Shown: one piece after another, positions 1-64,000 of the stretch
Layout of the letters: every line of letters begins with the position of its first letter
How positions within the stretch are numbered: position 1 is the first letter of the stretch
Assembly: GCA_000092065.1 (NCBI GenBank)
Contig: CP000584.1
Length of the DNA stretch: 64,000 nucleotides
DNA from: Ostreococcus lucimarinus
Taxonomy: Eukaryota
Strand: one strand, 5' to 3'
Program-made: the position numbers and the translations under genes
The notes under the pieces: generated by a model
What the model saw: only the letters and a program-made list of their open reading frames with translations
Databases searched by the model: none
What the model was told of the DNA's origin: nothing

Positions 1-2282
1 AGACCAAGGCGGCGGAGGAACGTGCGGCGAAGGCTGTGAAGGATGTCGAAGACAATCACACAAAGTGGAGAGACGCGCAAAGTCTATACGAAAACGAAGT
101 TGCAGCTCGAAAGGCTGACGCGGAGAAGATTTCGGCCGCGGAAAGTGCGAAGGCTTCGATTGAGAAGGCTTTAGATGTAGCGAAAGATGCGGCAGCGAAG
201 GCGGAGCGCGAGCTCGCCGCGTCGCAGGCCAAGGTGACTGCCGAGAAGAACGCACTGGAGGCAGCGAAACGCGATGCCGAATCCAAGTTATCAGACGCTA
301 GCGAACAGAACAAACGCTTGCATGACATGCTCGAAAAATCGAAGACTGATTCGGCAGGCGATGCCGCGGCGGGCGAAGGCGAGGTGTTGCGCTATTTGCG
401 CCAAGAGCGCGACGCCGCTCTTGCGCAGGTCACTACGCTCACAACTGAACGTAACAAGTGGCAGCGCGACGCTGAAGTAGCCATGCAAGAAGCCGCGAGC
501 GCGAAGGAGCGCGTGAAGTCGAGCGAAGCTAGCGCCATGGGAGAAGAGAAGCACAAATCGCTCATGAAGAAAGTGGAGCAACTCAATGCGATAGAGCAAT
601 CAAACAGCGCGCTTCGAGCAGAGATTGACGCGGCCAAAGCTGATATTGCGGCGGCGAAGTCGCGCGAGAGCGAACTTGGAGCAACTCATGAAGCTACCAA
701 GACCGAACTCGCCGAAGCAAAGGCTGCAGTCGCGGCACATGATACTGAGATGGAAACGGTACGTAAGGAAGCCAAGCACTGGGAACAACGCGCGTCGCTC
801 CTCGTCGGCAAATATGGCGACGTCGAAACCGATGAGCAAGGACAAAGCAAATCGCAGATGGAAGAGGCGCTCGCCGAAGCGCAGGCGGAGCTCAAGGCTG
901 AAAGCGCTCGCGCGGAGAAGGCTAAGTCGCAGTTGGCTATAAGCATGAAGCACATTCGCGTGTACAATCCAGACAAGATCGCCCTTCCCGAGTGGCAGAA
1001 GAAGCAAAAGGAGCAAAGCGAGCGCCTCGCCGAGCTCGAAGCGGCGACAAAGGCTGCGATTTCGCAGAAAAAAGACGAGTCTGATGTTGTCGCACAGCTT
1101 GCTACTGCGAAGAAAGAACTCGATGCGGCGAATGAAAAGGTGAAATCGGCAACGGAAAAGGCGGAGCGCGCCGAGAAGGCTTTGGGCGAGACGACGGCTG
1201 AAGTCGAAAAATTGCGCGAAAACATTAAGAAGCTCGAAGAAGAAGTCGCGAAGACCGTTTCAGCTCCAACCGAACCCGTGTCCAAACAAGAAGAAGCCGA
1301 AGACGCTGAAGAAGGGGAAACTGCTGCCGCACCACCCACGCCCACGTCGGATCGATTCAAGGTCATGGCTCAGAAGATGCAGGCGGAGGCGATGGAAGCC
1401 GCGAAGAAACTTCGAGAGACGGAAGATATGCTCAAGGTGAAAGAGCAGGAACTCGCTGCCGCGCTTAATGATCGAACAGTCGCGTCGGAGAAATGCGCGT
1501 CTCTTCAGAAAGAACTCGATGGTGCGCGTGAAAAACTCAAGCTCGCCGACCAGCTGCGCTCTGCGCTCGAGGCGAAACTTGCGGGCGTGAAGACTCAACA
1601 GAGCGCGCCGCTGACGCAAGCCACCACACCACTCGCCGAGTTGGCGTCAAAAGCGAAGGATTTTGTCCCAACTACAAAGCCACCGGCGGCTCCGGTGCCG
1701 TTCGCGGTCAAAACCGAGGCGAAGAAGGCGCCCGACGACGCCGCGGAGGAGAAGCAAAGACTTCAAGCGCAAATGGACGCGCTCCGCAAAGAGCTCGACG
1801 AAAAGAAAGCCGCCGCCTCTTTGGGCACGAAACGTAAAGTCGACGATGTAGATGTCGCGCAAACAGATGAAGCGCCGACGAAGACGCGCAAAACTGACGC
1901 CGATAGTACTCCCGCGCCCGTCGCCGAAGCACCGGTCGCCGAGACGCCAGTCGTCGAAGTCGAGGCCGCCGCCGCCGCCGATGACGATGACGGGGACGAC
2001 GACGACGATAATGACGGCGACGACGACGCCGAAGAAGGCGAACTCGAAGACGTCGATGATTTCGTCGAGCAGCTGCTCGTCGACGATCCATCCACCGCCG
2101 AAGCCGACGACTCGCCCGCGGGCAAATCAAAATCCGCGCGCGACGCCCCCGGCGCCGACCGTCGCTCGCGCGGTCGAGCCTCGGGCGGTCGCACTCCCGG
2201 CGGCCGCCGACCGCAGAGCAACCGCCAGCGCAATCGCAGCGCCGGTCGAGGCGGGCGAGGCGGGCGAGGGAAGAAGAATTAG
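1..2282 (+). CDS. Nuclear-pore basket Tpr/Mlp (NUA)-like coiled-coil protein, C-terminal part (5' partial; frame open to window start)
   Basis: Continuous heptad-like coiled-coil ORF with no in-frame stop back to nt 3. C-terminal poly-Asp/Glu block (DDDDGDDDDDNDGDDDAEEGELEDVDD) followed by an RGG tail '...QSNRQRNRSAGRGGRGGRGKKN' that resembles the acidic block plus 'FNRQRGV..GGRGG' terminus of metazoan TPR. Stop TAG at 2280-2282. Confidence 0.5.
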   Translation, partial: TKAAEERAAKAVKDVEDNHTKWRDAQSLYENEVAARKADAEKISAAESAKASIEKALDVAKDAAAKAERELAASQAKVTAEKNALEAAKRDAESKLSDASEQNKRLHDMLEKSKTDSAGDAAAGEGEVLRYLRQERDAALAQVTTLTTERNKWQRDAEVAMQEAASAKERVKSSEASAMGEEKHKSLMKKVEQLNAIEQSNSALRAEIDAAKADIAAAKSRESELGATHEATKTELAEAKAAVAAHDTEMETVRKEAKHWEQRASLLVGKYGDVETDEQGQSKSQMEEALAEAQAELKAESARAEKAKSQLAISMKHIRVYNPDKIALPEWQKKQKEQSERLAELEAATKAAISQKKDESDVVAQLATAKKELDAANEKVKSATEKAERAEKALGETTAEVEKLRENIKKLEEEVAKTVSAPTEPVSKQEEAEDAEEGETAAAPPTPTSDRFKVMAQKMQAEAMEAAKKLRETEDMLKVKEQELAAALNDRTVASEKCASLQKELDGAREKLKLADQLRSALEAKLAGVKTQQSAPLTQATTPLAELASKAKDFVPTTKPPAAPVPFAVKTEAKKAPDDAAEEKQRLQAQMDALRKELDEKKAAASLGTKRKVDDVDVAQTDEAPTKTRKTDADSTPAPVAEAPVAETPVVEVEAAAAADDDDGDDDDDNDGDDDAEEGELEDVDDFVEQLLVDDPSTAEADDSPAGKSKSARDAPGADRRSRGRASGGRTPGGRRPQSNRQRNRSAGRGGRGGRGKKN

Positions 2283-2433
2283 ACGAATCGATCCGTTCGC
2301 CGCTTGTAAAACAAACCATTCGCGAATCGCATCGCGACATCCGAAATCACATCGGCGCGCCGGCCCAACGGCATCGACATTCATCGACGCGCGTCGACCG
2401 CGCGCGACGCCGCGGCGCACGTCGACAGGGACG

Positions 2434-5400
2434 ATGTCGGACGAAGTGAAAGAAAACGTACCGACGCGCGCGACGCGCGCGGCGACGCACGCCACGCCGG
2501 CGACGGTGACGCGCGCGAAACGTGGCGGGGGAACGACGAATGTCGGTTCGTCTCTAAACGACGGAGCGAACGCCGTCGACGCGAGCGACGACGCGACCGA
2601 GGCGCTGGCGGCGACGCGCGCGCGGGGCGTCCTCGTGGACGCGTCGAACGGCGGCGAGCTCGGCGGGGACGCGCCGACGGAGGCGATCGCGCCGGGACAC
2701 AAGATGGGCGCGAACGGCGCGGGGGCGGCGAACGGCGTCGCGGGGATATCGAGAGATTTGAAGTCGATGCGCGCGCGCTTGGATGCGGCGAGGAAAGAAA
2801 GCGTGAAAACAGAAGATGCCGCGGTAGCGAGCGCGGCTCCGGTGGTGAGCGCGGCGCCGGTAGTGATGAGTGCGGGGCCGACGGTGAGCGCGGCGGTCGG
2901 CGCCCAGGCTAAACCGACGTCGAGCGGAGTGTCGAGCCTGTATCGCGAGTATTACGAGAACGAAGACTTCATCGAGAAGTGTGAACGAGCGATTAACTTT
3001 AGACCGAAGGCTCGTCAGCACGATTACAAGAATCGCATCGAGGAGTTGACGGCGGCTGTGAAGGCGTCGAAGGATTGCCTGCGACACGTGTTTCAGAATG
3101 GGACAAACTTCTCGAAGGAGTTGGATCGCTATGAGTCGAACGAGCGACAATCTTACGAGGCTTTATCCGCTCAAGTGGACGCTTTGAAGACGTGCGCATC
3201 GACGGCAGAGGCGGAAGCGAAAACGCTTCGAGCGCAGGTGAAGACATTGAAGAGCGAGGCGAACGAAAAGGAAGCCGAGCTGATGAACGAGCGCGAGCGC
3301 GCCGAAGGGACGCTGATGGAAGAGATGAGCGCGGCTAAGGTGGCGTTGGCGTCGCTCGAGAAAGATTTGGAAAAGAAATCTAGGGAACTCGAGAATGCTG
3401 CGAGCAAGTACGCCAAGCTTGAGTCTTCGTACACCGAATCTTCGACTCGCGAAAGCGTCGCCAAGGAGGCGAATAGTAAACTCGAACGAGACGTCAAGCA
3501 GCTCAAGGCTGAAGCTGAGCAAGCCGAGCTCACCTTCGCGGCGGAGCGTCGCGCGCTTGAAGGACAACTTCGCAAGCAGACGAGTGAGCTCGAAGCTGAG
3601 CGAGCGCGGGCGACGGCAGCGCGCGCTCAACTCGAAGACAGCCTTCGCGAGGCAAACTCAGAGTGTGAGTCGTTGCGCGTGCAGGTAAATATGGCTGAAG
3701 AGGCGGCCGCACGCGAAGCCGAACAGTTTGGAAGCTCCGCCGAAGAGTTGCAATCGAAGTTGAACTCGGTTGAGGCGGAACTGAACGAGTTGCGAGCAAA
3801 GGCGTCGGCGGACGAAATCAGCGCTAAGGACACCATCACACAGTTGAGATCAGAAGCGAAGGAAACCAAAAAGGCTTTGACCAAGCAAGAAAATATGCTC
3901 GCGAAGAGAAACGCAAAGATTGAAAAACTTGAAAGTGATATCGCGGCTCTGAATGGTGAAAACTCGAGCACTAGCGCACAAGTTGAAGATTTGGAAGCCA
4001 AGCTCGCTGAAATGAAATCTTCGTACTCGGAGCTCAAGGCCGAGTTCGCGGCGACGAGCGCTGAACTCAAGGCACGCAACGAAGACCTTCTTTCGTTGAA
4101 GGATGAACACAAGTCTACGAGTGAAAGCCTAACTCAAATCAAGGCTTCGCTCGAGAGCGAAAAGGCTACCAAGGCTTCTGAGCTGAAGCGTGCGGAGAAG
4201 GATGTCAAGCGAGCCGAGTCTGATTTGGCGGATGCCAAGGCGCAGTCAAAGAGTCTCATCGAGCAACAAACTCTCATGATGGGCGAGTTGAAGCAAGTGC
4301 GCGAAGAACTGGCGAGTATGGAAGCTGATAGGCGTGATCAACTCGCGAACGGATCAGCGACTTTGCAAGAAGTGCAGAAGCAAGCGCGTCTTGATTTACA
4401 GCAGGCAGAAGATCGTCACCGAGAAGCCGTTGCGGAAGAACGACGTCGCGCAGAAGCCGCTACCATGGCTGCTCAAGAAAAAGCAGAAAAGGAGATTCAA
4501 TCTACTCGTGAAAAGGCCGAAGAGCGCGTCAATACGGCGAATGGAAAGCTTGCCGCGGCTGAGGAGCGCGCGGCTGAGTTTGAGAAGAGTTTGAAGAAGG
4601 CGGAGAAGGAATTGGAAAAAACCACCGCTGCATCGTCTGCAGATGTGGCCGAACTCCAAAAGCAACTCGCCGACGCAAACGATTCTCTCGAAGCACTTCA
4701 AAAAGAACTCGACGATGAGATTCAAGGCGCGGCTGAGGAATTGGCTGCGGTTCAGAAGACGGCGGAGGACAAGGCTGCACGTCTCGCTGAGAAGCATAAG
4801 CGAGCGCAACTAGAACTTGAAGCTAAATTAGCGGAGCAAGTCTCAGGTGCACAGTCGACCGCAGAAGAGCGCATAAAAGAAATCACTGCCAACCTCGCGG
4901 CTGAACAAGATCGGCTGCAAAAGGCTGAAGCTAAGATCGAGAAGCTCTCTGCGGAGAAGGAAACGCAAGTCGAAAAGGCGAATGCAAAGTTGGTCAAGGA
5001 AACTGAAGCCGTCACCGAACTTCAAGCGCAACTCAAGAGCGTCACTAAAGAACAAAAATCCCTGACGAGCGAGAAGGATGCTTTGATGAGCGAGAAGGCT
5101 ACTCTGACGAAGCAGCTCGCCGAGCTCGAAAAGGCGCAAAAGTCGCTCGCTGAGGAATCGGAAACCTCTGCCGCAAAGCACGAAAAGAAGATGAATAAAC
5201 TCGAAACGCGTTTGAAGGCCATGGAAGCCGAGCGTGATGTGCTTGTTGGCGAGCGAGATGCGCTTGAAGTCAAGCTCAGCGAAATCGAGCAAGCCAAGGG
5301 AGACGTTGAAGCCCGCGTGCAAGACGCTTTGAAGGAGAAGGAATCTATCGCTCAGCAACTTGCCGACCTCGAGAAGGCGAAGCACGATATGGAGGCCGCG

Positions 5401-7044
5401 AACGAAGCTAGCATGGCTGATATTGTAGCGGCACAAGAGCGCTTGAAGGCGAGCGAGGAGGCTGTCATGGGCCACGAAGCTCGAATCGCTGGTGTTGTGG
5501 CGCAACTCGAGAGCGAGCAAAAGGAAGTTGAGCGCCTTCAGAAAGAGCTCAAGGATAACTCGACGGTTCACAAAACCACTATCGAATCGCTCATGGCCGC
5601 GCAAAAGGCGCTCGAGCGCGAACGCACCGAACTCAAGTCTGAACTTAACGCACTCAAGGAGGCTGAATCTATGCGCAAGGACACGGAGGGCAACGAGCAG
5701 AATAAGGCTCTCGAAGCGCGATTGGTTGAGCAAACACGTGAAGTCGACGCTGCGAGACGTCTGGTGCAAGAATCCGAGCAATTGCAGCGACAGCTCGACG
5801 AACGGCAATCGCGTATAAACGAGCTTGAAGAGCAAGCCCTCGAAGCCGAATCAATGCGACGTGCGTTGCACAACCAGATTCAAGAGCTGCGTGGCAACGT
5901 GCGCGTGTTCTGCCGAGTGCGCCCGACGGAGAACGAAGCGGCAGTTAAGTGTGCCCCTGACGGGAGCTCATTGAATTTGAAACGCGTCGAGGGCAAAGAA
6001 GATGCCGCGTTCGAGTTTGATCGCGTGTTTGATCCGAGCGCCAAGCAAGAAGAAATTTTCGAGGAAGTTTCGCAACTGGTGCAGTCTGCGCTCGACGGTT
6101 ACAAAGTATGCTTATTCTCCTACGGGCAAACCGGCTCGGGTAAGACGCATACCATGCTCGGTGACGGTAACGGTGACATGCGGGGTATAATCCCTCGCTC
6201 GGTCGCTAAAATTGTCGAGGCGTCGCAGAAGAATGCGCACAAGGGTTGGTCCTACACCATGCACGCTTCGTACGTCGAAATTTATAACGAACAAGTGCGC
6301 GATTTGCTCAAGCCAGGAAGTTCGCACAGCGACAAACACTCCATCGTTCACAAGAATGGCGTGACGGAGGTGAGCGGCGTCCAACGCGAGGTCATTGACT
6401 CTGTTGAGTCTGCGGCGGCTTTGGTTCGACGTGCTTCCGCAGCTCGCGTGGTCGAAGCGACGAACATGAACGCACAGTCTTCGCGTTCGCACACCATATT
6501 CATGTTGTACATCGTCGGCGAACACGCCTCAAGTGGAAGTGAACTCACGGGCTGCCTCAACTTGGTGGATTTGGCTGGCTCGGAACGCGTTGGTCGATCA
6601 GGCGCCGAGGGCGCGCGCTTGAAGGAGGCCTGCGCCATCAACAAGTCTCTTTCGTCGCTTGGTGATGTCTTTTCTGCGTTAGCCGCGAAACAAGCGCACG
6701 TGCCGTATCGCAACTCCAAGCTCACTTATCTGTTGCAGCCGTGTCTCGGCGGTGACGGTAAAACGCTGATGTTTGTTAACATCAATCCAGAAAACACGAG
6801 CACCGAAGAGACGATGTGCTCGTTGAAGTTTGCCTCGCAAGTGAACGCCGTTCAGCTCGGCGACGGCAAGGGCGCGCAGCGCCGTATCACGACCAAATTG
6901 AGTTCCAAGGTAGAAAAGAAGGGTGACAAGGAAAAGTCCAAGAGCGACAAGAGCGAACGCAAGTCGAAGGACAAAGCAACCAGCGTCATTGGCGAACGCA
7001 AGCGCAAGGCGACTTCCTCCACCGACGAGCCTCGAAAAAAGTAA
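2434..7044 (+). CDS. Kinesin-14 family motor protein (C-terminal motor, long N-terminal coiled coil)
   Basis: Motor domain at the C-terminus: neck 'ELRGNVRVFCRVRP', P-loop 'GQTGSGKTHTM', switch I 'SSRSH', switch II 'LVDLAGSE'. About 1100 aa of coiled coil precede it. First in-frame ATG at 2434 (MSDEVKEN); the ORF-track start at 1852 is a non-ATG upstream extension overlapping the previous gene. Confidence 0.85.
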   Translation: MSDEVKENVPTRATRAATHATPATVTRAKRGGGTTNVGSSLNDGANAVDASDDATEALAATRARGVLVDASNGGELGGDAPTEAIAPGHKMGANGAGAANGVAGISRDLKSMRARLDAARKESVKTEDAAVASAAPVVSAAPVVMSAGPTVSAAVGAQAKPTSSGVSSLYREYYENEDFIEKCERAINFRPKARQHDYKNRIEELTAAVKASKDCLRHVFQNGTNFSKELDRYESNERQSYEALSAQVDALKTCASTAEAEAKTLRAQVKTLKSEANEKEAELMNERERAEGTLMEEMSAAKVALASLEKDLEKKSRELENAASKYAKLESSYTESSTRESVAKEANSKLERDVKQLKAEAEQAELTFAAERRALEGQLRKQTSELEAERARATAARAQLEDSLREANSECESLRVQVNMAEEAAAREAEQFGSSAEELQSKLNSVEAELNELRAKASADEISAKDTITQLRSEAKETKKALTKQENMLAKRNAKIEKLESDIAALNGENSSTSAQVEDLEAKLAEMKSSYSELKAEFAATSAELKARNEDLLSLKDEHKSTSESLTQIKASLESEKATKASELKRAEKDVKRAESDLADAKAQSKSLIEQQTLMMGELKQVREELASMEADRRDQLANGSATLQEVQKQARLDLQQAEDRHREAVAEERRRAEAATMAAQEKAEKEIQSTREKAEERVNTANGKLAAAEERAAEFEKSLKKAEKELEKTTAASSADVAELQKQLADANDSLEALQKELDDEIQGAAEELAAVQKTAEDKAARLAEKHKRAQLELEAKLAEQVSGAQSTAEERIKEITANLAAEQDRLQKAEAKIEKLSAEKETQVEKANAKLVKETEAVTELQAQLKSVTKEQKSLTSEKDALMSEKATLTKQLAELEKAQKSLAEESETSAAKHEKKMNKLETRLKAMEAERDVLVGERDALEVKLSEIEQAKGDVEARVQDALKEKESIAQQLADLEKAKHDMEAANEASMADIVAAQERLKASEEAVMGHEARIAGVVAQLESEQKEVERLQKELKDNSTVHKTTIESLMAAQKALERERTELKSELNALKEAESMRKDTEGNEQNKALEARLVEQTREVDAARRLVQESEQLQRQLDERQSRINELEEQALEAESMRRALHNQIQELRGNVRVFCRVRPTENEAAVKCAPDGSSLNLKRVEGKEDAAFEFDRVFDPSAKQEEIFEEVSQLVQSALDGYKVCLFSYGQTGSGKTHTMLGDGNGDMRGIIPRSVAKIVEASQKNAHKGWSYTMHASYVEIYNEQVRDLLKPGSSHSDKHSIVHKNGVTEVSGVQREVIDSVESAAALVRRASAARVVEATNMNAQSSRSHTIFMLYIVGEHASSGSELTGCLNLVDLAGSERVGRSGAEGARLKEACAINKSLSSLGDVFSALAAKQAHVPYRNSKLTYLLQPCLGGDGKTLMFVNINPENTSTEETMCSLKFASQVNAVQLGDGKGAQRRITTKLSSKVEKKGDKEKSKSDKSERKSKDKATSVIGERKRKATSSTDEPRKK

Positions 7045-7130
7045 ATGTACAGCCTTTACAATCCTAAACGATAGCGCGCCGACGTCTACACGTGGCGCCT
7101 TTGAAATGAAATACAGCAAAAAAATATCCA

Positions 7131-7982
7131 TTAAACACTCGTCACGGCTTCGTTCGCCGCTTCCACGCGCGATGTCATCGTTCCAAGCGCCGCAAACGCA
7201 TCGATACCGTCGCGTTCGACGAATTCGGCGACTCGCGCCGCGAGCGTCGCGACGTCGCCGTCGGCGAACGCGCCCACCGCTCGCGCCAACGTCTCGGGCT
7301 CGAGCAACAACAAACTCGGTGTCTGCGTCGCCACGAACCCAACATCCACCGCCGCGAACAGAAACTTCATCCGCACCAACCGTCGGACGATTTCCTCCGT
7401 CGGGTACTCCAACAGCTCGGGCGCGCGATGCAACAACATCGGCGAGTCCACGAACGGCGCCACTCGATCCAGATTCAACACCGCCCGCTCCAACCGCTCT
7501 GGATTCCTATACGCGCTGTTTCGGGCGCTCTTCGTCATCACCGTCCGACACGCCTTCGACCCCCCCCACAGGTTCCAAAACCGAACCTTCAAATCCTCCT
7601 CGCGCGTCGACGTCCCCTTCATCGTCCCCGCCACCAGCCACTTCCCATCCATTCGTCCATCTCTCGCGCTCGCCGATCCCGCGTCTTTCCTCACCGTTCG
7701 CATCAGCGCGTCGCTCGCGCTCTCCACCGCCTTCGTCGCGCGCGCGCGCGCCGTCGCGCGCGTCGTCGTCGACGCCTCGAGCGCGAACGCCTCGCGCGGC
7801 GACCGCATGAGCTCGGTCACCGACACGTTCGCCGCCTCCGCGCGGTCGACCGCGCGCACGATGCGCGCGAACGCCTCGCGCGGCGAGCGCGCGAGTTCGG
7901 GCACGTCCGCGAGCGCGCGGTCGACGATCGCGGCGTCGCGCAGCGGCGACAGCAGGCGCCGCACGACGTGCTCGGCCGCCAT
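7131..7982 (-). CDS. Hypothetical helical-repeat protein, possibly mTERF-family; contains an ~83-bp imperfect internal tandem duplication (ELxRSPREAFA motif repeated)
   Basis: ORF 7131..8057; first ATG (MAAEHVV) at 7982. Repeated leucine-rich motifs ('VATQTPSLLLLEPETLARAV', 'LVRMKFLFAAVDVG') resemble mTERF repeats. The family assignment is weak. Confidence 0.35.
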   Translation of the reverse strand: MAAEHVVRRLLSPLRDAAIVDRALADVPELARSPREAFARIVRAVDRAEAANVSVTELMRSPREAFALEASTTTRATARARATKAVESASDALMRTVRKDAGSASARDGRMDGKWLVAGTMKGTSTREEDLKVRFWNLWGGSKACRTVMTKSARNSAYRNPERLERAVLNLDRVAPFVDSPMLLHRAPELLEYPTEEIVRRLVRMKFLFAAVDVGFVATQTPSLLLLEPETLARAVGAFADGDVATLAARVAEFVERDGIDAFAALGTMTSRVEAANEAVTSV

Positions 7983-8035
7983 GCCGGCGCGGCGATGTGC
8001 GGCGCGCGCGACGGCAGAACGACGCGCGCGAGCGC

Positions 8036-8113
8036 ATGCGCGCGAGCGAGCGCGCACGACGCGCGAGGTCGCTGTACAGGCAGTTGTTCAGGGCGAGCGC
8101 GAGGCTGCCGACG
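8036..8113 (+). CDS. LYR-motif (LYRM/Complex1_LYR-like) small protein, exon 1 of 2
   Basis: ATG at 8036 encodes MRASERARRARSLYRQLFRASARLPT and is immediately followed by GTGCGCG. Spliced to 8245.. it gives 'SLYRQLFRASARLPT-DNRTAYVRAKAREEYEKH', which fits the L-Y-R/F signature. Not present as a single ORF in the track. Confidence 0.55.
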
Positions 8114-8244
8114 GTGCGCGATCGCGCGAGAGACGCGGATAAAGTGACGCGCGACGGGACGTTGACGCACGGCGGCGAGGACGCGAGGACGCGAGGACGC
8201 GAGGACGCGACGACGCGGGACTGACGCGCGACGCGGACGCGCAG
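8114..8244 (+). other. Intron (131 nt) of the LYR gene: GTGCGC...GGGACTGACG...CGCAG; contains (GAGGACGC)x4 at 8177-8208
   Basis: Donor GTGCGC at 8114; branch-like ACTGAC at 8220-8225; acceptor CAG at 8242-8244. Joining the flanks restores an 85-aa LYR-like ORF ending at TGA 8425-8427. Confidence 0.55.
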
Positions 8245-8427
8245 GACAATCGCACGGCGTACGTGCGCGCGAAAGCGCGAGCGGAGTACGAGAAGCACGC
8301 GAGCGCGGAGGGGGAGACGCTGGAGGAGGCGCTGCGGTTGGCGGCGGCGCAGGTGGACAACGTCGAGGCGTCGGCGGCGCATTTGACGAAGGTTTTCTCG
8401 GACGAGCGCGTGCACGCGCGGGTTTGA
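8245..8427 (+). CDS. LYR-motif protein, exon 2 (to stop)
   Basis: In-frame continuation: DNRTAYVRAKAREEYEKHASAEGETLEEALRLAAAQVDNVEASAAHLTKVFSDERVHARV*. Confidence 0.55.
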   Translation, partial: DNRTAYVRAKARAEYEKHASAEGETLEEALRLAAAQVDNVEASAAHLTKVFSDERVHARV

Positions 8428-8437
8428 GACGAACGTG

Positions 8438-9004
8438 ATGGCGACCGACGCGAGCGAGACGATGGTGGAGGACGCGGTGGGCGCAGAGGATGGGTTCGAG
8501 GAGTTACACGTGTTTGATTTCGATGGGACGCTCGTGGACACGCCGACGCCGAAGGAAGGGATGAGATCGTACGAGATCGCCACGGGTCGAGAGTGGCCGT
8601 TTCAGGGATGGTGGGGACGTGCGGAGTCGTTGGAACCGCCGTTGACGATGGCGTCGGGGCCGGCGTTGGATGAGTACAGGGAGAGCGCGGCGAACGCGAC
8701 GGTGGCGCGCGTCATGATGACGGGTCGCCGCGGCAAACTCAGGCAATCCGTGGAGGCGGTGATGCGGTCGTTCGACATCAACTGTCACGAACACATTTTT
8801 AACTGCACGGGACACGACACGTTGTCGTACAAGCAAAATGAACTGAGGCGGTTGGTGAAAAAGTACAAGCCGAAGCGAGTGCGAATTTGGGAAGACCGCA
8901 TATCGCACGCGCGAGAGTTTCAAGACATGGACGTCGAGTTTCGCTCTACGCACGGCGTGGAGTCTTGGCGCGTGACGCTCGTCGAGCCGAGCAACGATTT
9001 CTAA
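8438..9004 (+). CDS. HAD-superfamily phosphatase-like small protein
   Basis: HAD motif I 'VFDFDGTLVDTP'; 189 aa. The ORF-track start at 8435 is GTG; the ATG is at 8438. Confidence 0.5.
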   Translation: MATDASETMVEDAVGAEDGFEELHVFDFDGTLVDTPTPKEGMRSYEIATGREWPFQGWWGRAESLEPPLTMASGPALDEYRESAANATVARVMMTGRRGKLRQSVEAVMRSFDINCHEHIFNCTGHDTLSYKQNELRRLVKKYKPKRVRIWEDRISHAREFQDMDVEFRSTHGVESWRVTLVEPSNDF

Positions 9005-9048
9005 CTATTAGCTTGTCATCCTACACAGTCTGTATTCTAATTCACGAT

Positions 9049-10320
9049 TCACTCGAGCAGTCGCAACATGGCTTCGTCCACCCAAGGTTCTCTGAACGCG
9101 TCGGATGCGCGCGACGCGTGTCTCAGTTCCACTTCGTCAGCCGAACCCTGCGTCACATCCTCGGCCTTGTACACCCCTTTAGCTTGGTTTAAGACGCAAG
9201 AGTTGATGAAGTCGATGGGACTTTCAGCGAAGCGCAAAAGAAAGTCACGACGCTCCAAATGACTGTCTATGAAATCGAACGCGAGACGAATGTGTTGCTC
9301 GCACGCGTCCACGTCCTTCGCCACTCGATAATCGTGCTCATACGGCGGCGCCAGACCCCAGGGCCCAGAGTCGGGCTCTTCGGCCTCGATATCGTAGCAA
9401 TCAGGCTTTGACGGTGATATTCCGGAGGTTTTGATGTTGTACTTGATTTCCAGGGGCTCGAGCGCGGTGAGAAACTTTTCGCACGCGACGTCGCACACGC
9501 GCTGAAACTTGACCGTTTCTGGAGACTTCGGCAGCGACACGCCCGCGTCCTCGAACACGATCCGCATGGGCTCATCCACTCGCACCTCGCTCACGTCGTC
9601 CTCGTTCACCAACTCATTCGCCGAAAAGTACGTCCACAACTCTGAAATCACCCTTCGCCTCGACGCGTACCGAGTCGCGATCAATTCCGCCAAATCCTTC
9701 CCCACCCTAAACCTCTCGCGCATCCCATTCACTTCCAACCGAATCGTCGCCTCAACCGCGCCTCGTTTCGTGAACCCACGCATCTCGAACCCATCCACGC
9801 GTCCGCTCGCCCGTCCCGTCCCGAGCGCGTCCGAAGCCTCTCCCTCCCGCGTCCACGTCCTCGTCCTCGCCTCCTCCGCGTCTCCATCCACCTCGATCGT
9901 CATCCGTCGCACGTAACTCGTGAATCTCCCCTCCATCTCATCGTGCGTCCACGCGCCGTCGCTCGCCCCTCCTCGATCGACGTCTTCTCGTCGCTCGTCG
10001 ACCCGTCGTCCCGCCACGCGCAGCGCGTACGTCCCGTCGCCCCCGTGCGCGTGAAACACGTACACTCGCACCGTCGCCGTCCGTCGTTCGCGCCCGCCCG
10101 GCCGTCGCGCCGCGTTCGCATCGCGCGCGCGTCCTCGCCATCGCGCGCACGCGACGTCGAGCTCGCGCTCGACGTCGCGAAGCGTTCGAAACGCGACGGA
10201 TTCGTCGATGTCCGTCCTGACGCGCGCGTTCGCGCGTCGCGCGTCGTCGAGCGCGAGTTTCTTCTTCTTGCGCTGCCGCGCGACGCGCGCGGTGGCGTCC
10301 AGCGGCGGGCGCCCGCTCAT
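9049..10320 (-). CDS. SWI/SNF complex BAF60/SMARCD (SNF12)-like protein with SWIB/MDM2 domain
   Basis: SWIB motif 'LAELIATRYASRRRVISELWTYFSANELVNEDDVSEVRVDEPMRIVF'. N-terminal 'QRKKKKLALDDARRANARVRTDIDESVAFRTLRDVERELD' matches the BAF60 N-region 'KRKLADKILPQ..LVPESQAYMDLLAFERKLD'. ATG (MSGRPPLD) at 10320; the longer track ORF to 11601 is Arg/Ala-rich GC junk. Confidence 0.7.
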   Translation of the reverse strand: MSGRPPLDATARVARQRKKKKLALDDARRANARVRTDIDESVAFRTLRDVERELDVACARWRGRARDANAARRPGGRERRTATVRVYVFHAHGGDGTYALRVAGRRVDERREDVDRGGASDGAWTHDEMEGRFTSYVRRMTIEVDGDAEEARTRTWTREGEASDALGTGRASGRVDGFEMRGFTKRGAVEATIRLEVNGMRERFRVGKDLAELIATRYASRRRVISELWTYFSANELVNEDDVSEVRVDEPMRIVFEDAGVSLPKSPETVKFQRVCDVACEKFLTALEPLEIKYNIKTSGISPSKPDCYDIEAEEPDSGPWGLAPPYEHDYRVAKDVDACEQHIRLAFDFIDSHLERRDFLLRFAESPIDFINSCVLNQAKGVYKAEDVTQGSADEVELRHASRASDAFREPWVDEAMLRLLE

Positions 10321-10462
10321 GCGCGAGGGCGCGCGTCGCGTCGGCGCGTGACGCGCGCGACGTCGCGCGCGAATGCGCCAATGCGCGCGCGCCGACGACA
10401 TTCGTCGACGCGCGACGACGCGCGCGGGCGACGCGCGCGCGCGATGTTTCGCGCGTTCGAAC

Positions 10463-10587
10463 GTGCGTCGGCGACCGCGGGCGCGACGCGCGAGACGCGG
10501 GCGCGACGCGCGAGAACCGCAGCGAGACGCGCGCGAAGGCGCGAGACGCGCGACGCGCGCGACGACTGACGACGACACGATTCGCAG
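10463..10587 (+). other. Putative 5'UTR intron upstream of the RBBP5-like gene
   Basis: GTGCGT at 10463-10468, GACGACTGACG at 10561-10571 and CAG at 10585-10587, the same signature as the coding introns elsewhere in this window. An alternative acceptor is CAG at 10601-10603. Confidence 0.35.
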
Positions 10588-10604
10588 CGCCGAACGCGCG
10601 CAGG

Positions 10605-11939
10605 ATGTGGGAGGTGGTCGAGGACCGGTTGGCGCGCGAGCGCACGACGTGCTGCGCGTGGAATCGACGCGGGACGATGCTGGCGTGCGGGACGTCGAAC
10701 GGGACGATCGTGATTTGGTGCTGGGACACGAGAGCGACGACGCGCGAGTTTCGACGCGACGAAGACGACGGCGAGCGGGCGGCGGTGCTGAGCGTGCACT
10801 GGAGCCTGGACGGGAGGAAGATCGCGGCGGCGAAATCGGATGGGGTGGTGGAGGTGTGGGACGCGCTGGAGGAGGACGTGATCGCGGTGATGTCGAACGT
10901 GGGGCTGTGTTCGAGCGTGAGCTTCGCGGCGTCGAACGCGAGCGGAACGACGGTGATCGTGAGTCCGAGCGTGGGGCGGGCGCCGTACGTGCGCGGGACG
11001 AGCGCGCGAGGGCAGAAAGAGGCCGAACTGCCGTCGTCGCACGATGTGGCGGTGACGGGTTTGGCGGTGTCGAGTAAAAAGGGGAGGTACGTCTTCGTCG
11101 GCGACGCGCGGGGAACGGTGTCCGTCGTCGACGCGTCGGGGGAGCTGCGACTAGCGCAGTCGATTTCGATCCCAGACGCGACGTTGGTGAAGAGATTAGA
11201 ACTGTGTAGAAATGGCAAACACTTGCTCGCGGTGACGAATGGGCAGAAAATATGTGGTTTCGACGTCGACGAAGCCGCGAGCGACGGCGAAGACGTGCTG
11301 ACGAGGATGGTGGAGTACGAGAGCCCGTCCGCCAGCCGATTGCAGTGGAGCGCGGCGGCGTATCCATGGAACGGCGAGTACGTTTACGGTATGTGCAGTG
11401 GCGCCGCGCACGAAATGCACGTGTGGGATCGCGCGTCTGGAGAGTTGAAGTGCGTGCTCGAAGGTCCGGCCGAGGCGAAGGGCGTGGTTCAACTCGCGGC
11501 GCATCCGATTCGAGACGTCGGCATCGCGCTCGGAAGCAACGGCAATATTTACGTTTGGGCGCGCAAGCATAAAGAGGACTGGAGCGCGTTTGATCCCACA
11601 TTCACGACTTTGGTCGATAACAAGGAGTACGTGGAGAAGGAAGACGAATTCGACGCCAAGCCGCCCGTCGAGAAGCAGCCACCGCGCGCGCTCGAGGCGC
11701 TCGATCCGGCGCGGCTGCCTGATTTGTTAAAGCCGACCGTGAATGATTACTACACGGACGACACGGACGATGATGTCTTGCACGCACTTCCGATTCGAAT
11801 CAAACCCAACCCGGAAGTGGCGAAACTCATGGAGGAGCGCAAGGCGAAATGGGCCAAGAAGGCGGCGAGAAAGGAACGCGAGGAGCGCGAGAAGACAGAG
11901 GCGGCGAAAAAGGCGAAGGAAACTGGCGGAGAAAACTGA
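10605..11939 (+). CDS. RBBP5/SWD1-like WD40 protein (COMPASS H3K4 methyltransferase complex subunit)
   Basis: N-terminal WD repeats align with RBBP5: 'CCAWNRRGTMLACGTSNGTIVIWCWDTRAT' vs '[28 protein letters not shown]'; 'VLSVHWSLDGRKIAAAKSDGVVEVWD' vs 'VCSLCWSRDGHKLVSASTDNIVSQWD'; 'KKGRYVFVGDARGTVSVVD' vs 'RRGEYIYTGNAKGKILVLK'. Confidence 0.8.
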   Translation: MWEVVEDRLARERTTCCAWNRRGTMLACGTSNGTIVIWCWDTRATTREFRRDEDDGERAAVLSVHWSLDGRKIAAAKSDGVVEVWDALEEDVIAVMSNVGLCSSVSFAASNASGTTVIVSPSVGRAPYVRGTSARGQKEAELPSSHDVAVTGLAVSSKKGRYVFVGDARGTVSVVDASGELRLAQSISIPDATLVKRLELCRNGKHLLAVTNGQKICGFDVDEAASDGEDVLTRMVEYESPSASRLQWSAAAYPWNGEYVYGMCSGAAHEMHVWDRASGELKCVLEGPAEAKGVVQLAAHPIRDVGIALGSNGNIYVWARKHKEDWSAFDPTFTTLVDNKEYVEKEDEFDAKPPVEKQPPRALEALDPARLPDLLKPTVNDYYTDDTDDDVLHALPIRIKPNPEVAKLMEERKAKWAKKAARKEREEREKTEAAKKAKETGGEN

Positions 11940-11990
11940 GTAGAATAGTCTAATATCACACTAAAATCGTCTAGGAAAAAACCAGCAAAA

Positions 11991-13310
11991 TCACTTTGAG
12001 CGTTCCACCGCGCGTTTGGCGAGCTCTTTGAGCGCACGTCTGCAGTGCATCGCGTACTTGGACTCTGACGCGGGAAGACGGTCAATCGCAGCGATGGCCA
12101 AGTCGCAGTGCTCACGCGCGAGTTCTTGAGTTCGCGCGATGCCCTGGCTGCTCTTTACGAGCTCGTGCGCGCGCTGGACGTCGCCAGAGTGCTTGAACCT
12201 TCGCTCGACAAGGTCTGAGAGTTCAGGGAATTCCTGCACGGCGAAGAGCACCGGCGCCGTAGCGATGCCTTCTTTCAAGTCGCCAAGCGTCGGTTTTCCG
12301 AGAAGAGACTCAGATCCGATGAAGTCGAGAACATCGTCTTGGAACTGAAACGCCAATCCGAGGTTTTTCCCATAATCGTACGCCAGTTGCGCGCTTTCTT
12401 CCCCGTGCCCGCCGAGCAAGGCGATGGCTTTTGAACTATTAGCGATGAGACTCGCCGTCTTATAGTACGTCTTCTTCACGTAGTGATCCATGGACGACAA
12501 ACTTTCCGGTTTTGCCGTCATTTGCATCACCTCTCCCGCGACGAGATGCTCGAGAACTCGAGACAAGAGCTCGATGACTTCTGTATTACGCAACGACGCC
12601 AGCGTCACCGACGCCCTCGCGAGTAAGAAATCGCCCGCCAAAATCGCCAGCTTGTTGCCCACCTCCAAATTCAACGCCCGCAGTCCCCGACGCGTGGCGG
12701 CGTTATCGAGCACGTCATCGTGCAACAGACTCGCGACGTGGATCATCTCCGCAATTTCCGCCAGGCGTTGTTGTCGTCGCCGCACGTCCGCCGGCGCCTG
12801 GTGCGCGGGCGCGTGATCCGTTTCTCTCCACCCTCCCTGCGCCGCGCTCGTCATCACCCCGTTCGTCATCGCGCTCGCCATGAGCATCAAAACCGTCGGT
12901 CGCACGCGTTTCCCCTCCGCACCGAGCTTGAAAAAATACTCGCTCGCCGTCGACAACGCGGGTATATCGCTCGTCACCGCCCTTCGCATCCGTTCCCCGA
13001 TCGCCCTCAGCTCATCGTCCACGATCTTGAACGGATTTATCGGCACCGCGTCATCGTACGCGAGCTCTTCCCTCGGCACCGCGTGCGCGCTCGCGAACCC
13101 GACGCTCGGTCTCGCTCGCGCGTCGCCCGCCGCCCTCGCGTTCGCCGCGCCCTCCCCTTCGCCTCGCGTTCGCGCGCGCCAATCGCCGCGCGTGCCGCTC
13201 GCGATCGCTCGGGTCCCTCGATCGAGTCCTCGCGCGCGTTCGGCGACGTCCAGAGCGCGCGCGCGCGCCCGCTCGGCGACGCGCGACGCGATTCGAGCGA
13301 ACGAAGGCAT
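11991..13310 (-). CDS. trans-Polyprenyl diphosphate synthase (solanesyl/long-chain prenyl-PP synthase-like) with N-terminal organellar presequence
   Basis: First aspartate-rich motif 'LLHDDVLDNAATRRG' and second 'FQFQDDVLDF'. N-terminal ~90 aa is Arg/Ala/Ser-rich with no acidic residues before the catalytic core. Confidence 0.85.
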   Translation of the reverse strand: MPSFARIASRVAERARARALDVAERARGLDRGTRAIASGTRGDWRARTRGEGEGAANARAAGDARARPSVGFASAHAVPREELAYDDAVPINPFKIVDDELRAIGERMRRAVTSDIPALSTASEYFFKLGAEGKRVRPTVLMLMASAMTNGVMTSAAQGGWRETDHAPAHQAPADVRRRQQRLAEIAEMIHVASLLHDDVLDNAATRRGLRALNLEVGNKLAILAGDFLLARASVTLASLRNTEVIELLSRVLEHLVAGEVMQMTAKPESLSSMDHYVKKTYYKTASLIANSSKAIALLGGHGEESAQLAYDYGKNLGLAFQFQDDVLDFIGSESLLGKPTLGDLKEGIATAPVLFAVQEFPELSDLVERRFKHSGDVQRAHELVKSSQGIARTQELAREHCDLAIAAIDRLPASESKYAMHCRRALKELAKRAVERSK

Positions 13311-13539
13311 GCCTCGTCGACGCGACGCTTATCCGGTCGCGCGGCGTCGCGCGCGCGCTTCGAGGCGACGGCGACGACGCGCGCGCGCGCGTCGCGCGTG
13401 TGCGCGTCCGTGCGGCGCGCGGGCGCGTCGCGGGCGAGTTGTGACGCCGATCGCGACGCCGATGGGACGATGAGGGGCTGACGCGAGGCGAACGCGCGCG
13501 CGAAGGCGCGAAGGCGACGAAGGCGAAGCGGCGGCGTGT

Positions 13540-14430
13540 CTATTCACGACGAACGAGCACGAAATCTAAAAACCTGCGCGGAACGTCGGCTTTGAACCTG
13601 TAGCCGCGACCGACGAGCACGCCCGGCGCGAGCGGGCGGATGTAATCGACCAAGGCGTCGAACGGGTAGAGCGCGAGGCGAGGCGCGGGCCAGGAGACGC
13701 CGCCGGCGCGGGACGCGAGAGGCCGCCGCGTCGCCAACACCGGGACGTCGCGGTAATCCAAAGATAAATCAGCGCGCTCGCCGGTGCCGGGAATCGTCAC
13801 GGAGTCGTCGGTGAAGTCGTTGGAGGCGAAATACAGAGGAAGCAAGGCGTCGAGCGGGCCTTTTTTAATCGGCGCTCGACCGAGAAATCGTCGCGAAGCC
13901 GCGCTTCGCATCGGATCGTCGTCCTCGTCCACGTAAAACGCCTTGGCGAAGCGATTGAGGAACTTGGTCGGGAGTTTCGCGACGCGTCCTTCGAACACGC
14001 GCACGCCGTCACCGCGCGCATTCGCGTCGTCGTCGCCTAAAATCTCATTCGCCGCGTGAAAATCCTTCGTCGAGCCCGCGCTCGCGGCGCGCTCCGCGCG
14101 CGTCAACGCGTACCCCTCACCCGCGATCGTCCACGCGTTCTCGATCCCCGTCGACGACAGCGCGTCCATAAAAATCATCTTCTGCGCCGTCGTCATTCCC
14201 GCGAGCTCCTCGCGGACGTACGACGACGCGCGCGTCGCGCTCGCGCTCAGCGCCGCGACGTCGTAGCAATTCACCACCGCCGCCAATCGCTCGGCGCGTT
14301 CGCGCCCGTCCTCGTCCTCGTCCTCGTCATCGTCCTCGTCATCGCGTTCGCGCGACGTCGACGCGTCCGTCGCGCGCCGCGCGTGCCGCGCGCGCGCGCC
14401 GCGCGCCGCGCGCGCGCATCGCGTCGACAT
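13540..14430 (-). CDS. Hypothetical conserved protein (acidic [12 protein letters not shown] stretch near N-terminus)
   Basis: Protein-like composition from [11 protein letters not shown] (ATG at 14430) to the stop at 13540. The upstream part of the track ORF (to 15174) is GC junk antisense to SecA. Confidence 0.4.
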
Positions 14431-14716
14431 CGCGCGCGCGCGCGACCGCGCATCGCCGCGTCCGTCGCGCGCGTCCGGCGCGCGCGACGCGACGCGCGCG
14501 TCCACGGAAAACATCGCACCGCGACGCGTCGCGCGCGATCGCGCGCGTCGCGTCGCGCGCGCGCGCGCGTGTGATGCGCGCGTCGCGTACTGTTTACCCA
14601 TACGCGCCCCGTCGACGTGGCATCGCGCGCGCCCTCTTATCCGCACACGCGCGCGCGCCGACGACCGCGCGCACGCCGACGACGGCGCGACACGACCGCG
14701 CGCGACGCACTCGACG

Positions 14717-17683
14717 ATGTCGCGCGCGCTCGGCGCGACCGCGCGCGCGATGCGCGGCGAACGCGCGCGCATCGGCGCCGACGTCGAAGGACTGCGCCGC
14801 CGCGGCGGACGGGACGCGACGCGCGGCGCGCGACGCGCGGCGCGCGGGACGCCGACGCGCGCGATGTTCGCGGGATTCGAAAAGATGCTCAAGGGTGACC
14901 CGTCGGAGAAGACGAAGAAGCGGTACCAGGCGCGCGTGGACGCGGTGAACGCGCTCGGGGCGAGGACGAAGGCGCTGAGCGACGACGAGCTGCGGGCGAA
15001 GACGGAGGAATTCCGCGAGCGATTGCGACGAGGCGAGAGCGAGGACGATTTACTCGTCGAGGCGTTCGCGGTGGTTCGAGAGGCGGCGGATCGCGTGCTC
15101 GGGCTGCGGCCGTTCGACGTGCAACTCATCGGGGGGATGATTTTGCACGAAGGGCAAATCGCGGAGATGCGCACGGGGGAGGGGAAGACGCTGGTGTCGG
15201 CGTTGCCGGCGTATTTGAACGCGCTGAGCGGGAAGGGCGTGCACGTGGTGACGGTGAACGATTACTTGGCGAGAAGAGACGCGGAGTGGATCGGGCAGAT
15301 TCATAAGTTTCTCGGGATGACGTGCGGGTTGATCCAGGCGGGCATGGCGGAGGAGGAGCGACGAGTCGGGTACGGAAGTGACGTGACGTACGTCACAAAT
15401 TCCGAGCTCGGGTTCGATTACCTGCGCGACAACTTGGCGCAAAACACCGGGGAGCTGGTGCAGCGCGATTTCAACTTTTGTATCATCGATGAGGTTGATT
15501 CCATTCTCATCGACGAGGCGCGAACGCCGCTCATCATCTCCGGCGTGGCGGATAAGCCGAGCGAACGCTACATTCAAGCCGCAAAGATTGCAGACGCCTT
15601 CGAGAAAGACTACCACTACAAAGTCGACGAAAAGCAAAAGAGCGTGTTGTTGAGCGAAGAAGGTTACGAAGCGGCGGAAGACTTGTTGCAAGTGACGGAT
15701 TTGTACGATCCGCGCACGCAGTGGGCGTTGTACATCATCAACGCCATCAAGGCTAAGGAACTCCAAAAACGCGACGTCAACTACATTGTTCGTGGCCAAG
15801 AAATTATCATCGTCGATGAGTTCTCTGGCCGTACTATGCAGGGACGTCGATGGTCCGATGGTTTACACCAAGCCGTCGAAGCCAAGGAAGGGGTGACGAT
15901 TCAAAACGAAACAGTCACCATCGCCTCGGTGACGTACCAAGCCTTCTTCAAGTCCTACCCCAAGCTCGGTGGTATGACCGGTACCGCCGAAACGGAGATC
16001 ACCGAGTTCAGTAACATTTACGAGCTCGAAGTCGCGGTCGTGCCGACAAACCGACCGGTCTCGCGGGAGGATTCCACCGACGTCGTCTTCCGCTCGGAAA
16101 CCGGCAAGTGGAACGCCGTGCGCAAGGAAATCTCGCGCATGCACAAAAAGGGACGGCCCGTGCTCGTCGGTACCACTTCGGTCGAGCGTTCGGAGCAAAT
16201 CGCAGAACTTCTCGACGAAGACGGCATTCCGTACGAGTTGCTCAACGCCAAGCCGGAGAACGTCGAGCGGGAGTCTGAAATTGTCGCTCAGTCGGGCCGC
16301 AAAGGGGCGGTGACCATCGCCACCAACATGGCTGGTCGCGGTACGGATATTCTTTTGGGCGGTAACGCCGAATTCATGGCGCGTCTTCGCGTTCGTGAGT
16401 CGCTCATGCAGCGCGTCGTCATGCCCGAGGACGGCGAAATCGCTTTCGAAAAGAAAGGGAACCTCGCCAAGTCGGGCGGGAACAAGTGGGCCGTCAAGGA
16501 AGGCTTGTATCCGTGCGAGCTCTCCGCGGAAACCGCGAAGATGCTCGGCGAAGCCGTCGACACTGCGTGCTCGGTGTGGGGCGATCGATCTCTCGAGGCT
16601 CTCGATGCTGAGGAACGCTTGTCCTTCGCGTGCGAAAAGGGTCCGTCCGAAGACGAAGCCATTCTCGCGCTACGCAAGGTGTTCAACGCGATTGAAGCCG
16701 AATACAAGGTGTACACGAGCGCTGAAAAGAAGGAAGTCCTCGGGCTCGGTGGCCTGCACGTGGTCGGCACTGAGAGACACGAGTCGCGTCGCGTTGATAA
16801 CCAGCTCCGAGGTCGCTCAGGCCGTCAAGGGGATCCGGGAAGCACGCGATATTTCTTGTCACTGGAGGATAACCTCTTCCGCATCTTCGGCGGCGATCGC
16901 ATTCAAGCGTTGATGAGCGCTTTCCGAGTTGAGGACATGCCTATCGAGTCCGGCATGCTCACGAACTCCTTGGATGAAGCCCAAAAGAAGGTTGAACGTT
17001 ACTTTTACGATATTCGTAAGCAGCTGTTCGACTACGACGCCGTTTTGAACTCGCAGCGTGAAAAGGTTTACTTCGAACGCCGCCGAGCGCTCACCGCGAG
17101 CAGAGAGCAACTCCAAGAACAAATGCTTGAATACGCCGAGCTTACCATCGATGACATCGTGAACGCTAATATCGATACGTCGGAGCCTGTGTCCGAGTGG
17201 CCGCTTGAAGGACTCGTCGGCAAGTTGCGACAATACTGCTACTACTTCGGCGAAATCGATGAGAGCGACATTCGCCCCATCGCGGAGAAGGGTGGCGTCA
17301 ACGCATTGCGCAATTTCCTCGTCAAGAAGGGTCAGGATGCATACATGACCAAATGCGGCGAAGTTGAGGCTACCGAAGCGGGGCTGATGATGGAAGCGGA
17401 GCGCTTCTTCATTTTGTCGCAAACCGACAATTTGTGGAAGCAACACTTGCAGGCTATCAAGTTTGTGCAACAAGCTGTCGGCTTGCGCGGTTACGCTCAA
17501 AAGGATCCTCTCATCGAATACAAGCTTGAAGGCTTCAACCTCTACACAGAGATGATGGCGCAAATCAGACGCAACGTCATCTACTCTGTGTACATGTTCC
17601 AACCGCAGCGTTTAGAACAAAAGGAAGAGGCAGAACTCGTCGGTGCGGGAGGCGATCAGAAGCCGAACTCGCGCAAAAAGTGA
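14717..17683 (+). CDS. secA: Preprotein translocase SecA, nuclear-encoded with plastid-type presequence (cpSecA)
   Basis: 988 aa in one exon. Walker A '[20 protein letters not shown]', '[19 protein letters not shown]', '[30 protein letters not shown]'. N-terminal ~75 aa is Arg/Ala/Thr-rich before the conserved '[11 protein letters not shown]' that marks where the mature protein starts. Confidence 0.95.
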
Positions 17684-17748
17684 GCGCCAACGAAAACCCG
17701 AATGAATGAATTGTAGTGCTACGAACGAAATAACTAAAATACAAGCTG

Positions 17749-19650
17749 CTAATCAGTCTTGCGCATCACCGTCGAGTCGTCGCTGGCGAGCAAAATCTTG
17801 AGTTTGCGACTAATTTCTACGATTGCCTCGCGGCGCTTTTCTACAATCGGCGCGTTGGGATTTTCGTCCCTCTTCTTCTCTTCGTCGTCGTCACACGCAC
17901 TGCCGTGCGCGTGCTCATCACGGGCGCGGGCCATGGTCGTGATAACGTCGACGACGTTTGCGTTGAGTGACTTGAGTGATGTCGTCACGTGTCCCTCATG
18001 TTTGAAAAGTTGTCGGCCACTCGCCTTTGCCGCTCGCTCGCTCGCTCGGGTTAGCAATAACCCGTCTCTTAACGCGTGCACGCTAGCTTCGTCGTCGAGT
18101 GTCGACGCAAATCTATCGAGACATTTCGCAAGATGTGACTCGGCATCTGGATCCCGCAACGCAATCTTCCACATTGCCCCGTGCATCGCGAACGTCCCGT
18201 CAAACGAGAACTCGGCGCCAGCCAAAGCCGTGCGCACACCTGAGACGCGACTGACGAACTCGTACACTCCATCGCACGCGAGCGTCGATAGCAGCAATGC
18301 TCGTCGAACGGTTTCAGCAAGCGGCGATCGATGTAAAGCGATGAAGATGTTCACTAGTGCTCGTAAACATCCAGTGCGCAGCAATCTTTCGCCCACATCC
18401 TTCACGACGACGGCGTTCGCATTTGTGGTGTAAAACGCGAGCAATAATGCGCTCAAACCGACTGTGTCCTGCCAATCTGGATCTTCCTTGCGTGCATCCA
18501 TGACGCGCAGACTGTGCTCTAAAGTCTTCGTTACGACTGGGATTGCTCGGTGCACGTGTGCCCAAAGTTTACTTCTTGCCGAGGAAGCGCTGTTCTCCCC
18601 TTCGCCAAGTGCCTGTACACCCATCGTCTCTGCGCCGAGGCGCAAGCACAAATACGCCAACAGCTCCAACGCAATTCGGTGATCTTCAGTCTGCTCGTCC
18701 ATCGCGTCGCTCTGTGCGAACTTGAGCGCATCAAGCGCGCGCGTCAAGCCCGCTTCGACGCCCAACTTGCCGCCCGCCGCGATGGCCCATCGCTCGCGCA
18801 GCGCGCGCAAGGGAATCGTTCGTAGCGCGCGCCTTTCGACGTCGCACGACGCGCACATCGCCTCGAATAAGTCCATCAATCCCGATGCGACGTCGAGGCG
18901 TTCCCAATCGGAATTCACTCCCACATTCGTCGACGTAGCGCCGACGCGCGCCGGCAGCAACTCGCTCATCAGACCGCGCAACTTGGCGTTCACGACCTCT
19001 CGTTTCGACATTTTCGCGTAACGCGCGTCATCTTTAACGGGCGAAAACCACGAGACGGTAGATTCCACCGGCTCCCACGCGTCGTCGTCGTCATCGCCAT
19101 CTTCCCGAGGTTCCGAGACGATCGGCGCGTTCGCCGTCGCGCCGTTCGCGCCGTTCGCGAGCGTCTCGCGCGGCGCCTCCGCCTCCGTCTCCGCCTCCGC
19201 CTCGTGCTCCTCCGGCGCGTACGCCCGGAGCGCCTCGAACGCATCGTCATCGCTCATGCGCATCACCGCGCGCGGCACCTCGACGTACACCACCGCCCGC
19301 AAGTTCCGAAACGCGTCGCCGCGCGCGTCGTCGCCGTCCTCCCCATCGTCCCTCGCGTCGCTCGCGCCGCCTCCCTCTCGCGCGTTCCGCGCCAGCGCCC
19401 GCGTCAGCGCGAACGGCGTTCGCGCGAGCCCGCCGTCCGCGCGCGCGGCGTCGCGCATCGCCGCCGCGAGCGCGCGCACTTCGTCGTCGCTCACCAGCGG
19501 ATAATCGAATCCCAACTTTTCGTGCGCCTCCCTCGCGAGCGCCGCGCGGCTCGCGCCGTCGCGCGCGTTCGAGGCGTTCGGGCGCGCGTTCGCCGTCCTC
19601 ACCGCGTCCTCGAGCGCGCGCGCGATCGACGACGCCGTCGCGGCGTCCAT
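17749..19650 (-). CDS. Hypothetical alpha-helical (ARM/HEAT-like) repeat protein
   Basis: 634-aa ORF from ATG (MDAATASS) at 19650. No recognisable catalytic motifs. Confidence 0.35.
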   Translation of the reverse strand: MDAATASSIARALEDAVRTANARPNASNARDGASRAALAREAHEKLGFDYPLVSDDEVRALAAAMRDAARADGGLARTPFALTRALARNAREGGGASDARDDGEDGDDARGDAFRNLRAVVYVEVPRAVMRMSDDDAFEALRAYAPEEHEAEAETEAEAPRETLANGANGATANAPIVSEPREDGDDDDDAWEPVESTVSWFSPVKDDARYAKMSKREVVNAKLRGLMSELLPARVGATSTNVGVNSDWERLDVASGLMDLFEAMCASCDVERRALRTIPLRALRERWAIAAGGKLGVEAGLTRALDALKFAQSDAMDEQTEDHRIALELLAYLCLRLGAETMGVQALGEGENSASSARSKLWAHVHRAIPVVTKTLEHSLRVMDARKEDPDWQDTVGLSALLLAFYTTNANAVVVKDVGERLLRTGCLRALVNIFIALHRSPLAETVRRALLLSTLACDGVYEFVSRVSGVRTALAGAEFSFDGTFAMHGAMWKIALRDPDAESHLAKCLDRFASTLDDEASVHALRDGLLLTRASERAAKASGRQLFKHEGHVTTSLKSLNANVVDVITTMARARDEHAHGSACDDDEEKKRDENPNAPIVEKRREAIVEISRKLKILLASDDSTVMRKTD

Positions 19651-19731
19651 CGCGCGCGCGAGTGCCGCCGCCGCACACGACGACGCCGCGACCGCACCGC
19701 GCGCGCGACCGGCGACGCGCGCGACGACGCC

Positions 19732-19758
19732 ATGGCGCGGAATCAAGAGAAGGCGAAT
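19732..19758 (+). CDS. ISY1: Pre-mRNA splicing factor ISY1, exon 1 (MARNQEKAN)
   Basis: The canonical ISY1 N-terminus MARNxEKA is encoded at 19732 and immediately followed by GTGCGT. Confidence 0.75.
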
Positions 19759-19895
19759 GTGCGTCGATCGGCGGGCGCGCGCGGCGGGCGCGACGCGCGC
19801 GCGAGCGCGCGCGCGACGCGCGCGACTTAGGTTGAAGGCGCGAACGAACGAACGAACGACTGACGACGACGACGACGACGACGACGCGCGCGCAG
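19759..19895 (+). other. ISY1 intron (137 nt): GTGCGT...CTTAGGTTGAAGGCGCGAACG...ACGACTGACG(ACG)n...CGCAG
   Basis: Splicing joins MARNQEKAN to GMFNKWTSGKQ..., reproducing the ISY1 N-terminal region (human MARNAEKAMTALARFRQAQ). A (GAC)8 microsatellite lies inside the intron. Confidence 0.75.
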
Positions 19896-20684
19896 GGGAT
19901 GTTTAACAAGTGGACGAGCGGGAAACAAGACGCGCTGCGCGGATCGGTGTCGCGCTCGCGGCCGTTTCACACGCACGCGGCGAAAGACCTGAACGAGGCG
20001 GATCGGTGGCGGAGCGACGTGCTGCGCGACGTCGGAAGAAAAGTGATGGAGATTCAGAACGCTGGTTTAGGGGAACATAAGATTCGAGACTTGAACGATG
20101 AGATAAATCAGTTGTTGAAGGAGAAGTGGCAGTGGGAGATGCGAATCATCGAGCTCGGGGGGCCGAATTACATCGCGTCGGCGCCGAAGGTGGAGGACGC
20201 CGACGGCGGCGCGGTGCAACCGCCGGGGACGGCGGGCGATAGGAAGGCGTACAAATACTTCGGTGCGGCGAAGAATTTACCGGGAGTGAAGGAATTGTTC
20301 GAGGCGCCCGTGACGAAGGCGGTGCGTCGAACGCGACACCAGATGAACCTACACATCGATAGCGGATATTACGGCTTCCGGGACGAGGAGGACGGCGTGT
20401 TGCTCAAAGACGAAGCTGAAGCCGAGCAGCAGCTGCAAGCGGCGGCGATCGAGCAGTACGAGACGGAACAAAAACTACGTGAGCTCGAAGGCGGCGGTGG
20501 TACGCGCAAAAAGGCGAGCACCGTCGCGGACGCGGGCCGACAATTCGTCGCGCACGTGCCGCTCGTGGACGAGGCCGATATCGAGCGAGAAGTGCTGAAC
20601 CGCAAAAAGCAGGAACTGTTGGCCAAGTACGTCAGCGAGGATCTTCAGGCGCAGGAGGCGAGCGCAAAGACGATGCTGCATTGA
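19896..20684 (+). CDS. ISY1: Pre-mRNA splicing factor ISY1, exon 2
   Basis: 'KVMEIQNAGLGEHKIRDLNDEINQLLKEKWQWEMRIIELGGPNY' and 'YKYFGAAKNLPGVKELFE' closely match ISY1. Confidence 0.85.
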   Translation, partial: GMFNKWTSGKQDALRGSVSRSRPFHTHAAKDLNEADRWRSDVLRDVGRKVMEIQNAGLGEHKIRDLNDEINQLLKEKWQWEMRIIELGGPNYIASAPKVEDADGGAVQPPGTAGDRKAYKYFGAAKNLPGVKELFEAPVTKAVRRTRHQMNLHIDSGYYGFRDEEDGVLLKDEAEAEQQLQAAAIEQYETEQKLRELEGGGGTRKKASTVADAGRQFVAHVPLVDEADIEREVLNRKKQELLAKYVSEDLQAQEASAKTMLH

Positions 20685-20881
20685 GTCCCAACCGCGATTA
20701 GCCACGCAGTGGGTCTCCTTTCCTAGTAACAACCGTGTAAATTTGAAACGCGCGTCGCGCTGACAGAAACACTCCGTCGGACCGCGCGCGCCTGAGTGCG
20801 CGACGCATCGCCGGCGCGACGTGCGCGTCGCATCGCGCGCGCGCGAACCGACGCGTGCGCCCTCGCGTCGGCCGCGCAGCG

Positions 20882-21952
20882 ATGCCCCGCCCGCCCGGGC
20901 GCCCGCGCAAAGCGACGCACGACGTCGACCTCGCGCGCGATTGTTGGGAGTTCATCTTTCGACGTTTTCTCGACAGCGCCGACCCGGACGTCGCGGTGCC
21001 GTCGCCGCCCGAATGCGAACCGCCGAATGCGAACCGGCTCGTCGAAGTCCTCGGAGGATTCCTAGACGACGATGAGGATGAGCGTTTCTGGCGAAACAGG
21101 CACCAGCACGAAGAGCGGGTGCGTTTCTGGCACAACAGGCGCCAGCACCGCAAGACGACCGCGAAACGCGTGGACTTTGTTCGAACGCAAGCGCGCACGC
21201 TGCTCGCGCTGCCATCGGTGAGCAAGACGTTTAAGGAGGTGTGCGATGAAGGTGGATTGTTTGCGGATATGTGCGATACTTTGTGGGCGCGGGTGAAGCG
21301 ATTGGACGACAGCTTGGAGAATGGGGACAAACAAGCGCCGCCTACGATGACTTCGGCGCAGAAGTTGCGATTGTTTGAGGGCACGGGGTGCCAAAGCTGC
21401 GACAATCATCCGCTCATAAGCTTCAAGTGGGTGTTCTGGGGGTTCGGAGCGCGGCTGTGCCAGAGGTGCATGCGAGTGCGCATGGTGACTGAAGAGGTCC
21501 TACAGAGGGACCCGGATACGCTGCCGGAACACTACCGAGGTTTGCCATTCTCCAGCGATAGATACAGCGCATATGGAAACCCAGCTCCTGGTCGCAAGCT
21601 ATACTGGCGCGCGGACGTGGATGAGCGAAAGTCTGTCACACGCGAGCGTCAAAAACGCCAGCGTGAAGCCGAGGAAAACGAAAAAAAATTGTTAGAGAAG
21701 CGAAAGCGAAAGCAATTCCGCGAGGAAAAGCTTTCTCAGCGCGATGGTGTACGAGAGCAACGGAAGAAGGATATCATTCACATGATGACGACGACTTTCG
21801 ACGTGACTGAGGCGCAACTAGAAACGAGCGTATCGTATCGCAAGCACATCGCGATGGCGCGCCCGTTGACTGCGAGATTTCATCGCACGCACATGAGACA
21901 GATTTTAGATGAGCTTCCCGAGGAATGCCGAAGAAGACGACGCAAGAACTGA
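20882..21952 (+). CDS. Hypothetical protein (Cys-containing 'CQSCDNHPL..CQRCM' segment; Lys/Arg/Glu-rich C-terminus)
   Basis: ATG (MPRPPGRPRK) at 20882; the track start at 20855 is GTG. TGTAA lies 15 nt after the stop. Confidence 0.4.
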   Translation: MPRPPGRPRKATHDVDLARDCWEFIFRRFLDSADPDVAVPSPPECEPPNANRLVEVLGGFLDDDEDERFWRNRHQHEERVRFWHNRRQHRKTTAKRVDFVRTQARTLLALPSVSKTFKEVCDEGGLFADMCDTLWARVKRLDDSLENGDKQAPPTMTSAQKLRLFEGTGCQSCDNHPLISFKWVFWGFGARLCQRCMRVRMVTEEVLQRDPDTLPEHYRGLPFSSDRYSAYGNPAPGRKLYWRADVDERKSVTRERQKRQREAEENEKKLLEKRKRKQFREEKLSQRDGVREQRKKDIIHMMTTTFDVTEAQLETSVSYRKHIAMARPLTARFHRTHMRQILDELPEECRRRRRKN

Positions 21953-21982
21953 AAAGGAATCGCAAATGTAACAAATCAAATT

Positions 21983-23233
21983 CTACGCCAGACCAGCCAA
22001 ACAATCAATGAGTAACGTGTAGCCCTCCGGAACGTCTTCGCCGTGATGCACCGCGCTTGCAATAACAGCTAATTCGTTGATATCGATGTGCTTCGCCAAG
22101 AACAAGAGTAAGTGGAAATCGCGCAATCGTTCTCCGTACGGTTTGTCTTTGCGCAATGCGTCCTTTAAATCGTCGACGGTTTGCACGGGATGCAAACGGT
22201 TCTCGACGGGAAACGTAGTTGAAATCGCGCCTTCGTGGTCCAAGATCGGCACGGTGACGAGAAACATGTCGTTATCAACTGCATTCACGTCGTTGATGCT
22301 CGGACCGTCACGCACGATGACCTCGTTCGTGAGCTTGGATACTCCCTTCAACTCGTCTCCATCCTCGTCGACGCCGCACTCACCGGTGAACCAACCACGC
22401 TCCTGAACCTTCATCGCCGCATCACTCAGCTGAAATGCCTCGAAAGACACCTGCCAGTTGTCGTCTTCGTCTTCGAACGTGCTCACCACGGCGGTGACAA
22501 ACTCCTTGCCGAACTTTGACTGCAACCGCGCGACGCGCGACACCTCTCTCGCGCTCAGCGTAAAGTCGCGTTCATCCTTCGGCGTACTGATTATGCACCC
22601 CACACGGATCATTCCCAACGCACCCGCGAGCGCGTCCGCCTTTTCATCCTCGAGCGTGTCTTCCAACACCTCCACATCTTCCTCTGTGCCCTCTTGCTCT
22701 GGCTCGTAAATCGCGTCCACCCGAGTCTTCCCGTCGTCGTCTCGCGCGCCGTACAACCATCCGAACCTCACCTGTTTAAATCCCAACGTATAATTCACGT
22801 AGCTCTGAAACACATTCGCCGCGTTCGCATCGAACGACACGCTCACGCAGTGCGGCGCCTCTTGCCTTTCGATCCGTACTTGCGCCGCGATCATGTCGTC
22901 GACGGTCATCTTTCGTCCCGTGAGTCCTCTCGCCGCGTCCCGCACCGCCGCCGTCGTCTTCGTCGGCTCTCTTTCGCACCCATACATCAAGTGTACCACC
23001 GCCCCGTTCGTGTCGATTCCGCACGACGCGATCTTCGCCCTTCCGTTCGCCATATCTTTGAATTCTTCCGGTGTTTTGCTCGTCAGCACATCGAGCGACG
23101 TCGAGAGAATCTGCTCGTCTTTCGGCACTTTCAGCTCGGTTTCGAGGATTTCTTTGAGTTTCGCGACGGTGATGTCGGAGGAAGGGACCGTGATGCGTTC
23201 GGTACCGTCGCGCGTGCGCACGCGGACGATCAT
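21983..23233 (-). CDS. NPL4: NPL4-family protein (Cdc48/p97 cofactor), short plant-like form without NZF finger
   Basis: N-terminal ubiquitin-like segment 'MIVRVRTRDGTERITV'. MPN-like core: 'VRFGWLYGARDDDGKTRVDAIYEPEQEGTEEDVEVLEDTLEDEKAD' vs human 'RIGFLYGRYTE..AIYEPPQIGTQNSLELLEDPKAE'. C-terminal 'RDFHLLLFL' vs 'SDFHLLLFL'. Confidence 0.85.
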   Translation of the reverse strand: MIVRVRTRDGTERITVPSSDITVAKLKEILETELKVPKDEQILSTSLDVLTSKTPEEFKDMANGRAKIASCGIDTNGAVVHLMYGCEREPTKTTAAVRDAARGLTGRKMTVDDMIAAQVRIERQEAPHCVSVSFDANAANVFQSYVNYTLGFKQVRFGWLYGARDDDGKTRVDAIYEPEQEGTEEDVEVLEDTLEDEKADALAGALGMIRVGCIISTPKDERDFTLSAREVSRVARLQSKFGKEFVTAVVSTFEDEDDNWQVSFEAFQLSDAAMKVQERGWFTGECGVDEDGDELKGVSKLTNEVIVRDGPSINDVNAVDNDMFLVTVPILDHEGAISTTFPVENRLHPVQTVDDLKDALRKDKPYGERLRDFHLLLFLAKHIDINELAVIASAVHHGEDVPEGYTLLIDCLAGLA

Positions 23234-23338
23234 GGCGCGCGCGCGAGGGCGATGATGCGTCGATGTGTGGCGTTGGCAGCGCTTTCGGTTGGTTGGCCGC
23301 GCGCGAGCGAAGCGTTGATTTTTAAAGTAGACGTCGGA

Positions 23339-23878
23339 TTACTTGACGAGATCGGTCCAGTCGTCGGTGCCGCGCAAATCGTCGACGTACTTGTCGACGT
23401 CCTTGATCCCTTTGTGAATCGCAGTGGCGGTGTGAATGGCTTCGTACGGGTCGCGCGGCGCGGGATCGAGCAAGGCCAGCGTGCATCGCCAGTGGGGAAA
23501 CTTTTCGAGCCAACGCGGGATGTTGAATTTCGCGAGCGTATCGCGATCGTCGATGGACACGTCCTGACCGACGTGCTCGCGACCGATGACGTTATCGAAC
23601 CAACGCAAGCAGAGCTCGTGCGCGGGAACGCCAGCCTTGGCCGCGAGCTTCCGCTTGACGTCCGCGGCGGTGTCCGCGCCGTCCGCGTCGACTTCGATCT
23701 CGTGCGTCTCCATCAAGTGCGCCAAGCTCGGCACGTTCGCGCTCGCGTGCGTGATTCGCAACCCAAGCGTGATCGTTCGTCGTTCGTTCGCCGTCACCGG
23801 CGCATCCGTCGTCGCCGTCGTCGTCGTCGACGCGTCTCGGTCGACATCGGCGTCGTCGGTTTTTTCCTCCGCAGTCAT
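23339..23878 (-). CDS. Ubiquitin-like-domain protein (possibly UBFD1-like)
   Basis: 179 aa with a central beta-grasp-like segment 'RTITLGLRITHASANVPSLAHLMETHEIEVDADGADTAADVKRKLAAKAGV'. The family call is tentative. Confidence 0.3.
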   Translation of the reverse strand: MTAEEKTDDADVDRDASTTTTATTDAPVTANERRTITLGLRITHASANVPSLAHLMETHEIEVDADGADTAADVKRKLAAKAGVPAHELCLRWFDNVIGREHVGQDVSIDDRDTLAKFNIPRWLEKFPHWRCTLALLDPAPRDPYEAIHTATAIHKGIKDVDKYVDDLRGTDDWTDLVK

Positions 23879-24258
23879 CGTTCGCGCGAGTCCTCGCGTC
23901 TCTATCGCTCGCGCGCGTCCGCGCGTCGCCGCGATGCGTCGTATTTATTTCTTCCGCGCGCGCGATCGAGTCGCCGGCGCCGCGCGAGCCGTCGTCGCGC
24001 GGTCGCGCGCGTCGCGGTGTGTCGTCTCCGCAAGCGTTTTTTTTTACGTTTTCCACGCGGAGACGACGCGGTCGGTCTCGACCGACGCTCGACCGCACTG
24101 ACGCGCGCACCGACGCGCACTCGCGACGAACGCGCGACGGACGATCGCCGGCGGCGCGAAAACGCGACTCGCGCGTCGTTTACGCGCGCGCGCGCGGACG
24201 GGCGACGCGCGCGGGCGACGCGCGCGCGCATCCACGTGGCGGATTCGGAACCTTCGGA

Positions 24259-25635
24259 ATGAATCCATTCCACGAAGACGCGTCGACGTTCGCGAGCGCG
24301 AGCTCGACCGCGAGCGTGGGCGCGAGTGATAACAGAGTGGACGTGCACGCGCTCGCGCACGATCTCGCGCGGGACGCGAACGTCGAGGATGGTCGGGTTT
24401 GGGGTCCACGCGGGGAACGGGACGACGGCGGACGGTTCGACGGCGGCGCGGAAGGAGGCGCGTCGTCGTACGATGATCGCGCCCAACACGAAAACGTTGA
24501 AGAACGGGACGTCGGTGATGCGCGCGCGCGTAAGCCGCGGGAGGTGAGCGCGGATGAGCGGATTAATGCGACGGCGACGGCGGTGATCAAGGCGGGGTCG
24601 AGCGGGCACTCGGTCGAAGCGTTCAACGGAAGCTCGGACGATATGGCGTTTAGCGATCGGCTCGCGGTGGCGACGGCGAAGATATCCACGCTAGCGGCGC
24701 AGCTGAAGGAGAAGACGGCGGCGGCGCGAGATACGCGCGCGAAGGAGAAGGCTCTAGGTGGTAAGGAGTTGTTGCGTCGGTTGCAAGAGACGGCGTCGAG
24801 TCAGAGCGCGCAGCGCGCGCCGGGTCTCGTTTCGTTGCAGTCCATGCGCAGAGGAGAAGGCGCGGCGGCACCAACTGTGGACGAAAGCGGAAAGGTCGTG
24901 AAGGGGATCGGGTACAAATTGAGCGCGGCGACGCGCCGCACGTCTCAGCGGTTGTTGCAAAGTTTCGGCACCGCGGAGAAGATGCGAGACGACGAGTTCA
25001 AGACTTTGTGGAACAGCGTGCAACAGCAGGAGTCCATCTTGAAGGAAATCGCGCAAGTGAGCACCGCGTATAAACATGCACAACGCGCGGTGTTCGATAT
25101 GAGCAAGCGACTGGCCACACTTATCCGGAATTTGGTCGAAACCGGGGACAAGAATAACGTTTGGGACGGCGCGCCGACGGTGGCGAGAGAAGCCGCGTTG
25201 CGAGAGGCGTGCAAGATGGTGGATGTCGCCGACGCTCTCGTCGCGCGATGCACGCCTCTCACCGAGGAAGTGTTCGATTGGAACATTGTCGAACCCGCGG
25301 CGCACCGCTCGAAAGAGCTCCCGGCGTACAAGGCGTGCGTAGCGAAACGCGCGGCTTACATGCAAGACATGGACGCCTTCGACCGCCAGCTCGGCGCGTT
25401 ACAGAAGCGCTCGCCCAAGAACGCCGACGAATACGCCGTCAAAGAAGAACAAGCGCGCCGCGCCAAAGAGCGCTTCCAGGATTTCAGCTCGAAGCTCGTC
25501 GAAGAGCTTCAAATCGTCGACGGCACGCGATACGAGATGGCGTACTCGATCGCCCGCGGGTTCGCCAACGTCCAATGCTTCAATCTCGAGCGCCAACTCG
25601 ACGTCGCTCGAACGCTCCGCGGTGGTGGTCAGTAG
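24259..25635 (+). CDS. Hypothetical protein with C-terminal BAR-like coiled helical domain
   Basis: ATG (MNPFHEDAS) at 24259; the upstream part of the track ORF is GC junk. The C-terminal ~250 aa are an amphipathic helical region. The BAR assignment is weak. Confidence 0.35.
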   Translation: MNPFHEDASTFASASSTASVGASDNRVDVHALAHDLARDANVEDGRVWGPRGERDDGGRFDGGAEGGASSYDDRAQHENVEERDVGDARARKPREVSADERINATATAVIKAGSSGHSVEAFNGSSDDMAFSDRLAVATAKISTLAAQLKEKTAAARDTRAKEKALGGKELLRRLQETASSQSAQRAPGLVSLQSMRRGEGAAAPTVDESGKVVKGIGYKLSAATRRTSQRLLQSFGTAEKMRDDEFKTLWNSVQQQESILKEIAQVSTAYKHAQRAVFDMSKRLATLIRNLVETGDKNNVWDGAPTVAREAALREACKMVDVADALVARCTPLTEEVFDWNIVEPAAHRSKELPAYKACVAKRAAYMQDMDAFDRQLGALQKRSPKNADEYAVKEEQARRAKERFQDFSSKLVEELQIVDGTRYEMAYSIARGFANVQCFNLERQLDVARTLRGGGQ

Positions 25636-25704
25636 CAACAACTCGATGCGACTCTAGCGCGCGTGTATAAGCTCCCACTTCAATCAATTACAAACATCGT
25701 CGCC

Positions 25705-26073
25705 TCACTCCGTCGCGTCCGATCCCGCGCCTTTCCGCTTCAGCCCAAACTTTTCCACCAGCTCGAACGCCTTATTCAGCACCTCCGTCTCCGCCGCGTT
25801 GAGTTCGTGAATCTCATCCACGACCTTATTCATCGCTCGATCGCGCGCGCGAGGGTCCAGCACGTCGTCCTCGTCGCTCGGGAACCCAGCCTCGGCGAAC
25901 TCGAGCATCGCCGCGCTCGGCTCTGCCCCCGCCTCGTTCGCCGCGTCGGCGCCGTCCGCGTCGCTCGCGCGACGCGTGATGGCGACGCGCGCGCGCGCGC
26001 GTTCGACGCGCTTCGTCGCGCGCGCGTGCGGACGCGCGATGGGGGCGAGCGGGGCGAGCGCGCGGGCGAACAT
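25705..26073 (-). CDS. Small hypothetical protein with organellar-presequence-like N-terminus
   Basis: 122 aa with an Arg/Ala-rich N-terminus, then an acidic helical C-terminus 'AMNKVVDEIHELNAAETEVLNKAFELVEKFGLK'. Confidence 0.35.
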   Translation of the reverse strand: MFARALAPLAPIARPHARATKRVERARARVAITRRASDADGADAANEAGAEPSAAMLEFAEAGFPSDEDDVLDPRARDRAMNKVVDEIHELNAAETEVLNKAFELVEKFGLKRKGAGSDATE

Positions 26074-26189
26074 CGCGTGTCGAAGTGACGAGTGACGTCG
26101 GTCCGTCGGTGGGTCGAGAAGTCAAATTCTAAGTGCTATGCGTCGTGACGTGTCTTCGTATCGCGTCGCGCGTCGGTGAGGCGCATCGC

Positions 26190-26635
26190 TCATCGCAGGC
26201 ACGATGAGAATCGGTGCTGGCCCACGTACCCGCCCTGCATCGCGCGCCGGACGTTCATCGCGAAATTCTGAGGCGTGCGCGCCAAATCCTCCGCCGCCTC
26301 CTTGTTCAGAGGATCGTCCGGATTCGGCTCGCTGAACAGCAGAGACAACCCGAAGATGACGCTCGAGATCGACAACACCGGTTTCCAATCCTCTCTCAAA
26401 ATGTTCAAGCACACGTTCCCGTCCAAGTCAATGTTCGGGTGATACACCTTGCGCTCGCATCGCACCTTCGGCGGTTCGTGCGGATACATCGTCGGCACCG
26501 CGAACGAAAACTCAAACGTCCCACCGCGATAGTACCCCTCATCGGGTTTAATCGCGATGACAAAGTTCAACAAATCATCCTTCCCATTCGGGAACGCTAT
26601 CGACATCGTCCGCGGAAGCGCGAGCTCCGATATGT
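26190..26635 (-). CDS. UBC12: NEDD8-conjugating enzyme UBC12/RCE1, exon 3 (UBC core)
   Basis: '[24 protein letters not shown]' vs Arabidopsis RCE1 '[24 protein letters not shown]'. Active site '[32 protein letters not shown]'. Exon begins AC|ATA... after CAG acceptor 26636-26638. Confidence 0.9.
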
Positions 26636-26727
26636 CTGCGTTCGTTTCGTTCGCGCGCGCGCGTCAGTCGTCTCGCCGTCGTCCCGCGTCCTCGCGCTTC
26701 CCCCGTTCGCGTCGCCGTCTCGCGCAC
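26636..26727 (-). other. UBC12 intron 2 (92 nt, phase 1): GTGCGCG...GACGACTGACG...ACGCAG
   Basis: Donor (minus strand) at 26727-26722. Branch motif is the reverse complement of 'cgtcagtcg' at 26662-26670. Confidence 0.7.
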
Positions 26728-26815
26728 CTTTCGCCACGCGAACCTCCCCGCTGCTCTGTCTCGACGTCGTGCCTCCGTTCGCCTCGCGTTCGGCCGCCTC
26801 CTTCTCTTGTTTCGC
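26728..26815 (-). CDS. UBC12: UBC12 exon 2 (AKQEKEAAEREANGGTTSRQSSGEVRVAK + first nt of Asp codon)
   Basis: Encodes 'EANGGTTSRQSSGEVRVAK|DISELALP', which matches RCE1 'ATRGGASVKKQSAGELRLHKDISELNLP'. Bounded by acceptor CAG (reverse complement of 26816-26818) and donor GTGCGC. Confidence 0.7.
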
Positions 26816-26966
26816 CTGTCGTCGTCGTCGCGCGCGCGTCGCGTCAGTCCTTCGTCGCATCCTTCGTCGCATCCTTCGTCGCGCGCGTCGCCGCGCGGTC
26901 GTTCGTCGCGCGCGTCGGCGTCGCGGTCGCGCGTCGCGCGTCGTCGTCCTCGCGTCGCGCGCGCAC
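26816..26966 (-). other. UBC12 intron 1 (151 nt, phase 0): GTGCGCGCG...GAAGGACTGACGCG...GACAG
   Basis: Contains the two in-frame stops that break the naive ORF. ACTGAC is the reverse complement of 'gtcagt' at 26824-26829. Confidence 0.65.
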
Positions 26967-26990
26967 CTTGACGGAGAACAGCTTGATCAT
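26967..26990 (-). CDS. UBC12: UBC12 exon 1 (24-nt micro-exon: MIKLFSVK)
   Basis: 'MIKLFSVK' matches the conserved UBC12 N-terminus (human MIKLFSLK, Arabidopsis MIGLFKVK) and is followed directly by GTGCGC. It lies ~70 bp from the divergent DXR start codon. Confidence 0.7.
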
Positions 26991-27060
26991 CGCGCCCTCG
27001 TCGCGGCGTCGTGTGTCGCGCGCGACGATTCGGCGCGTCGTCGCGGATGGATAGAGCGCG

Positions 27061-28515
27061 ATGCGACGGCGCGACACACGACGACGCGCGATGGCGATGG
27101 CGATGACGCGCGCGATGATGACGACGGCGACGACGGCGACGACGAAAGCGACGGCGCGGGACGCGCGACGCGAGACGCGCGCGCGACGCGCGATCGCGAC
27201 GAGGGCGAGCAACAACGAAAACCGCTACGGCGCGTGCTGGCCGGGACGCGCGGAGGTGCCGGCGAACGTCGCGGCGCTCGGGAACGGAAACGTGAAGAAG
27301 ATATCGCTGCTCGGAAGCACGGGGTCGATCGGGACGCAGACGCTGGACATTTGCGAGGAACATCCGGATAAGTTTGAGGTCGTGGCGCTGAGCGCGGGGC
27401 GAAACGTGACGCTGGTGGCGGAGCAGTGCGCGAAGTTCTCGCCGAAGTTGGTGAGCGTGCAGAACGGAGAGGACGTGGCGAAACTGAGGGATGCGTTGCA
27501 AAAACTCGGATGCGCGATGCCGGAGATTATGTATGGGGAGGATGGGATGGTTGAGGTGGCGAGACACGCCGACTGCGATTCGGTGGTGACGGGCATCGTC
27601 GGATGCGCGGGATTGCCGCCGACGGTGGCGGCGATCGAGGCGGGAAAGAATATTTGCTTGGCGAATAAGGAGACCCTCATCGCCGGTGGCCCCGCGATCG
27701 TGCCGTTGGCGGTGAAGCATGGGGTGAAAATTTTGCCCGCGGATTCCGAGCACAGCGCCTTGTTCCAGTGCATTCAAGGCATGCCGGAGGGCGCGCTGAG
27801 ACGCATCATTCTCACCGCCTCTGGCGGCGCTTTCCGCGATATGGACCTCGCCACCATGCGTGAACTCGCGGTGTCCGATCCCGCGGCGTTGCACAAGAAG
27901 GCGACGACGCACCCGAACTGGGACATGGGCGCGAAGATTACGTGCGACAGCGCGACGCTCATGAACAAGGCGCTCGAAGTCATCGAGGCGCACTACCTCT
28001 ACGGCACCTCTTACGACAACATTGACGTGATCGTGCACCCGCAATCGATCGTGCACTCCATGGTTGAGACCTCGGATAGCTCCGTTTTGGCGCAATTGGG
28101 CTGGCCTGACATGCGTTTGCCTATTCTTTACACCATGTCTTGGCCCAACCGCGTCGAGTGCTCCGAAGTCACGTGGCCGCGACTCGACTTTGTCAAGATG
28201 GGCGACCTCACCTTCCGCGCGCCCGATTTCGAAAAGTACCCGTCTCTCACCATGGGCTACGCCGCCGGTCGCGCCGGTGGCACCATGACGGGCGTTTTCT
28301 CCGCCGCCAACGAGCAAGCGGTCGCCATGTTCTTGGACAAAAAGATGGGCTACTTCGACATTTACAAAGTCATCGAGTTGGCCATGGAGGCGCACAAGAA
28401 CGAGCTCGTGCTCGATCCGTCCCTGGACGACATCGTGCACTACGATTTGTGGGCGCGCGATCACGTCAAGCAAACCGTGGAATCTGGCGTTTTGACCGGC
28501 GCCCTGCCTCGTTAA
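27061..28515 (+). CDS. DXR: 1-Deoxy-D-xylulose-5-phosphate reductoisomerase (DXR/IspC), plastid MEP pathway, with presequence
   Basis: '[18 protein letters not shown]' (NADPH-binding), '[11 protein letters not shown]', '[10 protein letters not shown]', '[12 protein letters not shown]'. N-terminal ~75 aa Arg/Ala/Thr/Met-rich presequence; the true start could be the internal ATG near 27091. Confidence 0.92.
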
Positions 28516-28620
28516 ACTACACATTCGATTCGTTTCGTCTCGCGCGCTCGTTCGCCGACGTTGCTAATACTCACTCCAACAACGAGTCACGCGCTTCACT
28601 CGCGCACGCGCGCACGCCTG

Positions 28621-29589
28621 ATGATCGTCGCGGCGCGCGCCACCGCGCGCGTTCAGTGCGCCGCACCGCGCGCCCGCCGCCATCGTTCGCGCCGTCACCG
28701 CGTCGCTCGGGCGTCGTCCGGCGTGAACGATGACGACGCGTCTGACGCAGCCATGTACGAAGAACTCGAGAAGATTAACGCCGCGAACAACAGTAAGAGC
28801 GCGAGTGACTGGATCGGGGCGTGGTCGAAGGCGATCACCGACCCCCCGAGCGAGGCAGAGGTGGAGAAGATGCGAGCTGCGGCGATGGCGGCCGAGGAAG
28901 AGCGCTTGGCGGAGGCGAGGAGCTATCGGTACGTCTTCGCGCACGATCTGCTGAGCGGATCGGGGGACTCGTTCGCGGGTAAATATCTCAAGGATGCGCT
29001 AGGAATGATTGATATCGAGCTGGAGACGCCAGACTTGGTGTGTGGGAACGCGGAGTACACGGTGTCGAGCGCGTTGGAAAAGTTGACGGCGGCGCTGAAC
29101 GGCGGGGAAGGGCGGAAGGAGCGACCGGTTCGGTTGATTGGGTCGAGCACGGGGGCATTGGTGGCGGCGCTGTACGCGGAAAGGAACCGAGACAGGGTTG
29201 ACAAAGTGTTTCTTCTCGCGCCGACGTGGGGGCTGGCGAACATTTTGACAAACTTTGAGAAGAGTTACGGCGTCAAGTTCAGCAAGGCGTTCGTCGACGA
29301 CGCGAGCACGTTACCCGAGTATCCGACGGTGACTTGCCCGGCGTATATCGTGCATGGACACGATGACGACGTTTCGCCGTTGGACAACTCCGCGCGTTGG
29401 ATGCAGATGGCGTCGCAGTGGATGCGACAGGAAGGTGATTCCGACGAAAACGTCGCCGAGAGACGACTTCTCGAGGTGAGCGGCTTAGGGCACGGCGTTG
29501 AGACCGCGCTTCCAATGTCGATGGGGCGGTTCACAGAGTTTTTTAAAATTCCAAGAGTTGACTTGTACTTGCGTGAAAGAGAGCCTTGA
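28621..29589 (+). CDS. Alpha/beta-hydrolase-fold esterase/lipase-like protein with presequence
   Basis: Nucleophile elbow 'LIGSSTGALVAAL' (GxSxG) and 'AYIVHGHDDDVSPL' plus 'GLGHGVE' (Asp/His region). ATG at 28621; the track start at 28561 is TTG. The last 18 codons plus stop lie inside a perfect 56-bp tandem duplication. Confidence 0.6.
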   Translation: MIVAARATARVQCAAPRARRHRSRRHRVARASSGVNDDDASDAAMYEELEKINAANNSKSASDWIGAWSKAITDPPSEAEVEKMRAAAMAAEEERLAEARSYRYVFAHDLLSGSGDSFAGKYLKDALGMIDIELETPDLVCGNAEYTVSSALEKLTAALNGGEGRKERPVRLIGSSTGALVAALYAERNRDRVDKVFLLAPTWGLANILTNFEKSYGVKFSKAFVDDASTLPEYPTVTCPAYIVHGHDDDVSPLDNSARWMQMASQWMRQEGDSDENVAERRLLEVSGLGHGVETALPMSMGRFTEFFKIPRVDLYLREREP

Positions 29590-29644
29590 CAGAGTTTTTT
29601 AAAATTCCAAGAGTTGACTTGTACTTGCGTGAAAGAGAGCCTTG
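29533..29644 (+). repeat. Perfect 56-bp tandem duplication (2 copies) spanning the hydrolase stop codon
   Basis: 'acagagttttttaaaattccaagagttgacttgtacttgcgtgaaagagagccttg' at 29533-29588 is repeated exactly at 29589-29644. The stop TGA (29587-29589) straddles the junction. Confidence 0.9.
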
Positions 29645-29806
29645 AAGGAAGATGCATCGCCGACGTTGACTTTCCAAATTTAGAGCCATCAAACCAAACT
29701 AGGAGTGGCGCATAGCACGGCGCATAGCAAGCTTCGTGCGACGCGCGCAATGGGATCTGGGGACGGCGCGTTAGCTTGAAGATACACCATCGCGCGCCAC
29801 TACGCT

Positions 29807-30679
29807 ATGGCGTCCAGCACCGACGTCGAGCGGTTGCTCGCGCAGACACAGAGGGAGAGGAATGTTCGCGCCACGCTCAAGATGCAAATCAAGCAGCACG
29901 CTCAAAAGGAACGCGATTTCGCGGAGTGGGAAGAACGTCTCGTCGACAAGCAGCAGCGAATCGAGGATAACATCGTAAACTGTGATGATATGCTGCGCCA
30001 GGCGGATGCGAAACGCGAGCACGCAGAGGACAACGTCAAACGGGACGCGGAGTCCCAGCGAAGTAGCATGCGCGACATCGCCAGGCTGCGCGCACAACTT
30101 GAAGACATCCGCGCAAAGTGTGCACACGTTTCAGATGAAATTCAGGCGAGCTCGAAATACTTTGAGTTTTTAAGCCGCTCGAGTCAAATCGTGCTTGCGC
30201 GCAATTCGTCCAAGGCTGAAGACGTTTACGAACTCGTGGAAGAGATCCTCGATCGTCACCGGACCCTCGTGATGGCGAATCATCAATTACAAGATCAGTT
30301 CAAAGTGACCGCACGGTCGCACGACGACTTGACCGACGCGCATAACAAGTACGTGGACGATTCGCGCGAAAACATTTTGGCGTTGAACACGCGCCTCGGC
30401 GGCATGAAACGCTTGCTCGAGTCTAACATGCGAAGCACTAGCGCGAGCATGACGACGATGACACACTTCGCCAAAAAGTGTGCGCTTAAGCACTCGTCCG
30501 TGAGCTTGGTGAAGATGGCGACTGAGAACATATTCGTCAAGTGCACGTCGCGCTCGCACGTCGCCCGCTGCGCCACAGGACGCGAGCACGCGAGCGACAC
30601 TAGCGTGCGACTGAGCATCATACGACACTTCCTCTGCGACATGCGTGCTATCGCCCGCGAGACGACCTGTGATAGATAA
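29807..30679 (+). CDS. Coiled-coil protein, hypothetical (possibly DUF4200/CCDC42-like)
   Basis: 290 aa, predominantly heptad coiled coil with a Cys/His-containing C-terminus. The family call is speculative. Confidence 0.35.
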   Translation: MASSTDVERLLAQTQRERNVRATLKMQIKQHAQKERDFAEWEERLVDKQQRIEDNIVNCDDMLRQADAKREHAEDNVKRDAESQRSSMRDIARLRAQLEDIRAKCAHVSDEIQASSKYFEFLSRSSQIVLARNSSKAEDVYELVEEILDRHRTLVMANHQLQDQFKVTARSHDDLTDAHNKYVDDSRENILALNTRLGGMKRLLESNMRSTSASMTTMTHFAKKCALKHSSVSLVKMATENIFVKCTSRSHVARCATGREHASDTSVRLSIIRHFLCDMRAIARETTCDR

Positions 30680-30715
30680 TAGACTCTCTTCTTTAAAACA
30701 CTACAGCTGCGTCCA

Positions 30716-31231
30716 TCATCTGAACCGCTTCGCCTTCCGCCGTTCGCTCCGCTCGCGTCGACGCTTCTCCTCCTTCGTCTCCTCCCGCTCCTCGTTCTCC
30801 TCCGCCCGAGGCGCGAACACGTATGGCAGCACGAATTTCGTCACTATCATGTACCCCGCGACCAAAGGCACGATCAGCGTCACCAACCAAAACCGATCCG
30901 AATACGTCGACGTCGCCATCGCGAACGCGCCGACGTAGATCAAATCCTGATAATACTCCGTCAACCCCCCGCTCAGCGACTCCCCTCCATCGAGCACTTC
31001 GCCGTTCTCCCCGAACGTCGGCTTCGCGTACGCGCGCAGCGAGCCCAGCGACGCTCGACACGCGAGCGCGGTGACGGCGAACACGCACAGGTGAAACAAT
31101 CGCACGCTTTTCCAGCGAAACACGACGCGCACGACGACGTGCAGCGCCATCGCGCCGTTCAGGACATCGCTCAGAAACTTCAACTTCGCGCGGTTCTCCT
31201 CCAACCGCTTCTTCGCGCCGGATTTCGCCAT
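30716..31231 (-). CDS. TMEM208: TMEM208/SND2-like ER membrane protein
   Basis: 'MAKSGAKKRLEENRAKLKFLSDVLNGAMALHVVV' vs human '[40 protein letters not shown]'. Three transmembrane segments and a basic C-terminus 'EKRRRERSERRKAKRFR' vs 'EKRQRRQERRQMKRL'. ATG at 31231; the longer track ORF is junk. Confidence 0.8.
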   Translation of the reverse strand: MAKSGAKKRLEENRAKLKFLSDVLNGAMALHVVVRVVFRWKSVRLFHLCVFAVTALACRASLGSLRAYAKPTFGENGEVLDGGESLSGGLTEYYQDLIYVGAFAMATSTYSDRFWLVTLIVPLVAGYMIVTKFVLPYVFAPRAEENEEREETKEEKRRRERSERRKAKRFR

Positions 31232-31333
31232 GTCGCGCCCGCGCGGGTCGTCGCGGATTAATGCGGATTGATTCAATCGTCGCGCGTTACAACGCGCGGC
31301 GCTCGACGCCGACGCCGGCGACGCGAGCGAACG

Positions 31334-32926
31334 ATGCTCGAGACGGCGACGCGCGCGCGCGCGCCGAGCGCGCCGGCGCGCGATCCGCGCGCCGCGCGCG
31401 CGCGACGCGCGACGGCGAGGACGACGCCGCGTCAGCAACGGTGCGCGGTGACGTCGGCGCGCGCGCGCGTCGTCCGCGCGGTGCTCGCGGACGATAAAAC
31501 GCACGCGAACGCGCCGGCGTCGTCGGTGATCGTCGGCGGTGGACCCACGGGGCTGGCGTGCGCGATCGCGCTCGCGCGGCGGGGCTGGGGGAACATCGAG
31601 GTGTGGGAACGCCTCGCGAAGCCGCCGTCGAGCGATTCTTCGGTCTGGGGGGATGCCTCGCGATCGTATAACGTCGGATTGAGCGGCCGAGGGCAAGCCG
31701 TGCTGAAGGATCTCGGGGTCTTCGATGCGGTGATCGATAAGTGCGCGGTGGTGAAGGGACGCATGGACTGGGGACCGAACGGCGAGCCGAAGGAGCGCTT
31801 GGCGAATAAGACGTACGATACGCAAGTGATTCAAAGGGACAGGCTGGTTTCGGTGCTCGTGGAAGAGATCGAGAAGAAATATGCGGGGAAGATTTCGGTA
31901 TCTTACGACGTCGCGTGCGTCGATTGTGAGTTTGGTGCGGACGGAGTCACGCTCGAACGCGGAGCGTGCGGCGAAAACTGCGATCTCGCCGCCGCGCGCG
32001 CTCAAGGCAAGACGGTGACGCCTGTCGTGTTCGGTGCCGAGGGCAACACCATGCATTCTGCGGTCGTTCGAGAGATGGATCGTAACGCCGCATGCGGGGT
32101 GAAGGTTATCAAGTTCCCGAACACTAATCCGCGGGTGTACAAGACCATCCCCATCCACTTGCCCAGCGACATGCGAAAGGATCTCAACTATAGCGCGCGC
32201 ACGAAAGCCGGCGTCGCGTTGGAGTGCTTGCCGACAAAAGAAGGTCTTTTAATCGGTATCATGCTCGTGAAACCCGAAGATGAGGAAACGTGCGTCAAAT
32301 TGAGCAACAAAGAATCTTTGAAGACGTTCTTCGACGAACATTTTCCGATGTTCGTGCCTTGGATCAAGGACGAAGATATCGAAAGCATGGCCAACAGCAA
32401 GTTCTTCGGCTTGCCGTCGTTCGGGTACGTGGATAAGTCCCTTAATATGGGTGGTCAGGGCGCGCTTCTCGGGGATGCTATCCACACCGTGAAGCCGTAC
32501 TTTGGCTTGGGTGTGAATTCGGCTTGGGAAGACGTAAAAGTGCTCGTCGAGGCTCTCGACGACGCCAACGGCGACACTTCTGTGGCGTTACCACACTACT
32601 CTAAGAAGCGTGCGGCGGACGCCAAGGCGCTCGTCGATCTCTCTCGCAGCTTCGATGGAGGTTTCATGACCTTTGTCCTTCCTCTCATCGTCGATTCCAT
32701 TTTCAACAAAGTCGCGCCTTGGCTCTTCATGCCCAACACGATTCAAATGCTGCAAAGGGAAGAGTGGTCTTTCAGCGCGATCGCCAAGCGCAAATGGCTC
32801 GACCGTTTTATGCAAGGCACGGTCATTATGTCTTTTATGAGCGCTGTCGGGTACGCCGCGTTGCAACTGACGAGACAATACGTCTGGCCATTCGTCGCTC
32901 GAGCGCTTTTGCGAGGCGGCGCGTAA
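31334..32926 (+). CDS. FAD-dependent monooxygenase, kynurenine 3-monooxygenase (KMO)-like, with presequence and C-terminal hydrophobic anchor
   Basis: FAD fold 'VIVGGGPTGLACAIALARRGWGNIEVWER'; 'SYNVGLSGRGQAVLKDLGVFDAV' vs KMO '[23 protein letters not shown]'; 'ALLGDAIHTVKPYFGLGVNSAWEDVKVLVEALDD' vs KMO '[33 protein letters not shown]'. ATG at 31334; the track start at 31268 is TTG. Confidence 0.6.
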   Translation: MLETATRARAPSAPARDPRAARARRATARTTPRQQRCAVTSARARVVRAVLADDKTHANAPASSVIVGGGPTGLACAIALARRGWGNIEVWERLAKPPSSDSSVWGDASRSYNVGLSGRGQAVLKDLGVFDAVIDKCAVVKGRMDWGPNGEPKERLANKTYDTQVIQRDRLVSVLVEEIEKKYAGKISVSYDVACVDCEFGADGVTLERGACGENCDLAAARAQGKTVTPVVFGAEGNTMHSAVVREMDRNAACGVKVIKFPNTNPRVYKTIPIHLPSDMRKDLNYSARTKAGVALECLPTKEGLLIGIMLVKPEDEETCVKLSNKESLKTFFDEHFPMFVPWIKDEDIESMANSKFFGLPSFGYVDKSLNMGGQGALLGDAIHTVKPYFGLGVNSAWEDVKVLVEALDDANGDTSVALPHYSKKRAADAKALVDLSRSFDGGFMTFVLPLIVDSIFNKVAPWLFMPNTIQMLQREEWSFSAIAKRKWLDRFMQGTVIMSFMSAVGYAALQLTRQYVWPFVARALLRGGA

Positions 32927-33035
32927 TTAAAACAGATGTGTCTTCTTTAATAATGCAAGTAATAAGCTGCTCGCGTAGAACGCACACACGCCTAAATCGA
33001 AAGAATGTCGTAAGAACTGTCCTACGAAGTAGAAT

Positions 33036-33731
33036 CTAGTAAATCCACGCTCCCCCCCCTATCGAGTTCATTGGCAGCGCGTAAGCCGCGCTCGCGAAGT
33101 ACTTTTCGAGCTGCGGAAGTGCCTTAAAGTTGGCGTGGTACCGCTTGAGCTCCGGAAACGTCTCCAACGGCGACTTCATACCGCGCCTGTTCGCGATGAT
33201 TTCGTGTTGATCCAGCATCTCGAACAGGTGAAAGTCGGCGCTCGACGGCGCGTCGCGAATCAAAAATTCCATCCCGCGTTGCTTCAGCAACGTCTCGAAT
33301 TTCGCGTAGAACTTACCCACCGTCGCGTTCATGTGATCATCGCAGTTCTTTTCGAACGCCTCCTTCGTCGTCGTCTTGCCGTTGAACGGATACACCACGC
33401 CCATCAACGCGTTCCGCAAGTCGTAGATTTCCGCCAGCGCCTGCGCGTTCGCCCATCTATGGTCCTCGCTCGCGAACGCGTCCACGCCCGTGACTTGACC
33501 CAAGAACTCGAGCACCACGCTCGAGTGCGTCACGACTTGACCGTCGCACTCGACGTACGGCAGGTTGATCAGCGCGTTCCCGCTCGCGAGCTCCGGTTTC
33601 TTCCCCGCGAACCACGATCCCGCGTCGGCGTAGTTCACGTCGGCGTAATCCGCGCCGGCGTACTCGCAGAGCATGCGCGCGGGCGCGCCGAGGCCGCGAA
33701 TCGGCCAGTATCCGAGCTCAATCTTCGGCAT
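33036..33731 (-). CDS. Glutathione S-transferase (Mu/Sigma-like class)
   Basis: 'MPKIELGYWPIRGLGAPARMLCEYAGADY' vs Mu-class 'MPMILGYWNVRGLTHPIRLLLEYTDSSY'; '..INLPYVECDG' vs 'NLPYLIDG'. Possible N-terminal extension to the ATG at 33851 (MSRAPSSPSRVAL...). Confidence 0.75.
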   Translation of the reverse strand: MPKIELGYWPIRGLGAPARMLCEYAGADYADVNYADAGSWFAGKKPELASGNALINLPYVECDGQVVTHSSVVLEFLGQVTGVDAFASEDHRWANAQALAEIYDLRNALMGVVYPFNGKTTTKEAFEKNCDDHMNATVGKFYAKFETLLKQRGMEFLIRDAPSSADFHLFEMLDQHEIIANRRGMKSPLETFPELKRYHANFKALPQLEKYFASAAYALPMNSIGGGAWIY

Positions 33732-33849
33732 CGCGCGCGCGGTGGCGTGCTTCGCGGGCGCGCGCGCGGCGTCGCGTTGTCGCGGTCGAGCGGGCGGCGG
33801 CGGCCTTCGGGACAACGCGACGCGCGACGGCGACGACGGCGCGCGAGAC

Positions 33850-33891
33850 ATGGCGAGCGTCGCGCCGCGCGCGCGATGCGGGACGATCAAG
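33850..33891 (+). CDS. Exon 1 (MASVAPRARCGTIK) of tandem-repeat / KOW-SH3-like protein
   Basis: ATG at 33850 (inside the palindrome CATG that also gives the minus-strand ATG at 33851), followed by GTGCGC at 33892. The downstream exon has no in-frame ATG, so an upstream exon is required. Confidence 0.55.
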
Positions 33892-34060
33892 GTGCGCGAG
33901 TTCGCGCCTCGCGAGCTCGGACGGACGCGGCGTGGGCGCGCGCGGCGACGGCGCGCGACGACGTTTTGGATATCGGTTTAGATACGGCGCGAGTTCGAAC
34001 GAAGGATGCGCGCGCGTTTCGCGAACGGACGACTGACGAACGCGCCGAGCGCGCGCACAG
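33892..34060 (+). other. Intron (169 nt): GTGCGCGAG...GAACGGACGACTGACGAACG...CGCACAG
   Basis: ACGACTGACG at 34029-34038; acceptor AG at 34059-34060; phase 0 on both sides. Confidence 0.55.
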
Positions 34061-34666
34061 ACTATCGTGAACGCACCGACGAAGCGAGGCGCGCGAACGA
34101 CGACGCGCGCGAGTGGTAAGGGCGATGGGAAGGATCGGGTGTACATTGGCAAGGGACGTTACGTCGAAGACGACGCCAAGAAGTACGCTGGGCGCGATAA
34201 CTGGTTCACCGGCGGATGGCCGGGCGGAGAGAAGCAACTGAAGGAAGTTTTCATTCAAGAAGAAGCGGCTGCGGCCGCGCAGGCGGCGAAGGAGAGCGCG
34301 AAGAATGAGCTTCCAGAGTACGCCAAGGGCGACGATACTATTTACGTCGGCAAGGGTAAATACGTTAAAGGTGACGCGAAAAAGTTCGCAGGTCGCGATA
34401 ACTTGTTGACGGGCGGGTGGGCCGGTGGTGAGGTCGGACTGAAGGTTGGGGAGAAGCTGAAGATGAAGAAGGGTGATTTAGTCAAGGTGGCGGCGGGCGG
34501 CGGTTTCTTCGGCATGGGCGGTAAGCCCCAGCGCGTCGGCACCGTTCGCAAAGTGAACGTCAAGAAGAACGGCGATTGCACGATTGAAATCGCCGTGTTG
34601 CCGTTCGATCGCGTCGAAACCGTGGACAGTTCTCTGTGCACGCCGACCACACTGGAGGAAATGTAA
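34061..34666 (+). CDS. Exon 2 of protein with two ~35-aa internal repeats (GKGRYVEDDAKKYAGRDNWFTGGWPGGE / GKGKYVKGDAKKFAGRDNLLTGGWAGGE) and a C-terminal KOW/SH3-like (PsaE-like?) segment
   Basis: ORF track 34067..34666 starts at GTG with no ATG until near the C-terminus. Spliced N-terminus 'MASVAPRARCGTIKTIVNAPTKRGARTTTRAS' looks like a plastid transit peptide. TGTAA overlaps the stop. Confidence 0.55.
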   Translation, partial: TIVNAPTKRGARTTTRASGKGDGKDRVYIGKGRYVEDDAKKYAGRDNWFTGGWPGGEKQLKEVFIQEEAAAAAQAAKESAKNELPEYAKGDDTIYVGKGKYVKGDAKKFAGRDNLLTGGWAGGEVGLKVGEKLKMKKGDLVKVAAGGGFFGMGGKPQRVGTVRKVNVKKNGDCTIEIAVLPFDRVETVDSSLCTPTTLEEM

Positions 34667-34761
34667 ACGCGTGAACGCTCGTTCTCGAATGACCGCGCCG
34701 CGACGACAGGAACCAGGGGTCTGACGCTCTCGTCCGAACTCGTCCTATCGCGAGTTTCGTT

Positions 34762-34804
34762 AATATTCAATACTTTAATATTCAATACTTTAATATTCAA
34801 TACA
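34762..34804. repeat. AT-rich 15-bp tandem repeat (aatattcaatacttt x ~2.9)
   Basis: Direct read of 34761-34806. A conspicuous low-GC island in GC-rich surroundings, in the 3' flank of the previous gene and 5' flank of the next. Confidence 0.85.
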
Positions 34805-34888
34805 CACCGATACCGACACCACCGCGAACGATCGTACGCGTCGCCGCCGCAGCCGCCGCCTGCGCCGGTCCTCAGACGCCGGCGGTTC

Positions 34889-35266
34889 ATGCCCGCCGCC
34901 GCGCCACCGGCATCCCCTTCGACGCCGTCGGCGACGATATCTACCGCGCCCACGCACCCCGCCAACTGCTTGTGCTGCATCGGCGGCCCCGACCTGTCGT
35001 TCGAGCGCGCCGTCTTTTCCATCCTCGCATTGAAGTTGGGCTTTGAGTACGACACCGCGGCGAAGTTTATTCGTCTCTGCCGCGCCTCGCCTCGAATGGT
35101 GCTGAGTAAAGGCAAGTTTAAGGTCGCATCGAAGGTGCGAGGGAAAGATATCGACGCGCTGAGCGCGGAGGAGGTGCAGAGGGTGCAGGATGCGGTGCTA
35201 GGCGAGTACGCGGGGACGCTGGCGTTGGAAGAGAAGCAAAGAATCGACGCCGGTACGCGACGTTGA
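34889..35266 (+). CDS. Small hypothetical protein (125 aa), stop codon 7 nt upstream of the NRPS-like ATG
   Basis: ATG at 34889; protein-like, non-GC-biased composition ('FSILALKLGFEYDTAAKFIRLCRASPRMVLSKGKFKVASKVRGKDIDALSAEEVQRVQDAVLGEY'). Confidence 0.4.
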   Translation: MPAAAPPASPSTPSATISTAPTHPANCLCCIGGPDLSFERAVFSILALKLGFEYDTAAKFIRLCRASPRMVLSKGKFKVASKVRGKDIDALSAEEVQRVQDAVLGEYAGTLALEEKQRIDAGTRR

Positions 35267-35273
35267 CGTCGCG

Positions 35274-37865
35274 ATGGTGAACGCAGATGGACTACACACG
35301 GTGTGTGATTACGCACGATGGAGAGCGTGCGATCCCACGACGCGATTTCGCGAGGCGGTGCGATATTATGAAACGTTGAACGGCGCGCCGACGACGTTGC
35401 GCTTTGGCGAACTTGTCGACGAGGCGACGCGTTTGAGCGATTTTTTCGCGCCGTACGCGAAGTCAGCGGTACGTGACTCTCCGCCTTGTTGCGTGATCAC
35501 GCTTGAAGACGGCGTGGAAGTGTTCACATGCCAGTTGGCGGCGATGTTTGCAGGTATGGCGGTGTCACCGATGAGTACGCGAGATCCTGCAAAACGATTG
35601 GCGAGCGTCTTTGCAGACGCGGATGTCCGCATCGTGATCGTTCGTGATGGGGACGAGGCATTGAAGGTGGGCGAACTCACGAATGCGAAAGTTTTTACCG
35701 TCGAAGCGTTATTCAGGGCCCAACAACGATCAGCCACTGCGACCATCGCAGTAAAAGCCGACGACGCCTCGCACGTGTTTTTCACGAGTGGATCTACGGG
35801 GCGACCGAAGGGCTGCGTGGCTTCACACGCCGCGCTGTTGTCATACTGCGAAGCGAAGAACATTGCACATGAAATTGACGGTACAAGTGTTGTGTACTGT
35901 GCGAGCAGTCACATGTTTGACCCGCACTTTACGGATTTTTGCAGCGCCATCGTCGCCGGCTGTACGTTGACTTCAGCGTCGCGTGAAGTCACGTTCGCGC
36001 GACTCGGTGATGCTTTGCGAGTATCGAGCGCAACGCATTGTTTGACGACGCCTATTTTGCTCAGTTCGGTACGAGAAATTCCGAGTTTGAAATATTTGCG
36101 GCTCGTCGCGCTCGGCGGAGAAACGATGTCTAAATCGCTCGCGCAAGCTTGGCTCGATGCCGGCGTTCGAGTGGCAAACACATACGGCGTCACGGAATGT
36201 GTCGCGTATCAGACGTTCTGTGAGATAAAACAAGCGTCAAACGATGACTTGCGCACGTTGGGGGATCCACTTCCGGGTAATACATTCATATTTGCCGCCG
36301 ATCCCGGCGACGATCCGACGTTGACGGCGAAAGCGGGCGAGCTTGCAGAACTATGGATCGGCGGGCGCCAGGTCGGGAACGGATATTTGAACCGTCCTGA
36401 GCTCACATCGGCGCGTTTTAAAAATAATTTGTACCGAACGGGCGACATAGTTAAAGTTTCCTCCGACGGCCAGCACATTCTCGTCGGACGTCGCGACGAT
36501 CAAGTGAAGATAAGCGGTCAGCGCGTCGAGCTTGGAGAAGTTGAAGACGCGATTCGCCGTACGTGCAGCGCGTTCACACGTGAAGTGAAGTGTGTTCTGG
36601 CAAGTACAACAAAACAGCTCATCGCTTATTGCACTGGATCTTTCACGGACGTTGACACCGTGGTCACGGCGGCCATGCGATATGCCGTCGCCCGAGAGAT
36701 TCCTCAGCACATGGTTCCATCCATGTTTGTGTTTTTGGACGAGTTGCCGATGACGTCGACAGGAAAAGTTTCGCGCGCGGATTTGTCGCGGCGCGAAGTC
36801 GATGTGCGCGAGCAGGGATGCGCAATCAAGTTTGGTGAGTTTGGTGCGGATTTGGCACGAATATGGTCAGATGAGCTTGGTGTCGATGTAACGCACGGTG
36901 ATGCGGATTTCACAGCGAATGGTGGCGACTCGCTACGAGCGCTTAGAGTAGTTCAGCGAGTAAAAGCGCTCATCATAAAAGAAGACGTCGACGCTGGTGG
37001 TGGTACGTTCGGCGAAGCACTCGGGGCGTTTGCGCCCATCGAACTGTTACAGCGCTCACGGCTAAATGACTACGCGCGCTTTATTCGCGGCAGCGTCGAA
37101 GACTGGCCTTCAAGATATGCCACGGATTCAGACGCCGATGAAGCCGAGGCAACGCTCAGTGATATCGATATCGGCTTGCACGTATTGATTCGCGCATCAG
37201 CGGCAGGTCACGTGAGTTTGGTAAAGCTGCTCGTCGATGCAGGCGTTAGCGTCGATCCAAACTCACGCTCAACGCCGCTCCACGTGGCGTGCGCCAATGC
37301 GCGCGTCGAATGCGTGCGAGCGCTCCTTGATTCCGGTGCCTCCGTGAACGCGCTCGGTACTAGCAGAAGAACGCCGTTGATATTTGCCGTTTCTTCGCCG
37401 ATGTGTACATCTGAGCTCGTGAAGATTCTGTTGGGACGTGGCGCCGCGATTGGCGCAGTCGACGAGGACAAGCAAACTGTTTTGCACGCCGCGGCGCGGG
37501 TGGGCGCGGCGTCTTCGGTCATCGGCACCTTACTCGACGCGCAGTCTACTTCATCCGCGAAAGGTAAAGCGTCAAAAAAAGCGTTGATGTTGCACGTCAA
37601 CGCTCTCGATGTCTGGGGACGTACCGCCTTGCACTGGGCCTCGGTAAACGGCCATCGCAACGCGTGCAAATCGCTCCTCGAGCGAGACGTAGACGCATCG
37701 ATCAAAGATGTCAACGGCGAAACCGCGCGCGACATAGCCGAACGCCGCGCGCTGTGTAGCGCCCAGGAGCGCCCCAGAGGCGGTCGGCCGAGCACGTGGG
37801 GCGACATCGCCAACTTACTCGGCGGAAGCGGAGCTACGAAACACCTCAAAGCGTCTCTGGCGTAA
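35274..37865 (+). CDS. NRPS-like enzyme: adenylation (AMP-binding) domain - thiolation/PCP domain - C-terminal ankyrin repeats (A-T-ANK)
   Basis: A-domain cores 'FFTSGSTGRPKG' (A3), 'NTYGVTE' (A5), 'YRTGD' (A7), 'GRRDDQVKISGQRVELGEVE' (A8), 'LPMTSTGKVSR' (A10). PCP 'GGDSLRALRV'. At least 5 ankyrin repeats ('TPLHVACANARVECVRALLDSGASVNA', 'TALHWASVNGHRNACKSLLERDVDASIKDVNGETA'). No condensation, reductase or thioesterase domain. Confidence 0.85.
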   Translation: MVNADGLHTVCDYARWRACDPTTRFREAVRYYETLNGAPTTLRFGELVDEATRLSDFFAPYAKSAVRDSPPCCVITLEDGVEVFTCQLAAMFAGMAVSPMSTRDPAKRLASVFADADVRIVIVRDGDEALKVGELTNAKVFTVEALFRAQQRSATATIAVKADDASHVFFTSGSTGRPKGCVASHAALLSYCEAKNIAHEIDGTSVVYCASSHMFDPHFTDFCSAIVAGCTLTSASREVTFARLGDALRVSSATHCLTTPILLSSVREIPSLKYLRLVALGGETMSKSLAQAWLDAGVRVANTYGVTECVAYQTFCEIKQASNDDLRTLGDPLPGNTFIFAADPGDDPTLTAKAGELAELWIGGRQVGNGYLNRPELTSARFKNNLYRTGDIVKVSSDGQHILVGRRDDQVKISGQRVELGEVEDAIRRTCSAFTREVKCVLASTTKQLIAYCTGSFTDVDTVVTAAMRYAVAREIPQHMVPSMFVFLDELPMTSTGKVSRADLSRREVDVREQGCAIKFGEFGADLARIWSDELGVDVTHGDADFTANGGDSLRALRVVQRVKALIIKEDVDAGGGTFGEALGAFAPIELLQRSRLNDYARFIRGSVEDWPSRYATDSDADEAEATLSDIDIGLHVLIRASAAGHVSLVKLLVDAGVSVDPNSRSTPLHVACANARVECVRALLDSGASVNALGTSRRTPLIFAVSSPMCTSELVKILLGRGAAIGAVDEDKQTVLHAAARVGAASSVIGTLLDAQSTSSAKGKASKKALMLHVNALDVWGRTALHWASVNGHRNACKSLLERDVDASIKDVNGETARDIAERRALCSAQERPRGGRPSTWGDIANLLGGSGATKHLKASLA

Positions 37866-37924
37866 ACGCGCCTCGCAGAGTTACATTGTACATTCTAGAT
37901 AATCCCTCACGCAACGAACGCGCG

Positions 37925-38383
37925 CTACCATAACATATCATCATCCGCATCGTCTTCACCGTCCTCGATCCCCTCGCTCGTCGTCATCGCTCCGATCGCC
38001 CTCGCCGCGTGTTCCGCCGTCTCCGCGTCCGCCCCGCTCGTCGCCGCGAAGTACGCCGCGTTCCTCTTCTTCACCTCCCGCTTCGCCGCCTCCCCCAGCG
38101 CCTCTCGCGGGGCGTCGTCACCACTTCGACGCATCGCTCGCTGTCTCGCGCGCACCGCCTGCTTGTTCATCCGCTTCACGTCCAGCGCGTGTTTATTATT
38201 CGTGCGCTTTTTCGCCTTTTTCGCACCCGCGCCGCCGCCGCCGCCGCCGTCGCCGCCGCCGCCGCGCCGCGCCGTCGCCGTTCCCGCCGCGCCGCTCCCG
38301 AGCGACTCCAACGCGCGCGCGAGTTGATCCTTGAGCAATCGCCGCGACATGTCGTCCCGCGTCGCGTCGCGATGTCGCGCCAT
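37925..38383 (-). CDS. Small basic/acidic hypothetical protein
   Basis: 152 aa with Gly-rich, Lys/Arg-rich and acidic C-terminal segments. ATG at 38383 is only 17 bp from the divergent DnaJ ATG; an alternative start is the ATG at 38350. Confidence 0.35.
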   Translation of the reverse strand: MARHRDATRDDMSRRLLKDQLARALESLGSGAAGTATARRGGGGDGGGGGGAGAKKAKKRTNNKHALDVKRMNKQAVRARQRAMRRSGDDAPREALGEAAKREVKKRNAAYFAATSGADAETAEHAARAIGAMTTSEGIEDGEDDADDDMLW

Positions 38384-38400
38384 CGCGACGCGCGCGCGCG

Positions 38401-39189
38401 ATGTCGCGCGACGCCGACGCCGACGCGAGCGACGCCGACGCCGACGCGAGCGACGCCGACGACGCGCCGCGCGGCGAGGACCTGTACGCGATCCTCGGCC
38501 TGCGCAAGGAGGCGAATCCGTCGGCGAAGGACATCAAGCGCGCGTACCATCGCAAAGCGCTCGAACTTCATCCCGATAAAAACGTCGGCGACGCGAGCGC
38601 GGCGGGAAAGTTTCAGACGCTGCAGCGCGTGTACGGCGTGCTGAGCGACGAGACGAAGCGACGGACGTACGACGCGACGGGAAGGGTGGAGGACGCGGAG
38701 TTGGGAGGGGAGGCGTTTCAAAATCTGTACGAATATTACCGCGGGGCGTATAAGGAGGTGTCGACGGAGGATATCGAGGCGTTCGAGCGGGAGTATCGGG
38801 GAAGCGAGGCGGAAAAACGAGATGTGCTGGAGCGCTACGCGAAGTACGAGGGAGACATGACGCGGGTGTTCGCGTGGGTGATGTGTAGCGAGGAGGCGGA
38901 CGATTCGCATCGATTCGCCGACGTCGTGGACGAAGCCGTGAGGGATGGACGCGCGGAGTCGTACGCGGTGTACGAGGCGTGGGCGCGAGAGGTGAGGAAA
39001 CGAAAGGCGCCGAAAGATCCGCTGGGGGCGCGGAAGGTGAAAAAGGGGACTAAGAAGGGTGGCGGCGACGACGCGGATTTGTTTGCGCTCATTCAACGCA
39101 AGAACGCGATGCGAGCGGATCAGGCGGATGATATGTTCGCCGCGCTCGAGGCAAAGTACGCGCCGAAGAAAAGAACGAAGAAGAACTAG
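38401..39189 (+). CDS. DnaJ (J-domain) protein, DNAJC9-like
   Basis: J-domain 'DLYAILGLRKEANPSAKDIKRAYHRKALELHPDKN'. Overall length and C-terminal helical region match the DNAJC9 architecture. Confidence 0.75.
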   Translation: MSRDADADASDADADASDADDAPRGEDLYAILGLRKEANPSAKDIKRAYHRKALELHPDKNVGDASAAGKFQTLQRVYGVLSDETKRRTYDATGRVEDAELGGEAFQNLYEYYRGAYKEVSTEDIEAFEREYRGSEAEKRDVLERYAKYEGDMTRVFAWVMCSEEADDSHRFADVVDEAVRDGRAESYAVYEAWAREVRKRKAPKDPLGARKVKKGTKKGGGDDADLFALIQRKNAMRADQADDMFAALEAKYAPKKRTKKN

Positions 39190-39221
39190 CTATTGTCAAT
39201 AATCTCAAGATGTGTGGACGC

Positions 39222-40921
39222 TCACAAGAAGAATCCTTTGCGAATGGGCGCGTTGGGAGGCTTGGCCTCGACGACGTTTGCGCCGAGCGCGTGCTTGCAA
39301 ATTTTGCCTTTCGCGTCGCCACTGTACAGCGCCTTACCATCGGTTGTTACCACAATGGCGTTCACGTCAGCGTCGTGAATAGTCGTTTTGAACATGAGTT
39401 CGCCATCCGTGACGCGCCAAACGCTTAATTCGCCGTCGCCGCGAATGATCGAATACGGTTTCGGCGCTTGCGCCGCTTTGGAACTTCCGATGACGATGAA
39501 AGGATCGTTCTTAATCGTACATAATGAGTTGACATATCCTTCCTGACCACCAACTGATCGCACCCATTGTAACGATAATTTGCCGCTCTTTCCTCGCACG
39601 TCGTGGATGCGCACGCTGCCATCCGCACCGGCGCAATAGAGCGTTCGACCGTCTTTCGCGATCGTCATCTCTCGCACCGCGGAAGTCATCTTCGTGGTCG
39701 AGTGAGGCTGCATCGGTGTGACTTTCGACTTCAAGTCCCATATCGCGATGTATGCATCGAGCGAACCACTCACGATGGCGCTGTTAACTCTCACCAACGA
39801 CGTGACGCAGTCGCTGTGAAATTCCAAATGTTTCACTGTTCCAATTTCTCTCTCACCCGCAGCAGCGCTCTCGAAACATCGATCATACGCATCAACGTCA
39901 TCGATGTCGTCGAGTTTGCTCGTATGCTTGAACGTGAGGTCCTCGCCACTGCTTCTTTCTTCGTTTGTAGGCGAAGACGTTAAATCCCACACATAAACTC
40001 TTCCATCTCGCAACAAGGGCGACGCCAGATAAATGATCGACAAGTCGTCGTTCGCCGCCATCGAACGACACTGTGGCGCGGTGTTTGTGTATTTGGACAG
40101 CTTTTTTACGTTGACGTATTTAAAAACATCGGCGAAATCGCTGTGCGGCGCGCTCCACGTCGTCGTCTCTCCGTTGTCCAGCGACACCTTACTCCATCCA
40201 CCATTTTCGTACCCGACGAGCGCTTCGCCGCTGGCTTTCGATATTTGCAACATCCGCACGGGTGTGTTTGCGTTGTTAAACTCGTCTCCGGTGGCGTTCA
40301 CCGGCGTTGGATAAAAGCTCCGCATCGCGCCAGCGCCAACGTCGCCGCTTGCTCGAATCTGCTTCACCACGCCGTTCGTCATCCCGACGTACACGCTCGC
40401 CCCATCCGGCGCGATCGTCATCACGCGCACACCCTCGCGCACGAACTCCCCCTCGCCTTCGCGCGAAACTGCCTCTGGAACGACGACGCGCTCGAACGCC
40501 GCGCGCGTCGTCTTCATCTTTTCCGCCCGCGCCGGCGCCGACGTCGCGGTCCCGCCCAAACTCAAAGTCGTCGTCGAAGACGACGACGACGACGCTCCAT
40601 CGACCGCGACCGCGTCGAGATCCACCATTTGCGGCGGTGTCTCCCGCGTCCGCGGTCGGCGATGCTTCGCGTACCGCCCCGCGACTTTCCTCGCCCTTCG
40701 CTCGCGATCGCCCTCCCCATCGAGCGTTTCTTCATCGACCACCTCCACTTCGCGTATCCGCACCATCGCCCGCGCCGCCCCGCCCCGCCTCGCCTTCGCC
40801 GCGCCGCGACGTCTCGTCGACCTTCCTCGTCGCGCCTCGCGCTCGCGCGCGCGCGCGTCGATCTCGCGCGCGTCCGACTGGTCAGAGACGCGTCGCCCTC
40901 CCGAGCGTTTTTTTTTAATCA
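39222..40921 (-). CDS. WD40-repeat protein (C-terminal beta-propeller), hypothetical
   Basis: Multiple WD-like repeats ('SGSLDAYIAIWDL', 'AGADGSVRIHDV', 'GDGELSVWRV'). Probable start at ATG 40921 (MIKKKRSGG); the track ORF extends to 41279 through Arg-rich junk. Confidence 0.6.
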
Positions 40922-41081
40922 TTCGACGACCGTTTGGCCGCGGGACGCGACGTCGCCGCCCGCGCGAGCCGCACGCGTCGACGCGCGCGTCGCGCACGCC
41001 GCGCGCGCGAACGCACGCGAAACGCGGACGCGCGCGCGATCGACGCGCTCGGACGCCCGTTCGGTGCGGCGCGCGCGCGCG

Positions 41082-44000
41082 ATGCGGCGCCGTTTCGACG
41101 ACGAAGCCGCGGGGTGCGCGCGAAGATGCGAACGCGCGCGCGGGCGAACGCGCGGCGCGCGGTGGTCGCGCGGCGCCGCGGTGGCGATGCTCGTCGTCGT
41201 CGCGCGCGTCGTCGTCGCGCAGCGCGTTGAACCGATGAAGGCGCCGACGGTGACGTGGTTGGAACCGCCCAAGGGGCACGTCGCGGGCGGGACGACGCTC
41301 GCGGTGTACGGCGGCGGTTTCCTAAACTCGGCGCGGTTGAAGGTGAGGTTCGCGAGGGGCGAGGAGACGACGGAAGCGTACGCGACGTATCACTCGTCGA
41401 CGATGATCACGGTTGTGACGCCCGCGCGCGTCGGCGCGGGATGGACGCAAGTCACGGTGGCGAACGACGGGGAGACGTGGAGCGGGACGCCGAACGTGTA
41501 CACAAAGGGATCTGGGACGTTTTTGGCGTACGTCTACGACGATTCGTTGGCTGGATTTTACGATGGCGTGCGACAAGGGGAGAATACGAACGCGTATCAC
41601 GAGTTGTGGAGCGCGAGTAACACGACGGGGCCGTACATCGGCGGTACCATCGTGCGCGTCTACGCGCGCAACTTGGATTTGGGCTCGAATACGTTGTCGT
41701 CAAGCGCTACGTACGTAGGCCCGACAGACGGCGCGGGGTCGCCGAATCCGAACTTTCCAGACCCTAATGCGGTGATGAATAGTCCGCCGGTGCATGGGAC
41801 GTTCTATCCGGGCTCGAAGTTGACGTGCAGGATGACGTGCAACATCGATGTAAATCAAGACTCCAGCATCGCTAGCGACGGGTCGGAAACCTTTGTCACG
41901 GCGCAACCAGCAATTTGGCATAGCTACACGTCGGTTGAGTGCGAAACACCACCGATGCCGGTGCCAGTGGGCGATCCGATTCCGTCGACGGCGTGCCACA
42001 TGCACATCTCCAACGATGGGATCAACTACGATTACGCCAACGTTACATTTACGTACGCGGATCCGTTGCCGACAGTGACTAGCATTAGCACGGCGCAGTC
42101 TTCGGTTTGGGGCGCTCGAGGCCCTTTTGATGGAAACACCGAAGTCATCGTCAAGGGAACGAACTTCCTTCCTAGCAAGTATCTCAAATGCAAATTTGGG
42201 GGTATACCGGAGAGCGGTAAAAATTTATGGGAAAGCGACGACGTGTCGCACGTCGTCGGCACGCCCGGCGGACGTGTTCGGTGGGTTTCGAGCACGGAAA
42301 TTCGTTGTATAACCCCGGAGTTCGGTCCTGCGTCACAACAACGTCAATATCCAGCTGGTTCGACGTTAGCGGCCTCCATCGGGTGTTGCGCCGTGCTAGA
42401 TGTCACCTTTGATGCCAACAACGGCATTTCGTCCACCGTCACCATAGTCGACGGCGGGCGAGGCTACGCCACCGCGCCGGTGCTGACAATAATCGGTGGT
42501 GGAGGAGGGGGTGCGACGGCGACAGCGACCATAGACTCGAGCGGAGTCGTCAACGCGGTGACGATCACGAACGCGGGGCACTCTTATAATCAGGGCTCTG
42601 GCGCCACCGCCACGGCGACGCTCGACGCCTCTGGTGGAACGTTGAGCGCGCTTACGCTCACGGCTGCGGGAAGCGGTTACACCGTGCCGCCTGACGTGAC
42701 GTTTTCGTGTAGCGGCGGGGGTGACTCGTGTCTGGGTACGCATATGCAGCACGCTCGTGCTGTGGCAACTCTAGGTCCCGCCGCCAATTGTTTCCCCGAG
42801 TATGGATGCTACGACAAAGTTGTCGTATCGCTGCGACTGACGTTCGTCGGTAATACGTACACTTCCGCGCCTGTGGTTACGATATCACCTCAAAAGCCGT
42901 ACGTCTTGGTGCAGGCGAATGAACTTTTCACATCGGCGAATGATCCCCCGTCGATTGGGGCGTACACCATGCAAGGGAAAGGGGAAACCGAGCTCGATCC
43001 GCAGCTCTCGCACGGCTCGTGGGTGGACGACGGAAGCGGAGGGCGAATTTACAACGTCACCGACGCGCCTTACGACGTTGTCGCGGTCTCGGGTGTACCA
43101 GGAGCGAATCCTGGGCGACGTCTGTACGCGGTCAATCAATATAGTCAGAATAGCCCGGAAGATCGCGGTGATCTTCTCGCACCGCTGGGCCAAGCGGGAA
43201 GCGATGGGTCGATTAAACCGGCGCACCAGGATCTCGTACAAGTGAGCAACAATTACAACAAGTTCGGCGTTCCTGTGATCGGTAACGCGGCTGCAACGCC
43301 CACGCACGTTGGATATCGCGACAACACCGCAGCGGTAAAGGGATATTGGATGTGGAGTCGCAGTACGGGCTCAGCGAGCGATTGCCAAGTTTCCAACAAT
43401 CCGCCGTTGAACTTTTATGATGGCACAACGCTTATGGGACATAACCTCGATAAAGGCACGGGGTGGGTCGTCGCTGGCTCCTCAAACGAGTACTTGGGCA
43501 TTCCTGGAAACTCCGACTTGGGTCATCCGTCGAAATCGTGCTTGTACTTTTTGTACGGCGACATTTACGTATCGCCGTCGGGGAGCGACGCAACCGGACA
43601 AGGCACCGCGGCAAGACCGTACGCCACGATTCAAAAGTGCATCGATTCGGCGTTGACAGACGTGCGTGATTATCACGTGAACGCCGTCGGTGAGTCAAAC
43701 CCGAGCGTGCCCGCGAGGATATCGACGCAAATCACTAAATTCAACGCTGGGCGCTCGCAAAAGCGCGATGGAGGCGGCGGCTACGCGTACACTGTGAATC
43801 GCGATCGTTGCATCCTGAAAGACGGCACGTACTTCGGCCCGGGCAATCGACAACTTCGTGCCAACGGTCGCGTCATCCAGCTATGGGCAGAAAACGAGGA
43901 GCGAGCCGTCATCGACTGCGAAGGCTTCCCCGTGGGCAAGCAAGTCTACGCCAAGCGCGAGCCGACGCGCGTGAGCGCGCCGGGTTCGATCGCCACCCAG

Positions 44001-44084
44001 GGCGTCGTGCTCAAGCGATGCGGATTCAAGATGCCTTACGCCGCGGCGGATAAATTATTTTACCCCGGTCGTCCGACGACGTGA
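41082..44084 (+). CDS. Secreted/surface protein with N-terminal IPT/TIG domain, Gly/Thr-rich tandem repeats and a right-handed beta-helix (pectin-lyase-fold)-like C-terminal region
   Basis: Signal-peptide-like 'MLVVVARVVVAQRV' (ATG 41187; an earlier ATG lies at 41082). TIG 'VTWLEPPKGHVAGGTTLAVYGGGF'. Repeats 'GGRGYATAPVLTIIGGGGGGATATATIDSSG / VVNAVTITNAGHSYNQGSGATATATLDASG / GTLSALTLTAAGSGYTVPPDVTF'. 'GDIYVSPSGSDATGQGTAARPYATIQKCIDSA' is typical of the start of parallel beta-helix domains. The track ORF from 40143 is an artefactual upstream extension overlapping the WD40 gene. Confidence 0.6.
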   Translation: MRRRFDDEAAGCARRCERARGRTRGARWSRGAAVAMLVVVARVVVAQRVEPMKAPTVTWLEPPKGHVAGGTTLAVYGGGFLNSARLKVRFARGEETTEAYATYHSSTMITVVTPARVGAGWTQVTVANDGETWSGTPNVYTKGSGTFLAYVYDDSLAGFYDGVRQGENTNAYHELWSASNTTGPYIGGTIVRVYARNLDLGSNTLSSSATYVGPTDGAGSPNPNFPDPNAVMNSPPVHGTFYPGSKLTCRMTCNIDVNQDSSIASDGSETFVTAQPAIWHSYTSVECETPPMPVPVGDPIPSTACHMHISNDGINYDYANVTFTYADPLPTVTSISTAQSSVWGARGPFDGNTEVIVKGTNFLPSKYLKCKFGGIPESGKNLWESDDVSHVVGTPGGRVRWVSSTEIRCITPEFGPASQQRQYPAGSTLAASIGCCAVLDVTFDANNGISSTVTIVDGGRGYATAPVLTIIGGGGGGATATATIDSSGVVNAVTITNAGHSYNQGSGATATATLDASGGTLSALTLTAAGSGYTVPPDVTFSCSGGGDSCLGTHMQHARAVATLGPAANCFPEYGCYDKVVVSLRLTFVGNTYTSAPVVTISPQKPYVLVQANELFTSANDPPSIGAYTMQGKGETELDPQLSHGSWVDDGSGGRIYNVTDAPYDVVAVSGVPGANPGRRLYAVNQYSQNSPEDRGDLLAPLGQAGSDGSIKPAHQDLVQVSNNYNKFGVPVIGNAAATPTHVGYRDNTAAVKGYWMWSRSTGSASDCQVSNNPPLNFYDGTTLMGHNLDKGTGWVVAGSSNEYLGIPGNSDLGHPSKSCLYFLYGDIYVSPSGSDATGQGTAARPYATIQKCIDSALTDVRDYHVNAVGESNPSVPARISTQITKFNAGRSQKRDGGGGYAYTVNRDRCILKDGTYFGPGNRQLRANGRVIQLWAENEERAVIDCEGFPVGKQVYAKREPTRVSAPGSIATQGVVLKRCGFKMPYAAADKLFYPGRPTT

Positions 44085-44198
44085 TCAAACGCGCGCGCAA
44101 CGCGATAAAACAATCATTTGAATTTGATATTACACCCGCCGTGTCAGTCAGCCGCCGCGCGAGGCGCCCTCGCTCGGCGCCGTCCTCGACGACCGCCT

Positions 44199-44429
44199 TC
44201 AACTCCCCATCGGCCCTTTCCCCCCCTTGCTCTGCTCAAACACGCTCTTCGACAAGTCCTGCGCCGCCTGTTGCGCCCGTCGCGCCATCTCCGCCGCGTC
44301 CGTCGCCGCCGCCTCCTTCATCAGCGCGTCCGACTTCACCGCGAAGCGCTGAAACGTCCTCGAGTTCGCCAGCGCGTTCACCATGAGTTCGTTGAACACG
44401 TACGAGAACAATCTATTGACGAAACTCAT
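44199..44429 (-). CDS. Small hypothetical protein (76 aa)
   Basis: ATG at 44429; 'MSFVNRLFSYVFNELMVNALANSRTFQRFAVK...'. TGTAA lies in its 3' flank on the minus strand. Unassigned. Confidence 0.4.
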   Translation of the reverse strand: MSFVNRLFSYVFNELMVNALANSRTFQRFAVKSDALMKEAAATDAAEMARRAQQAAQDLSKSVFEQSKGGKGPMGS

Positions 44430-44619
44430 CGCGTCCGCGCGTCGCGCGCGTCGTCGAGCGTGCGCGTGCGCGAGTCACGCGTCGGCGCGCGCCGTCGAAT
44501 GACGTCGAAGGTTCGTCGGGTCGGGTCGATCGCACACTCGCGCGCGCGACGACGCGCACAGAAGGACGCGCGACGCGCGCGACGCACGGTAGTCGAGCGC
44601 ACTCGAGCGCGCGCGCGTC

Positions 44620-45228
44620 ATGATGCGCGGTGGACCGTTTAAACTCCAGAACGCCGACCCCGAGGCGGCGGCGACGGAGAAAATGAAGAAGGAAGCCATC
44701 GCGCGCGTGAAATCGTGGGTCGAGGCGCGCCTGCCGAGTGAACACCTGACGAATCGCGATGCGGTGGTGGACGTGAGCGAGGTGCAGTGCGGGGACCCGA
44801 ATTGCGCGCCGATCGACGCGGTGGTGAGGATCATTTACAGGGAGTCGTGCGGGACGATCTTCGGAATTCCGTGCGAAGTGCAAGACGTGGAGGAGGAAGA
44901 CATCGAATCGCAGATGCCGCCGCCGGGAGTGATCGAGGATTGGTATCTGGGGAAGCCGACGCCGTGGCCGCCGGAACCGGAACCGCAGGAGCCGGGACCG
45001 GTGCCGACGGACGCGTTGCGGTTCGCGGTGGGCGACCGCGTACGGTGCCGCATCGGACCGGGCGAAGATGGATGGGCCGCGGGGACGGTCGTCGCGCATT
45101 GGTATCGCGGAAGCACGTGGCCGACGGGACAGTACGCACCGTATCAAGTGCAGCTCGATCGTAAGGATATGGGCAGTGGTTTGATTTTCGCGCCGTACGA
45201 CAACGATCAGTGCGTGATGAAGGAATAA
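44620..45228 (+). CDS. Hypothetical protein (202 aa)
   Basis: Protein-like composition with 'QCGDPNCAPID' and Trp/Pro-rich segments. No family assigned. Confidence 0.4.
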   Translation: MMRGGPFKLQNADPEAAATEKMKKEAIARVKSWVEARLPSEHLTNRDAVVDVSEVQCGDPNCAPIDAVVRIIYRESCGTIFGIPCEVQDVEEEDIESQMPPPGVIEDWYLGKPTPWPPEPEPQEPGPVPTDALRFAVGDRVRCRIGPGEDGWAAGTVVAHWYRGSTWPTGQYAPYQVQLDRKDMGSGLIFAPYDNDQCVMKE

Positions 45229-45971
45229 GCACATCGACGGCGCCGCCTTCTCGATCGGCCATCGCCGAGGGTCTCGCGAACGAATAGCACGAGTATCACA
45301 ATCGAACCCTCGATAACACCAGTCAGAAGAAGCGAACGACCGAACGTATTGCCCCGCTAGTTTTAATCACACATCCGACTTTAACCAAGCGACGCGTCTT
45401 GTCAAGTCGAGCGCGCGAGAAAGCGCCCGCCGCAATGCGCGCCTCGACCCACGTCGCATGCTCACCAGCCTACATTGCATCGTCGATGCGGGTCGTTCAC
45501 ATCGCATCGCGCGCGCGCGCGACCGCGACTGCGTCGACCGCGGCGTTGCCACGCGCGTGAAATCGTTCCGAGGCGTTGCGAGACGAATCGTTTCGTCTGG
45601 CGAGCGCTTTTACGCGACCGAACGTTCCTTCAAGCGACCGCAACCGAGCCGTTTTGTGCTCCATCCCACGTCGGCGATCGTGTATGATCGTAAACTCGCG
45701 AAGAACGCGCGACTGACGCCGTGCGAGAAACGTCTCGACGACGTCAATGCCGCCGCGAATCTACTCCTCGCGGTATCGTGGTACAACGCGTCGCGATCGT
45801 ATGCGGAGTGGCGAGCGAGTGAGGCGGGCAAGACAAACTGAGTGCGACGTCGAGCGAATTGAGTGCGACGTCCATCGTTTTAGCGCACGCGCTTCGCCAT
45901 CGCCGAATCCAGACGAACGAAGTAGGGCGCCGCGCTAGCGAAATGTTGTGCCGAGAATACCAACAGACACT

Positions 45972-46006
45972 GCACGACGCACGACGCACAACGCACAACG
46001 CACGAC
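45972..46006. repeat. Heptamer microsatellite (GCACRAC)x5 in an unusually long (~960 bp) intergenic/promoter region
   Basis: gcacgac gcacgac gcacaac gcacaac gcacgac, read directly at 45972-46006. Confidence 0.8.
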
Positions 46007-46190
46007 ATAACGCGACGCACCGATGCTCGCCCGACCAATCGTCGTCACGGCGTCGCGAACACAAGCTAATACGCACGCTCATTCGCTGCGTGCTCGCGTT
46101 GCATTCCCGCGAAACTCGCGCGTCGTCAAGTTGAGAAAGCCTCCCCGCGGCGCCGCGCACGTCTGCACGAGTCCGGCGCGGCCGAGAGTG

Positions 46191-47318
46191 ATGGTTGTCC
46201 ATGCGGATCCAGACGACGTGCGAACGACAGAACCCGAGGCAGAGGTCGAAGACGCCACGGACACTTCCGTCGAAGACGCGACGAAAGAAGTCGAAGCTGA
46301 GGTCGTCGAACCTCACCGAGTGATGACACCCGAGGCCATCGAGACGAAGAAGGCAGACGTGGACTCGGACGACGAAGCGCTGGCGGAAATGACGCGCGTG
46401 TTGCAAACTTCTTTGAGTCCGCGCGCCGCGGCGCTCATCGCGAAGGGCTTTGTTGATCTAGGAGTGGAGTCACCGAGAGATTTGCGCCGCGCTGTGGCGA
46501 AACGATCGAGCGCGATGATTGGCATCGAAGCGCTCGCAACGATCTTCAACGGATTGATGTGTTTCAGTTTGTTCTCGCTCGCAGCCGCGGCTCAGTTCTC
46601 CGACTTCTTCATACCGAGCTTCTGGAATTACGTCGTGACGTTGTTAGGCATGGTTGGTGCCGCAATCTTCGCAGTCGAGGCGGGCGCGCATCTCTTCATC
46701 ACCGCCGTCTACGTGTACAGCACGATTCGATTCGAGACGACTGATTTGAGAAAGTTCGTGCAATCCATGCAACGGATCGGCGATAACGATCACATCATCG
46801 GTGTCGTACCGCAATCGTCAACCATCAAGCGCGCGTCCACGCTCGTTCACGTCGTGAACGTGTTGAATAACCTTCGCGACGCGTTGCATTCCGAAGCCGA
46901 AATCATCACGCCGACGCACAAGAGCACTTTGCACAACTTGGCGGCGTACTTCGAGTACTCCAACGCTCAAGCGAAGCAAGGTTTCAAACCAGAGGACTAT
47001 GGGCTTGACTCGAAACAGTGCATGGCAATTGCCTCTCTGTTTTCTGAATGGGACACTGACGGAAGCGGAACGCTGCGCAGCGAGGAGCTCTCAAAGCTCC
47101 TTCGCTCGCTCGGCGACGACACGATCAATGACATGGACGTCAACATGGCCATGCGCATCCTCGACAAGAACGAGACCGGTGAGATCGACTTCGGTGAATT
47201 CGTCAAGTGGTACAAGGACGGCGTCAAGCTTCCCGATACGATGACTGCGAGCAAATCGGGCGCCGACGACCTCGAAGACATCGACCCCAACACGCGCATC
47301 GACGAAATCACCGGCTGA
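46191..47318 (+). CDS. EF-hand calcium-binding membrane protein (2 TM helices + 2 C-terminal EF-hands)
   Basis: Hydrophobic segments 'LATIFNGLMCFSLFSLAAAAQF' and 'VVTLLGMVGAAIFAVEAGAHLFITAVYVY'. EF-hand loops 'DTDGSGTLRSEE' and 'DKNETGEIDFGE'. ATG at 46191. Confidence 0.6.
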   Translation: MVVHADPDDVRTTEPEAEVEDATDTSVEDATKEVEAEVVEPHRVMTPEAIETKKADVDSDDEALAEMTRVLQTSLSPRAAALIAKGFVDLGVESPRDLRRAVAKRSSAMIGIEALATIFNGLMCFSLFSLAAAAQFSDFFIPSFWNYVVTLLGMVGAAIFAVEAGAHLFITAVYVYSTIRFETTDLRKFVQSMQRIGDNDHIIGVVPQSSTIKRASTLVHVVNVLNNLRDALHSEAEIITPTHKSTLHNLAAYFEYSNAQAKQGFKPEDYGLDSKQCMAIASLFSEWDTDGSGTLRSEELSKLLRSLGDDTINDMDVNMAMRILDKNETGEIDFGEFVKWYKDGVKLPDTMTASKSGADDLEDIDPNTRIDEITG

Positions 47319-47587
47319 TTTGGACGCGAGCCGGCGACTTCGATTTCACCTTCTCTACCCACCTTTATCACGTTTACCGACACAGCGACGATTTTCAATA
47401 CTCTACGACCAACGACCTTTCCATCCGCCAACTGTCGCCTCGGCGTCTTCACAGAGATGGCCTCACACGGACGCTCGCTTCACCTCGCGCGGTCGCGCCG
47501 ACGTCGCACGACTTGAGCGACGTCGAGTAGTGTGTACTCGCGGACGAGCGCGCGTCCGTCGCTCCGCCGCGGCCGCGCGCGCGCGCG

Positions 47588-50500
47588 ATGAACTTTATTC
47601 GCCGTTTCGCCAACTCGAGTAATCCGACGCTCGACGCGCGCGACGCGACGCCACCATCGACGTCCGCGCCCGATGCGGCGGGCGCCCGCGTCGAGCTTCG
47701 ATCCGCCGAGACGATCGACGTCCCGCGCGTGATGAATTCGATGTTTGACGAGGGCAGGGACGGGGATTTGGTGTTTTCGTGGCAGTTGATGTCGGGCACC
47801 GCGAATGCGGGCGAAAGCAGCAGACGCGAAGCGACGAACGCGTTCTTCGACGCGTTTTCGGAGACGTACGCGCGGTGGGAACCGGCAAGGGCTAGGGGTG
47901 CAGATGAAGGGGACGATTCAGACGTCGGGTGCGCGGTCGCGCATCCTCGCGCGGTGACGCTCGCGGCGGTGGAGGACGCCGCGGGTCTGGGGGAACGGTT
48001 GGAGCGTGCGCTCACGGGCACTGTCGACGTCGGTGGAATCGAGCAGAGGATGGCGAGCATTGGTGTAGAAACCTTTCGAGCTCTGGAGATTATGTCGAGG
48101 TCGGCGCACAACAGAGTGTTCATGGAGCAGTGCGGGGCGAGTCGCGCGTTGGCAAACGCGTGCAAAACGTGCGCGCAGCGAATGTTGACGTTCAGCGCGG
48201 GGGCGGCGTCGGCTTCAAAAGAAAATTCAATCGAGGCTGGAGCGCTGTTGGAAGCGTTGCAGCACGTCGTGGAGCACGCGGTGAATGTGATTGATTCTTT
48301 CTTGGGCGACGCTTGGGCACTTCGTTCGTTCAACGAAAACGGCGCTTTGTTGGCTTTAATTGAAGTATTACGTGCGGAAAAAGTGGTCGTTGGTCGTGTC
48401 CACGGTGACGTCCGTAAGATGGCAATTTCAATAGAGCGAATGGCCATGCGCGCGATCGGGCGCGTCATGCACGGCGATGCCGCCGTACAAAAGAGCATAG
48501 CAGGAGCAGGAGGCTTGGATATTTTTTTTGAAGGCGTGTACCCAATCGAGGCTGACGTCAGCGTCGATATCGCGGGGTTCGAGACGTCGCTCATGAATCT
48601 CGAAATATCGCACACGCTACTTGCTGGTAATAAGTCCAACGTTGAGCGCGCTCAAGGCATTGGTTTGTTTACGCGAGTGGCCCGTCTGATGCGCGCGGCG
48701 AATGATTTGAGCGAAACACTCGTCTCAGATGAGGCGAGCACGTCAACGACGGAAGGCGAAGTCGCTGGTGTTCCATGGAGCGCGCAGCTCTTAGACGACT
48801 CCCTACGTTGTCATGAAGTCATCATCACGGACGGATATCCTAGTGAGGTGATTAAGAGACTGTTGAAATTCGTCCATCAAGACACCAGCGCCGCTGGCGG
48901 TTGGGCAAGTAAAGGAGCGAGGGAAATGATCTTAAAATGTCTCTTCGATTCGATTATTGAAGCGTGCTCGAGTTCAAAAGAGTCATTCAAGAGCGATTCA
49001 GAGTGTGTGAGATTTAGAGCACACGTGTTACGCTTTTTTAGTGACGCCATCGATATAGATCCCGCGGTCTTGCGCGTGATGCGTCAAGCACGCGCGTGGG
49101 ACATGTTGTTAGACGCCGATACGTACGGCGCAATTCCTTCAGTGGATCACAAAAATGAATATGAATCGGTGTCAGAGAGCACGACGTCGATCTTACGGCG
49201 TCGTGTACAAATTCAAACCGCGGCGTTACTTCTCAAAGCTTGTCAAATTGCCGCCGAATTGTCTGATTGTGTGGACGAATGCAACGTTCTGATCGGCACC
49301 ATCACGACGAGAGCAATACAGCCGTCGGTTGCGATTCGGCTTTGTCGCGTTCTAGAGCTTCTGCTAATCGATTCGTCGCACAGTGTGTGTAAAGCGTTAT
49401 CCGAGGTGGAAGCTCCAGGTCGACTTGCGGGGGCGTTGAACGCGCAATTGAAATGCTGGGGGTGTGACCAGGTAGCGTTCATCGGTGAAGTAGGAGCGAC
49501 AGCGAACTCCGCTGCTTTTGGTTCTACACTAAGCGCACTGAGGGCGTGTCTGAATGGTCCGGACGTGCTCGCGGCGTCGGCACTCAACAACGATGGTGTT
49601 TCTGACTTGATTTTCAACGAGCTTTTGTGGACAAACACGACTCGCGATTTAGCCATATCGGCCGTCGTATCTTTGGTGGGGTTGCGTCTGCACGCTCCAT
49701 CACCTCACGCCAGCGGCGCGCATCGTGAAGCATGGTCAAGCGTGGCGCGCCGATTCATCCAGGCCCTTCCCCGTGCACGAGGTACCGATATCACGTTGTT
49801 ATCGGCGATGCTTTCTGGGTTGCGTCAAATGTTGAACAATCCAAACGGCTCCGGAGACAGTCTGCGAGAATGGATATCGTCTGAAGACGGCGCAGAGTTT
49901 GTACAAATCGTTGCGCTTTGCGATGGTGACGCTGGTGAAGAGGTTGGGTTGGATGTCATAGCGACGTTACAGGCAGTGATCTCTAACTCGCATTCGTCAG
50001 CCTCAACGTTTGAGCGCTCAGTTGGATACGACACATTGATTGACGCCATACAGTGCGCTCGCGGCGCGGGTCCAGTATCCAAACCTCTGTTCGACGCCCT
50101 CATGAGCTTTGTTATTGATGACGACTATGGCACAGGGGGCGAGTCCAGCGGCATCGCTTTGCGGAACGCTAAGGCGCTACAAATGCTGCTCACTCTGATA
50201 GGAAACCTCGGCGCGTCTGACGAGTTAAAGGATGAGCTTCTCAAGGCTTTTAAGCAGATGTTGTCAGCGTCTGTGACGTCAAAAGCCACCGCAGATGCGG
50301 CTGGTGTTTTAGACTTCTGTCTTCAATGGTACGTGGATGCGAATCGCCGGCAAGCAGTACTCGAAGTCATCGCGCTTTGCAGCTCGTTTTCAATGTCCAC
50401 CAAGCACGTGCGTCAAATATTCCGTCTGTTGCAGGGCGACTCCATTTCAGCGGACGATCAATTGCAGCTGCTCCGGGTCCTACAGCACTCCGCAAAGCGA

Positions 50501-53500
50501 GTTGGTCCTTCTACATTTTTCGATTTCACTGGACCTGGTTGCGGGATTCACGTTAATAAACAACTAACTCTTCCAGTACGAAACGGCTACACCGTCTCGA
50601 TGTGGTTCCGCATCGAGCGGTTTCCGGAGTACGGCGGTCCAGTGCCGCTGTTTTCTTTACTATCGGGCGCTGGTAACGGCATTTTAGGAGAGTTACATGC
50701 GAACAAGCTCACGCTTGGCATTCGAGGATCCACGGGCACAGTTGATACCGCGTCGATCGACATCACAGTACGAGAGAACGAGTGGACTTTCTTAACGATT
50801 GTGCACCTTCCGGTGCGAATGTCGCAACCCCTGGTTCGTGTCTTCCTCGATGCTGGCATGGTTGGTCAGGCGAAGTTGCGTTACCCGATCAAGTCCACGG
50901 AAGCGATATCGTATTGTCGCATTGCTTCCGTGACGTTCGACGTTAGCCTAGAGAACGCGCACGTCAAGGTGTCACCGTTTTTCGGCCAACTGGGTTCGAC
51001 GCATATATTCGATGATGCCCTTTCGCAACCGGCGATTGCGATGATTCATGCACTCGGTGCAGATTATGTCGGACGTTTTAAGTCAACAGAATCGCAAACG
51101 GAAAGAATCCTTCAGGCAATCAGCGTGAACGCTGTCGAGGCTCGCGATACTCGCGAGTATCTCGCCGATCATCGACTGATTAGTATAAGCGCAGTCACCG
51201 TCGCCGGTCGAAGCGCTCAGTCGGAGGTGTACGACGTGAACGAATATGATTTGATCGGAGGGGCGAAAGTTTGCGTCACAAACTCAGTCAAAGACGTCGT
51301 GCACTGCCTCGGTGGTGTTCAAGTCGTTCTTCCAATCTTTTCTGACATCCTGCACGCCGCCGAGACGTCGAAACGGCGACAAATTGTTTGCGAAGGGGTT
51401 CATCTGCTCGTTGCTTTACTCGATGGAAGCAGACTCAATCAAGTTACGTTAACGTTGTGTGATGGGTACGCCTTGATTGCAAATCTTCTGCGAGAGAATG
51501 CAACGACTTTACTCTGTCCAGATTTACTCCCAGCACTCGACAGGCTTCGTCGTGCGGGCGGGATCGAGCACGAATCGGCATCGGCACGCATCGTCGTTGA
51601 TTTGCATCTTTGGTCCCTCGCCGATGACGCCACTCAAAAAGCGCATGGCGAGTACTTGTTGAGTTTGGCGACCAAACACTCGGATGGATTACGATTTCAT
51701 TTGCCAACAAGTGATCTCATCGATGCCCTCGATTTCACTCCAGGTGCGAGTGGAACGTCTCGTCGTCGAGTTTTGTTGGACGTGTTGAAGCAGCTTGTTA
51801 TCGACGCCCCGAATCAGATGATTGAGGAAACTGCGGAAACTATCGTTCACGTCATCGAAGAATGTGCCGACGAAGACACCGTTGGTGATGTTCTGCGCTG
51901 GCTAGTTAACTGCATGCAACCGGGTGAGGAAGTTCAGCCCACGCTCTACCAGGCTTTCACCAAGCTCGGCGGACCACTGCTGGCGCTATCGCCTTTGAGC
52001 AGGAGCTCCAGGCGAGTCCGCTCTTTCGCTCTTCTGTGGCTTGCAAACTTGATGCCTCCGCTCGAGGCTTCGAGCAAGAGTTCTGGGGGTGCCTCTCATA
52101 TATCTGCTGCTTTCGGCGCGGCCGCTGGTGCGCTGACTGCCACTCTCGGCGGCAAGTTCACGGCGACAGCGAGTCAGGATTTTGAAGTCGGCTTTTTCAC
52201 TGCAGTCGCGAACGCCCTCGAAAAATTCCCCCTCGATATCGCTGAATCCCGCTCGGCGCTCTTTGAGCTTTTACTTGGTGGCCAGGCGCTACCAGCGGAA
52301 AAAGTAGCCGAAAGGTTGAACAGGGAAAAGAATTCATCCGTGCGAGCTGCGGCTGGCAGGCTCTTTGCCAAAGTCACAGGCCACGGAAACGACGCGCAAA
52401 CCAAAGATAAGGAGTGTATTAGCGTTGGTGTACCCGGTATAGTCAATGCAGGCGCCGCTGGGGTGTTGCTTCGACTGATGAATTCAAGCGATAATGCGGA
52501 AATGCGTTTAAGCGTGCTCGAGCTGCTTCTCCAACTCGTGGAAGGTGCAAGCGTGAACGCACAGGCTGTGCTGGAGCAGCGAGGCTGGCAGACTTGGATC
52601 CTCCCCATCCTCAAAGACCACAGTGACGAAACGCAAAACGACGAGAAATCGATGGCTCGACGATTAATAACGGCACTTCTCTCGCACGCGGTGCTCAAGA
52701 CTGACGAAGGTCACCAGCACGTGTCGAACATGCTTGGCGTCATCGACATTCTCATCAAACGCGGCGTCTTAGCCGATGAGTCAGACTTAGCGCAGGAACT
52801 CCTTTCGGATTTGCTTGAGTGCATTCTCCCGACGCGAGCGTCTTCGTCCGAGCAAGACGAGTGGTCTGAAGTGCAAAATGTTGAGTCACCGATATGTCGT
52901 CGCAACCTTTCGAGACTTTTGCACATATTCGACTCAATCATTTCCGACACGTCCGCGACAGCGGCCGCGCTTGGAGTACCGAGTGCCTCCGATGCAAAGT
53001 CCAGCGTTAAGAAGATCTCTTGGAGATTTTACGACAACTTATGGAACCTATTAGATGCGATCTCTCCTCCTGGTCATCCCGTGGACGCGCCCGAAGAGAC
53101 GGCGGATGCCGTAAAATCCACAAACATGGCTCAAAAGCTGCACAGGCGAGCGAAGAGTATGATTCGTGATTTACCATTTTCGAGCAATAGCGAGAGCGAG
53201 TTTGATAGCGTCGAAGCCGTTGAGGCTCTGCGCAAGACTTGTCAGCGAATGGGATTCAGGTTGACCTTACTTTACGTGCGAGCGAGCGCGCTCGAAGAGT
53301 TGCAGACAGCACTGAATACGTGCATTGGACTTCTACCATCATTTTTGGCCCCAGTCTTGGTCGACAAGGATGGAAAAGCGATGGATACCGCGCCGCTAGG
53401 GAACAGAGCGCACTTGTTTATCGCGGATTTGATGCGTTACGTCGAGTTTGCTAAAAAGAGTGAAGATCCTGATGCGTCAACACGGTCGCAGCTCGTCGTA

Positions 53501-56500
53501 AATCTCGTTCGACTCGCATCTGAGGTTGGTAGACTTCTGCTTTCAGATTGCGCGAGCGTCGAGGAGTGCGCGCATTTGGACGGCCGTGATTTGATTTCTG
53601 AACAAAAGGTGGCAGCCGCCGCAGCGATCGAGGCCAAAGAGTCTAGGAAAGTCAAAGAGCTGCGCTCAAAAGTGAGTGAAAACTTTCTTTCCGAACGTAC
53701 GCGGCACGAGCAAAGGCAAGCGCAAGCCGAGACGGCACTGTTAGAGACTCATAAGTCTAAATTGGGTCCGGTAAGCGAGCGCGAGCGCGCACGTCGCGCG
53801 ATGCAGCGTCTGACGTTTGAAGAACGTTGCGATGTGCTCGCTCGTCGGTGGTCCGCGATGTTGCGCGACTTACAAGGTGAGCGAGGCGCGTGGGCGGCTG
53901 AAAACTGTGATGCAAAGGCGCACTGGAAACTCGACAAGTCTGAGGACTCATCGATGAGACGATCTCGTTTGAAGCGCGATTATAAGTTTGTGCAGTACGA
54001 AGACAATCAAAAAGGTGGCGAATCAACATTACAAAGCGATGTACAAGATATCCAAGCGGTTCGCCTCGTCGGCATGGGTCAAAAATGGAAGATGAATTCG
54101 GATAGCGACTACGTTGATGTCGATGATGTCGCAGACGAACTCGCAGAAAAACTCGCTGTGGACAAGGAGAACGCGATGCACAATAGGAGTAAAGTCGTGT
54201 TCAGCACGCCGGCATCACTCGTGACGCTCACGAGAACTGTACTGGGTAAGCTCAATGTCAGTCGTGATGCCGTTGTATTTGCCGCCGATCGTACGCATGA
54301 GAGTGCGAAAGATCATCGAAAACGTTTCTGGCGATGGAGCTTGAGTGAAATTGTCGAGGTACATCACATGCGATATCGCCTTCAGCACAAGGCTTTCGAG
54401 ATGCATTGCGCGGATCACACCAGTGCCTTTTTTGCGTTCGATACCAAGAAAACGGCGCGATACGCAGCTACGCGCGTGGCATCATCGGCGGGGGCGACTT
54501 TGATGAACAGACGTGCGAAAACTGAAGCAGCCGAACGCGCGAAGGAGCTCTGGCGCAGACAAAAACTGAGCACTTTCGATTATCTTATGGCCTTGAACGT
54601 CTTCGCCGGGCGAACGTTGCACGACTTGAGTCAATATCCCGTTTTCCCTTGGGTGTTGAAAGAATACGAAGCTGAAACAATAGATCTGGCCGACCCTTCG
54701 GTGTATCGAGATCTGAGAAAACCCGTTGGCGCGCTCAACGAAGAGCGTCTCAAGAACTTCGTTGAGAGATACAAGTCGCTGTTGGACGACCCTGACACGC
54801 CGCCTTTCCATTACGGCAGTCATTACTCATCGTCCCCGATCGTACTTTTCTTCTTGTTACGCCTGGAACCTTACACGAAACTCGCTCGAGCATTACAGGG
54901 CGACAGATTTGATCGAGCAGATCGCTTATTCCATTCGGTCGCGGAAACGTTCAAAGCTTGCGTAGAATCATCCGCTGATGTCAAGGAACTTATTCCAGAA
55001 TTTTACTACTCGTCCGAGTTCTTGACGAATACAAATGGACTAAAACTTGGGGTGCGACAGGACGGATCGACTATTGATGATGTAGTTCTCCCGCCTTGGG
55101 CCAAGGGTTCGAGGCACGAATTCACTCGAGTGATGCGGGAATCGCTAGAATCGGACTACGTAAGCGAAAATCTGCACCACTGGGTTGATTTGATTTTCGG
55201 GCACGCACAGCGAGGGGCCGCCGCGGTCGAGCGATGCAACGTGTTTTATTATCTCACATACGAAGGCGCCGTGGATATCGACACATTAGAAGATGATGAT
55301 CAACGGAACGCGATCGAGACACAAATCATCAACTTCGGTCAGACTCCCGCGCAAATTTTCAGGCGCGCGCACCCAGTTCGTCTGCCGCCCCAAGCGACAG
55401 AACACGTGGTTTCAATCTCTCCCGAATCGCTCAAACTCGCGACAGTTGTCTCATCCGAGTCTAACGGCCTACCGATGCGGGCGCAAGCGGTGGTGCACGC
55501 CACCGCGTACGATTCGCGTATTGCCGTGGTCACCGCTGGACGAATGGTTTCCATTCAGCGCTTACAACGTCCTGGAACGACATTCGGGCTGGGTGGCGTC
55601 GATCACTCAACCGCGTACGCGCTCGAACCAGAGACGACATCCCGGCTCATGCTCGAAATTGACGTCGACGCCGATTCGCTTGCGCATTCGCAATCCGTCA
55701 ATGTCGCTCTGAAAGGCAAAGTCTTGCTGAGTGTTGGCCATTGGGACAGAAGCATGCGTATTTTCGACATTGAGGAGGGGCGCGAGATGCAGCGTATCAG
55801 TGCACATCGAGATGTGACGACGTGTCTCGCGTTGTGCGAACTCGGGAGCTCGAGGAGCTGGGACGAGGCTTCGCACCAAATGGACCAAGTCATCGTGGTT
55901 ACGGGAAGTCGCGACACCACGCTCGCGATCTGGGAGATGGTGCTCCCTCAAGGAGGCTGGGGCTTTAGTAAAGGCACCAAAGTCCTGAGCGCCGAACCAA
56001 AAATGATCTGTTTCGGTCATGACGAAGCCATCACGTGCGTTGCTGTGAATTCATCGCTCAACTTGGTAGCGAGTGGCAGCATTGATGGCACCCTCATCCT
56101 GCACGACAGCCGGGATGGGCACATCGTTCGTGCATTGGAAAGCACCCCACCTGGGTGCATCCCATCGTCCATCGAATTGCTTCCAAAATCATCTCTCGTC
56201 GTGTGCGCGTGCGGCGTCGCCGGCGCGCTGTCCGTGCATGATGTCAACGGTGCCACACTCGCCAAATCGCTCAGTCGGCACGAAGCCTTTGACGCATTTT
56301 GCGTCACCCGCGACGAGCGACATATTCTCATCGGCAATCGTCGCGGAGACATCACTGTCCGCGCCGTGCATGATTTATCGATTCGTGCGCAAATCAACGT
56401 CGCCAACGCGGGCGTCGTCTCCATTTCACCCGTCGCGCGCGACGAGTGCCTCGTCGTCGGTCTTGCCGACGGTCGTGTGTGCCTCTGGGCGCCCGCGGCG

Positions 56501-56512
56501 CGTAGCCTTTAA
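47588..56512 (+). CDS. BEACH-domain protein (LYST/neurobeachin/LvsA-like): ARM-like N-region, ConA-like lectin domain, PH-BEACH, C-terminal WD40
   Basis: 2974 aa in a single exon. BEACH core 'STFDYLMALNVFAGRTLHDLSQYPVFPWVLKEYEAETIDL...PFHYGSHYSSSPIVLFFLLRLEPYT'. ConA-like 'NGYTVSMWFRIERFPEYGGPVPLFSLLS'. WD repeats 'GHWDRSMRIFD', 'TGSRDTTLAIWEM', 'SGSIDGTLILHD'. GC content of this gene is visibly lower than its surroundings. Confidence 0.9.
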   Translation: MNFIRRFANSSNPTLDARDATPPSTSAPDAAGARVELRSAETIDVPRVMNSMFDEGRDGDLVFSWQLMSGTANAGESSRREATNAFFDAFSETYARWEPARARGADEGDDSDVGCAVAHPRAVTLAAVEDAAGLGERLERALTGTVDVGGIEQRMASIGVETFRALEIMSRSAHNRVFMEQCGASRALANACKTCAQRMLTFSAGAASASKENSIEAGALLEALQHVVEHAVNVIDSFLGDAWALRSFNENGALLALIEVLRAEKVVVGRVHGDVRKMAISIERMAMRAIGRVMHGDAAVQKSIAGAGGLDIFFEGVYPIEADVSVDIAGFETSLMNLEISHTLLAGNKSNVERAQGIGLFTRVARLMRAANDLSETLVSDEASTSTTEGEVAGVPWSAQLLDDSLRCHEVIITDGYPSEVIKRLLKFVHQDTSAAGGWASKGAREMILKCLFDSIIEACSSSKESFKSDSECVRFRAHVLRFFSDAIDIDPAVLRVMRQARAWDMLLDADTYGAIPSVDHKNEYESVSESTTSILRRRVQIQTAALLLKACQIAAELSDCVDECNVLIGTITTRAIQPSVAIRLCRVLELLLIDSSHSVCKALSEVEAPGRLAGALNAQLKCWGCDQVAFIGEVGATANSAAFGSTLSALRACLNGPDVLAASALNNDGVSDLIFNELLWTNTTRDLAISAVVSLVGLRLHAPSPHASGAHREAWSSVARRFIQALPRARGTDITLLSAMLSGLRQMLNNPNGSGDSLREWISSEDGAEFVQIVALCDGDAGEEVGLDVIATLQAVISNSHSSASTFERSVGYDTLIDAIQCARGAGPVSKPLFDALMSFVIDDDYGTGGESSGIALRNAKALQMLLTLIGNLGASDELKDELLKAFKQMLSASVTSKATADAAGVLDFCLQWYVDANRRQAVLEVIALCSSFSMSTKHVRQIFRLLQGDSISADDQLQLLRVLQHSAKRVGPSTFFDFTGPGCGIHVNKQLTLPVRNGYTVSMWFRIERFPEYGGPVPLFSLLSGAGNGILGELHANKLTLGIRGSTGTVDTASIDITVRENEWTFLTIVHLPVRMSQPLVRVFLDAGMVGQAKLRYPIKSTEAISYCRIASVTFDVSLENAHVKVSPFFGQLGSTHIFDDALSQPAIAMIHALGADYVGRFKSTESQTERILQAISVNAVEARDTREYLADHRLISISAVTVAGRSAQSEVYDVNEYDLIGGAKVCVTNSVKDVVHCLGGVQVVLPIFSDILHAAETSKRRQIVCEGVHLLVALLDGSRLNQVTLTLCDGYALIANLLRENATTLLCPDLLPALDRLRRAGGIEHESASARIVVDLHLWSLADDATQKAHGEYLLSLATKHSDGLRFHLPTSDLIDALDFTPGASGTSRRRVLLDVLKQLVIDAPNQMIEETAETIVHVIEECADEDTVGDVLRWLVNCMQPGEEVQPTLYQAFTKLGGPLLALSPLSRSSRRVRSFALLWLANLMPPLEASSKSSGGASHISAAFGAAAGALTATLGGKFTATASQDFEVGFFTAVANALEKFPLDIAESRSALFELLLGGQALPAEKVAERLNREKNSSVRAAAGRLFAKVTGHGNDAQTKDKECISVGVPGIVNAGAAGVLLRLMNSSDNAEMRLSVLELLLQLVEGASVNAQAVLEQRGWQTWILPILKDHSDETQNDEKSMARRLITALLSHAVLKTDEGHQHVSNMLGVIDILIKRGVLADESDLAQELLSDLLECILPTRASSSEQDEWSEVQNVESPICRRNLSRLLHIFDSIISDTSATAAALGVPSASDAKSSVKKISWRFYDNLWNLLDAISPPGHPVDAPEETADAVKSTNMAQKLHRRAKSMIRDLPFSSNSESEFDSVEAVEALRKTCQRMGFRLTLLYVRASALEELQTALNTCIGLLPSFLAPVLVDKDGKAMDTAPLGNRAHLFIADLMRYVEFAKKSEDPDASTRSQLVVNLVRLASEVGRLLLSDCASVEECAHLDGRDLISEQKVAAAAAIEAKESRKVKELRSKVSENFLSERTRHEQRQAQAETALLETHKSKLGPVSERERARRAMQRLTFEERCDVLARRWSAMLRDLQGERGAWAAENCDAKAHWKLDKSEDSSMRRSRLKRDYKFVQYEDNQKGGESTLQSDVQDIQAVRLVGMGQKWKMNSDSDYVDVDDVADELAEKLAVDKENAMHNRSKVVFSTPASLVTLTRTVLGKLNVSRDAVVFAADRTHESAKDHRKRFWRWSLSEIVEVHHMRYRLQHKAFEMHCADHTSAFFAFDTKKTARYAATRVASSAGATLMNRRAKTEAAERAKELWRRQKLSTFDYLMALNVFAGRTLHDLSQYPVFPWVLKEYEAETIDLADPSVYRDLRKPVGALNEERLKNFVERYKSLLDDPDTPPFHYGSHYSSSPIVLFFLLRLEPYTKLARALQGDRFDRADRLFHSVAETFKACVESSADVKELIPEFYYSSEFLTNTNGLKLGVRQDGSTIDDVVLPPWAKGSRHEFTRVMRESLESDYVSENLHHWVDLIFGHAQRGAAAVERCNVFYYLTYEGAVDIDTLEDDDQRNAIETQIINFGQTPAQIFRRAHPVRLPPQATEHVVSISPESLKLATVVSSESNGLPMRAQAVVHATAYDSRIAVVTAGRMVSIQRLQRPGTTFGLGGVDHSTAYALEPETTSRLMLEIDVDADSLAHSQSVNVALKGKVLLSVGHWDRSMRIFDIEEGREMQRISAHRDVTTCLALCELGSSRSWDEASHQMDQVIVVTGSRDTTLAIWEMVLPQGGWGFSKGTKVLSAEPKMICFGHDEAITCVAVNSSLNLVASGSIDGTLILHDSRDGHIVRALESTPPGCIPSSIELLPKSSLVVCACGVAGALSVHDVNGATLAKSLSRHEAFDAFCVTRDERHILIGNRRGDITVRAVHDLSIRAQINVANAGVVSISPVARDECLVVGLADGRVCLWAPAARSL

Positions 56513-56667
56513 CTGCATTGTAAAATAACTAGCTCAATCCGTTGATCCATCGTCGTCCTCGCGCGACATCGCATCTCGCGCCAGCCGCGCCAGTGACTGG
56601 CCAGTTGCGGCGCAAGATGAACGCAATCCGAATCGCACGTCACTTGCGGCCGCATCGAACGCGCAGC

Positions 56668-57336
56668 ATGACGAAGGCGAAGAAAACCAAGCCCGCGCAC
56701 AAGTCGAACAAGAAGAAGAAGGTCGCCCCCGCGAACCGCGCGACGACGCGCGCGGCGCTGCAGAAAACGCCGACGAGGGGAAAGACGGTGCCGGCGAAGT
56801 TGACGGAGAAAAATATGACGCCCAAGGCGCTGAGGACGCCAAAGACGCCGAAGATGACGTCTGCGGGCGTGGCGAAGAAGCCTCGGTCGAGCACAAAGTC
56901 GGACGGGCGGCGAACGACGCCGAAGAAACCTAAAAATACGACGTCGTATATCATGAATCAGCGCAAGTACGGTGCGCAACCGCCGACGCCAAGACCGTTG
57001 AGTGGGATGAAGAGCCCGAGATTGGAAACGCTGGCGACGGCAACGATGAAACCGCCAGCAAGTGGATTAGATATGTTCGGAAGCATGCTCGGGGCGTTGT
57101 CGCCGGCGGCGTTAGAGAGGGTCGAGGTCGAAGGTGAGGAGTCGACGTCGGAAGTTATCAAACTGTGTTCGATTATTACCGAGCAAGCGAAGACGATTCA
57201 GCGATTGGAGTCGGAGGTTAATCACCTGCGGGCGCAGTTACAGGCTCGAGCGGTCGCGCCAGTCCCAACGTTGCGTCGTGTACCGTCAACGACATCTGAG
57301 TTGGCGTCGCGCATTGCCGGTTTGTTCAAGCGATGA
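56668..57336 (+). CDS. Lys/Pro/Thr-rich basic protein with (T/S)PKK-type motifs and C-terminal coiled coil, hypothetical
   Basis: 'MTKAKKTKPAHKSNKKKKVAP...TPKALRTPKTPKMTSAGVAKKPRSSTKSDGRRTTPKKPK' then the helix 'SEVIKLCSIITEQAKTIQRLESEVNHLRAQLQA'. ATG at 56668. TGTAA lies 13 nt after the stop. Confidence 0.4.
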   Translation: MTKAKKTKPAHKSNKKKKVAPANRATTRAALQKTPTRGKTVPAKLTEKNMTPKALRTPKTPKMTSAGVAKKPRSSTKSDGRRTTPKKPKNTTSYIMNQRKYGAQPPTPRPLSGMKSPRLETLATATMKPPASGLDMFGSMLGALSPAALERVEVEGEESTSEVIKLCSIITEQAKTIQRLESEVNHLRAQLQARAVAPVPTLRRVPSTTSELASRIAGLFKR

Positions 57337-57401
57337 ACGTCGCTAATGATTTGTAATCTTCACATTGTACTACGTGCCGCAAGTCGGTTTCTTATCGGTG
57401 C

Positions 57402-59909
57402 CTAAACCGTCATATACTTTCGTAGAATCGCGCGCGCTAAGCCGTTTGCGTTCGAAGAACGATAGATGAGGGATAAGTTGTACGCCGCTTCGCGACGCAA
57501 ATCGTCCGCCTCGGAGCTCACCGGCATCTCCAGACAACGCTCATAAATCGGACGAGCGAGGTGCGGAAAGCCGAGATGTTGCAGGCCTCGGGCCAAGTTG
57601 TACATCCCTTCTTGTGGGCTTGTCGTGTTCAACTCCGCGGTACGTTCGAGCAGAACGACAGCTCGAAGCGCCAGTGCGTGACGCTGCTGCTCGTTTGAAT
57701 TTCTCGTTGCCATGTGCAAAAGAGAAATCGCCGCACATAAATTCACCTCGTGATCGTTCGGCGCGATCGTGAGAGCCGTGAGGAAATCGTGCATTGCTAT
57801 AGACCACTTTTTGTTCCACGTGTGAACGTACCCAGATGCCATCAAAGGTAGCAGACGTTCGCGTGAGGCATCGTCGAGGCTACTCGCGACGAGACGCTTG
57901 GCGAGCTTTGATGTTCCAACGCTGAGCGCTCGAGGATAATCGATAGCCATGTGCATCAGCATGTTCCAAACCGTTACCGAATTCGGGAATACCTCAAGAA
58001 CACTACGACAGCTTGCCGCAGACTCTTGCAAATCGCCCATCATGTACGCCACGAGCGACTTTAGGTATCGTAGCGAAGCCGTCTGCTCTCGCGTCAGCAC
58101 GCTCCCCGCGGAGAATGAAAGCGCATGATTCACGATGGTTCCCGCTTCTTCGTGTCGACCGAGCCGAATAGCGACCTCGGCACCGCTTATAATATTAGCA
58201 AACACATCATCATCTGATATCCGAACGTTATCGTCCACGAAATCATCGCTCCCCTGTCCCGCGCGTTGGAGCTTGCGTTGCGATCTTTTTTCGCTCAAGT
58301 CTTCCAAGAGCTTCAACGCAGCTGGAATGATGACAGTCAGTTCGGCTTCGCTCAAGAGCTTTCTTTGTAAAGCAGTCACGCGCAATAAAATGCCATATTT
58401 CTGTACCTCGACGTCATCTAAATTTGACACAAGTGACCTCGCCCGCCTCAACGATTCTTCGTCGTCTTGAAAACGCGAAAGCGAATCGGCTAGAGATACG
58501 GCGATGAATACGTCGCTCGGGTGCTTGTCATGGAGCATGTCGTAAAATTCGACTACCGCGCGCAAGCCCCTCGATTGCTGAACGCATCGCTCTACGCGCT
58601 GCCACATATCGACATTGTCGTACTCGTCGAGCGCGATTAAGTGCATGAACACCTCTTCCGCCTTCGACGCCAACCCAACCTCCATCAGAGTTTTTCCGCA
58701 GTCAAAGTACAAGTCATCAAACTCAGTCACCTTGTGCCGCAAGAGCTCTTCAATGCGCTCCATGCCTTCTTCCGTTTGTCCTTCGTAAAGCAAACATTGA
58801 CCTTGTTTTACGGAAATGTCCAAAGGCAGCTGTCCAGAGTCGACGTGCTCTAAAATATTCGCGCGCGAACGCTCGACAATTTCTAGTACCTCGGAATACT
58901 TGCGGAACTCAATCTTCAACTCAATCAAAATGTTCACCACTGTGGCGTCGATGTGCTGTGGATACGCTTTCAGCATGTGCTCTAGAGCATGCTCAGCCTT
59001 ATCTCGCATATCAGCACTATAATACAACTTGGCGAGCAAGACCACGGCGTCACGCAAAATAGCGCCGTCGAGCGGCGGCAAATCGTCCTTCAGCACCCAC
59101 TCAAGTTGCTCAATCGCCTTTTTCGCATCTCCAAGCTCCGAATACAACGTTGCTTGATCCATTTTATTCTCGTAATTGTGCGGGTCAGACCTCGCCGCCT
59201 TTGCTAAGCAATGTATGGCGTAATCTTTGTTGTTCACGTTTACCGCCAGCGACGCCATGCGATACCACATCGACGGGTCCACCCCACGCTTCACCGCCGT
59301 CGCCAAAGAGTAACTATCCAACGCCTTTTCTAAATCGTTCGTTTCCTCGTACACCAGCGCCAATTGCTCGTACGGTTCGCTCGAATGCGGGATTTTCACA
59401 ATCGCCGCGTGCAACTTACTCACCGCCTCGGCGTATTCGCCCCGCGCGTACAATATGGTCGCATCACTCATTAAATCGTTTGCCTCCATCGCTTGCTTCG
59501 ACCGCGCCGACTTCTTCTGTCGCCCCTTTCGCCGCCGTTTCCTACTCTCGTTCACGCCGCCCATGCGCAAAAACGCCGCCATGGTCGGGTTTCGTCGCGC
59601 CGTCGCCTCGTCGTCGTCGTCGTCACGCGCCGTACCTCCACCGCGTCCTCCCGACCCATCGCTCGTGCCCGCCAGCGTCGACCGCTCGTACGCGACGACT
59701 TTCTCCGCCAGTCTTCCCTCGCGCAGGAGCTCGAGTCCATCGAACGCTCGACCGTCGCGTTCGTTGTCGGAATCGGTTTCTTCGTCTTCGTTCGATTCTG
59801 ATTCGGATGCGTCGTCGCCGGCGCGCGCGTGGGGCTTGCCGTGCACTCGCAGACGCCTCGCGCACGAGGGCTCGTCTACATCGTCGATCGCGCGCCCGGG
59901 GAGGGACAT
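57402..59909 (-). CDS. TFIIIC TPR-repeat subunit (GTF3C3/Tfc4-like)
   Basis: Acidic N-terminal region, then tetratricopeptide repeats throughout ('AEAVSKLHAAIVKIPHSSEPYEQLALVYEETNDLEKALDSYSLATAV...'). C-terminus 'AAYNLSLIYRSSNANGLARAILRKYMTV' vs yeast Tfc4 'AAYNSIIIYQQSGNVELADHLMEKYLSI'. ATG at 59909; the track start at 59957 is TTG. Confidence 0.75.
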   Translation of the reverse strand: MSLPGRAIDDVDEPSCARRLRVHGKPHARAGDDASESESNEDEETDSDNERDGRAFDGLELLREGRLAEKVVAYERSTLAGTSDGSGGRGGGTARDDDDDEATARRNPTMAAFLRMGGVNESRKRRRKGRQKKSARSKQAMEANDLMSDATILYARGEYAEAVSKLHAAIVKIPHSSEPYEQLALVYEETNDLEKALDSYSLATAVKRGVDPSMWYRMASLAVNVNNKDYAIHCLAKAARSDPHNYENKMDQATLYSELGDAKKAIEQLEWVLKDDLPPLDGAILRDAVVLLAKLYYSADMRDKAEHALEHMLKAYPQHIDATVVNILIELKIEFRKYSEVLEIVERSRANILEHVDSGQLPLDISVKQGQCLLYEGQTEEGMERIEELLRHKVTEFDDLYFDCGKTLMEVGLASKAEEVFMHLIALDEYDNVDMWQRVERCVQQSRGLRAVVEFYDMLHDKHPSDVFIAVSLADSLSRFQDDEESLRRARSLVSNLDDVEVQKYGILLRVTALQRKLLSEAELTVIIPAALKLLEDLSEKRSQRKLQRAGQGSDDFVDDNVRISDDDVFANIISGAEVAIRLGRHEEAGTIVNHALSFSAGSVLTREQTASLRYLKSLVAYMMGDLQESAASCRSVLEVFPNSVTVWNMLMHMAIDYPRALSVGTSKLAKRLVASSLDDASRERLLPLMASGYVHTWNKKWSIAMHDFLTALTIAPNDHEVNLCAAISLLHMATRNSNEQQRHALALRAVVLLERTAELNTTSPQEGMYNLARGLQHLGFPHLARPIYERCLEMPVSSEADDLRREAAYNLSLIYRSSNANGLARAILRKYMTV

Positions 59910-60090
59910 CGCGCGCGCGCGTCGCACGATGGCGTGCGACGGTTGTCTGTGCGCCAACTGAACTCGCTCGCGTCTCGCGCCTCGTTCGACTTGACTACTT
60001 TTGCTTTTTGTGTTACACGTGGTATTTCTAATGTGTGTGTTTGAATGTCGTTTGAATGTCGTTAATCGTGTTGTTCTGATCGTCGCGCGC

Positions 60091-63000
60091 TCATCGCGCG
60101 GCGTTCAGGTAAAGTCTGTATTGCTCGCGTCGGCGCTCTTCAATTTGTTCTTGACCGCGACGACGGTACTCTTTGAGATCGCGGCACCTGGGCACGGGGC
60201 AGTCGTCCTCCATGCATCCCTTAGAATGAATTTGCAACAGCGTCCACGTTTTACGGCAGAGCTGGCACCCGCCTGCTGATTTGACCGTGCAGCTCAAGGC
60301 GTGCTTGAGCAAGTGTTTGATTTTCGGGCAGTTGCTGTTTTCGCATCGTTCTTTGCGGCATTTGCACGCGTGGAGCAAGAGTTCCATGGTTCGCTCGATC
60401 TGCGCCGCGCGGTTCTCGCGCTCGGCTTGAGACAACGCCGTGCGATCTCCGGCGGTACGACCTTGTCGCATGAGGGGGTGCTGGTGACCAGTTCTGATGC
60501 GGCAGTTGTCGCAAATATCGAAATCGGGGCACGTCTCGCAGCGCCAACCCTTTCCGGGCTCGAGCTCGCGTGAACAAACGTTGCATGATGCGACGAATGC
60601 AGGCTCAGATGGATTGTTCAAGTGATACAGCACCATCATGGTCGTATGTTTGGCGCGACGAAGCGAGTCGAACTGGAAGTGATTGCCTTGGCACAAGGAC
60701 AGGAACGCTTGACGTGTGTCAAAGAATTCGCTCTCGAGCTTTTCCTCCTCGTCCTTCTGTTCCTTCGTCAGCGTGGGAATTTCCTCACACTTTTCGCACT
60801 CGAGCTTGCGGCCAGCGTAACGTTTTTCGTTCTCTGGCATCGCATCTTCAGTCTCCTTGCATTCTTCGCAAAGCACCAAGGGTGTGCCTTCCGTCGCGTA
60901 ATAGCGGTTGGCACCGGCGATGGTTCTGCGGCAGCACAAACATTGGTGCGCAAGATGGGCGAGCATGAAGTCGTTTCTCATGTTGCTGATCGTCGTCCCG
61001 AGCTTCTTCATTAGTTCTTTATTCAGTTCAGCGTCAGCGGCGATCGTGCCACTCTTTGCCTTGGCCGCCTTGCGCGCGCTGATCTTAACCGTGGACGACT
61101 TTGTCTTCGCCTCGATGTTCTTTGCCTCCTCGAGTTCCTTCATGATGGTCGGTATCCAATCTTCCGCAATGCCGGAGAAGTAATCACCATCGAAATACGG
61201 ATACTCAGTGGCGCATCGAATATCGTGATTTTGATTGCCGAGTCGGAATTCATCGTACACGTTCGAAGTTGAAATGACGATGCCATCCTTCTGCGCCGAG
61301 CGCAACATCTTGAGGTACCACTCACGAAGCTTGTCAGCCTTTGGCGTCTTTTGCACCTTGGGGTGACAGTACAGAATGTAATCGTCTCCTTGGAACGGCG
61401 GACACGCCCAAATAAAGCACGACGTGAAGCCGCGCTGTTTGACATAGTCCAGGTACGCAATCAGAATGTTGTGATAGACGTACGTGCGCAACGCGCAGTT
61501 TTCGCCCGTGGCCACGGTGACGTTGTCCGGTCGGAAGTACTTGACAGAGTCCAAATACGAGAGGTAAATTCTTCGCCGGTTCGGTTCAGGGCACTCGTCA
61601 TCATACTCTTGCACATAAATAGCCATCAAACACACATCGGTGGCCTCAAGCTTTTGGAACAGGAGGATGACGCGCGAACGGTAAGTAAAGTGCGCCGGAA
61701 TGCCCTGTTCTTTGAAGTGGGCGTAGTAGTGCGGCTTGGTGTCCATTTGTTTGAGTGTTTGAGACACAACACGAATGGTCAAGTTCTCAGCGGTCGGGAC
61801 GTTTTCTATGGGTACGCCCAACTGCTTCGCGCGCTCCACGCGTTCCGCCGAGAGCTTCGACGCGAGGCGTTCTTCCAAAAACGTCGACATCTTTGTCTTC
61901 GGTAACGAGCTCGCCGGCTGTTGTGAAGACGGACGTTCAGCAGTAACTTGACGTTCGTTCTTATCCAACTGCGATAAGATGCAGTTTGGACACGTGAATG
62001 GCGCTTCACCGCCTTCATTGCGTCTACCGTTGAAAAGAACGCAGAGTTGGTGATACCAATCCTCGCAGTAGTCGCATTGCACCCATGGCTCCTCGAGATC
62101 GTCGTCGTTCTTCTTCTTGATGAGCGTCGCTTTCGGAAACCGTTGACCCTCGACATCGACATACCCTTGGATGGCGTTGAAGCACGGGTTACACCACGCA
62201 TCTCTTCGAGTCTCGCCCCCGAGGCTAGGCATCTGGTGGAATACTTGTCCGCGCTTGATGCGACCGACGCAACTGTAGCAGTAAAGCGGCGGTGGTTCGA
62301 ACGTCAATCGTTCAACGCCGCATGCACGGCACGAACTTTCTGTCGCGTTGATCACCGCCCGCTCAGCTTCCTTCTGAAGCTGACGAGCGCTCGGTTGACC
62401 TTGACCTTGCACCTTTTCCTTGTCGGCGAGACGCAAGGCGGCGAGATGCGTACGGATTTCTTCCGGAGTGAAGCACTCCATTAACGACGTCCCTTCGCCA
62501 CCTGGCTTGCGATCCGTTTTCAAACCGCTCGTACCCTTCACCATGAGTTGACCACGATCGAGATCGTGATCGAGCTTCATTCTCTTGTTGCCGTGCGCCA
62601 TTTGCATTTGCGCCTGTTGACGCTGCTTGAGCATGGCGTTGCGCACGGGACCGCACACCGGACACCCAGCGTCCTTGCACGTCTGATGATGCTTCAACAA
62701 CTCACGCGACGCCAAACATCGAGGATAGTTGCACTGCGTCAGCGTACACTTCAACACGTGCTCCCACAACTGCTTCGCGACGTGACAGTGCGGCGTGTAG
62801 GGGCAGTGCCCGTGTCGCGCCTGACACTTGCTCGCGTGTCGAAGGAAGAGAAGCCATCGTTGCTGTTTCACGATGTACGCCTTTCGTAACTGCTCGTCAT
62901 TGATGTCTCGCCAATTAGCAACGACACCACCCCCACCACTACCCGGTTGCTGGCGCCCGCGCATCGCCGCCTGTTGCTGTTGGGCCATCTGTTGCTGTTG

Positions 63001-63450
63001 CGCGAGCTGCTTCGCCTGCGCCGCCTGCTGCGCCTTGGTGAGCTTTTTACCCTTCGGCGGCGCCTTAGCTCGTCCCTTGGGCGCCGCCGCCGTCGCTGCC
63101 TCAGGCATCATCGAACCCACACCCTGCGTCGGAATCATCGTCCCAGGTGGCACGCCGGCCATCATTTGCGAAGATCCTCCCGCGTATTGCGATCCTTGCG
63201 CCGCCGCCGCGCCGCGCAAAATCGGCGCCCCATTCGGTAACATACCGTTACCCCCCATCATCTGTCCCGCCGCGGGTTGCGCCATATTCCCCCCTAATCC
63301 CCCTGGGAACAACGCTCCCATCTGCTGACGCGAAGCCGCCGCAGCGCTCCCGCCTCCTCTTCCGCCCTGTTGCGCGCCTTGACGAGAAATCATGATGCGC
63401 GCGACGGCTTGAAGTCGCGCCTCCAACGTCGCCTTGTCGCAATACTCATC
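60091..63450 (-). CDS. CBP/p300-type histone acetyltransferase (plant HAC-like), main 3' exon: TAZ1, PHD, KAT11 HAT, ZZ, TAZ2
   Basis: TAZ1 'HASKCQARHGHCPYTPHCHVAKQLWEHVLKCT..CNYPRC'. PHD 'CDYCEDWYHQLCV'. HAT core 'RRIYLSYLDSVKYFRP...CFIWACPPFQGDDYILYCHP'. ZZ 'CNVCSRELEPGKGWRCETCPDFDICDNC'. TAZ2 'LLLHACKCRKERCENSNCPKIKHLLKHALSCT'. Exon begins after the acceptor TAG at 63451-63453. Confidence 0.9.
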   Translation of the reverse strand, partial: DEYCDKATLEARLQAVARIMISRQGAQQGGRGGGSAAAASRQQMGALFPGGLGGNMAQPAAGQMMGGNGMLPNGAPILRGAAAAQGSQYAGGSSQMMAGVPPGTMIPTQGVGSMMPEAATAAAPKGRAKAPPKGKKLTKAQQAAQAKQLAQQQQMAQQQQAAMRGRQQPGSGGGGVVANWRDINDEQLRKAYIVKQQRWLLFLRHASKCQARHGHCPYTPHCHVAKQLWEHVLKCTLTQCNYPRCLASRELLKHHQTCKDAGCPVCGPVRNAMLKQRQQAQMQMAHGNKRMKLDHDLDRGQLMVKGTSGLKTDRKPGGEGTSLMECFTPEEIRTHLAALRLADKEKVQGQGQPSARQLQKEAERAVINATESSCRACGVERLTFEPPPLYCYSCVGRIKRGQVFHQMPSLGGETRRDAWCNPCFNAIQGYVDVEGQRFPKATLIKKKNDDDLEEPWVQCDYCEDWYHQLCVLFNGRRNEGGEAPFTCPNCILSQLDKNERQVTAERPSSQQPASSLPKTKMSTFLEERLASKLSAERVERAKQLGVPIENVPTAENLTIRVVSQTLKQMDTKPHYYAHFKEQGIPAHFTYRSRVILLFQKLEATDVCLMAIYVQEYDDECPEPNRRRIYLSYLDSVKYFRPDNVTVATGENCALRTYVYHNILIAYLDYVKQRGFTSCFIWACPPFQGDDYILYCHPKVQKTPKADKLREWYLKMLRSAQKDGIVISTSNVYDEFRLGNQNHDIRCATEYPYFDGDYFSGIAEDWIPTIMKELEEAKNIEAKTKSSTVKISARKAAKAKSGTIAADAELNKELMKKLGTTISNMRNDFMLAHLAHQCLCCRRTIAGANRYYATEGTPLVLCEECKETEDAMPENEKRYAGRKLECEKCEEIPTLTKEQKDEEEKLESEFFDTRQAFLSLCQGNHFQFDSLRRAKHTTMMVLYHLNNPSEPAFVASCNVCSRELEPGKGWRCETCPDFDICDNCRIRTGHQHPLMRQGRTAGDRTALSQAERENRAAQIERTMELLLHACKCRKERCENSNCPKIKHLLKHALSCTVKSAGGCQLCRKTWTLLQIHSKGCMEDDCPVPRCRDLKEYRRRGQEQIEERRREQYRLYLNAAR

Positions 63451-63565
63451 CTACGATCGCAAAAACACCCCCACAATCCAACCGTCAGTCCTCGAACGTC
63501 ATCACCCGCGCGCGCGCGCGCCTCAACCGCCTCGTTCGTCGCGCGCGCCGATCGAAACCGCGCAC
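63451..63565 (-). other. HAC intron (115 nt): GTGCGCGGTTTCGATCGGCG...GAGGACTGACGG...CGTAG
   Basis: Joins '...VYRGARSK' to 'DEYCDKATLEARLQAVARIM', restoring KIX helix 3 (CBP '[16 protein letters not shown]'). Shares the 'TCGATCGGCG' block with the ISY1 intron 5' end. Confidence 0.7.
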
Positions 63566-63677
63566 CTTGCTCCGCGCTCCGCGATACACCGCCTCCTCCA
63601 ATCGCAGCACAAAGTCCGGTAGCTTGTGTTTCCACTCGTTCGTCAATTCCGGTTTCCTTTGTTTAAACACTCGCAAT
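63566..63677 (-). CDS. HAC exon encoding KIX-domain middle part (I)LRVFKQRKPELTNEWKHKLPDFVLRLEEAVYRGARSK
   Basis: Phase-consistent with its flanks (1-nt codon completion at the 5' end, phase 0 at the 3' end). Matches KIX '[19 protein letters not shown]'. Confidence 0.7.
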
Positions 63678-63833
63678 CTGCGCACCGTTCGCGCGTCCAC
63701 GCCGTCGTCAGTCGTCCCTTCGCCTGAGCGCGCGTTCGCGCGCGTCTTCGCGACCTAAGCCTCGTCCGCGAGATCCGCGTTCGCGCCTCCCCCCCCCGCG
63801 TCGCCTCGCGCGCCGTTCGCCTTCGCGACGCAC
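63678..63833 (-). other. HAC intron (156 nt): GTGCGTCGCG...GCTTAGGTCGCGAAGACGCGCGCGAACG...GACGACTGACGACGG...GTGCGCAG
   Basis: Donor follows '...QRKILIQH(AT)'. Shares 'CTTAGGT.G..GAAG..GCGCGAACG..ACGACTGACGACG' with the ISY1 intron. Confidence 0.65.
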
Positions 63834-64000
63834 ATGTGTTGAATCAGAATCTTCCTCTGCGGGATGTCGTCGTCCGATTGCCACGTGCGCCACGAGTGCT
63901 TCGCCCCCCCGCCGTCGCTCGCGCCGTTCGCGCCCGGCATTCGAACGCCCCGCGCCTTGTGCGGATTGACCTCGACCGACCGCGGTCGCGCGTGTGGGCA
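63834..64000 (-). CDS. HAC upstream exon encoding the KIX-domain start (…SWRTWQSDDDIPQRKILIQH), frame open to the window end (5' partial or ATG at 63940)
   Basis: 'GAKHSWRTWQSDDDIPQRKILIQH' matches KIX 'KGWHEHVTQDLRSHLVHKLVQAI'. No in-frame stop between 63940 and 64000. Confidence 0.6.

What the first reader, a model, noticed from the sequence alone, without database searches (positions are those of the whole stretch)
26190..26990. UBC12/RCE1 is a three-exon gene with a 24-nt first exon 70 bp from the divergent DXR gene
The ORF track shows only the UBC core, starting at an internal Met (MSIAFPNG) and lacking the N-terminal docking peptide. The sequence supports MIKLFSVK (26967-26990), then AKQEKEAAEREANGGTTSRQSSGEVRVAK (26728-26815), then [16 protein letters not shown]... 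(from 26635). Spliced together this aligns residue-for-residue with Arabidopsis RCE1 ([53 protein letters not shown]). Both introns remove in-frame stops and carry the GTGCGC/ACTGAC signature. The micro-exon lies ~70 bp from the DXR start codon on the opposite strand. The core promoter region is therefore extremely compact.
Basis: partly seen in the sequence, partly recalled or inferred. Interest (0 to 1): 0.5.

Follow-up and report, generated by a model that had tools for sequence, protein, structure and literature searches.

The report
Already-annotated three-exon NEDD8 E2 gene

Summary
On the minus strand, a 24-nt exon (26990-26967, MIKLFSVK), an 88-nt exon (26815-26728) and a 446-nt exon (26635-26190) splice into a 185-aa protein. 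The product aligns end to end with human UBC12 (E 1.7e-66) and has the same MIKLFS start. It is 185/185 identical to XP_001417542.1, a "predicted protein" of Ostreococcus lucimarinus CCE9901. The O. tauri model XP_022838801.1 uses the homologous splice sites.

Four Ostreococcus lineages keep exon sizes of 24/88/446 while intron lengths vary. Changes in exon 1 among three of those lineages are all synonymous. One Micromonas-like relative carries the gene without introns and reads straight across both predicted junctions. Both introns carry GTGCGCG donors and GACTGACG branch motifs, which match the published O. lucimarinus consensus.

There are two weak points:
- **The 70-bp spacing:** it assumes the longest DXR ORF. 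The public DXR model starts at 27118, which gives 127 bp.
- **No direct cDNA:** I found no transcript from this species that spans the junctions.

Verdict: a real feature, correctly interpreted, already known, and of low interest.

The parts
26967..26990 (-). Exon 1, a 24-nt micro-exon in phase 0 that encodes MIKLFSVK, the N-terminal docking peptide of UBC12
   Evidence: It is the only M-I-x-L-F match in six frames of the window. It is conserved as a 24-nt exon followed by GTGCG or GTACG in O. tauri, L012/L013, L014 and L022. Differences among three Ostreococcus lineages are all synonymous.
26816..26966 (-). Intron 1, 151 nt, with donor GTGCGCG, branch motif GACTGACG at 26849-26842 (putative branch A at 26844, 28 nt before the exon) and acceptor CAG
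   Evidence: It contains an in-frame TGA. It is built largely of GC-rich tandem repeats. Its length varies among relatives (151/114/94/103 nt) and it is only 52-63% identical to them, against 75-92% for exon 1.
26728..26815 (-). Exon 2, 88 nt, encoding residues 9-37 (AKQEKEAAEREANGGTTSRQSSGEVRVAK) plus the first base of Asp38. It forms the linker and the start of helix 1 of the UBC core
   Evidence: the Pfam UQ_con match starts at residue 34. It is 88 nt in all four Ostreococcus lineages.
26636..26727 (-). Intron 2, 92 nt, phase 1, with donor GTGCGCG, branch motif GACTGACG at 26669-26662 (putative branch A at 26664) and acceptor CAG
   Evidence: It is absent from relatives L005, L022 and L018/L020, where exon 2 and exon 3 are fused exactly at this point.
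26190..26635 (-). Exon 3, 446 nt including the stop at 26192-26190. It encodes [10 protein letters not shown] plus the 138-aa core, with the HPN motif and the catalytic Cys113 codon TGC at 26411-26409
   Evidence: H103, P104, N105 and C113 are invariant in the alignment.
26991..27060 (.). Spacer between the UBC12 ATG and the first ATG of the divergent DXR ORF, 70 bp. It extends to 27117 (127 bp) if DXR starts where the public model does
   Evidence: A 15-bp indel (70 vs 85 bp) is seen among metagenome contigs of the same species.
27061..28515 (+). Divergent neighbour: 1-deoxy-D-xylulose-5-phosphate reductoisomerase (DXR), longest ORF 484 aa. The public model of 465 aa starts at 27118
   Evidence: PF02670, PF08436, PF13288; XP_001417285.1. 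The head-to-head arrangement is conserved in O. tauri, L012/L013, L014 and L022.

Best explanation
The region is the Ostreococcus lucimarinus orthologue of UBC12/UBE2M/RCE1, the E2 enzyme that conjugates NEDD8/RUB1. It is transcribed from the minus strand as three exons of 24, 88 and 446 nt. Two canonical short spliceosomal introns of 151 and 92 nt are removed, giving a 185-aa protein.

Shown here: the exon-intron structure, its conservation across relatives, and orthology by sequence. Inferred from human, yeast and Arabidopsis work: the enzyme takes NEDD8/RUB1 from the E1 onto Cys113 and passes it to cullins. The exon-1 peptide (Met1-Ile2-Lys3-Leu4-Phe5) would be N-terminally acetylated and would dock into DCN1 and the E1. 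That role explains why eight codons are kept as a separate micro-exon.

The gene lies head to head with DXR. The two start codons are 70-127 bp apart, which is normal for this very compact genome.
For: **Reading frame and orthology**
- Splicing restores one open frame of 185 codons.
- The product scores 226.5 bits (E 1.7e-66) against human UBC12 over its full length. The next E2 subfamilies score 105 bits or less.
- Pfam UQ_con matches residues 34-169, so the 138-aa ORF alone lacks the first 14 residues of the core domain.
- M1, I2, L4, F5, K8, the HPN motif and C113 are invariant across algae, plants and human.

**Match to public models**
- The product is 185/185 identical to XP_001417542.1 / ABO95835.1.
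- The O. tauri model XP_022838801.1 spans 738 bp, which equals 24+114+88+66+446 with homologous splice sites. It comes from an annotation informed by RNA-seq junctions and curated by hand.

**Comparative evidence**
- Exon sizes are invariant and intron sizes vary in four lineages.
- Exon-1 substitutions among three Ostreococcus lineages are all synonymous.
- Relatives lacking intron 2 (L005, L022) or both introns (L018/L020) read contiguously across the predicted junctions.
- MMETSP transcript ORFs from related algae begin MIKLFSVK-(D/E)KQ.

**Splice signals**
- The donor and branch motifs match the consensus of EST-confirmed O. lucimarinus introns outside chromosome 2: GTGCGTG donors, ACTGAC in 87% and GACTGACG in 66.5% (PMC2483917).

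**Role of the N-terminal peptide**
- In human UBC12, Met1, Ile2 and Leu4 are the hotspots for DCN1 binding (PMC5658359).
Against: I could not retrieve any cDNA, EST or RNA-seq read from this species that spans either junction. Two searches for the spliced junctions in metagenome contigs returned nothing. The loose splice-signal pattern is not enriched in the window. NEDD8 specificity, N-terminal acetylation and DCN1 docking are all inferred from orthology and were not tested in any prasinophyte. I did not check whether this genome encodes DCN1.
Confidence: 0.94

Rival explanations
1. The gene is a single exon. Translation starts at the internal Met at 26606 and produces only the 138-aa UBC core. 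The upstream matches are coincidental.
For: This is the only uninterrupted ORF. Prokaryote-style gene callers report it in more than a thousand metagenome assemblies.
Against: It would remove the first 14 residues of the Pfam UQ_con domain and the whole UBC12-specific extension. The upstream exons are conserved in size, phase and protein sequence across four lineages, while the introns diverge. Intronless relatives encode the full N-terminus contiguously. The public eukaryotic models of two species use the three-exon form.
Confidence: 0.02
2. The main product starts at the in-frame ATG inside intron 1 (26872) and reads MRRRMRRRTDATRARRRRQ-AKQEKE.... Intron 1 would then be 5' leader or retained sequence, only intron 2 would be spliced, and the protein would lack the docking peptide.
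For: The frame is open from 26872 into exon 2 (ORF 26597-26872). In-frame ATGs within intron 1 also occur in L012, L005 and L022, and they produce the chimeric database ORFs P0121, P0002 and P0040.
Against: The peptide encoded there is not conserved. O. tauri has no in-frame ATG in intron 1 (reading). The micro-exon is under purifying selection and matches the invariant M-I-x-L-F of all UBC12 orthologues. Open frames are expected by chance in GC-rich sequence with few stop codons.
Confidence: 0.03
3. On the spacing claim only: DXR translation starts at a downstream Met (27091-27118), not at 27061. The ATG-to-ATG distance would then be 100-127 bp. The two genes may have overlapping divergent 5' ends and not a 70-bp shared core promoter.
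For: The public model XP_001417285.1 is 465 aa and starts at 27118. Transit-peptide lengths in relatives (33-43 residues before NNENRYG) fit a start at Met11-Met20 better than at Met1. The corresponding spacing in relatives is 183-306 bp. Overlapping UTRs and transcription units are reported for O. tauri and O. lucimarinus.
Against: Nothing excludes use of the first ATG at 27061. Contigs that start at 27102/27103 look like assembly breaks and not like transcript ends.
Confidence: 0.6

Closest known systems
XP_001417542.1 / ABO95835.1 / UniProt A4RW91, 'predicted protein' / 'UBC core domain-containing protein', Ostreococcus lucimarinus CCE9901
   Same: It is 185/185 identical to the product spliced from the window, so it is the same gene and the same exon-intron model.
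   Different: Nothing differs in sequence. The public record carries no specific functional name, although JGI labels the fragments 'ubiquitin-conjugating enzyme E2 M'.
Ostreococcus tauri XP_022838801.1 / CEF97636.1 (chromosome 4, CAID01000004.2)
   Same: It is 185 aa and 167/185 identical, with the same exon sizes (24/88/446) and the same intron positions and phases. It is also divergent from DXR.
   Different: Its introns are shorter (114 and 66 nt). Its donors are GTGCGAA and GTGCGTG. The spacing to the annotated DXR start is 210 bp.
Human UBE2M/UBC12 (PDB 4p5o, 2nvu, 1y8x)
   Same: The alignment is full length (1-185 vs 1-183) at 57% identity. MIKLFS, the HPN motif and the catalytic Cys are identical.
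   Different: The linker between the docking peptide and the core differs in sequence and is 2 residues longer. Biochemistry was not tested in the alga.
Arabidopsis RCE1-type plant RUB1-conjugating enzymes, represented here by the Brassicaceae homologue P0113 and the Selaginella 'RUB1-conjugating enzyme 2' P0044
   Same: They are 63-64% identical and collinear from Met1, with an M-I-(G/K)-L-F-(K/S)-V-K start. RCE1 was itself defined by homology to human UBC12 and is needed for cullin neddylation (PMC3968751).
   Different: I did not retrieve the Arabidopsis sequence itself.

Membership tests
UBC12/UBE2M/RCE1 (NEDD8/RUB1-conjugating E2) | UBC core domain with the HPN motif and a catalytic cysteine | tested here: met
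   Pfam UQ_con scores E 1.2e-38 over residues 34-169, covering profile positions 1-139 of 140. H103, P104, N105 and C113 are invariant in the alignment.
UBC12/UBE2M/RCE1 (NEDD8/RUB1-conjugating E2) | An N-terminal extension ahead of the core that begins Met-Ile-x-Leu-Phe (the docking peptide) | tested here: met
   MIKLFSVK is encoded by exon 1. M1, I2, L4, F5 and K8 are invariant across 14 sequences from algae, plants and human.
UBC12/UBE2M/RCE1 (NEDD8/RUB1-conjugating E2) | Closer to UBC12 than to any other E2 subfamily, and collinear over the full length | tested here: met
   The score is 226.5 bits against UBC12 (1-185 vs 1-183). It is 105 bits against UBE2F and 104 bits or less against UBE2D/Ubc4.
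UBC12/UBE2M/RCE1 (NEDD8/RUB1-conjugating E2) | Forms a thioester with NEDD8/RUB1, not ubiquitin, and neddylates cullins | not testable with these tools
   This needs biochemistry or genetics. Here it is inferred from orthology only.
UBC12/UBE2M/RCE1 (NEDD8/RUB1-conjugating E2) | An N-alpha-acetylated Met1 that docks into DCN1 | not tested
   The residues that contact DCN1 in human UBC12 (Met1, Ile2, Leu4; PMC5658359) are present. I did not look for a DCN1 orthologue in this genome, and acetylation cannot be tested here.
O. lucimarinus spliceosomal introns outside chromosome 2 (Irimia & Roy 2008) | Strong atypical 5' splice site with consensus GTGCGTG | tested here: met
   Both introns begin GTGCGCG, matching 6 of 7 consensus positions.
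O. lucimarinus spliceosomal introns outside chromosome 2 (Irimia & Roy 2008) | An ACTGAC / GACTGACG branch motif near the 3' end, followed by an AG acceptor | tested here: met
   Both introns carry GACTGACG with the putative branch A 28 nt before the exon, and both end in CAG. GACTGACG is enriched in the window, 12 against 4.2 expected.
O. lucimarinus spliceosomal introns outside chromosome 2 (Irimia & Roy 2008) | Removal confirmed in transcripts | tested here: inconclusive
   Neither spliced junction was found in metagenome contigs. The only support is indirect: intronless or intron-poor orthologues, transcript ORFs of relatives, and the RNA-seq-informed O. tauri model.

The most novel reading that the evidence does not exclude
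The UBC12-DXR head-to-head pair is conserved from Ostreococcus to a Micromonas-like lineage. In O. lucimarinus it might be served by a shared bidirectional control region of 70-127 bp or less, or by divergent transcripts that overlap. That spacer carries a 15-bp indel in natural populations. Separately, the in-frame ATG inside intron 1 (26872) could, through intron retention, yield a UBC12 isoform without the docking peptide. Neither idea is excluded by my evidence, and neither is supported by transcript data.
Probability: 0.15. Interest if true: 0.25.

Novelty: already known. Interest (0 to 1): 0.08.

Why it matters
It matters little scientifically. The gene, its three-exon structure and its orthology are already in public records.

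The practical lesson concerns annotation. A raw ORF track, or a prokaryote-style gene caller run on picoeukaryote contigs, truncates this enzyme to its 138-aa core or fuses intron sequence onto it. In both cases it loses the eight-residue peptide that, in other organisms, docks the E2 to DCN1 and the E1. Many metagenome entries labelled 'ubiquitin-conjugating enzyme E2 M' carry this error.

Tried and rejected
1. I searched metagenome contigs for the spliced exon1|exon2 and exon2|exon3 junctions, hoping to find metatranscriptome cDNA. Both searches returned 0 hits and both scans are now used.
2. I looked up P0143 by exact sequence to fetch the NCBI O. lucimarinus locus with its annotated coordinates. 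It is not on record in that index. Identity was established from the cluster listing instead.
3. I tested whether the GTGCG...ACTGAC...AG signature alone marks introns in the window. It is not enriched over a first-order Markov model, 16 observed against 16.6 expected, so I did not use it as primary evidence.
4. I tried to fix the 5' end of DXR from contigs that carry the 470-aa version (L015-L017). Two of them start at 27102/27103, beside a GC-rich repeat with an indel polymorphism. These are most likely assembly breaks and say nothing about the transcription start.
5. I scanned 25600-27400 against Rfam for an intronic snoRNA or other RNA. Only two chance-level hits appeared, far below the gathering scores.
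6. I considered skipping of exon 2 (exon 1 joined directly to exon 3). I rejected it because it breaks the frame: exon 1 ends in phase 0 and exon 3 starts in phase 1.
7. I did not run structure prediction or fold search, because the full-length sequence match to solved UBC12 structures is already decisive.

Full report
**What is in the sequence**

The minus strand of 26190-26990 reads as the first-stage reader described.
- Exon 1 is ATGATCAAGCTGTTCTCCGTCAAG at 26990-26967. It encodes MIKLFSVK and is followed directly by GTGCGCG.
- Intron 1 is 151 nt and ends ...GGACTGACG-N24-CAG at 26816.
- Exon 2 is 88 nt (26815-26728). It encodes AKQEKEAAEREANGGTTSRQSSGEVRVAK plus the first base of an Asp codon.
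- Intron 2 is 92 nt, starts GTGCGCG and ends ...CGACTGACG-N24-CAG at 26636.
- Exon 3 (26635-26190) completes the Asp codon and continues [17 protein letters not shown]... to the stop.

The ORF list shows only the 138-aa piece starting at Met 26606. The spliced CDS is 558 nt, giving 185 aa and not 184.

Intron 1 holds an in-frame TGA. Intron 2 has no stop in the exon-2 frame, but its 92 nt would shift the frame if retained. Joining exon 1 directly to exon 3 breaks the frame, so exon 2 is required.

**Is this more than chance?**

The pattern M-I-x-L-F occurs once in all six frames of the 64-kb window, at 26990 on the minus strand.

The splice signature alone is weak evidence. GTGCG is abundant in this 59% GC sequence. 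The loose pattern GTGCG...ACTGAC...AG appears 16 times against 16.6 expected. Only the extended GACTGACG motif is enriched, 12 against 4.2 +/- 2.4. The case rests on homology and comparison, with the motifs as supporting detail.

**What the gene is**

The spliced protein matches human UBC12 over residues 1-185 against 1-183 (226.5 bits, E 1.7e-66). The first six residues are identical. Other E2 subfamilies score 105 bits or less.

Pfam UQ_con covers residues 34-169. The 138-aa ORF, which starts at residue 48, would therefore lack the start of the core domain as well as the UBC12-specific extension.

In an alignment with green-algal transcript ORFs, plant RCE1-type proteins and human UBE2M, the residues M1, I2, L4, F5, K8, HPN103-105 and Cys113 are invariant.

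**It is already annotated**

The 90%-identity cluster that contains the 138-aa ORF also contains two 185-aa public proteins:
- XP_001417542.1 / ABO95835.1, 'predicted protein [Ostreococcus lucimarinus CCE9901]'
- XP_022838801.1 / CEF97636.1, 'Ubiquitin-conjugating enzyme, active site [Ostreococcus tauri]'

The first is 185/185 identical to my spliced product.

The O. tauri gene spans 738 bp, which equals 24+114+88+66+446 with homologous splice sites. That annotation was built with RNA-seq junctions and manual curation, and 89% of its introns were validated (PMC4378021).

**Comparative test of the junctions**

I fetched orthologous loci from metagenome assemblies and from the O. tauri genomes.
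- In four Ostreococcus lineages the exons are always 24, 88 and 446 nt and the product is always 185 aa. These are the window, O. tauri (L010/L011/L009), L012/L013 and L014. Intron 1 is 151/114/94/103 nt and intron 2 is 92/66/105/101 nt.
- Exon identity to the window is 74-92%, against 47-64% for the introns. The exon-1 differences among the window, O. tauri and L012 are all synonymous: ATC/ATT, AAG/AAA, CTG/CTC/TTG, TCC/TCG.
- L005 lacks intron 2.
- L022, a 68% GC Micromonas-like contig, has the micro-exon and intron 1 but no intron 2.
- L018/L020 have no introns at all. Their genomic ORF reads MIKLFSAK-DKQEKE...RLAK-DISEL straight across both predicted junction positions.
- MMETSP transcript ORFs of related algae also begin MIKLFSVK-(D/E)KQ.

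These results stand in for the missing cDNA. Two searches for the spliced junctions in metagenome contigs found nothing.

**Splice signals in context**

Irimia and Roy (PMC2483917) examined EST-confirmed O. lucimarinus introns outside chromosome 2. They report ACTGAC in 87% of them, GACTGACG in 66.5%, and a strong atypical donor consensus GTGCGTG. Both introns here have GTGCGCG donors and GACTGACG motifs 28 nt from the acceptor.

**How it most likely works**

The exon-intron structure and the orthology are shown here. The mechanism is inferred from named families.
- The enzyme receives NEDD8/RUB1 from the E1 on Cys113 and, together with RBX1, transfers it to cullins. Arabidopsis RCE1 was defined by homology to UBC12 and is required for cullin neddylation (PMC3968751).
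- In human UBC12 the N-terminal 12 residues bind a groove in DCN1. Met1, Ile2 and Leu4 are the hotspots, and loss of Leu4 abolishes binding (PMC5658359). The interaction depends on N-terminal acetylation (Scott et al. 2011, as cited).
- All of these residues are encoded by the 24-nt exon, which explains the purifying selection on it.

I did not test acetylation, DCN1 docking or NEDD8 specificity for this alga, and I did not check that it has a DCN1 gene.

**The DXR spacing**

The neighbour on the plus strand is DXR (three Pfam domains). The 70 bp is the gap between 26990 and the first ATG of the longest ORF (27061).

The first 20 codons hold six ATGs. Every corresponding protein version exists in the databases, and the public model XP_001417285.1 (465 aa) starts at 27118, which gives 127 bp. 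Transit-peptide lengths in relatives fit a start at Met11-Met20 better than at Met1. The equivalent spacing in relatives is 210, 183 and 306 bp.

Metagenome contigs of the same species carry a 15-bp indel in the spacer, giving 70 or 85 bp.

Intergenic regions in this genus average under 200 bp, and overlapping divergent transcripts are reported (PMC2367439; PMC4378021). The arrangement is compact but typical, and no transcription start site data support a '70-bp core promoter'.

**Verdict**

Three details need correcting: the product is 185 aa; intron 2 causes a frameshift when retained and does not remove an in-frame stop; and the DXR start, and so the spacing, is uncertain. The gene model is already public in two Ostreococcus species. 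Novelty is 'already known' and interest is low.

Noticed in passing
window 26991-27060; L001-L004 around 2530-2617: The UBC12-DXR spacer is polymorphic in natural populations. Contigs L001 and L002 carry a 15-bp insertion (85 bp instead of 70), and there are also single-base differences just upstream of the UBC12 ATG.
   Followed up: partly
window 26825-26963 (intron 1): Intron 1 is largely GC-rich tandem repeats. There is a perfect 12-nt unit x2.9 at 26848-26882 (GCGACGAAGGAT on the coding strand) and 27-28-nt units x3 at 26875-26961. This probably explains why it is the longest intron 1 among the relatives (151 vs 94-114 nt).
   Followed up: partly
L005 1-300; L022 2376-2720; L018/L020 gene start: Introns are present or absent in a graded series across Mamiellophyceae-like relatives. 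Ostreococcus has both introns, L005 and L022 have only intron 1, and L018/L020 have none. Intron 1, after Lys8 in phase 0, is shared with a 68% GC Micromonas-like lineage. L005 also has a long (GT)n microsatellite inside intron 1.
   Followed up: partly
database proteins P0001-P0005, P0013, P0019, P0040, P0121, P0139: Prokaryote-style gene calls on picoeukaryote metagenome contigs either truncate this gene to 138 aa (listed in 1285 blocks of the collection) or fuse translated intron sequence to exon 2 or exon 3. Examples start MCVRIQ-AKQ..., MNRRLTDDAQ-EKQ... and MDPTPLRAP.... Many are labelled 'ubiquitin-conjugating enzyme E2 M'.
   Followed up: yes
window 26872 (minus strand); L012, L005, L022 intron 1: In-frame ATGs inside intron 1 that read openly into exon 2 occur in the window and in three other lineages, but not in O. 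tauri. This is probably chance in GC-rich sequence with few stop codons. An intron-retention isoform lacking the docking peptide was not excluded.
   Followed up: no
window 27061-27120: The DXR N-terminus has six in-frame ATGs in its first 20 codons ([20 protein letters not shown]). Public and metagenome records use at least six different starts, giving 484, 474, 472, 470, 466 and 465 aa.
   Followed up: partly
window 25705-26073 (minus strand): A 122-aa ORF with no Pfam hit lies 116 bp downstream of the UBC12 stop. An ORF of 116-158 aa holds the same position in every relative examined, followed by a BAR-domain gene and NPL4.
   Followed up: no
database protein P0061: A plant UBC12 homologue is named 'CAAX prenyl protease [Ranunculus cassubicifolius]'. 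This presumably comes from the gene symbol RCE1, which is shared with the unrelated Ras-converting CAAX endopeptidase.
   Followed up: no

What the first reader, a model, noticed from the sequence alone, without database searches (positions are those of the whole stretch)
41082..44084. Large secreted TIG + beta-helix protein with bacterial-adhesin-like Gly/Thr tandem repeats
The protein combines a signal-peptide-like N-terminus, an IPT/TIG domain and a run of ~30-aa G/T/A-rich repeats (..GGRGYATAPVLTIIGGGGGGATATATIDSSG..). A C-terminal segment begins with the parallel-beta-helix hallmark GDIYVSPSGSDATG...ATIQKCIDSA. Proteins of this type are usually cell-surface or extracellular carbohydrate-binding or carbohydrate-active proteins. 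In a tiny alga such a protein could be involved in cell-surface, scale or virus-receptor biology. The beta-helix region looks short (~150 aa to the stop), so the gene model may be incomplete. I found no clear splice signature at its 3' end.
Basis: partly seen in the sequence, partly recalled or inferred. Interest (0 to 1): 0.5.

Follow-up and report, generated by a model that had tools for sequence, protein, structure and literature searches.

The report
Secreted TIG-rod protein, beta-helix stub
This is a real, complete, single-exon gene for a roughly 1000-residue, probably secreted protein conserved in tiny green marine algae; it strings together Ig-like (TIG) domains, a repeat otherwise seen in marine cyanophage tail and bacterial surface proteins, an unknown domain and only the first turn of a beta-helix, and its function is untested.

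Summary
The ORF at 41082-44084 (+) is real and complete. Orthologues at 61-79% identity sit in the same gene neighbourhood. More distant ones (about 42%) include Micromonas pusilla XP_003060717.1, Prasinoderma coloniale and MMETSP transcripts. All are labelled hypothetical.

Domain order:
- Signal-peptide-like N-terminus.
- Two Pfam-supported TIG domains and one weak TIG-like domain.
- Four roughly 30-50-aa GxGY/GGGG/AxAxA units. They match cyanophage virion protein families and bacterial lipoprotein-like proteins. No Pfam model covers them.
- A family-specific middle domain (aa 613-798).
- A 187-aa C-terminal module.

The C-terminal module is homologous to the cap plus first coil of bacterial right-handed beta-helix domains (hhalign 99.5%). 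The polypeptide stops there in every relative. At least 35 other protein clusters, nearly all with TIG domains where checked, also end with this stub. The short "beta-helix" is therefore a conserved feature and the gene model is not truncated. A carbohydrate-active helix body is absent.

AlphaFold2 failed on aa 613-1000. The most likely role is a cell-surface or extracellular rod-like binding protein (inferred). Novelty is moderate: a new variant built from known parts.

The parts
41082..44084 (+). Complete single-exon coding sequence, 1000 aa plus stop
   Evidence: ORF list and translation. Full-length homology to 24 family members. Near-identical metagenome copy P0001 in locus L004.
41082..41219 (+). 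Putative signal peptide, aa 1-46: Arg-rich n-region, h-region GAAVAMLVVVARVVVA, possible cleavage after VVA|Q
   Evidence: Highest Kyte-Doolittle 19-mer window at aa 31-49. Orthologues P0010, P0019 and P0020 have canonical signal peptides ending SRA|Q, ARA|Q and VSA|Q. Not scored with SignalP.
41244..41501 (+). IPT/TIG domain 1, aa 55-140
   Evidence: Pfam PF01833, E=6.7e-18. AF2 block-mean pLDDT about 53-82. Foldseek hits to plexin and Met IPT strings.
41502..42068 (+). TIG-like domain 2 with long insertions, aa 141-329
   Evidence: Weak partial TIG hit at aa 277-325, E=0.018, below the cut-off. TIG-type start motif TGPYIGGTxV is nearly invariant. Beta strands in the AF2 model.
42069..42329 (+). 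IPT/TIG domain 3, aa 330-416. Second most conserved segment (60-89% identity)
   Evidence: Pfam TIG, E=2.9e-8. Per-segment identity.
42387..42917 (+). Four GxGY / GGGG / AxAxA beta-repeat units, aa 436-612 (U1 436-476, U2 477-506, U3 507-556, U4 557-606)
   Evidence: PHROG hits: phrog_460 at 3e-13, phrog_708 at 1e-10, phrog_701 at 1.5e-10. tblastn to 29 cyanophage records. 42% identity over 100 aa to the P-RSM4 baseplate wedge protein. Best-predicted part of the AF2 model, block-mean pLDDT mostly 73-88 (54 at aa 571-580). Unit alignment.
42918..43475 (+). Family-specific middle domain, aa 613-798 (motifs QGKGxxELDP, DGSIKPxHQxLVxVSNNYxKFG, GYWxWS, CxVSNNPP, GHxLD)
   Evidence: Conserved in all family members. 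In the top 150 of the 1.84-billion-protein HMMER scan, profile positions 1-165 hit only family members, apart from one weak partial hit. No Pfam, NCBIfam or PDB match. AF2 pLDDT about 25.
43521..44081 (+). C-terminal 'beta-helix starter' module, aa 814-1000
   Evidence: Profile A5. hhalign to the N-terminal start of bacterial beta-helix domains: 99.5% probability, E=3e-23. HMMER hits to Beta_helix / DUF1565 / Chlam_PMP proteins.
43560..43661 (+). Cap motif, aa 827-860 (IYVSPSGSDATGQGTAARPYATIQKCIDSAL). Most conserved segment (74-88% identity out to Prasinoderma)
   Evidence: phrog_4577 tail protein, E=4e-4. Marginal PDB hits to a tailspike and a GH120 xylosidase N-terminus.
43662..43790 (+). 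Variable loop inserted between cap helix and first coil, aa 861-903 (19-28% identity; much longer in Micromonas-type forms, absent in some other proteins with this C-terminal module)
43791..44036 (+). First coil(s), aa 904-985: VNRDRCILKDGTYFGPGNRQLRANGRVIQLWAENEERAVIDCEG ... GSIATQGVVLKRC, with two invariant Cys (aa 946 and 980)
   Evidence: Aligned at 43% identity to bacterial DGTYTGxGNRDLxFxGKxIxVxSxxGPExxIIDCxG. Invariant columns.

Best explanation
The gene encodes a secreted, disulfide-stabilised, rod-like extracellular or cell-surface protein of a picoprasinophyte. After signal-peptide cleavage, three TIG/Ig-like domains and four GxGY beta-modules form an elongated stalk of about 550 residues. 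The stalk carries a conserved C-terminal head made of a family-specific domain plus a beta-helix 'starter' stub (cap helix and first coil only). The head is the likely interaction surface, binding protein or glycan, and the stalk acts as spacer. The stub is too short to be a polysaccharide lyase or hydrolase, so it is more likely a compact docking or oligomerisation module. Shown: gene reality and completeness, domain order, and homology of each module. Inferred: secretion, rod shape, binding role and location.
For: The gene is real and complete: full-length orthologues, a shared stop position, transcript-derived complete ORFs (P0010; P0088), and conserved neighbours DNAJC9-like / WD40 / gene / 202-aa ORF / EF-hand. 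Secretory character: the N-terminal hydrophobic segment, canonical signal peptides in orthologues, invariant Cys at aa 249, 253, 287, 305, 370, 409, 543, 550 and further conserved Cys at 768, 820, 853, 910, 946, 980, and no C-terminal transmembrane segment. Ig-like stalk: Pfam TIG; Foldseek matches to plexin and Met IPT arrays and to the Chlamydomonas mastigoneme; the repeat region is confidently all-beta and matches phage virion structural families and bacterial multi-repeat lipoprotein-like proteins. Head: the cap is the most conserved segment. The stub is homologous to the first coil of beta-helix domains. It recurs as the extreme C-terminus of 35 other representatives, and 7 of the 8 run through Pfam carry TIG. 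That recurrence argues for an autonomous terminal module.
Against: There is no experimental or expression data, and no signal-peptide predictor was available. The h-region is interrupted by Arg and follows a 30-aa basic stretch, so a signal anchor or even an organellar presequence is not excluded for this species. AF2 gave no usable model for aa 613-1000 (pLDDT 25-35), so the 'head' is defined by sequence conservation only. No ligand can be named. Only 3 N-glycosylation sequons are present.
Confidence: 0.55

Rival explanations
1. It is a carbohydrate-active enzyme or lectin of the pectate-lyase / tailspike beta-helix type.
For: The cap and first coil are homologous to beta-helix domains. There are marginal PDB matches to a tailspike and to a GH120 xylosidase N-terminus.
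Against: The polypeptide ends about 55 aa after the IDCEG motif, where Pfam Beta_helix coils begin in the bacterial relatives. For example, in P0161 the starter is at 1252-1305 and Beta_helix at 1311-1460; in P0163 the starter lies at the first positions of DUF1565. No Pfam beta-helix, pectate-lyase or NosD hit was found in any of the 20 family members. Active sites of such enzymes lie on the helix body, which is missing here.
Confidence: 0.07
2. The gene model is truncated or mis-spliced, and the true protein continues into a full beta-helix encoded downstream.
For: The beta-helix-like region is unusually short. An orthologue has an intron near the 5' end, so introns do occur in this gene family.
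Against: Four orthologues stop within 0-2 residues of the conserved GRP, while the window protein carries two more (GRPTT) and P0006 ends ...YYAS. MMETSP transcript ORFs flagged complete end about 40 aa after the same point. The downstream 536 bp hold only Pro/Ser/Ala-rich junk ORFs before the next conserved gene at 44620. No further match to the family profiles occurs anywhere in the window. Thirty-five independent clusters end at the same place.
Confidence: 0.03
3. The GxGY repeat block, and perhaps the beta-helix starter, entered an ancestral prasinophyte gene by horizontal transfer from marine bacteria or their phages. The protein is a eukaryotic TIG scaffold with prokaryote-derived modules. 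This concerns origin and is compatible with the best explanation of function.
For: Apart from the algal family, the repeat matched only cyanophage virion proteins (29 of 29 phage records are Synechococcus or Prochlorococcus phages), a phage-like protein (P0029) and bacterial proteins (P0026, P0027). The starter is 43% identical to that of bacterial giant beta-helix proteins. All these organisms share the marine picoplankton habitat.
Against: No phylogeny was made. The repeats are short and compositionally biased. The family is old, reaching Prasinoderma, so any transfer is ancient. The gene has eukaryotic neighbours and an intron in one orthologue. Scans of IMG/VR and of bacterial genomes with the algal patterns found no close relative.
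Confidence: 0.25
4. It is a virus receptor or a virus-resistance determinant at the cell surface (prasinovirus attachment).
For: It is predicted to be exposed and elongated. The phage-type receptor-binding-like repeats and starter suggest glycan or protein recognition.
Against: There is no evidence at all linking it to viruses. No relative was found in viral contigs. It is a syntenic gene, with no second copy in this window, of moderate conservation (61-79% between the short-form orthologues); whether it evolves fast was not tested. Papers mentioning Ostreococcus and TIG domains are unrelated.
Confidence: 0.08

Closest known systems
Micromonas pusilla CCMP1545 XP_003060717.1 / MICPUCDRAFT_60213 (UniRef C1MXM3), and Prasinoderma coloniale PRCOL_00005153
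   Same: Same family: the same domain order, motifs and C-terminal stub. The cluster holding the Micromonas entry has a representative 43% identical to the window protein.
   Different: Long forms (about 1350 aa) have an extra pair of GxGY units, a roughly 60-aa larger loop in the stub and a Cys-containing C-terminal tail (GYGPGxxxPxGxxCWPGxTGCQ). All are annotated only as predicted or hypothetical, so nothing is known about function.
T4-like cyanophage baseplate-region structural proteins, e.g. Prochlorococcus phage P-RSM4 PRSM4_108 (YP_004323237.1, 'baseplate wedge subunit'); PHROGs 460, 708, 701, 32294
   Same: The same GxGY...PxVxF-GGGG-xGAxAxA...G.V..V.I repeat. 42% identity over 100 aa and 22 invariant columns.
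   Different: The phage proteins are virion components encoded between gp9 and gp8 and carry other domains (YHYH). The algal protein is chromosomal and eukaryotic, has TIG domains, and its unit 2 lacks the PxVxI-GGGG half.
Bacterial giant multi-beta-helix proteins (Pfam Beta_helix PF13229, DUF1565 PF07602, Chlam_PMP PF02415), e.g. P0161, P0163, P0145
   Same: The cap motif YVSxxGxDxxGDG(S/T)xxxP(F/Y)xTIQxxID and the first coil DGTYxGxGNRxLxxxGKxIxxxxxxxxxxxIDCxG are homologous (hhalign 99.5%, E=3e-23).
   Different: In bacteria each starter is followed by about 300-450 aa of helix coils and is repeated up to 12 times. In the alga it occurs once, ends the protein and has a 43-aa insert between cap and coil.
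Plexin / Met / Chlamydomonas mastigoneme Mst1-type IPT arrays
   Same: Tandem TIG/Ig-like beta-sandwiches forming an extracellular stalk (Foldseek E down to 1e-8).
   Different: No sema, PSI or kinase domains and no transmembrane segment. The TM-scores are low because only individual domains superpose.
Fibrocystin / PKHD1-family proteins (TIG arrays followed by G8 and PbH1 beta-helix repeats; from general knowledge)
   Same: The order TIG then beta-helix-type element in a secreted protein.
   Different: No G8 domain or PbH1 repeats were detected. It has no transmembrane anchor and is far shorter.

Membership tests
IPT/TIG domain proteins (Pfam PF01833) | Match to the family HMM above the curated gathering score | tested here: met
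   64.9 bits against a cut-off of 20.9, E=6.7e-18, aa 55-140. Second domain at aa 330-416, 34 bits. All 20 family members match.
IPT/TIG domain proteins (Pfam PF01833) | Ig-like beta-sandwich fold | tested here: met
   The AF2 model is all-beta with block-mean pLDDT about 53-82 for TIG1. Foldseek finds plexin A1/A4 IPT and Met IPT with probability 1.00. The third, TIG-like domain (aa 141-329) is only weakly supported (E=0.018).
Right-handed parallel beta-helix domains (Pfam Beta_helix PF13229 / DUF1565 PF07602 / pectate-lyase-like) | N-terminal cap motif and first coil homologous to those of family members | tested here: met
   hhalign of A5 against bacterial starters: 99.5%, E=3e-23, 77 columns, 43% identity. 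HMMER hits to proteins carrying Beta_helix, DUF1565, NosD or Chlam_PMP.
Right-handed parallel beta-helix domains (Pfam Beta_helix PF13229 / DUF1565 PF07602 / pectate-lyase-like) | Match to a Pfam beta-helix model above threshold | tested here: not met
   No hit even at E<=5 for aa 814-1000, and none in any of the 20 family members.
Right-handed parallel beta-helix domains (Pfam Beta_helix PF13229 / DUF1565 PF07602 / pectate-lyase-like) | A body of several consecutive coils (PbH1 repeats) | tested here: not met
   The protein ends 54 aa after IDCEG. In relatives the Pfam Beta_helix region starts just after the matched stretch (P0161). The same end point is seen in all family members and in 35 other clusters.
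Right-handed parallel beta-helix domains (Pfam Beta_helix PF13229 / DUF1565 PF07602 / pectate-lyase-like) | Predicted three-dimensional beta-helix | tested here: inconclusive
   AF2 pLDDT is 30-60 for aa 900-985 and 34.9 overall for aa 613-1000. Strands are predicted but there is no reliable fold.
Phage / bacterial GxGY repeat proteins (PHROGs 460, 708, 701, 32294, 2885; no Pfam model) | Significant profile match of the repeat region | tested here: met
   E=3e-13 to 3e-8 for aa 442-547. tblastn E down to 4e-5 in 2.3 Gb of phage DNA. P0026 at 2.7e-16 and P0027 at 6e-14 in the 5.8-billion-protein search.
Phage / bacterial GxGY repeat proteins (PHROGs 460, 708, 701, 32294, 2885; no Pfam model) | Being a virion component or prokaryotic surface protein | tested here: not met
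   Eukaryotic chromosomal context (DNAJC9-like, WD40, EF-hand, BEACH neighbours), an intron in an orthologue, and no relative in IMG/VR. The protein shares the module but does not belong to those protein families.
Classical secretory proteins | Cleavable N-terminal signal peptide | tested here: inconclusive
   Hydrophobic segment at aa 31-49 and a VVA|Q site. Orthologues have canonical signal peptides. No SignalP-type tool was available, and the n-region is unusually long and Arg-rich.
Fibrocystin/PKHD1-like (TIG + G8 + PbH1) | G8 domain and PbH1 repeats after the TIG array | tested here: not met
   No G8 or Beta_helix Pfam hit in any member.

The most novel reading that the evidence does not exclude
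The C-terminal beta-helix 'starter' (cap helix plus one coil, two invariant Cys) may be an undescribed autonomous domain class. It terminates TIG-containing secreted proteins of marine microbial eukaryotes. It could work by docking or by templating inter-subunit beta-stacking, for example oligomerising the rods. Together with the GxGY block it would be a prokaryote- or phage-derived module co-opted into a eukaryotic surface protein.
Probability: 0.25. Interest if true: 0.55.

Novelty: new variant of a known kind. Interest (0 to 1): 0.35.

Why it matters
Picoprasinophytes such as Ostreococcus and Micromonas are naked or nearly naked cells, and their surface proteins are almost uncharacterised. 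Yet the surface governs virus adsorption, grazing, aggregation and sinking.

This family is a conserved, syntenic, large predicted exoprotein, so it is a concrete candidate for surface biology.

The analysis also defines two sequence modules that curated libraries lack:
- The GxGY repeat, shared by algae, cyanophage virions and bacterial lipoproteins.
- A terminal beta-helix starter stub.

It also corrects the expectation that the protein is a carbohydrate-active beta-helix enzyme.

Tried and rejected
- AlphaFold2 on the full protein with a 20-sequence alignment gave a mean pLDDT of 49.6, usable only for the TIG and repeat parts.
- A second run on aa 613-1000 gave pLDDT 34.9, so no fold search was done on it.
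- PDB sequence searches found nothing for the whole protein, the middle domain or the repeats. They found only motif-level hits for the cap: the AsnRS N-terminal domain, a tailspike and a GH120 xylosidase.
- NCBIfam found nothing for the window protein.
- Pfam found nothing beyond TIG. Gly_rich_2 at E=0.23 is not significant.
- The IMG/VR scan with family patterns found no relative.
- The bacterial and archaeal genome scan failed in two ways. The first alignment was too divergent to give patterns. The second gave 47 pattern matches, none confirmed. The bacterial spread of the repeat therefore rests on P0026, P0027 and the PHROG hits only.
- The word-indexed homology search with C-terminal profiles returned few proteins. 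The exhaustive HMMER scan was what revealed the beta-helix link.
- Cluster look-ups gave almost no organism names for the other proteins that end in this C-terminal module.
- Literature searches returned nothing relevant.
- I considered and rejected contamination or a prokaryotic origin for the whole gene, because of its eukaryotic neighbours and the intron in an orthologue.
- I rejected a recent DNA repeat expansion, because TRF finds nothing in the repeat region.
- I rejected fibrocystin-like membership, because there is no G8 domain and no PbH1 repeats.
Full report
**Observation.** The frame 40143-44084 (+) is open. The first ATG is at 41082 and the stop at 44082-44084, giving 1000 aa. A near-identical metagenome protein, P0001, was called six codons further upstream; in the window that position is a GTG. 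The coordinates and the description of the sequence are therefore correct.

**The gene is real and eukaryotic.**
- A search of 5.8 billion proteins returned 24 family members.
- The short forms are 885-969 aa and 61-79% identical. They end at the same place: ...YHGRPS*, ...YYGRP*, ...YYGRA*, ...YYAS*, against ...YPGRPTT* here.
- The long forms are 1200-1381 aa and about 42% identical. They include two MMETSP transcript ORFs flagged complete, Prasinoderma coloniale PRCOL_00005153 and, in the cluster of P0016, Micromonas pusilla CCMP1545 XP_003060717.1 "predicted protein". None has a functional name.
- The window gene lies between a DNAJC9-like gene (38401-39189), a WD40 gene on the minus strand, a 202-aa ORF (44620-45228) and an EF-hand protein (46023-47318). 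The orthologue at 74% identity has the same neighbours plus a BEACH-domain gene.
- That orthologue carries a canonical GT..AG intron of about 135 nt right after the signal-peptide exon. The intron is absent here.
- The window contains no second copy.

**N-terminal half.**
- The only strongly hydrophobic segment is aa 31-49 (GAAVAMLVVVARVVVAQRV), after a 30-residue Arg-rich stretch.
- Orthologues have textbook signal peptides: MKKAWAGVLWAAVLFAAVAPGSRA|QD...LAPTARA|QN and ...PIGVSA|QS.
- Fourteen Cys are invariant or nearly so. There is no C-terminal hydrophobic segment.
- I infer a cleavable signal peptide and a soluble or peripherally attached exoprotein. No dedicated predictor was available, so this is not shown.
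- Pfam TIG matches aa 55-140 (E=6.7e-18) and aa 330-416 (E=2.9e-8). Residues 141-329 give only a sub-threshold partial match, although they carry the TIG-type TGPYIGGTxV start.
- The AlphaFold2 model is poor overall (mean pLDDT 49.6). It is acceptable for the TIG domains and good for aa 440-612.
- Foldseek finds plexin and Met IPT arrays and the Chlamydomonas mastigoneme, that is, strings of Ig-like sandwiches.

**The repeats.**
- Residues 436-612 contain four units of 30-50 aa. The pattern is AxAxA(I/L)...G.(V/L)..(V/L).(I/L)...G.GY...P.V.(I/F).GGGG.
- They are old, diverged protein repeats. TRF finds no DNA repeat there.
- No Pfam model covers them in the alga, in bacteria or in phages.
- They match PHROG families of phage virion proteins: phrog_460 at 3e-13, with phrog_708, 701, 32294 and 2885 down to 3e-8.
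- By tblastn they hit 29 phage records, every one a marine Synechococcus or Prochlorococcus myovirus.
- The best-annotated example is the 1380-aa protein PRSM4_108 of phage P-RSM4. It is encoded between gp9 and gp8 in the baseplate cluster and is 42% identical over 100 aa, with 22 invariant columns in a joint alignment.
- Foldseek against viral models again returns cyanophage structural proteins.
- The same unit occurs many times in tandem in P0026 and P0027. These have lipoprotein-type N-termini, and P0026 sits among bacterial two-component and NlpC/P60 genes.
The best-documented relatives, however, are phage virion proteins.

**Middle domain.** Residues 613-798 are strongly conserved within the family (QGKGxxELDP, DGSIKPxHQxLVxVSNNYxKFG, GYWxWS, CxVSNNPP, GHxLD). 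An exhaustive HMMER scan of 1.84 billion representatives used a profile of aa 613-1000. In its top 150, the positions for this domain matched only family members, apart from one weak partial hit. Pfam, NCBIfam and PDB are silent. AlphaFold2 gives pLDDT of about 25. This domain is unexplained.

**C-terminal module.** The same exhaustive scan gave 1193 proteins at E<=1e-3 and 236 at E<=1e-10. I re-mapped the 142 new proteins among the top 150 locally. Thirteen were left unclassified. The rest fall into three groups.
- Nineteen are family members or fragments of them.
- Seventy-five are very long proteins (median 1952 aa, up to 6639 aa). They have 3-12 matches spaced about 400-500 aa apart, either to the cap motif or to the first-coil region.
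  - Four that I sampled carry Pfam Beta_helix, DUF1565, NosD or Chlam_PMP, and one has a dockerin domain.
  - In P0161 a match at 1252-1305 immediately precedes Beta_helix at 1311-1460.
  - In P0163 the cap and coil matches (1032-1119) overlap the first positions of DUF1565 (1048-1234).
- Thirty-five have one cap plus one coil match ending within 0-56 residues of their C-terminus. Seven of the eight that I ran through Pfam contain TIG domains.

A profile-profile comparison of the algal-type module (A5) with the bacterial starters gives 99.5% probability, E=3e-23 and 43% identity. It runs from YVSPSGSD to IDCEG. In bacteria the helix coils follow that point; in the alga about 55 residues follow and then the stop.

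The shortness is a conserved property of a whole class of TIG proteins and does not come from a faulty gene model. The following points support this.
- The cap is the most conserved part of the protein, at 74-88% identity out to Prasinoderma.
- Two Cys, at aa 946 and 980, are invariant across the class.
- A loop of variable length separates cap and coil.
- No Pfam beta-helix model reaches significance on any family member.

**How it most likely works.**
- Shown: a conserved, complete, eukaryotic gene. The domain order is signal-peptide-like segment, TIG, TIG-like, TIG, four GxGY units, unknown domain, beta-helix starter stub.
- Inferred: the protein is secreted. The seven beta-modules form a stalk, and the conserved C-terminal third is the functional head that binds a partner.
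- A helix body is lacking, so the lyase, hydrolase or tailspike-like activity that a beta-helix would suggest is unlikely.
- The stub is more plausibly a small docking or oligomerisation unit. That a truncated helix end could pair with another copy is speculation.
- The family occurs in naked genera (Micromonas) and in walled Prasinoderma, so it is not specific to scales.
- Nothing links it to viruses. The IMG/VR scan was negative.

**Comparison and novelty.** Each recognisable part belongs to a known kind: TIG, a phage or bacterial structural repeat, and a beta-helix cap. The gene is already present in public genomes as a hypothetical protein. Three things are new:
- the architecture;
- the recognition of two uncurated modules;
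- the finding that a beta-helix starter without a body is a recurrent C-terminal ending of TIG proteins.

The repeat and the starter may be of prokaryotic or phage origin, given their distribution. No phylogeny was made, so this is open.

**Verdict.** TIG, the repeats and beta-helix-type sequence hold up; the truncation worry and the carbohydrate-active implication do not. The finding is of moderate interest (0.35), as a new variant of a known kind.

Noticed in passing
L001:5715-5849 (orthologue locus); equivalent window position about 41232-41276: The orthologue at 74% identity has a canonical GT..AG intron of about 135 nt immediately after codons MKAPQ, between signal peptide and TIG1. The window gene is continuous there (MKAPTVTWLEPPKGH). 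This explains why prokaryote-style calls of that orthologue (P0002) start at MITVVTPAR.
   Followed up: yes
window 1-6000 and 48000-62000: AT skew is unusually high (+0.31 to +0.39) over the first 6 kb. G+C drops to about 0.53 between 48 and 62 kb, against 0.60-0.65 around the gene.
   Followed up: no
window 43560-43661 (cap motif, aa 827-860): The profile of the C-terminal module matches the N-terminal extension of human cytoplasmic asparaginyl-tRNA synthetase (PDB 4zya, LYVSDREGSDATGDGTKEKPFKT) at E=4e-6. This is a motif-level resemblance with no obvious explanation.
   Followed up: no
window 42381-42389 (aa 434-436, GCC) and 42495-42512 (aa 472-477, GGGGGG): Micromonas-type relatives have a vicinal Cys pair, GGGGCC, in repeat unit 1 where this protein has GGGGGG. 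This protein and its closest relative instead have a CC pair about 40 residues upstream (IGCCAV).
   Followed up: no
P0146, P0150, P0153, P0167 (proteins from the exhaustive scan): A second, paralogous family of GC-rich marine eukaryote-like proteins shares the signal peptide, the N-terminal TIG (LQxLxPDKGHxVGGT) and the same C-terminal stub. It has a different middle region (motif FRWRxH). Its organisms are not identified.
   Followed up: partly
window 41000-41230: The 5' end of the gene and its upstream region are CG-rich low-complexity DNA (TRF periods 10-29). They encode the Arg-rich n-region. An A/T-rich run (tttttttttaat) at about 40907-40918 lies in the short divergent intergenic region shared with the WD40 gene.
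   Followed up: no
window 44620-45228: A conserved 202-aa ORF directly downstream has no Pfam match, yet it keeps its position in all related loci.
   Followed up: no
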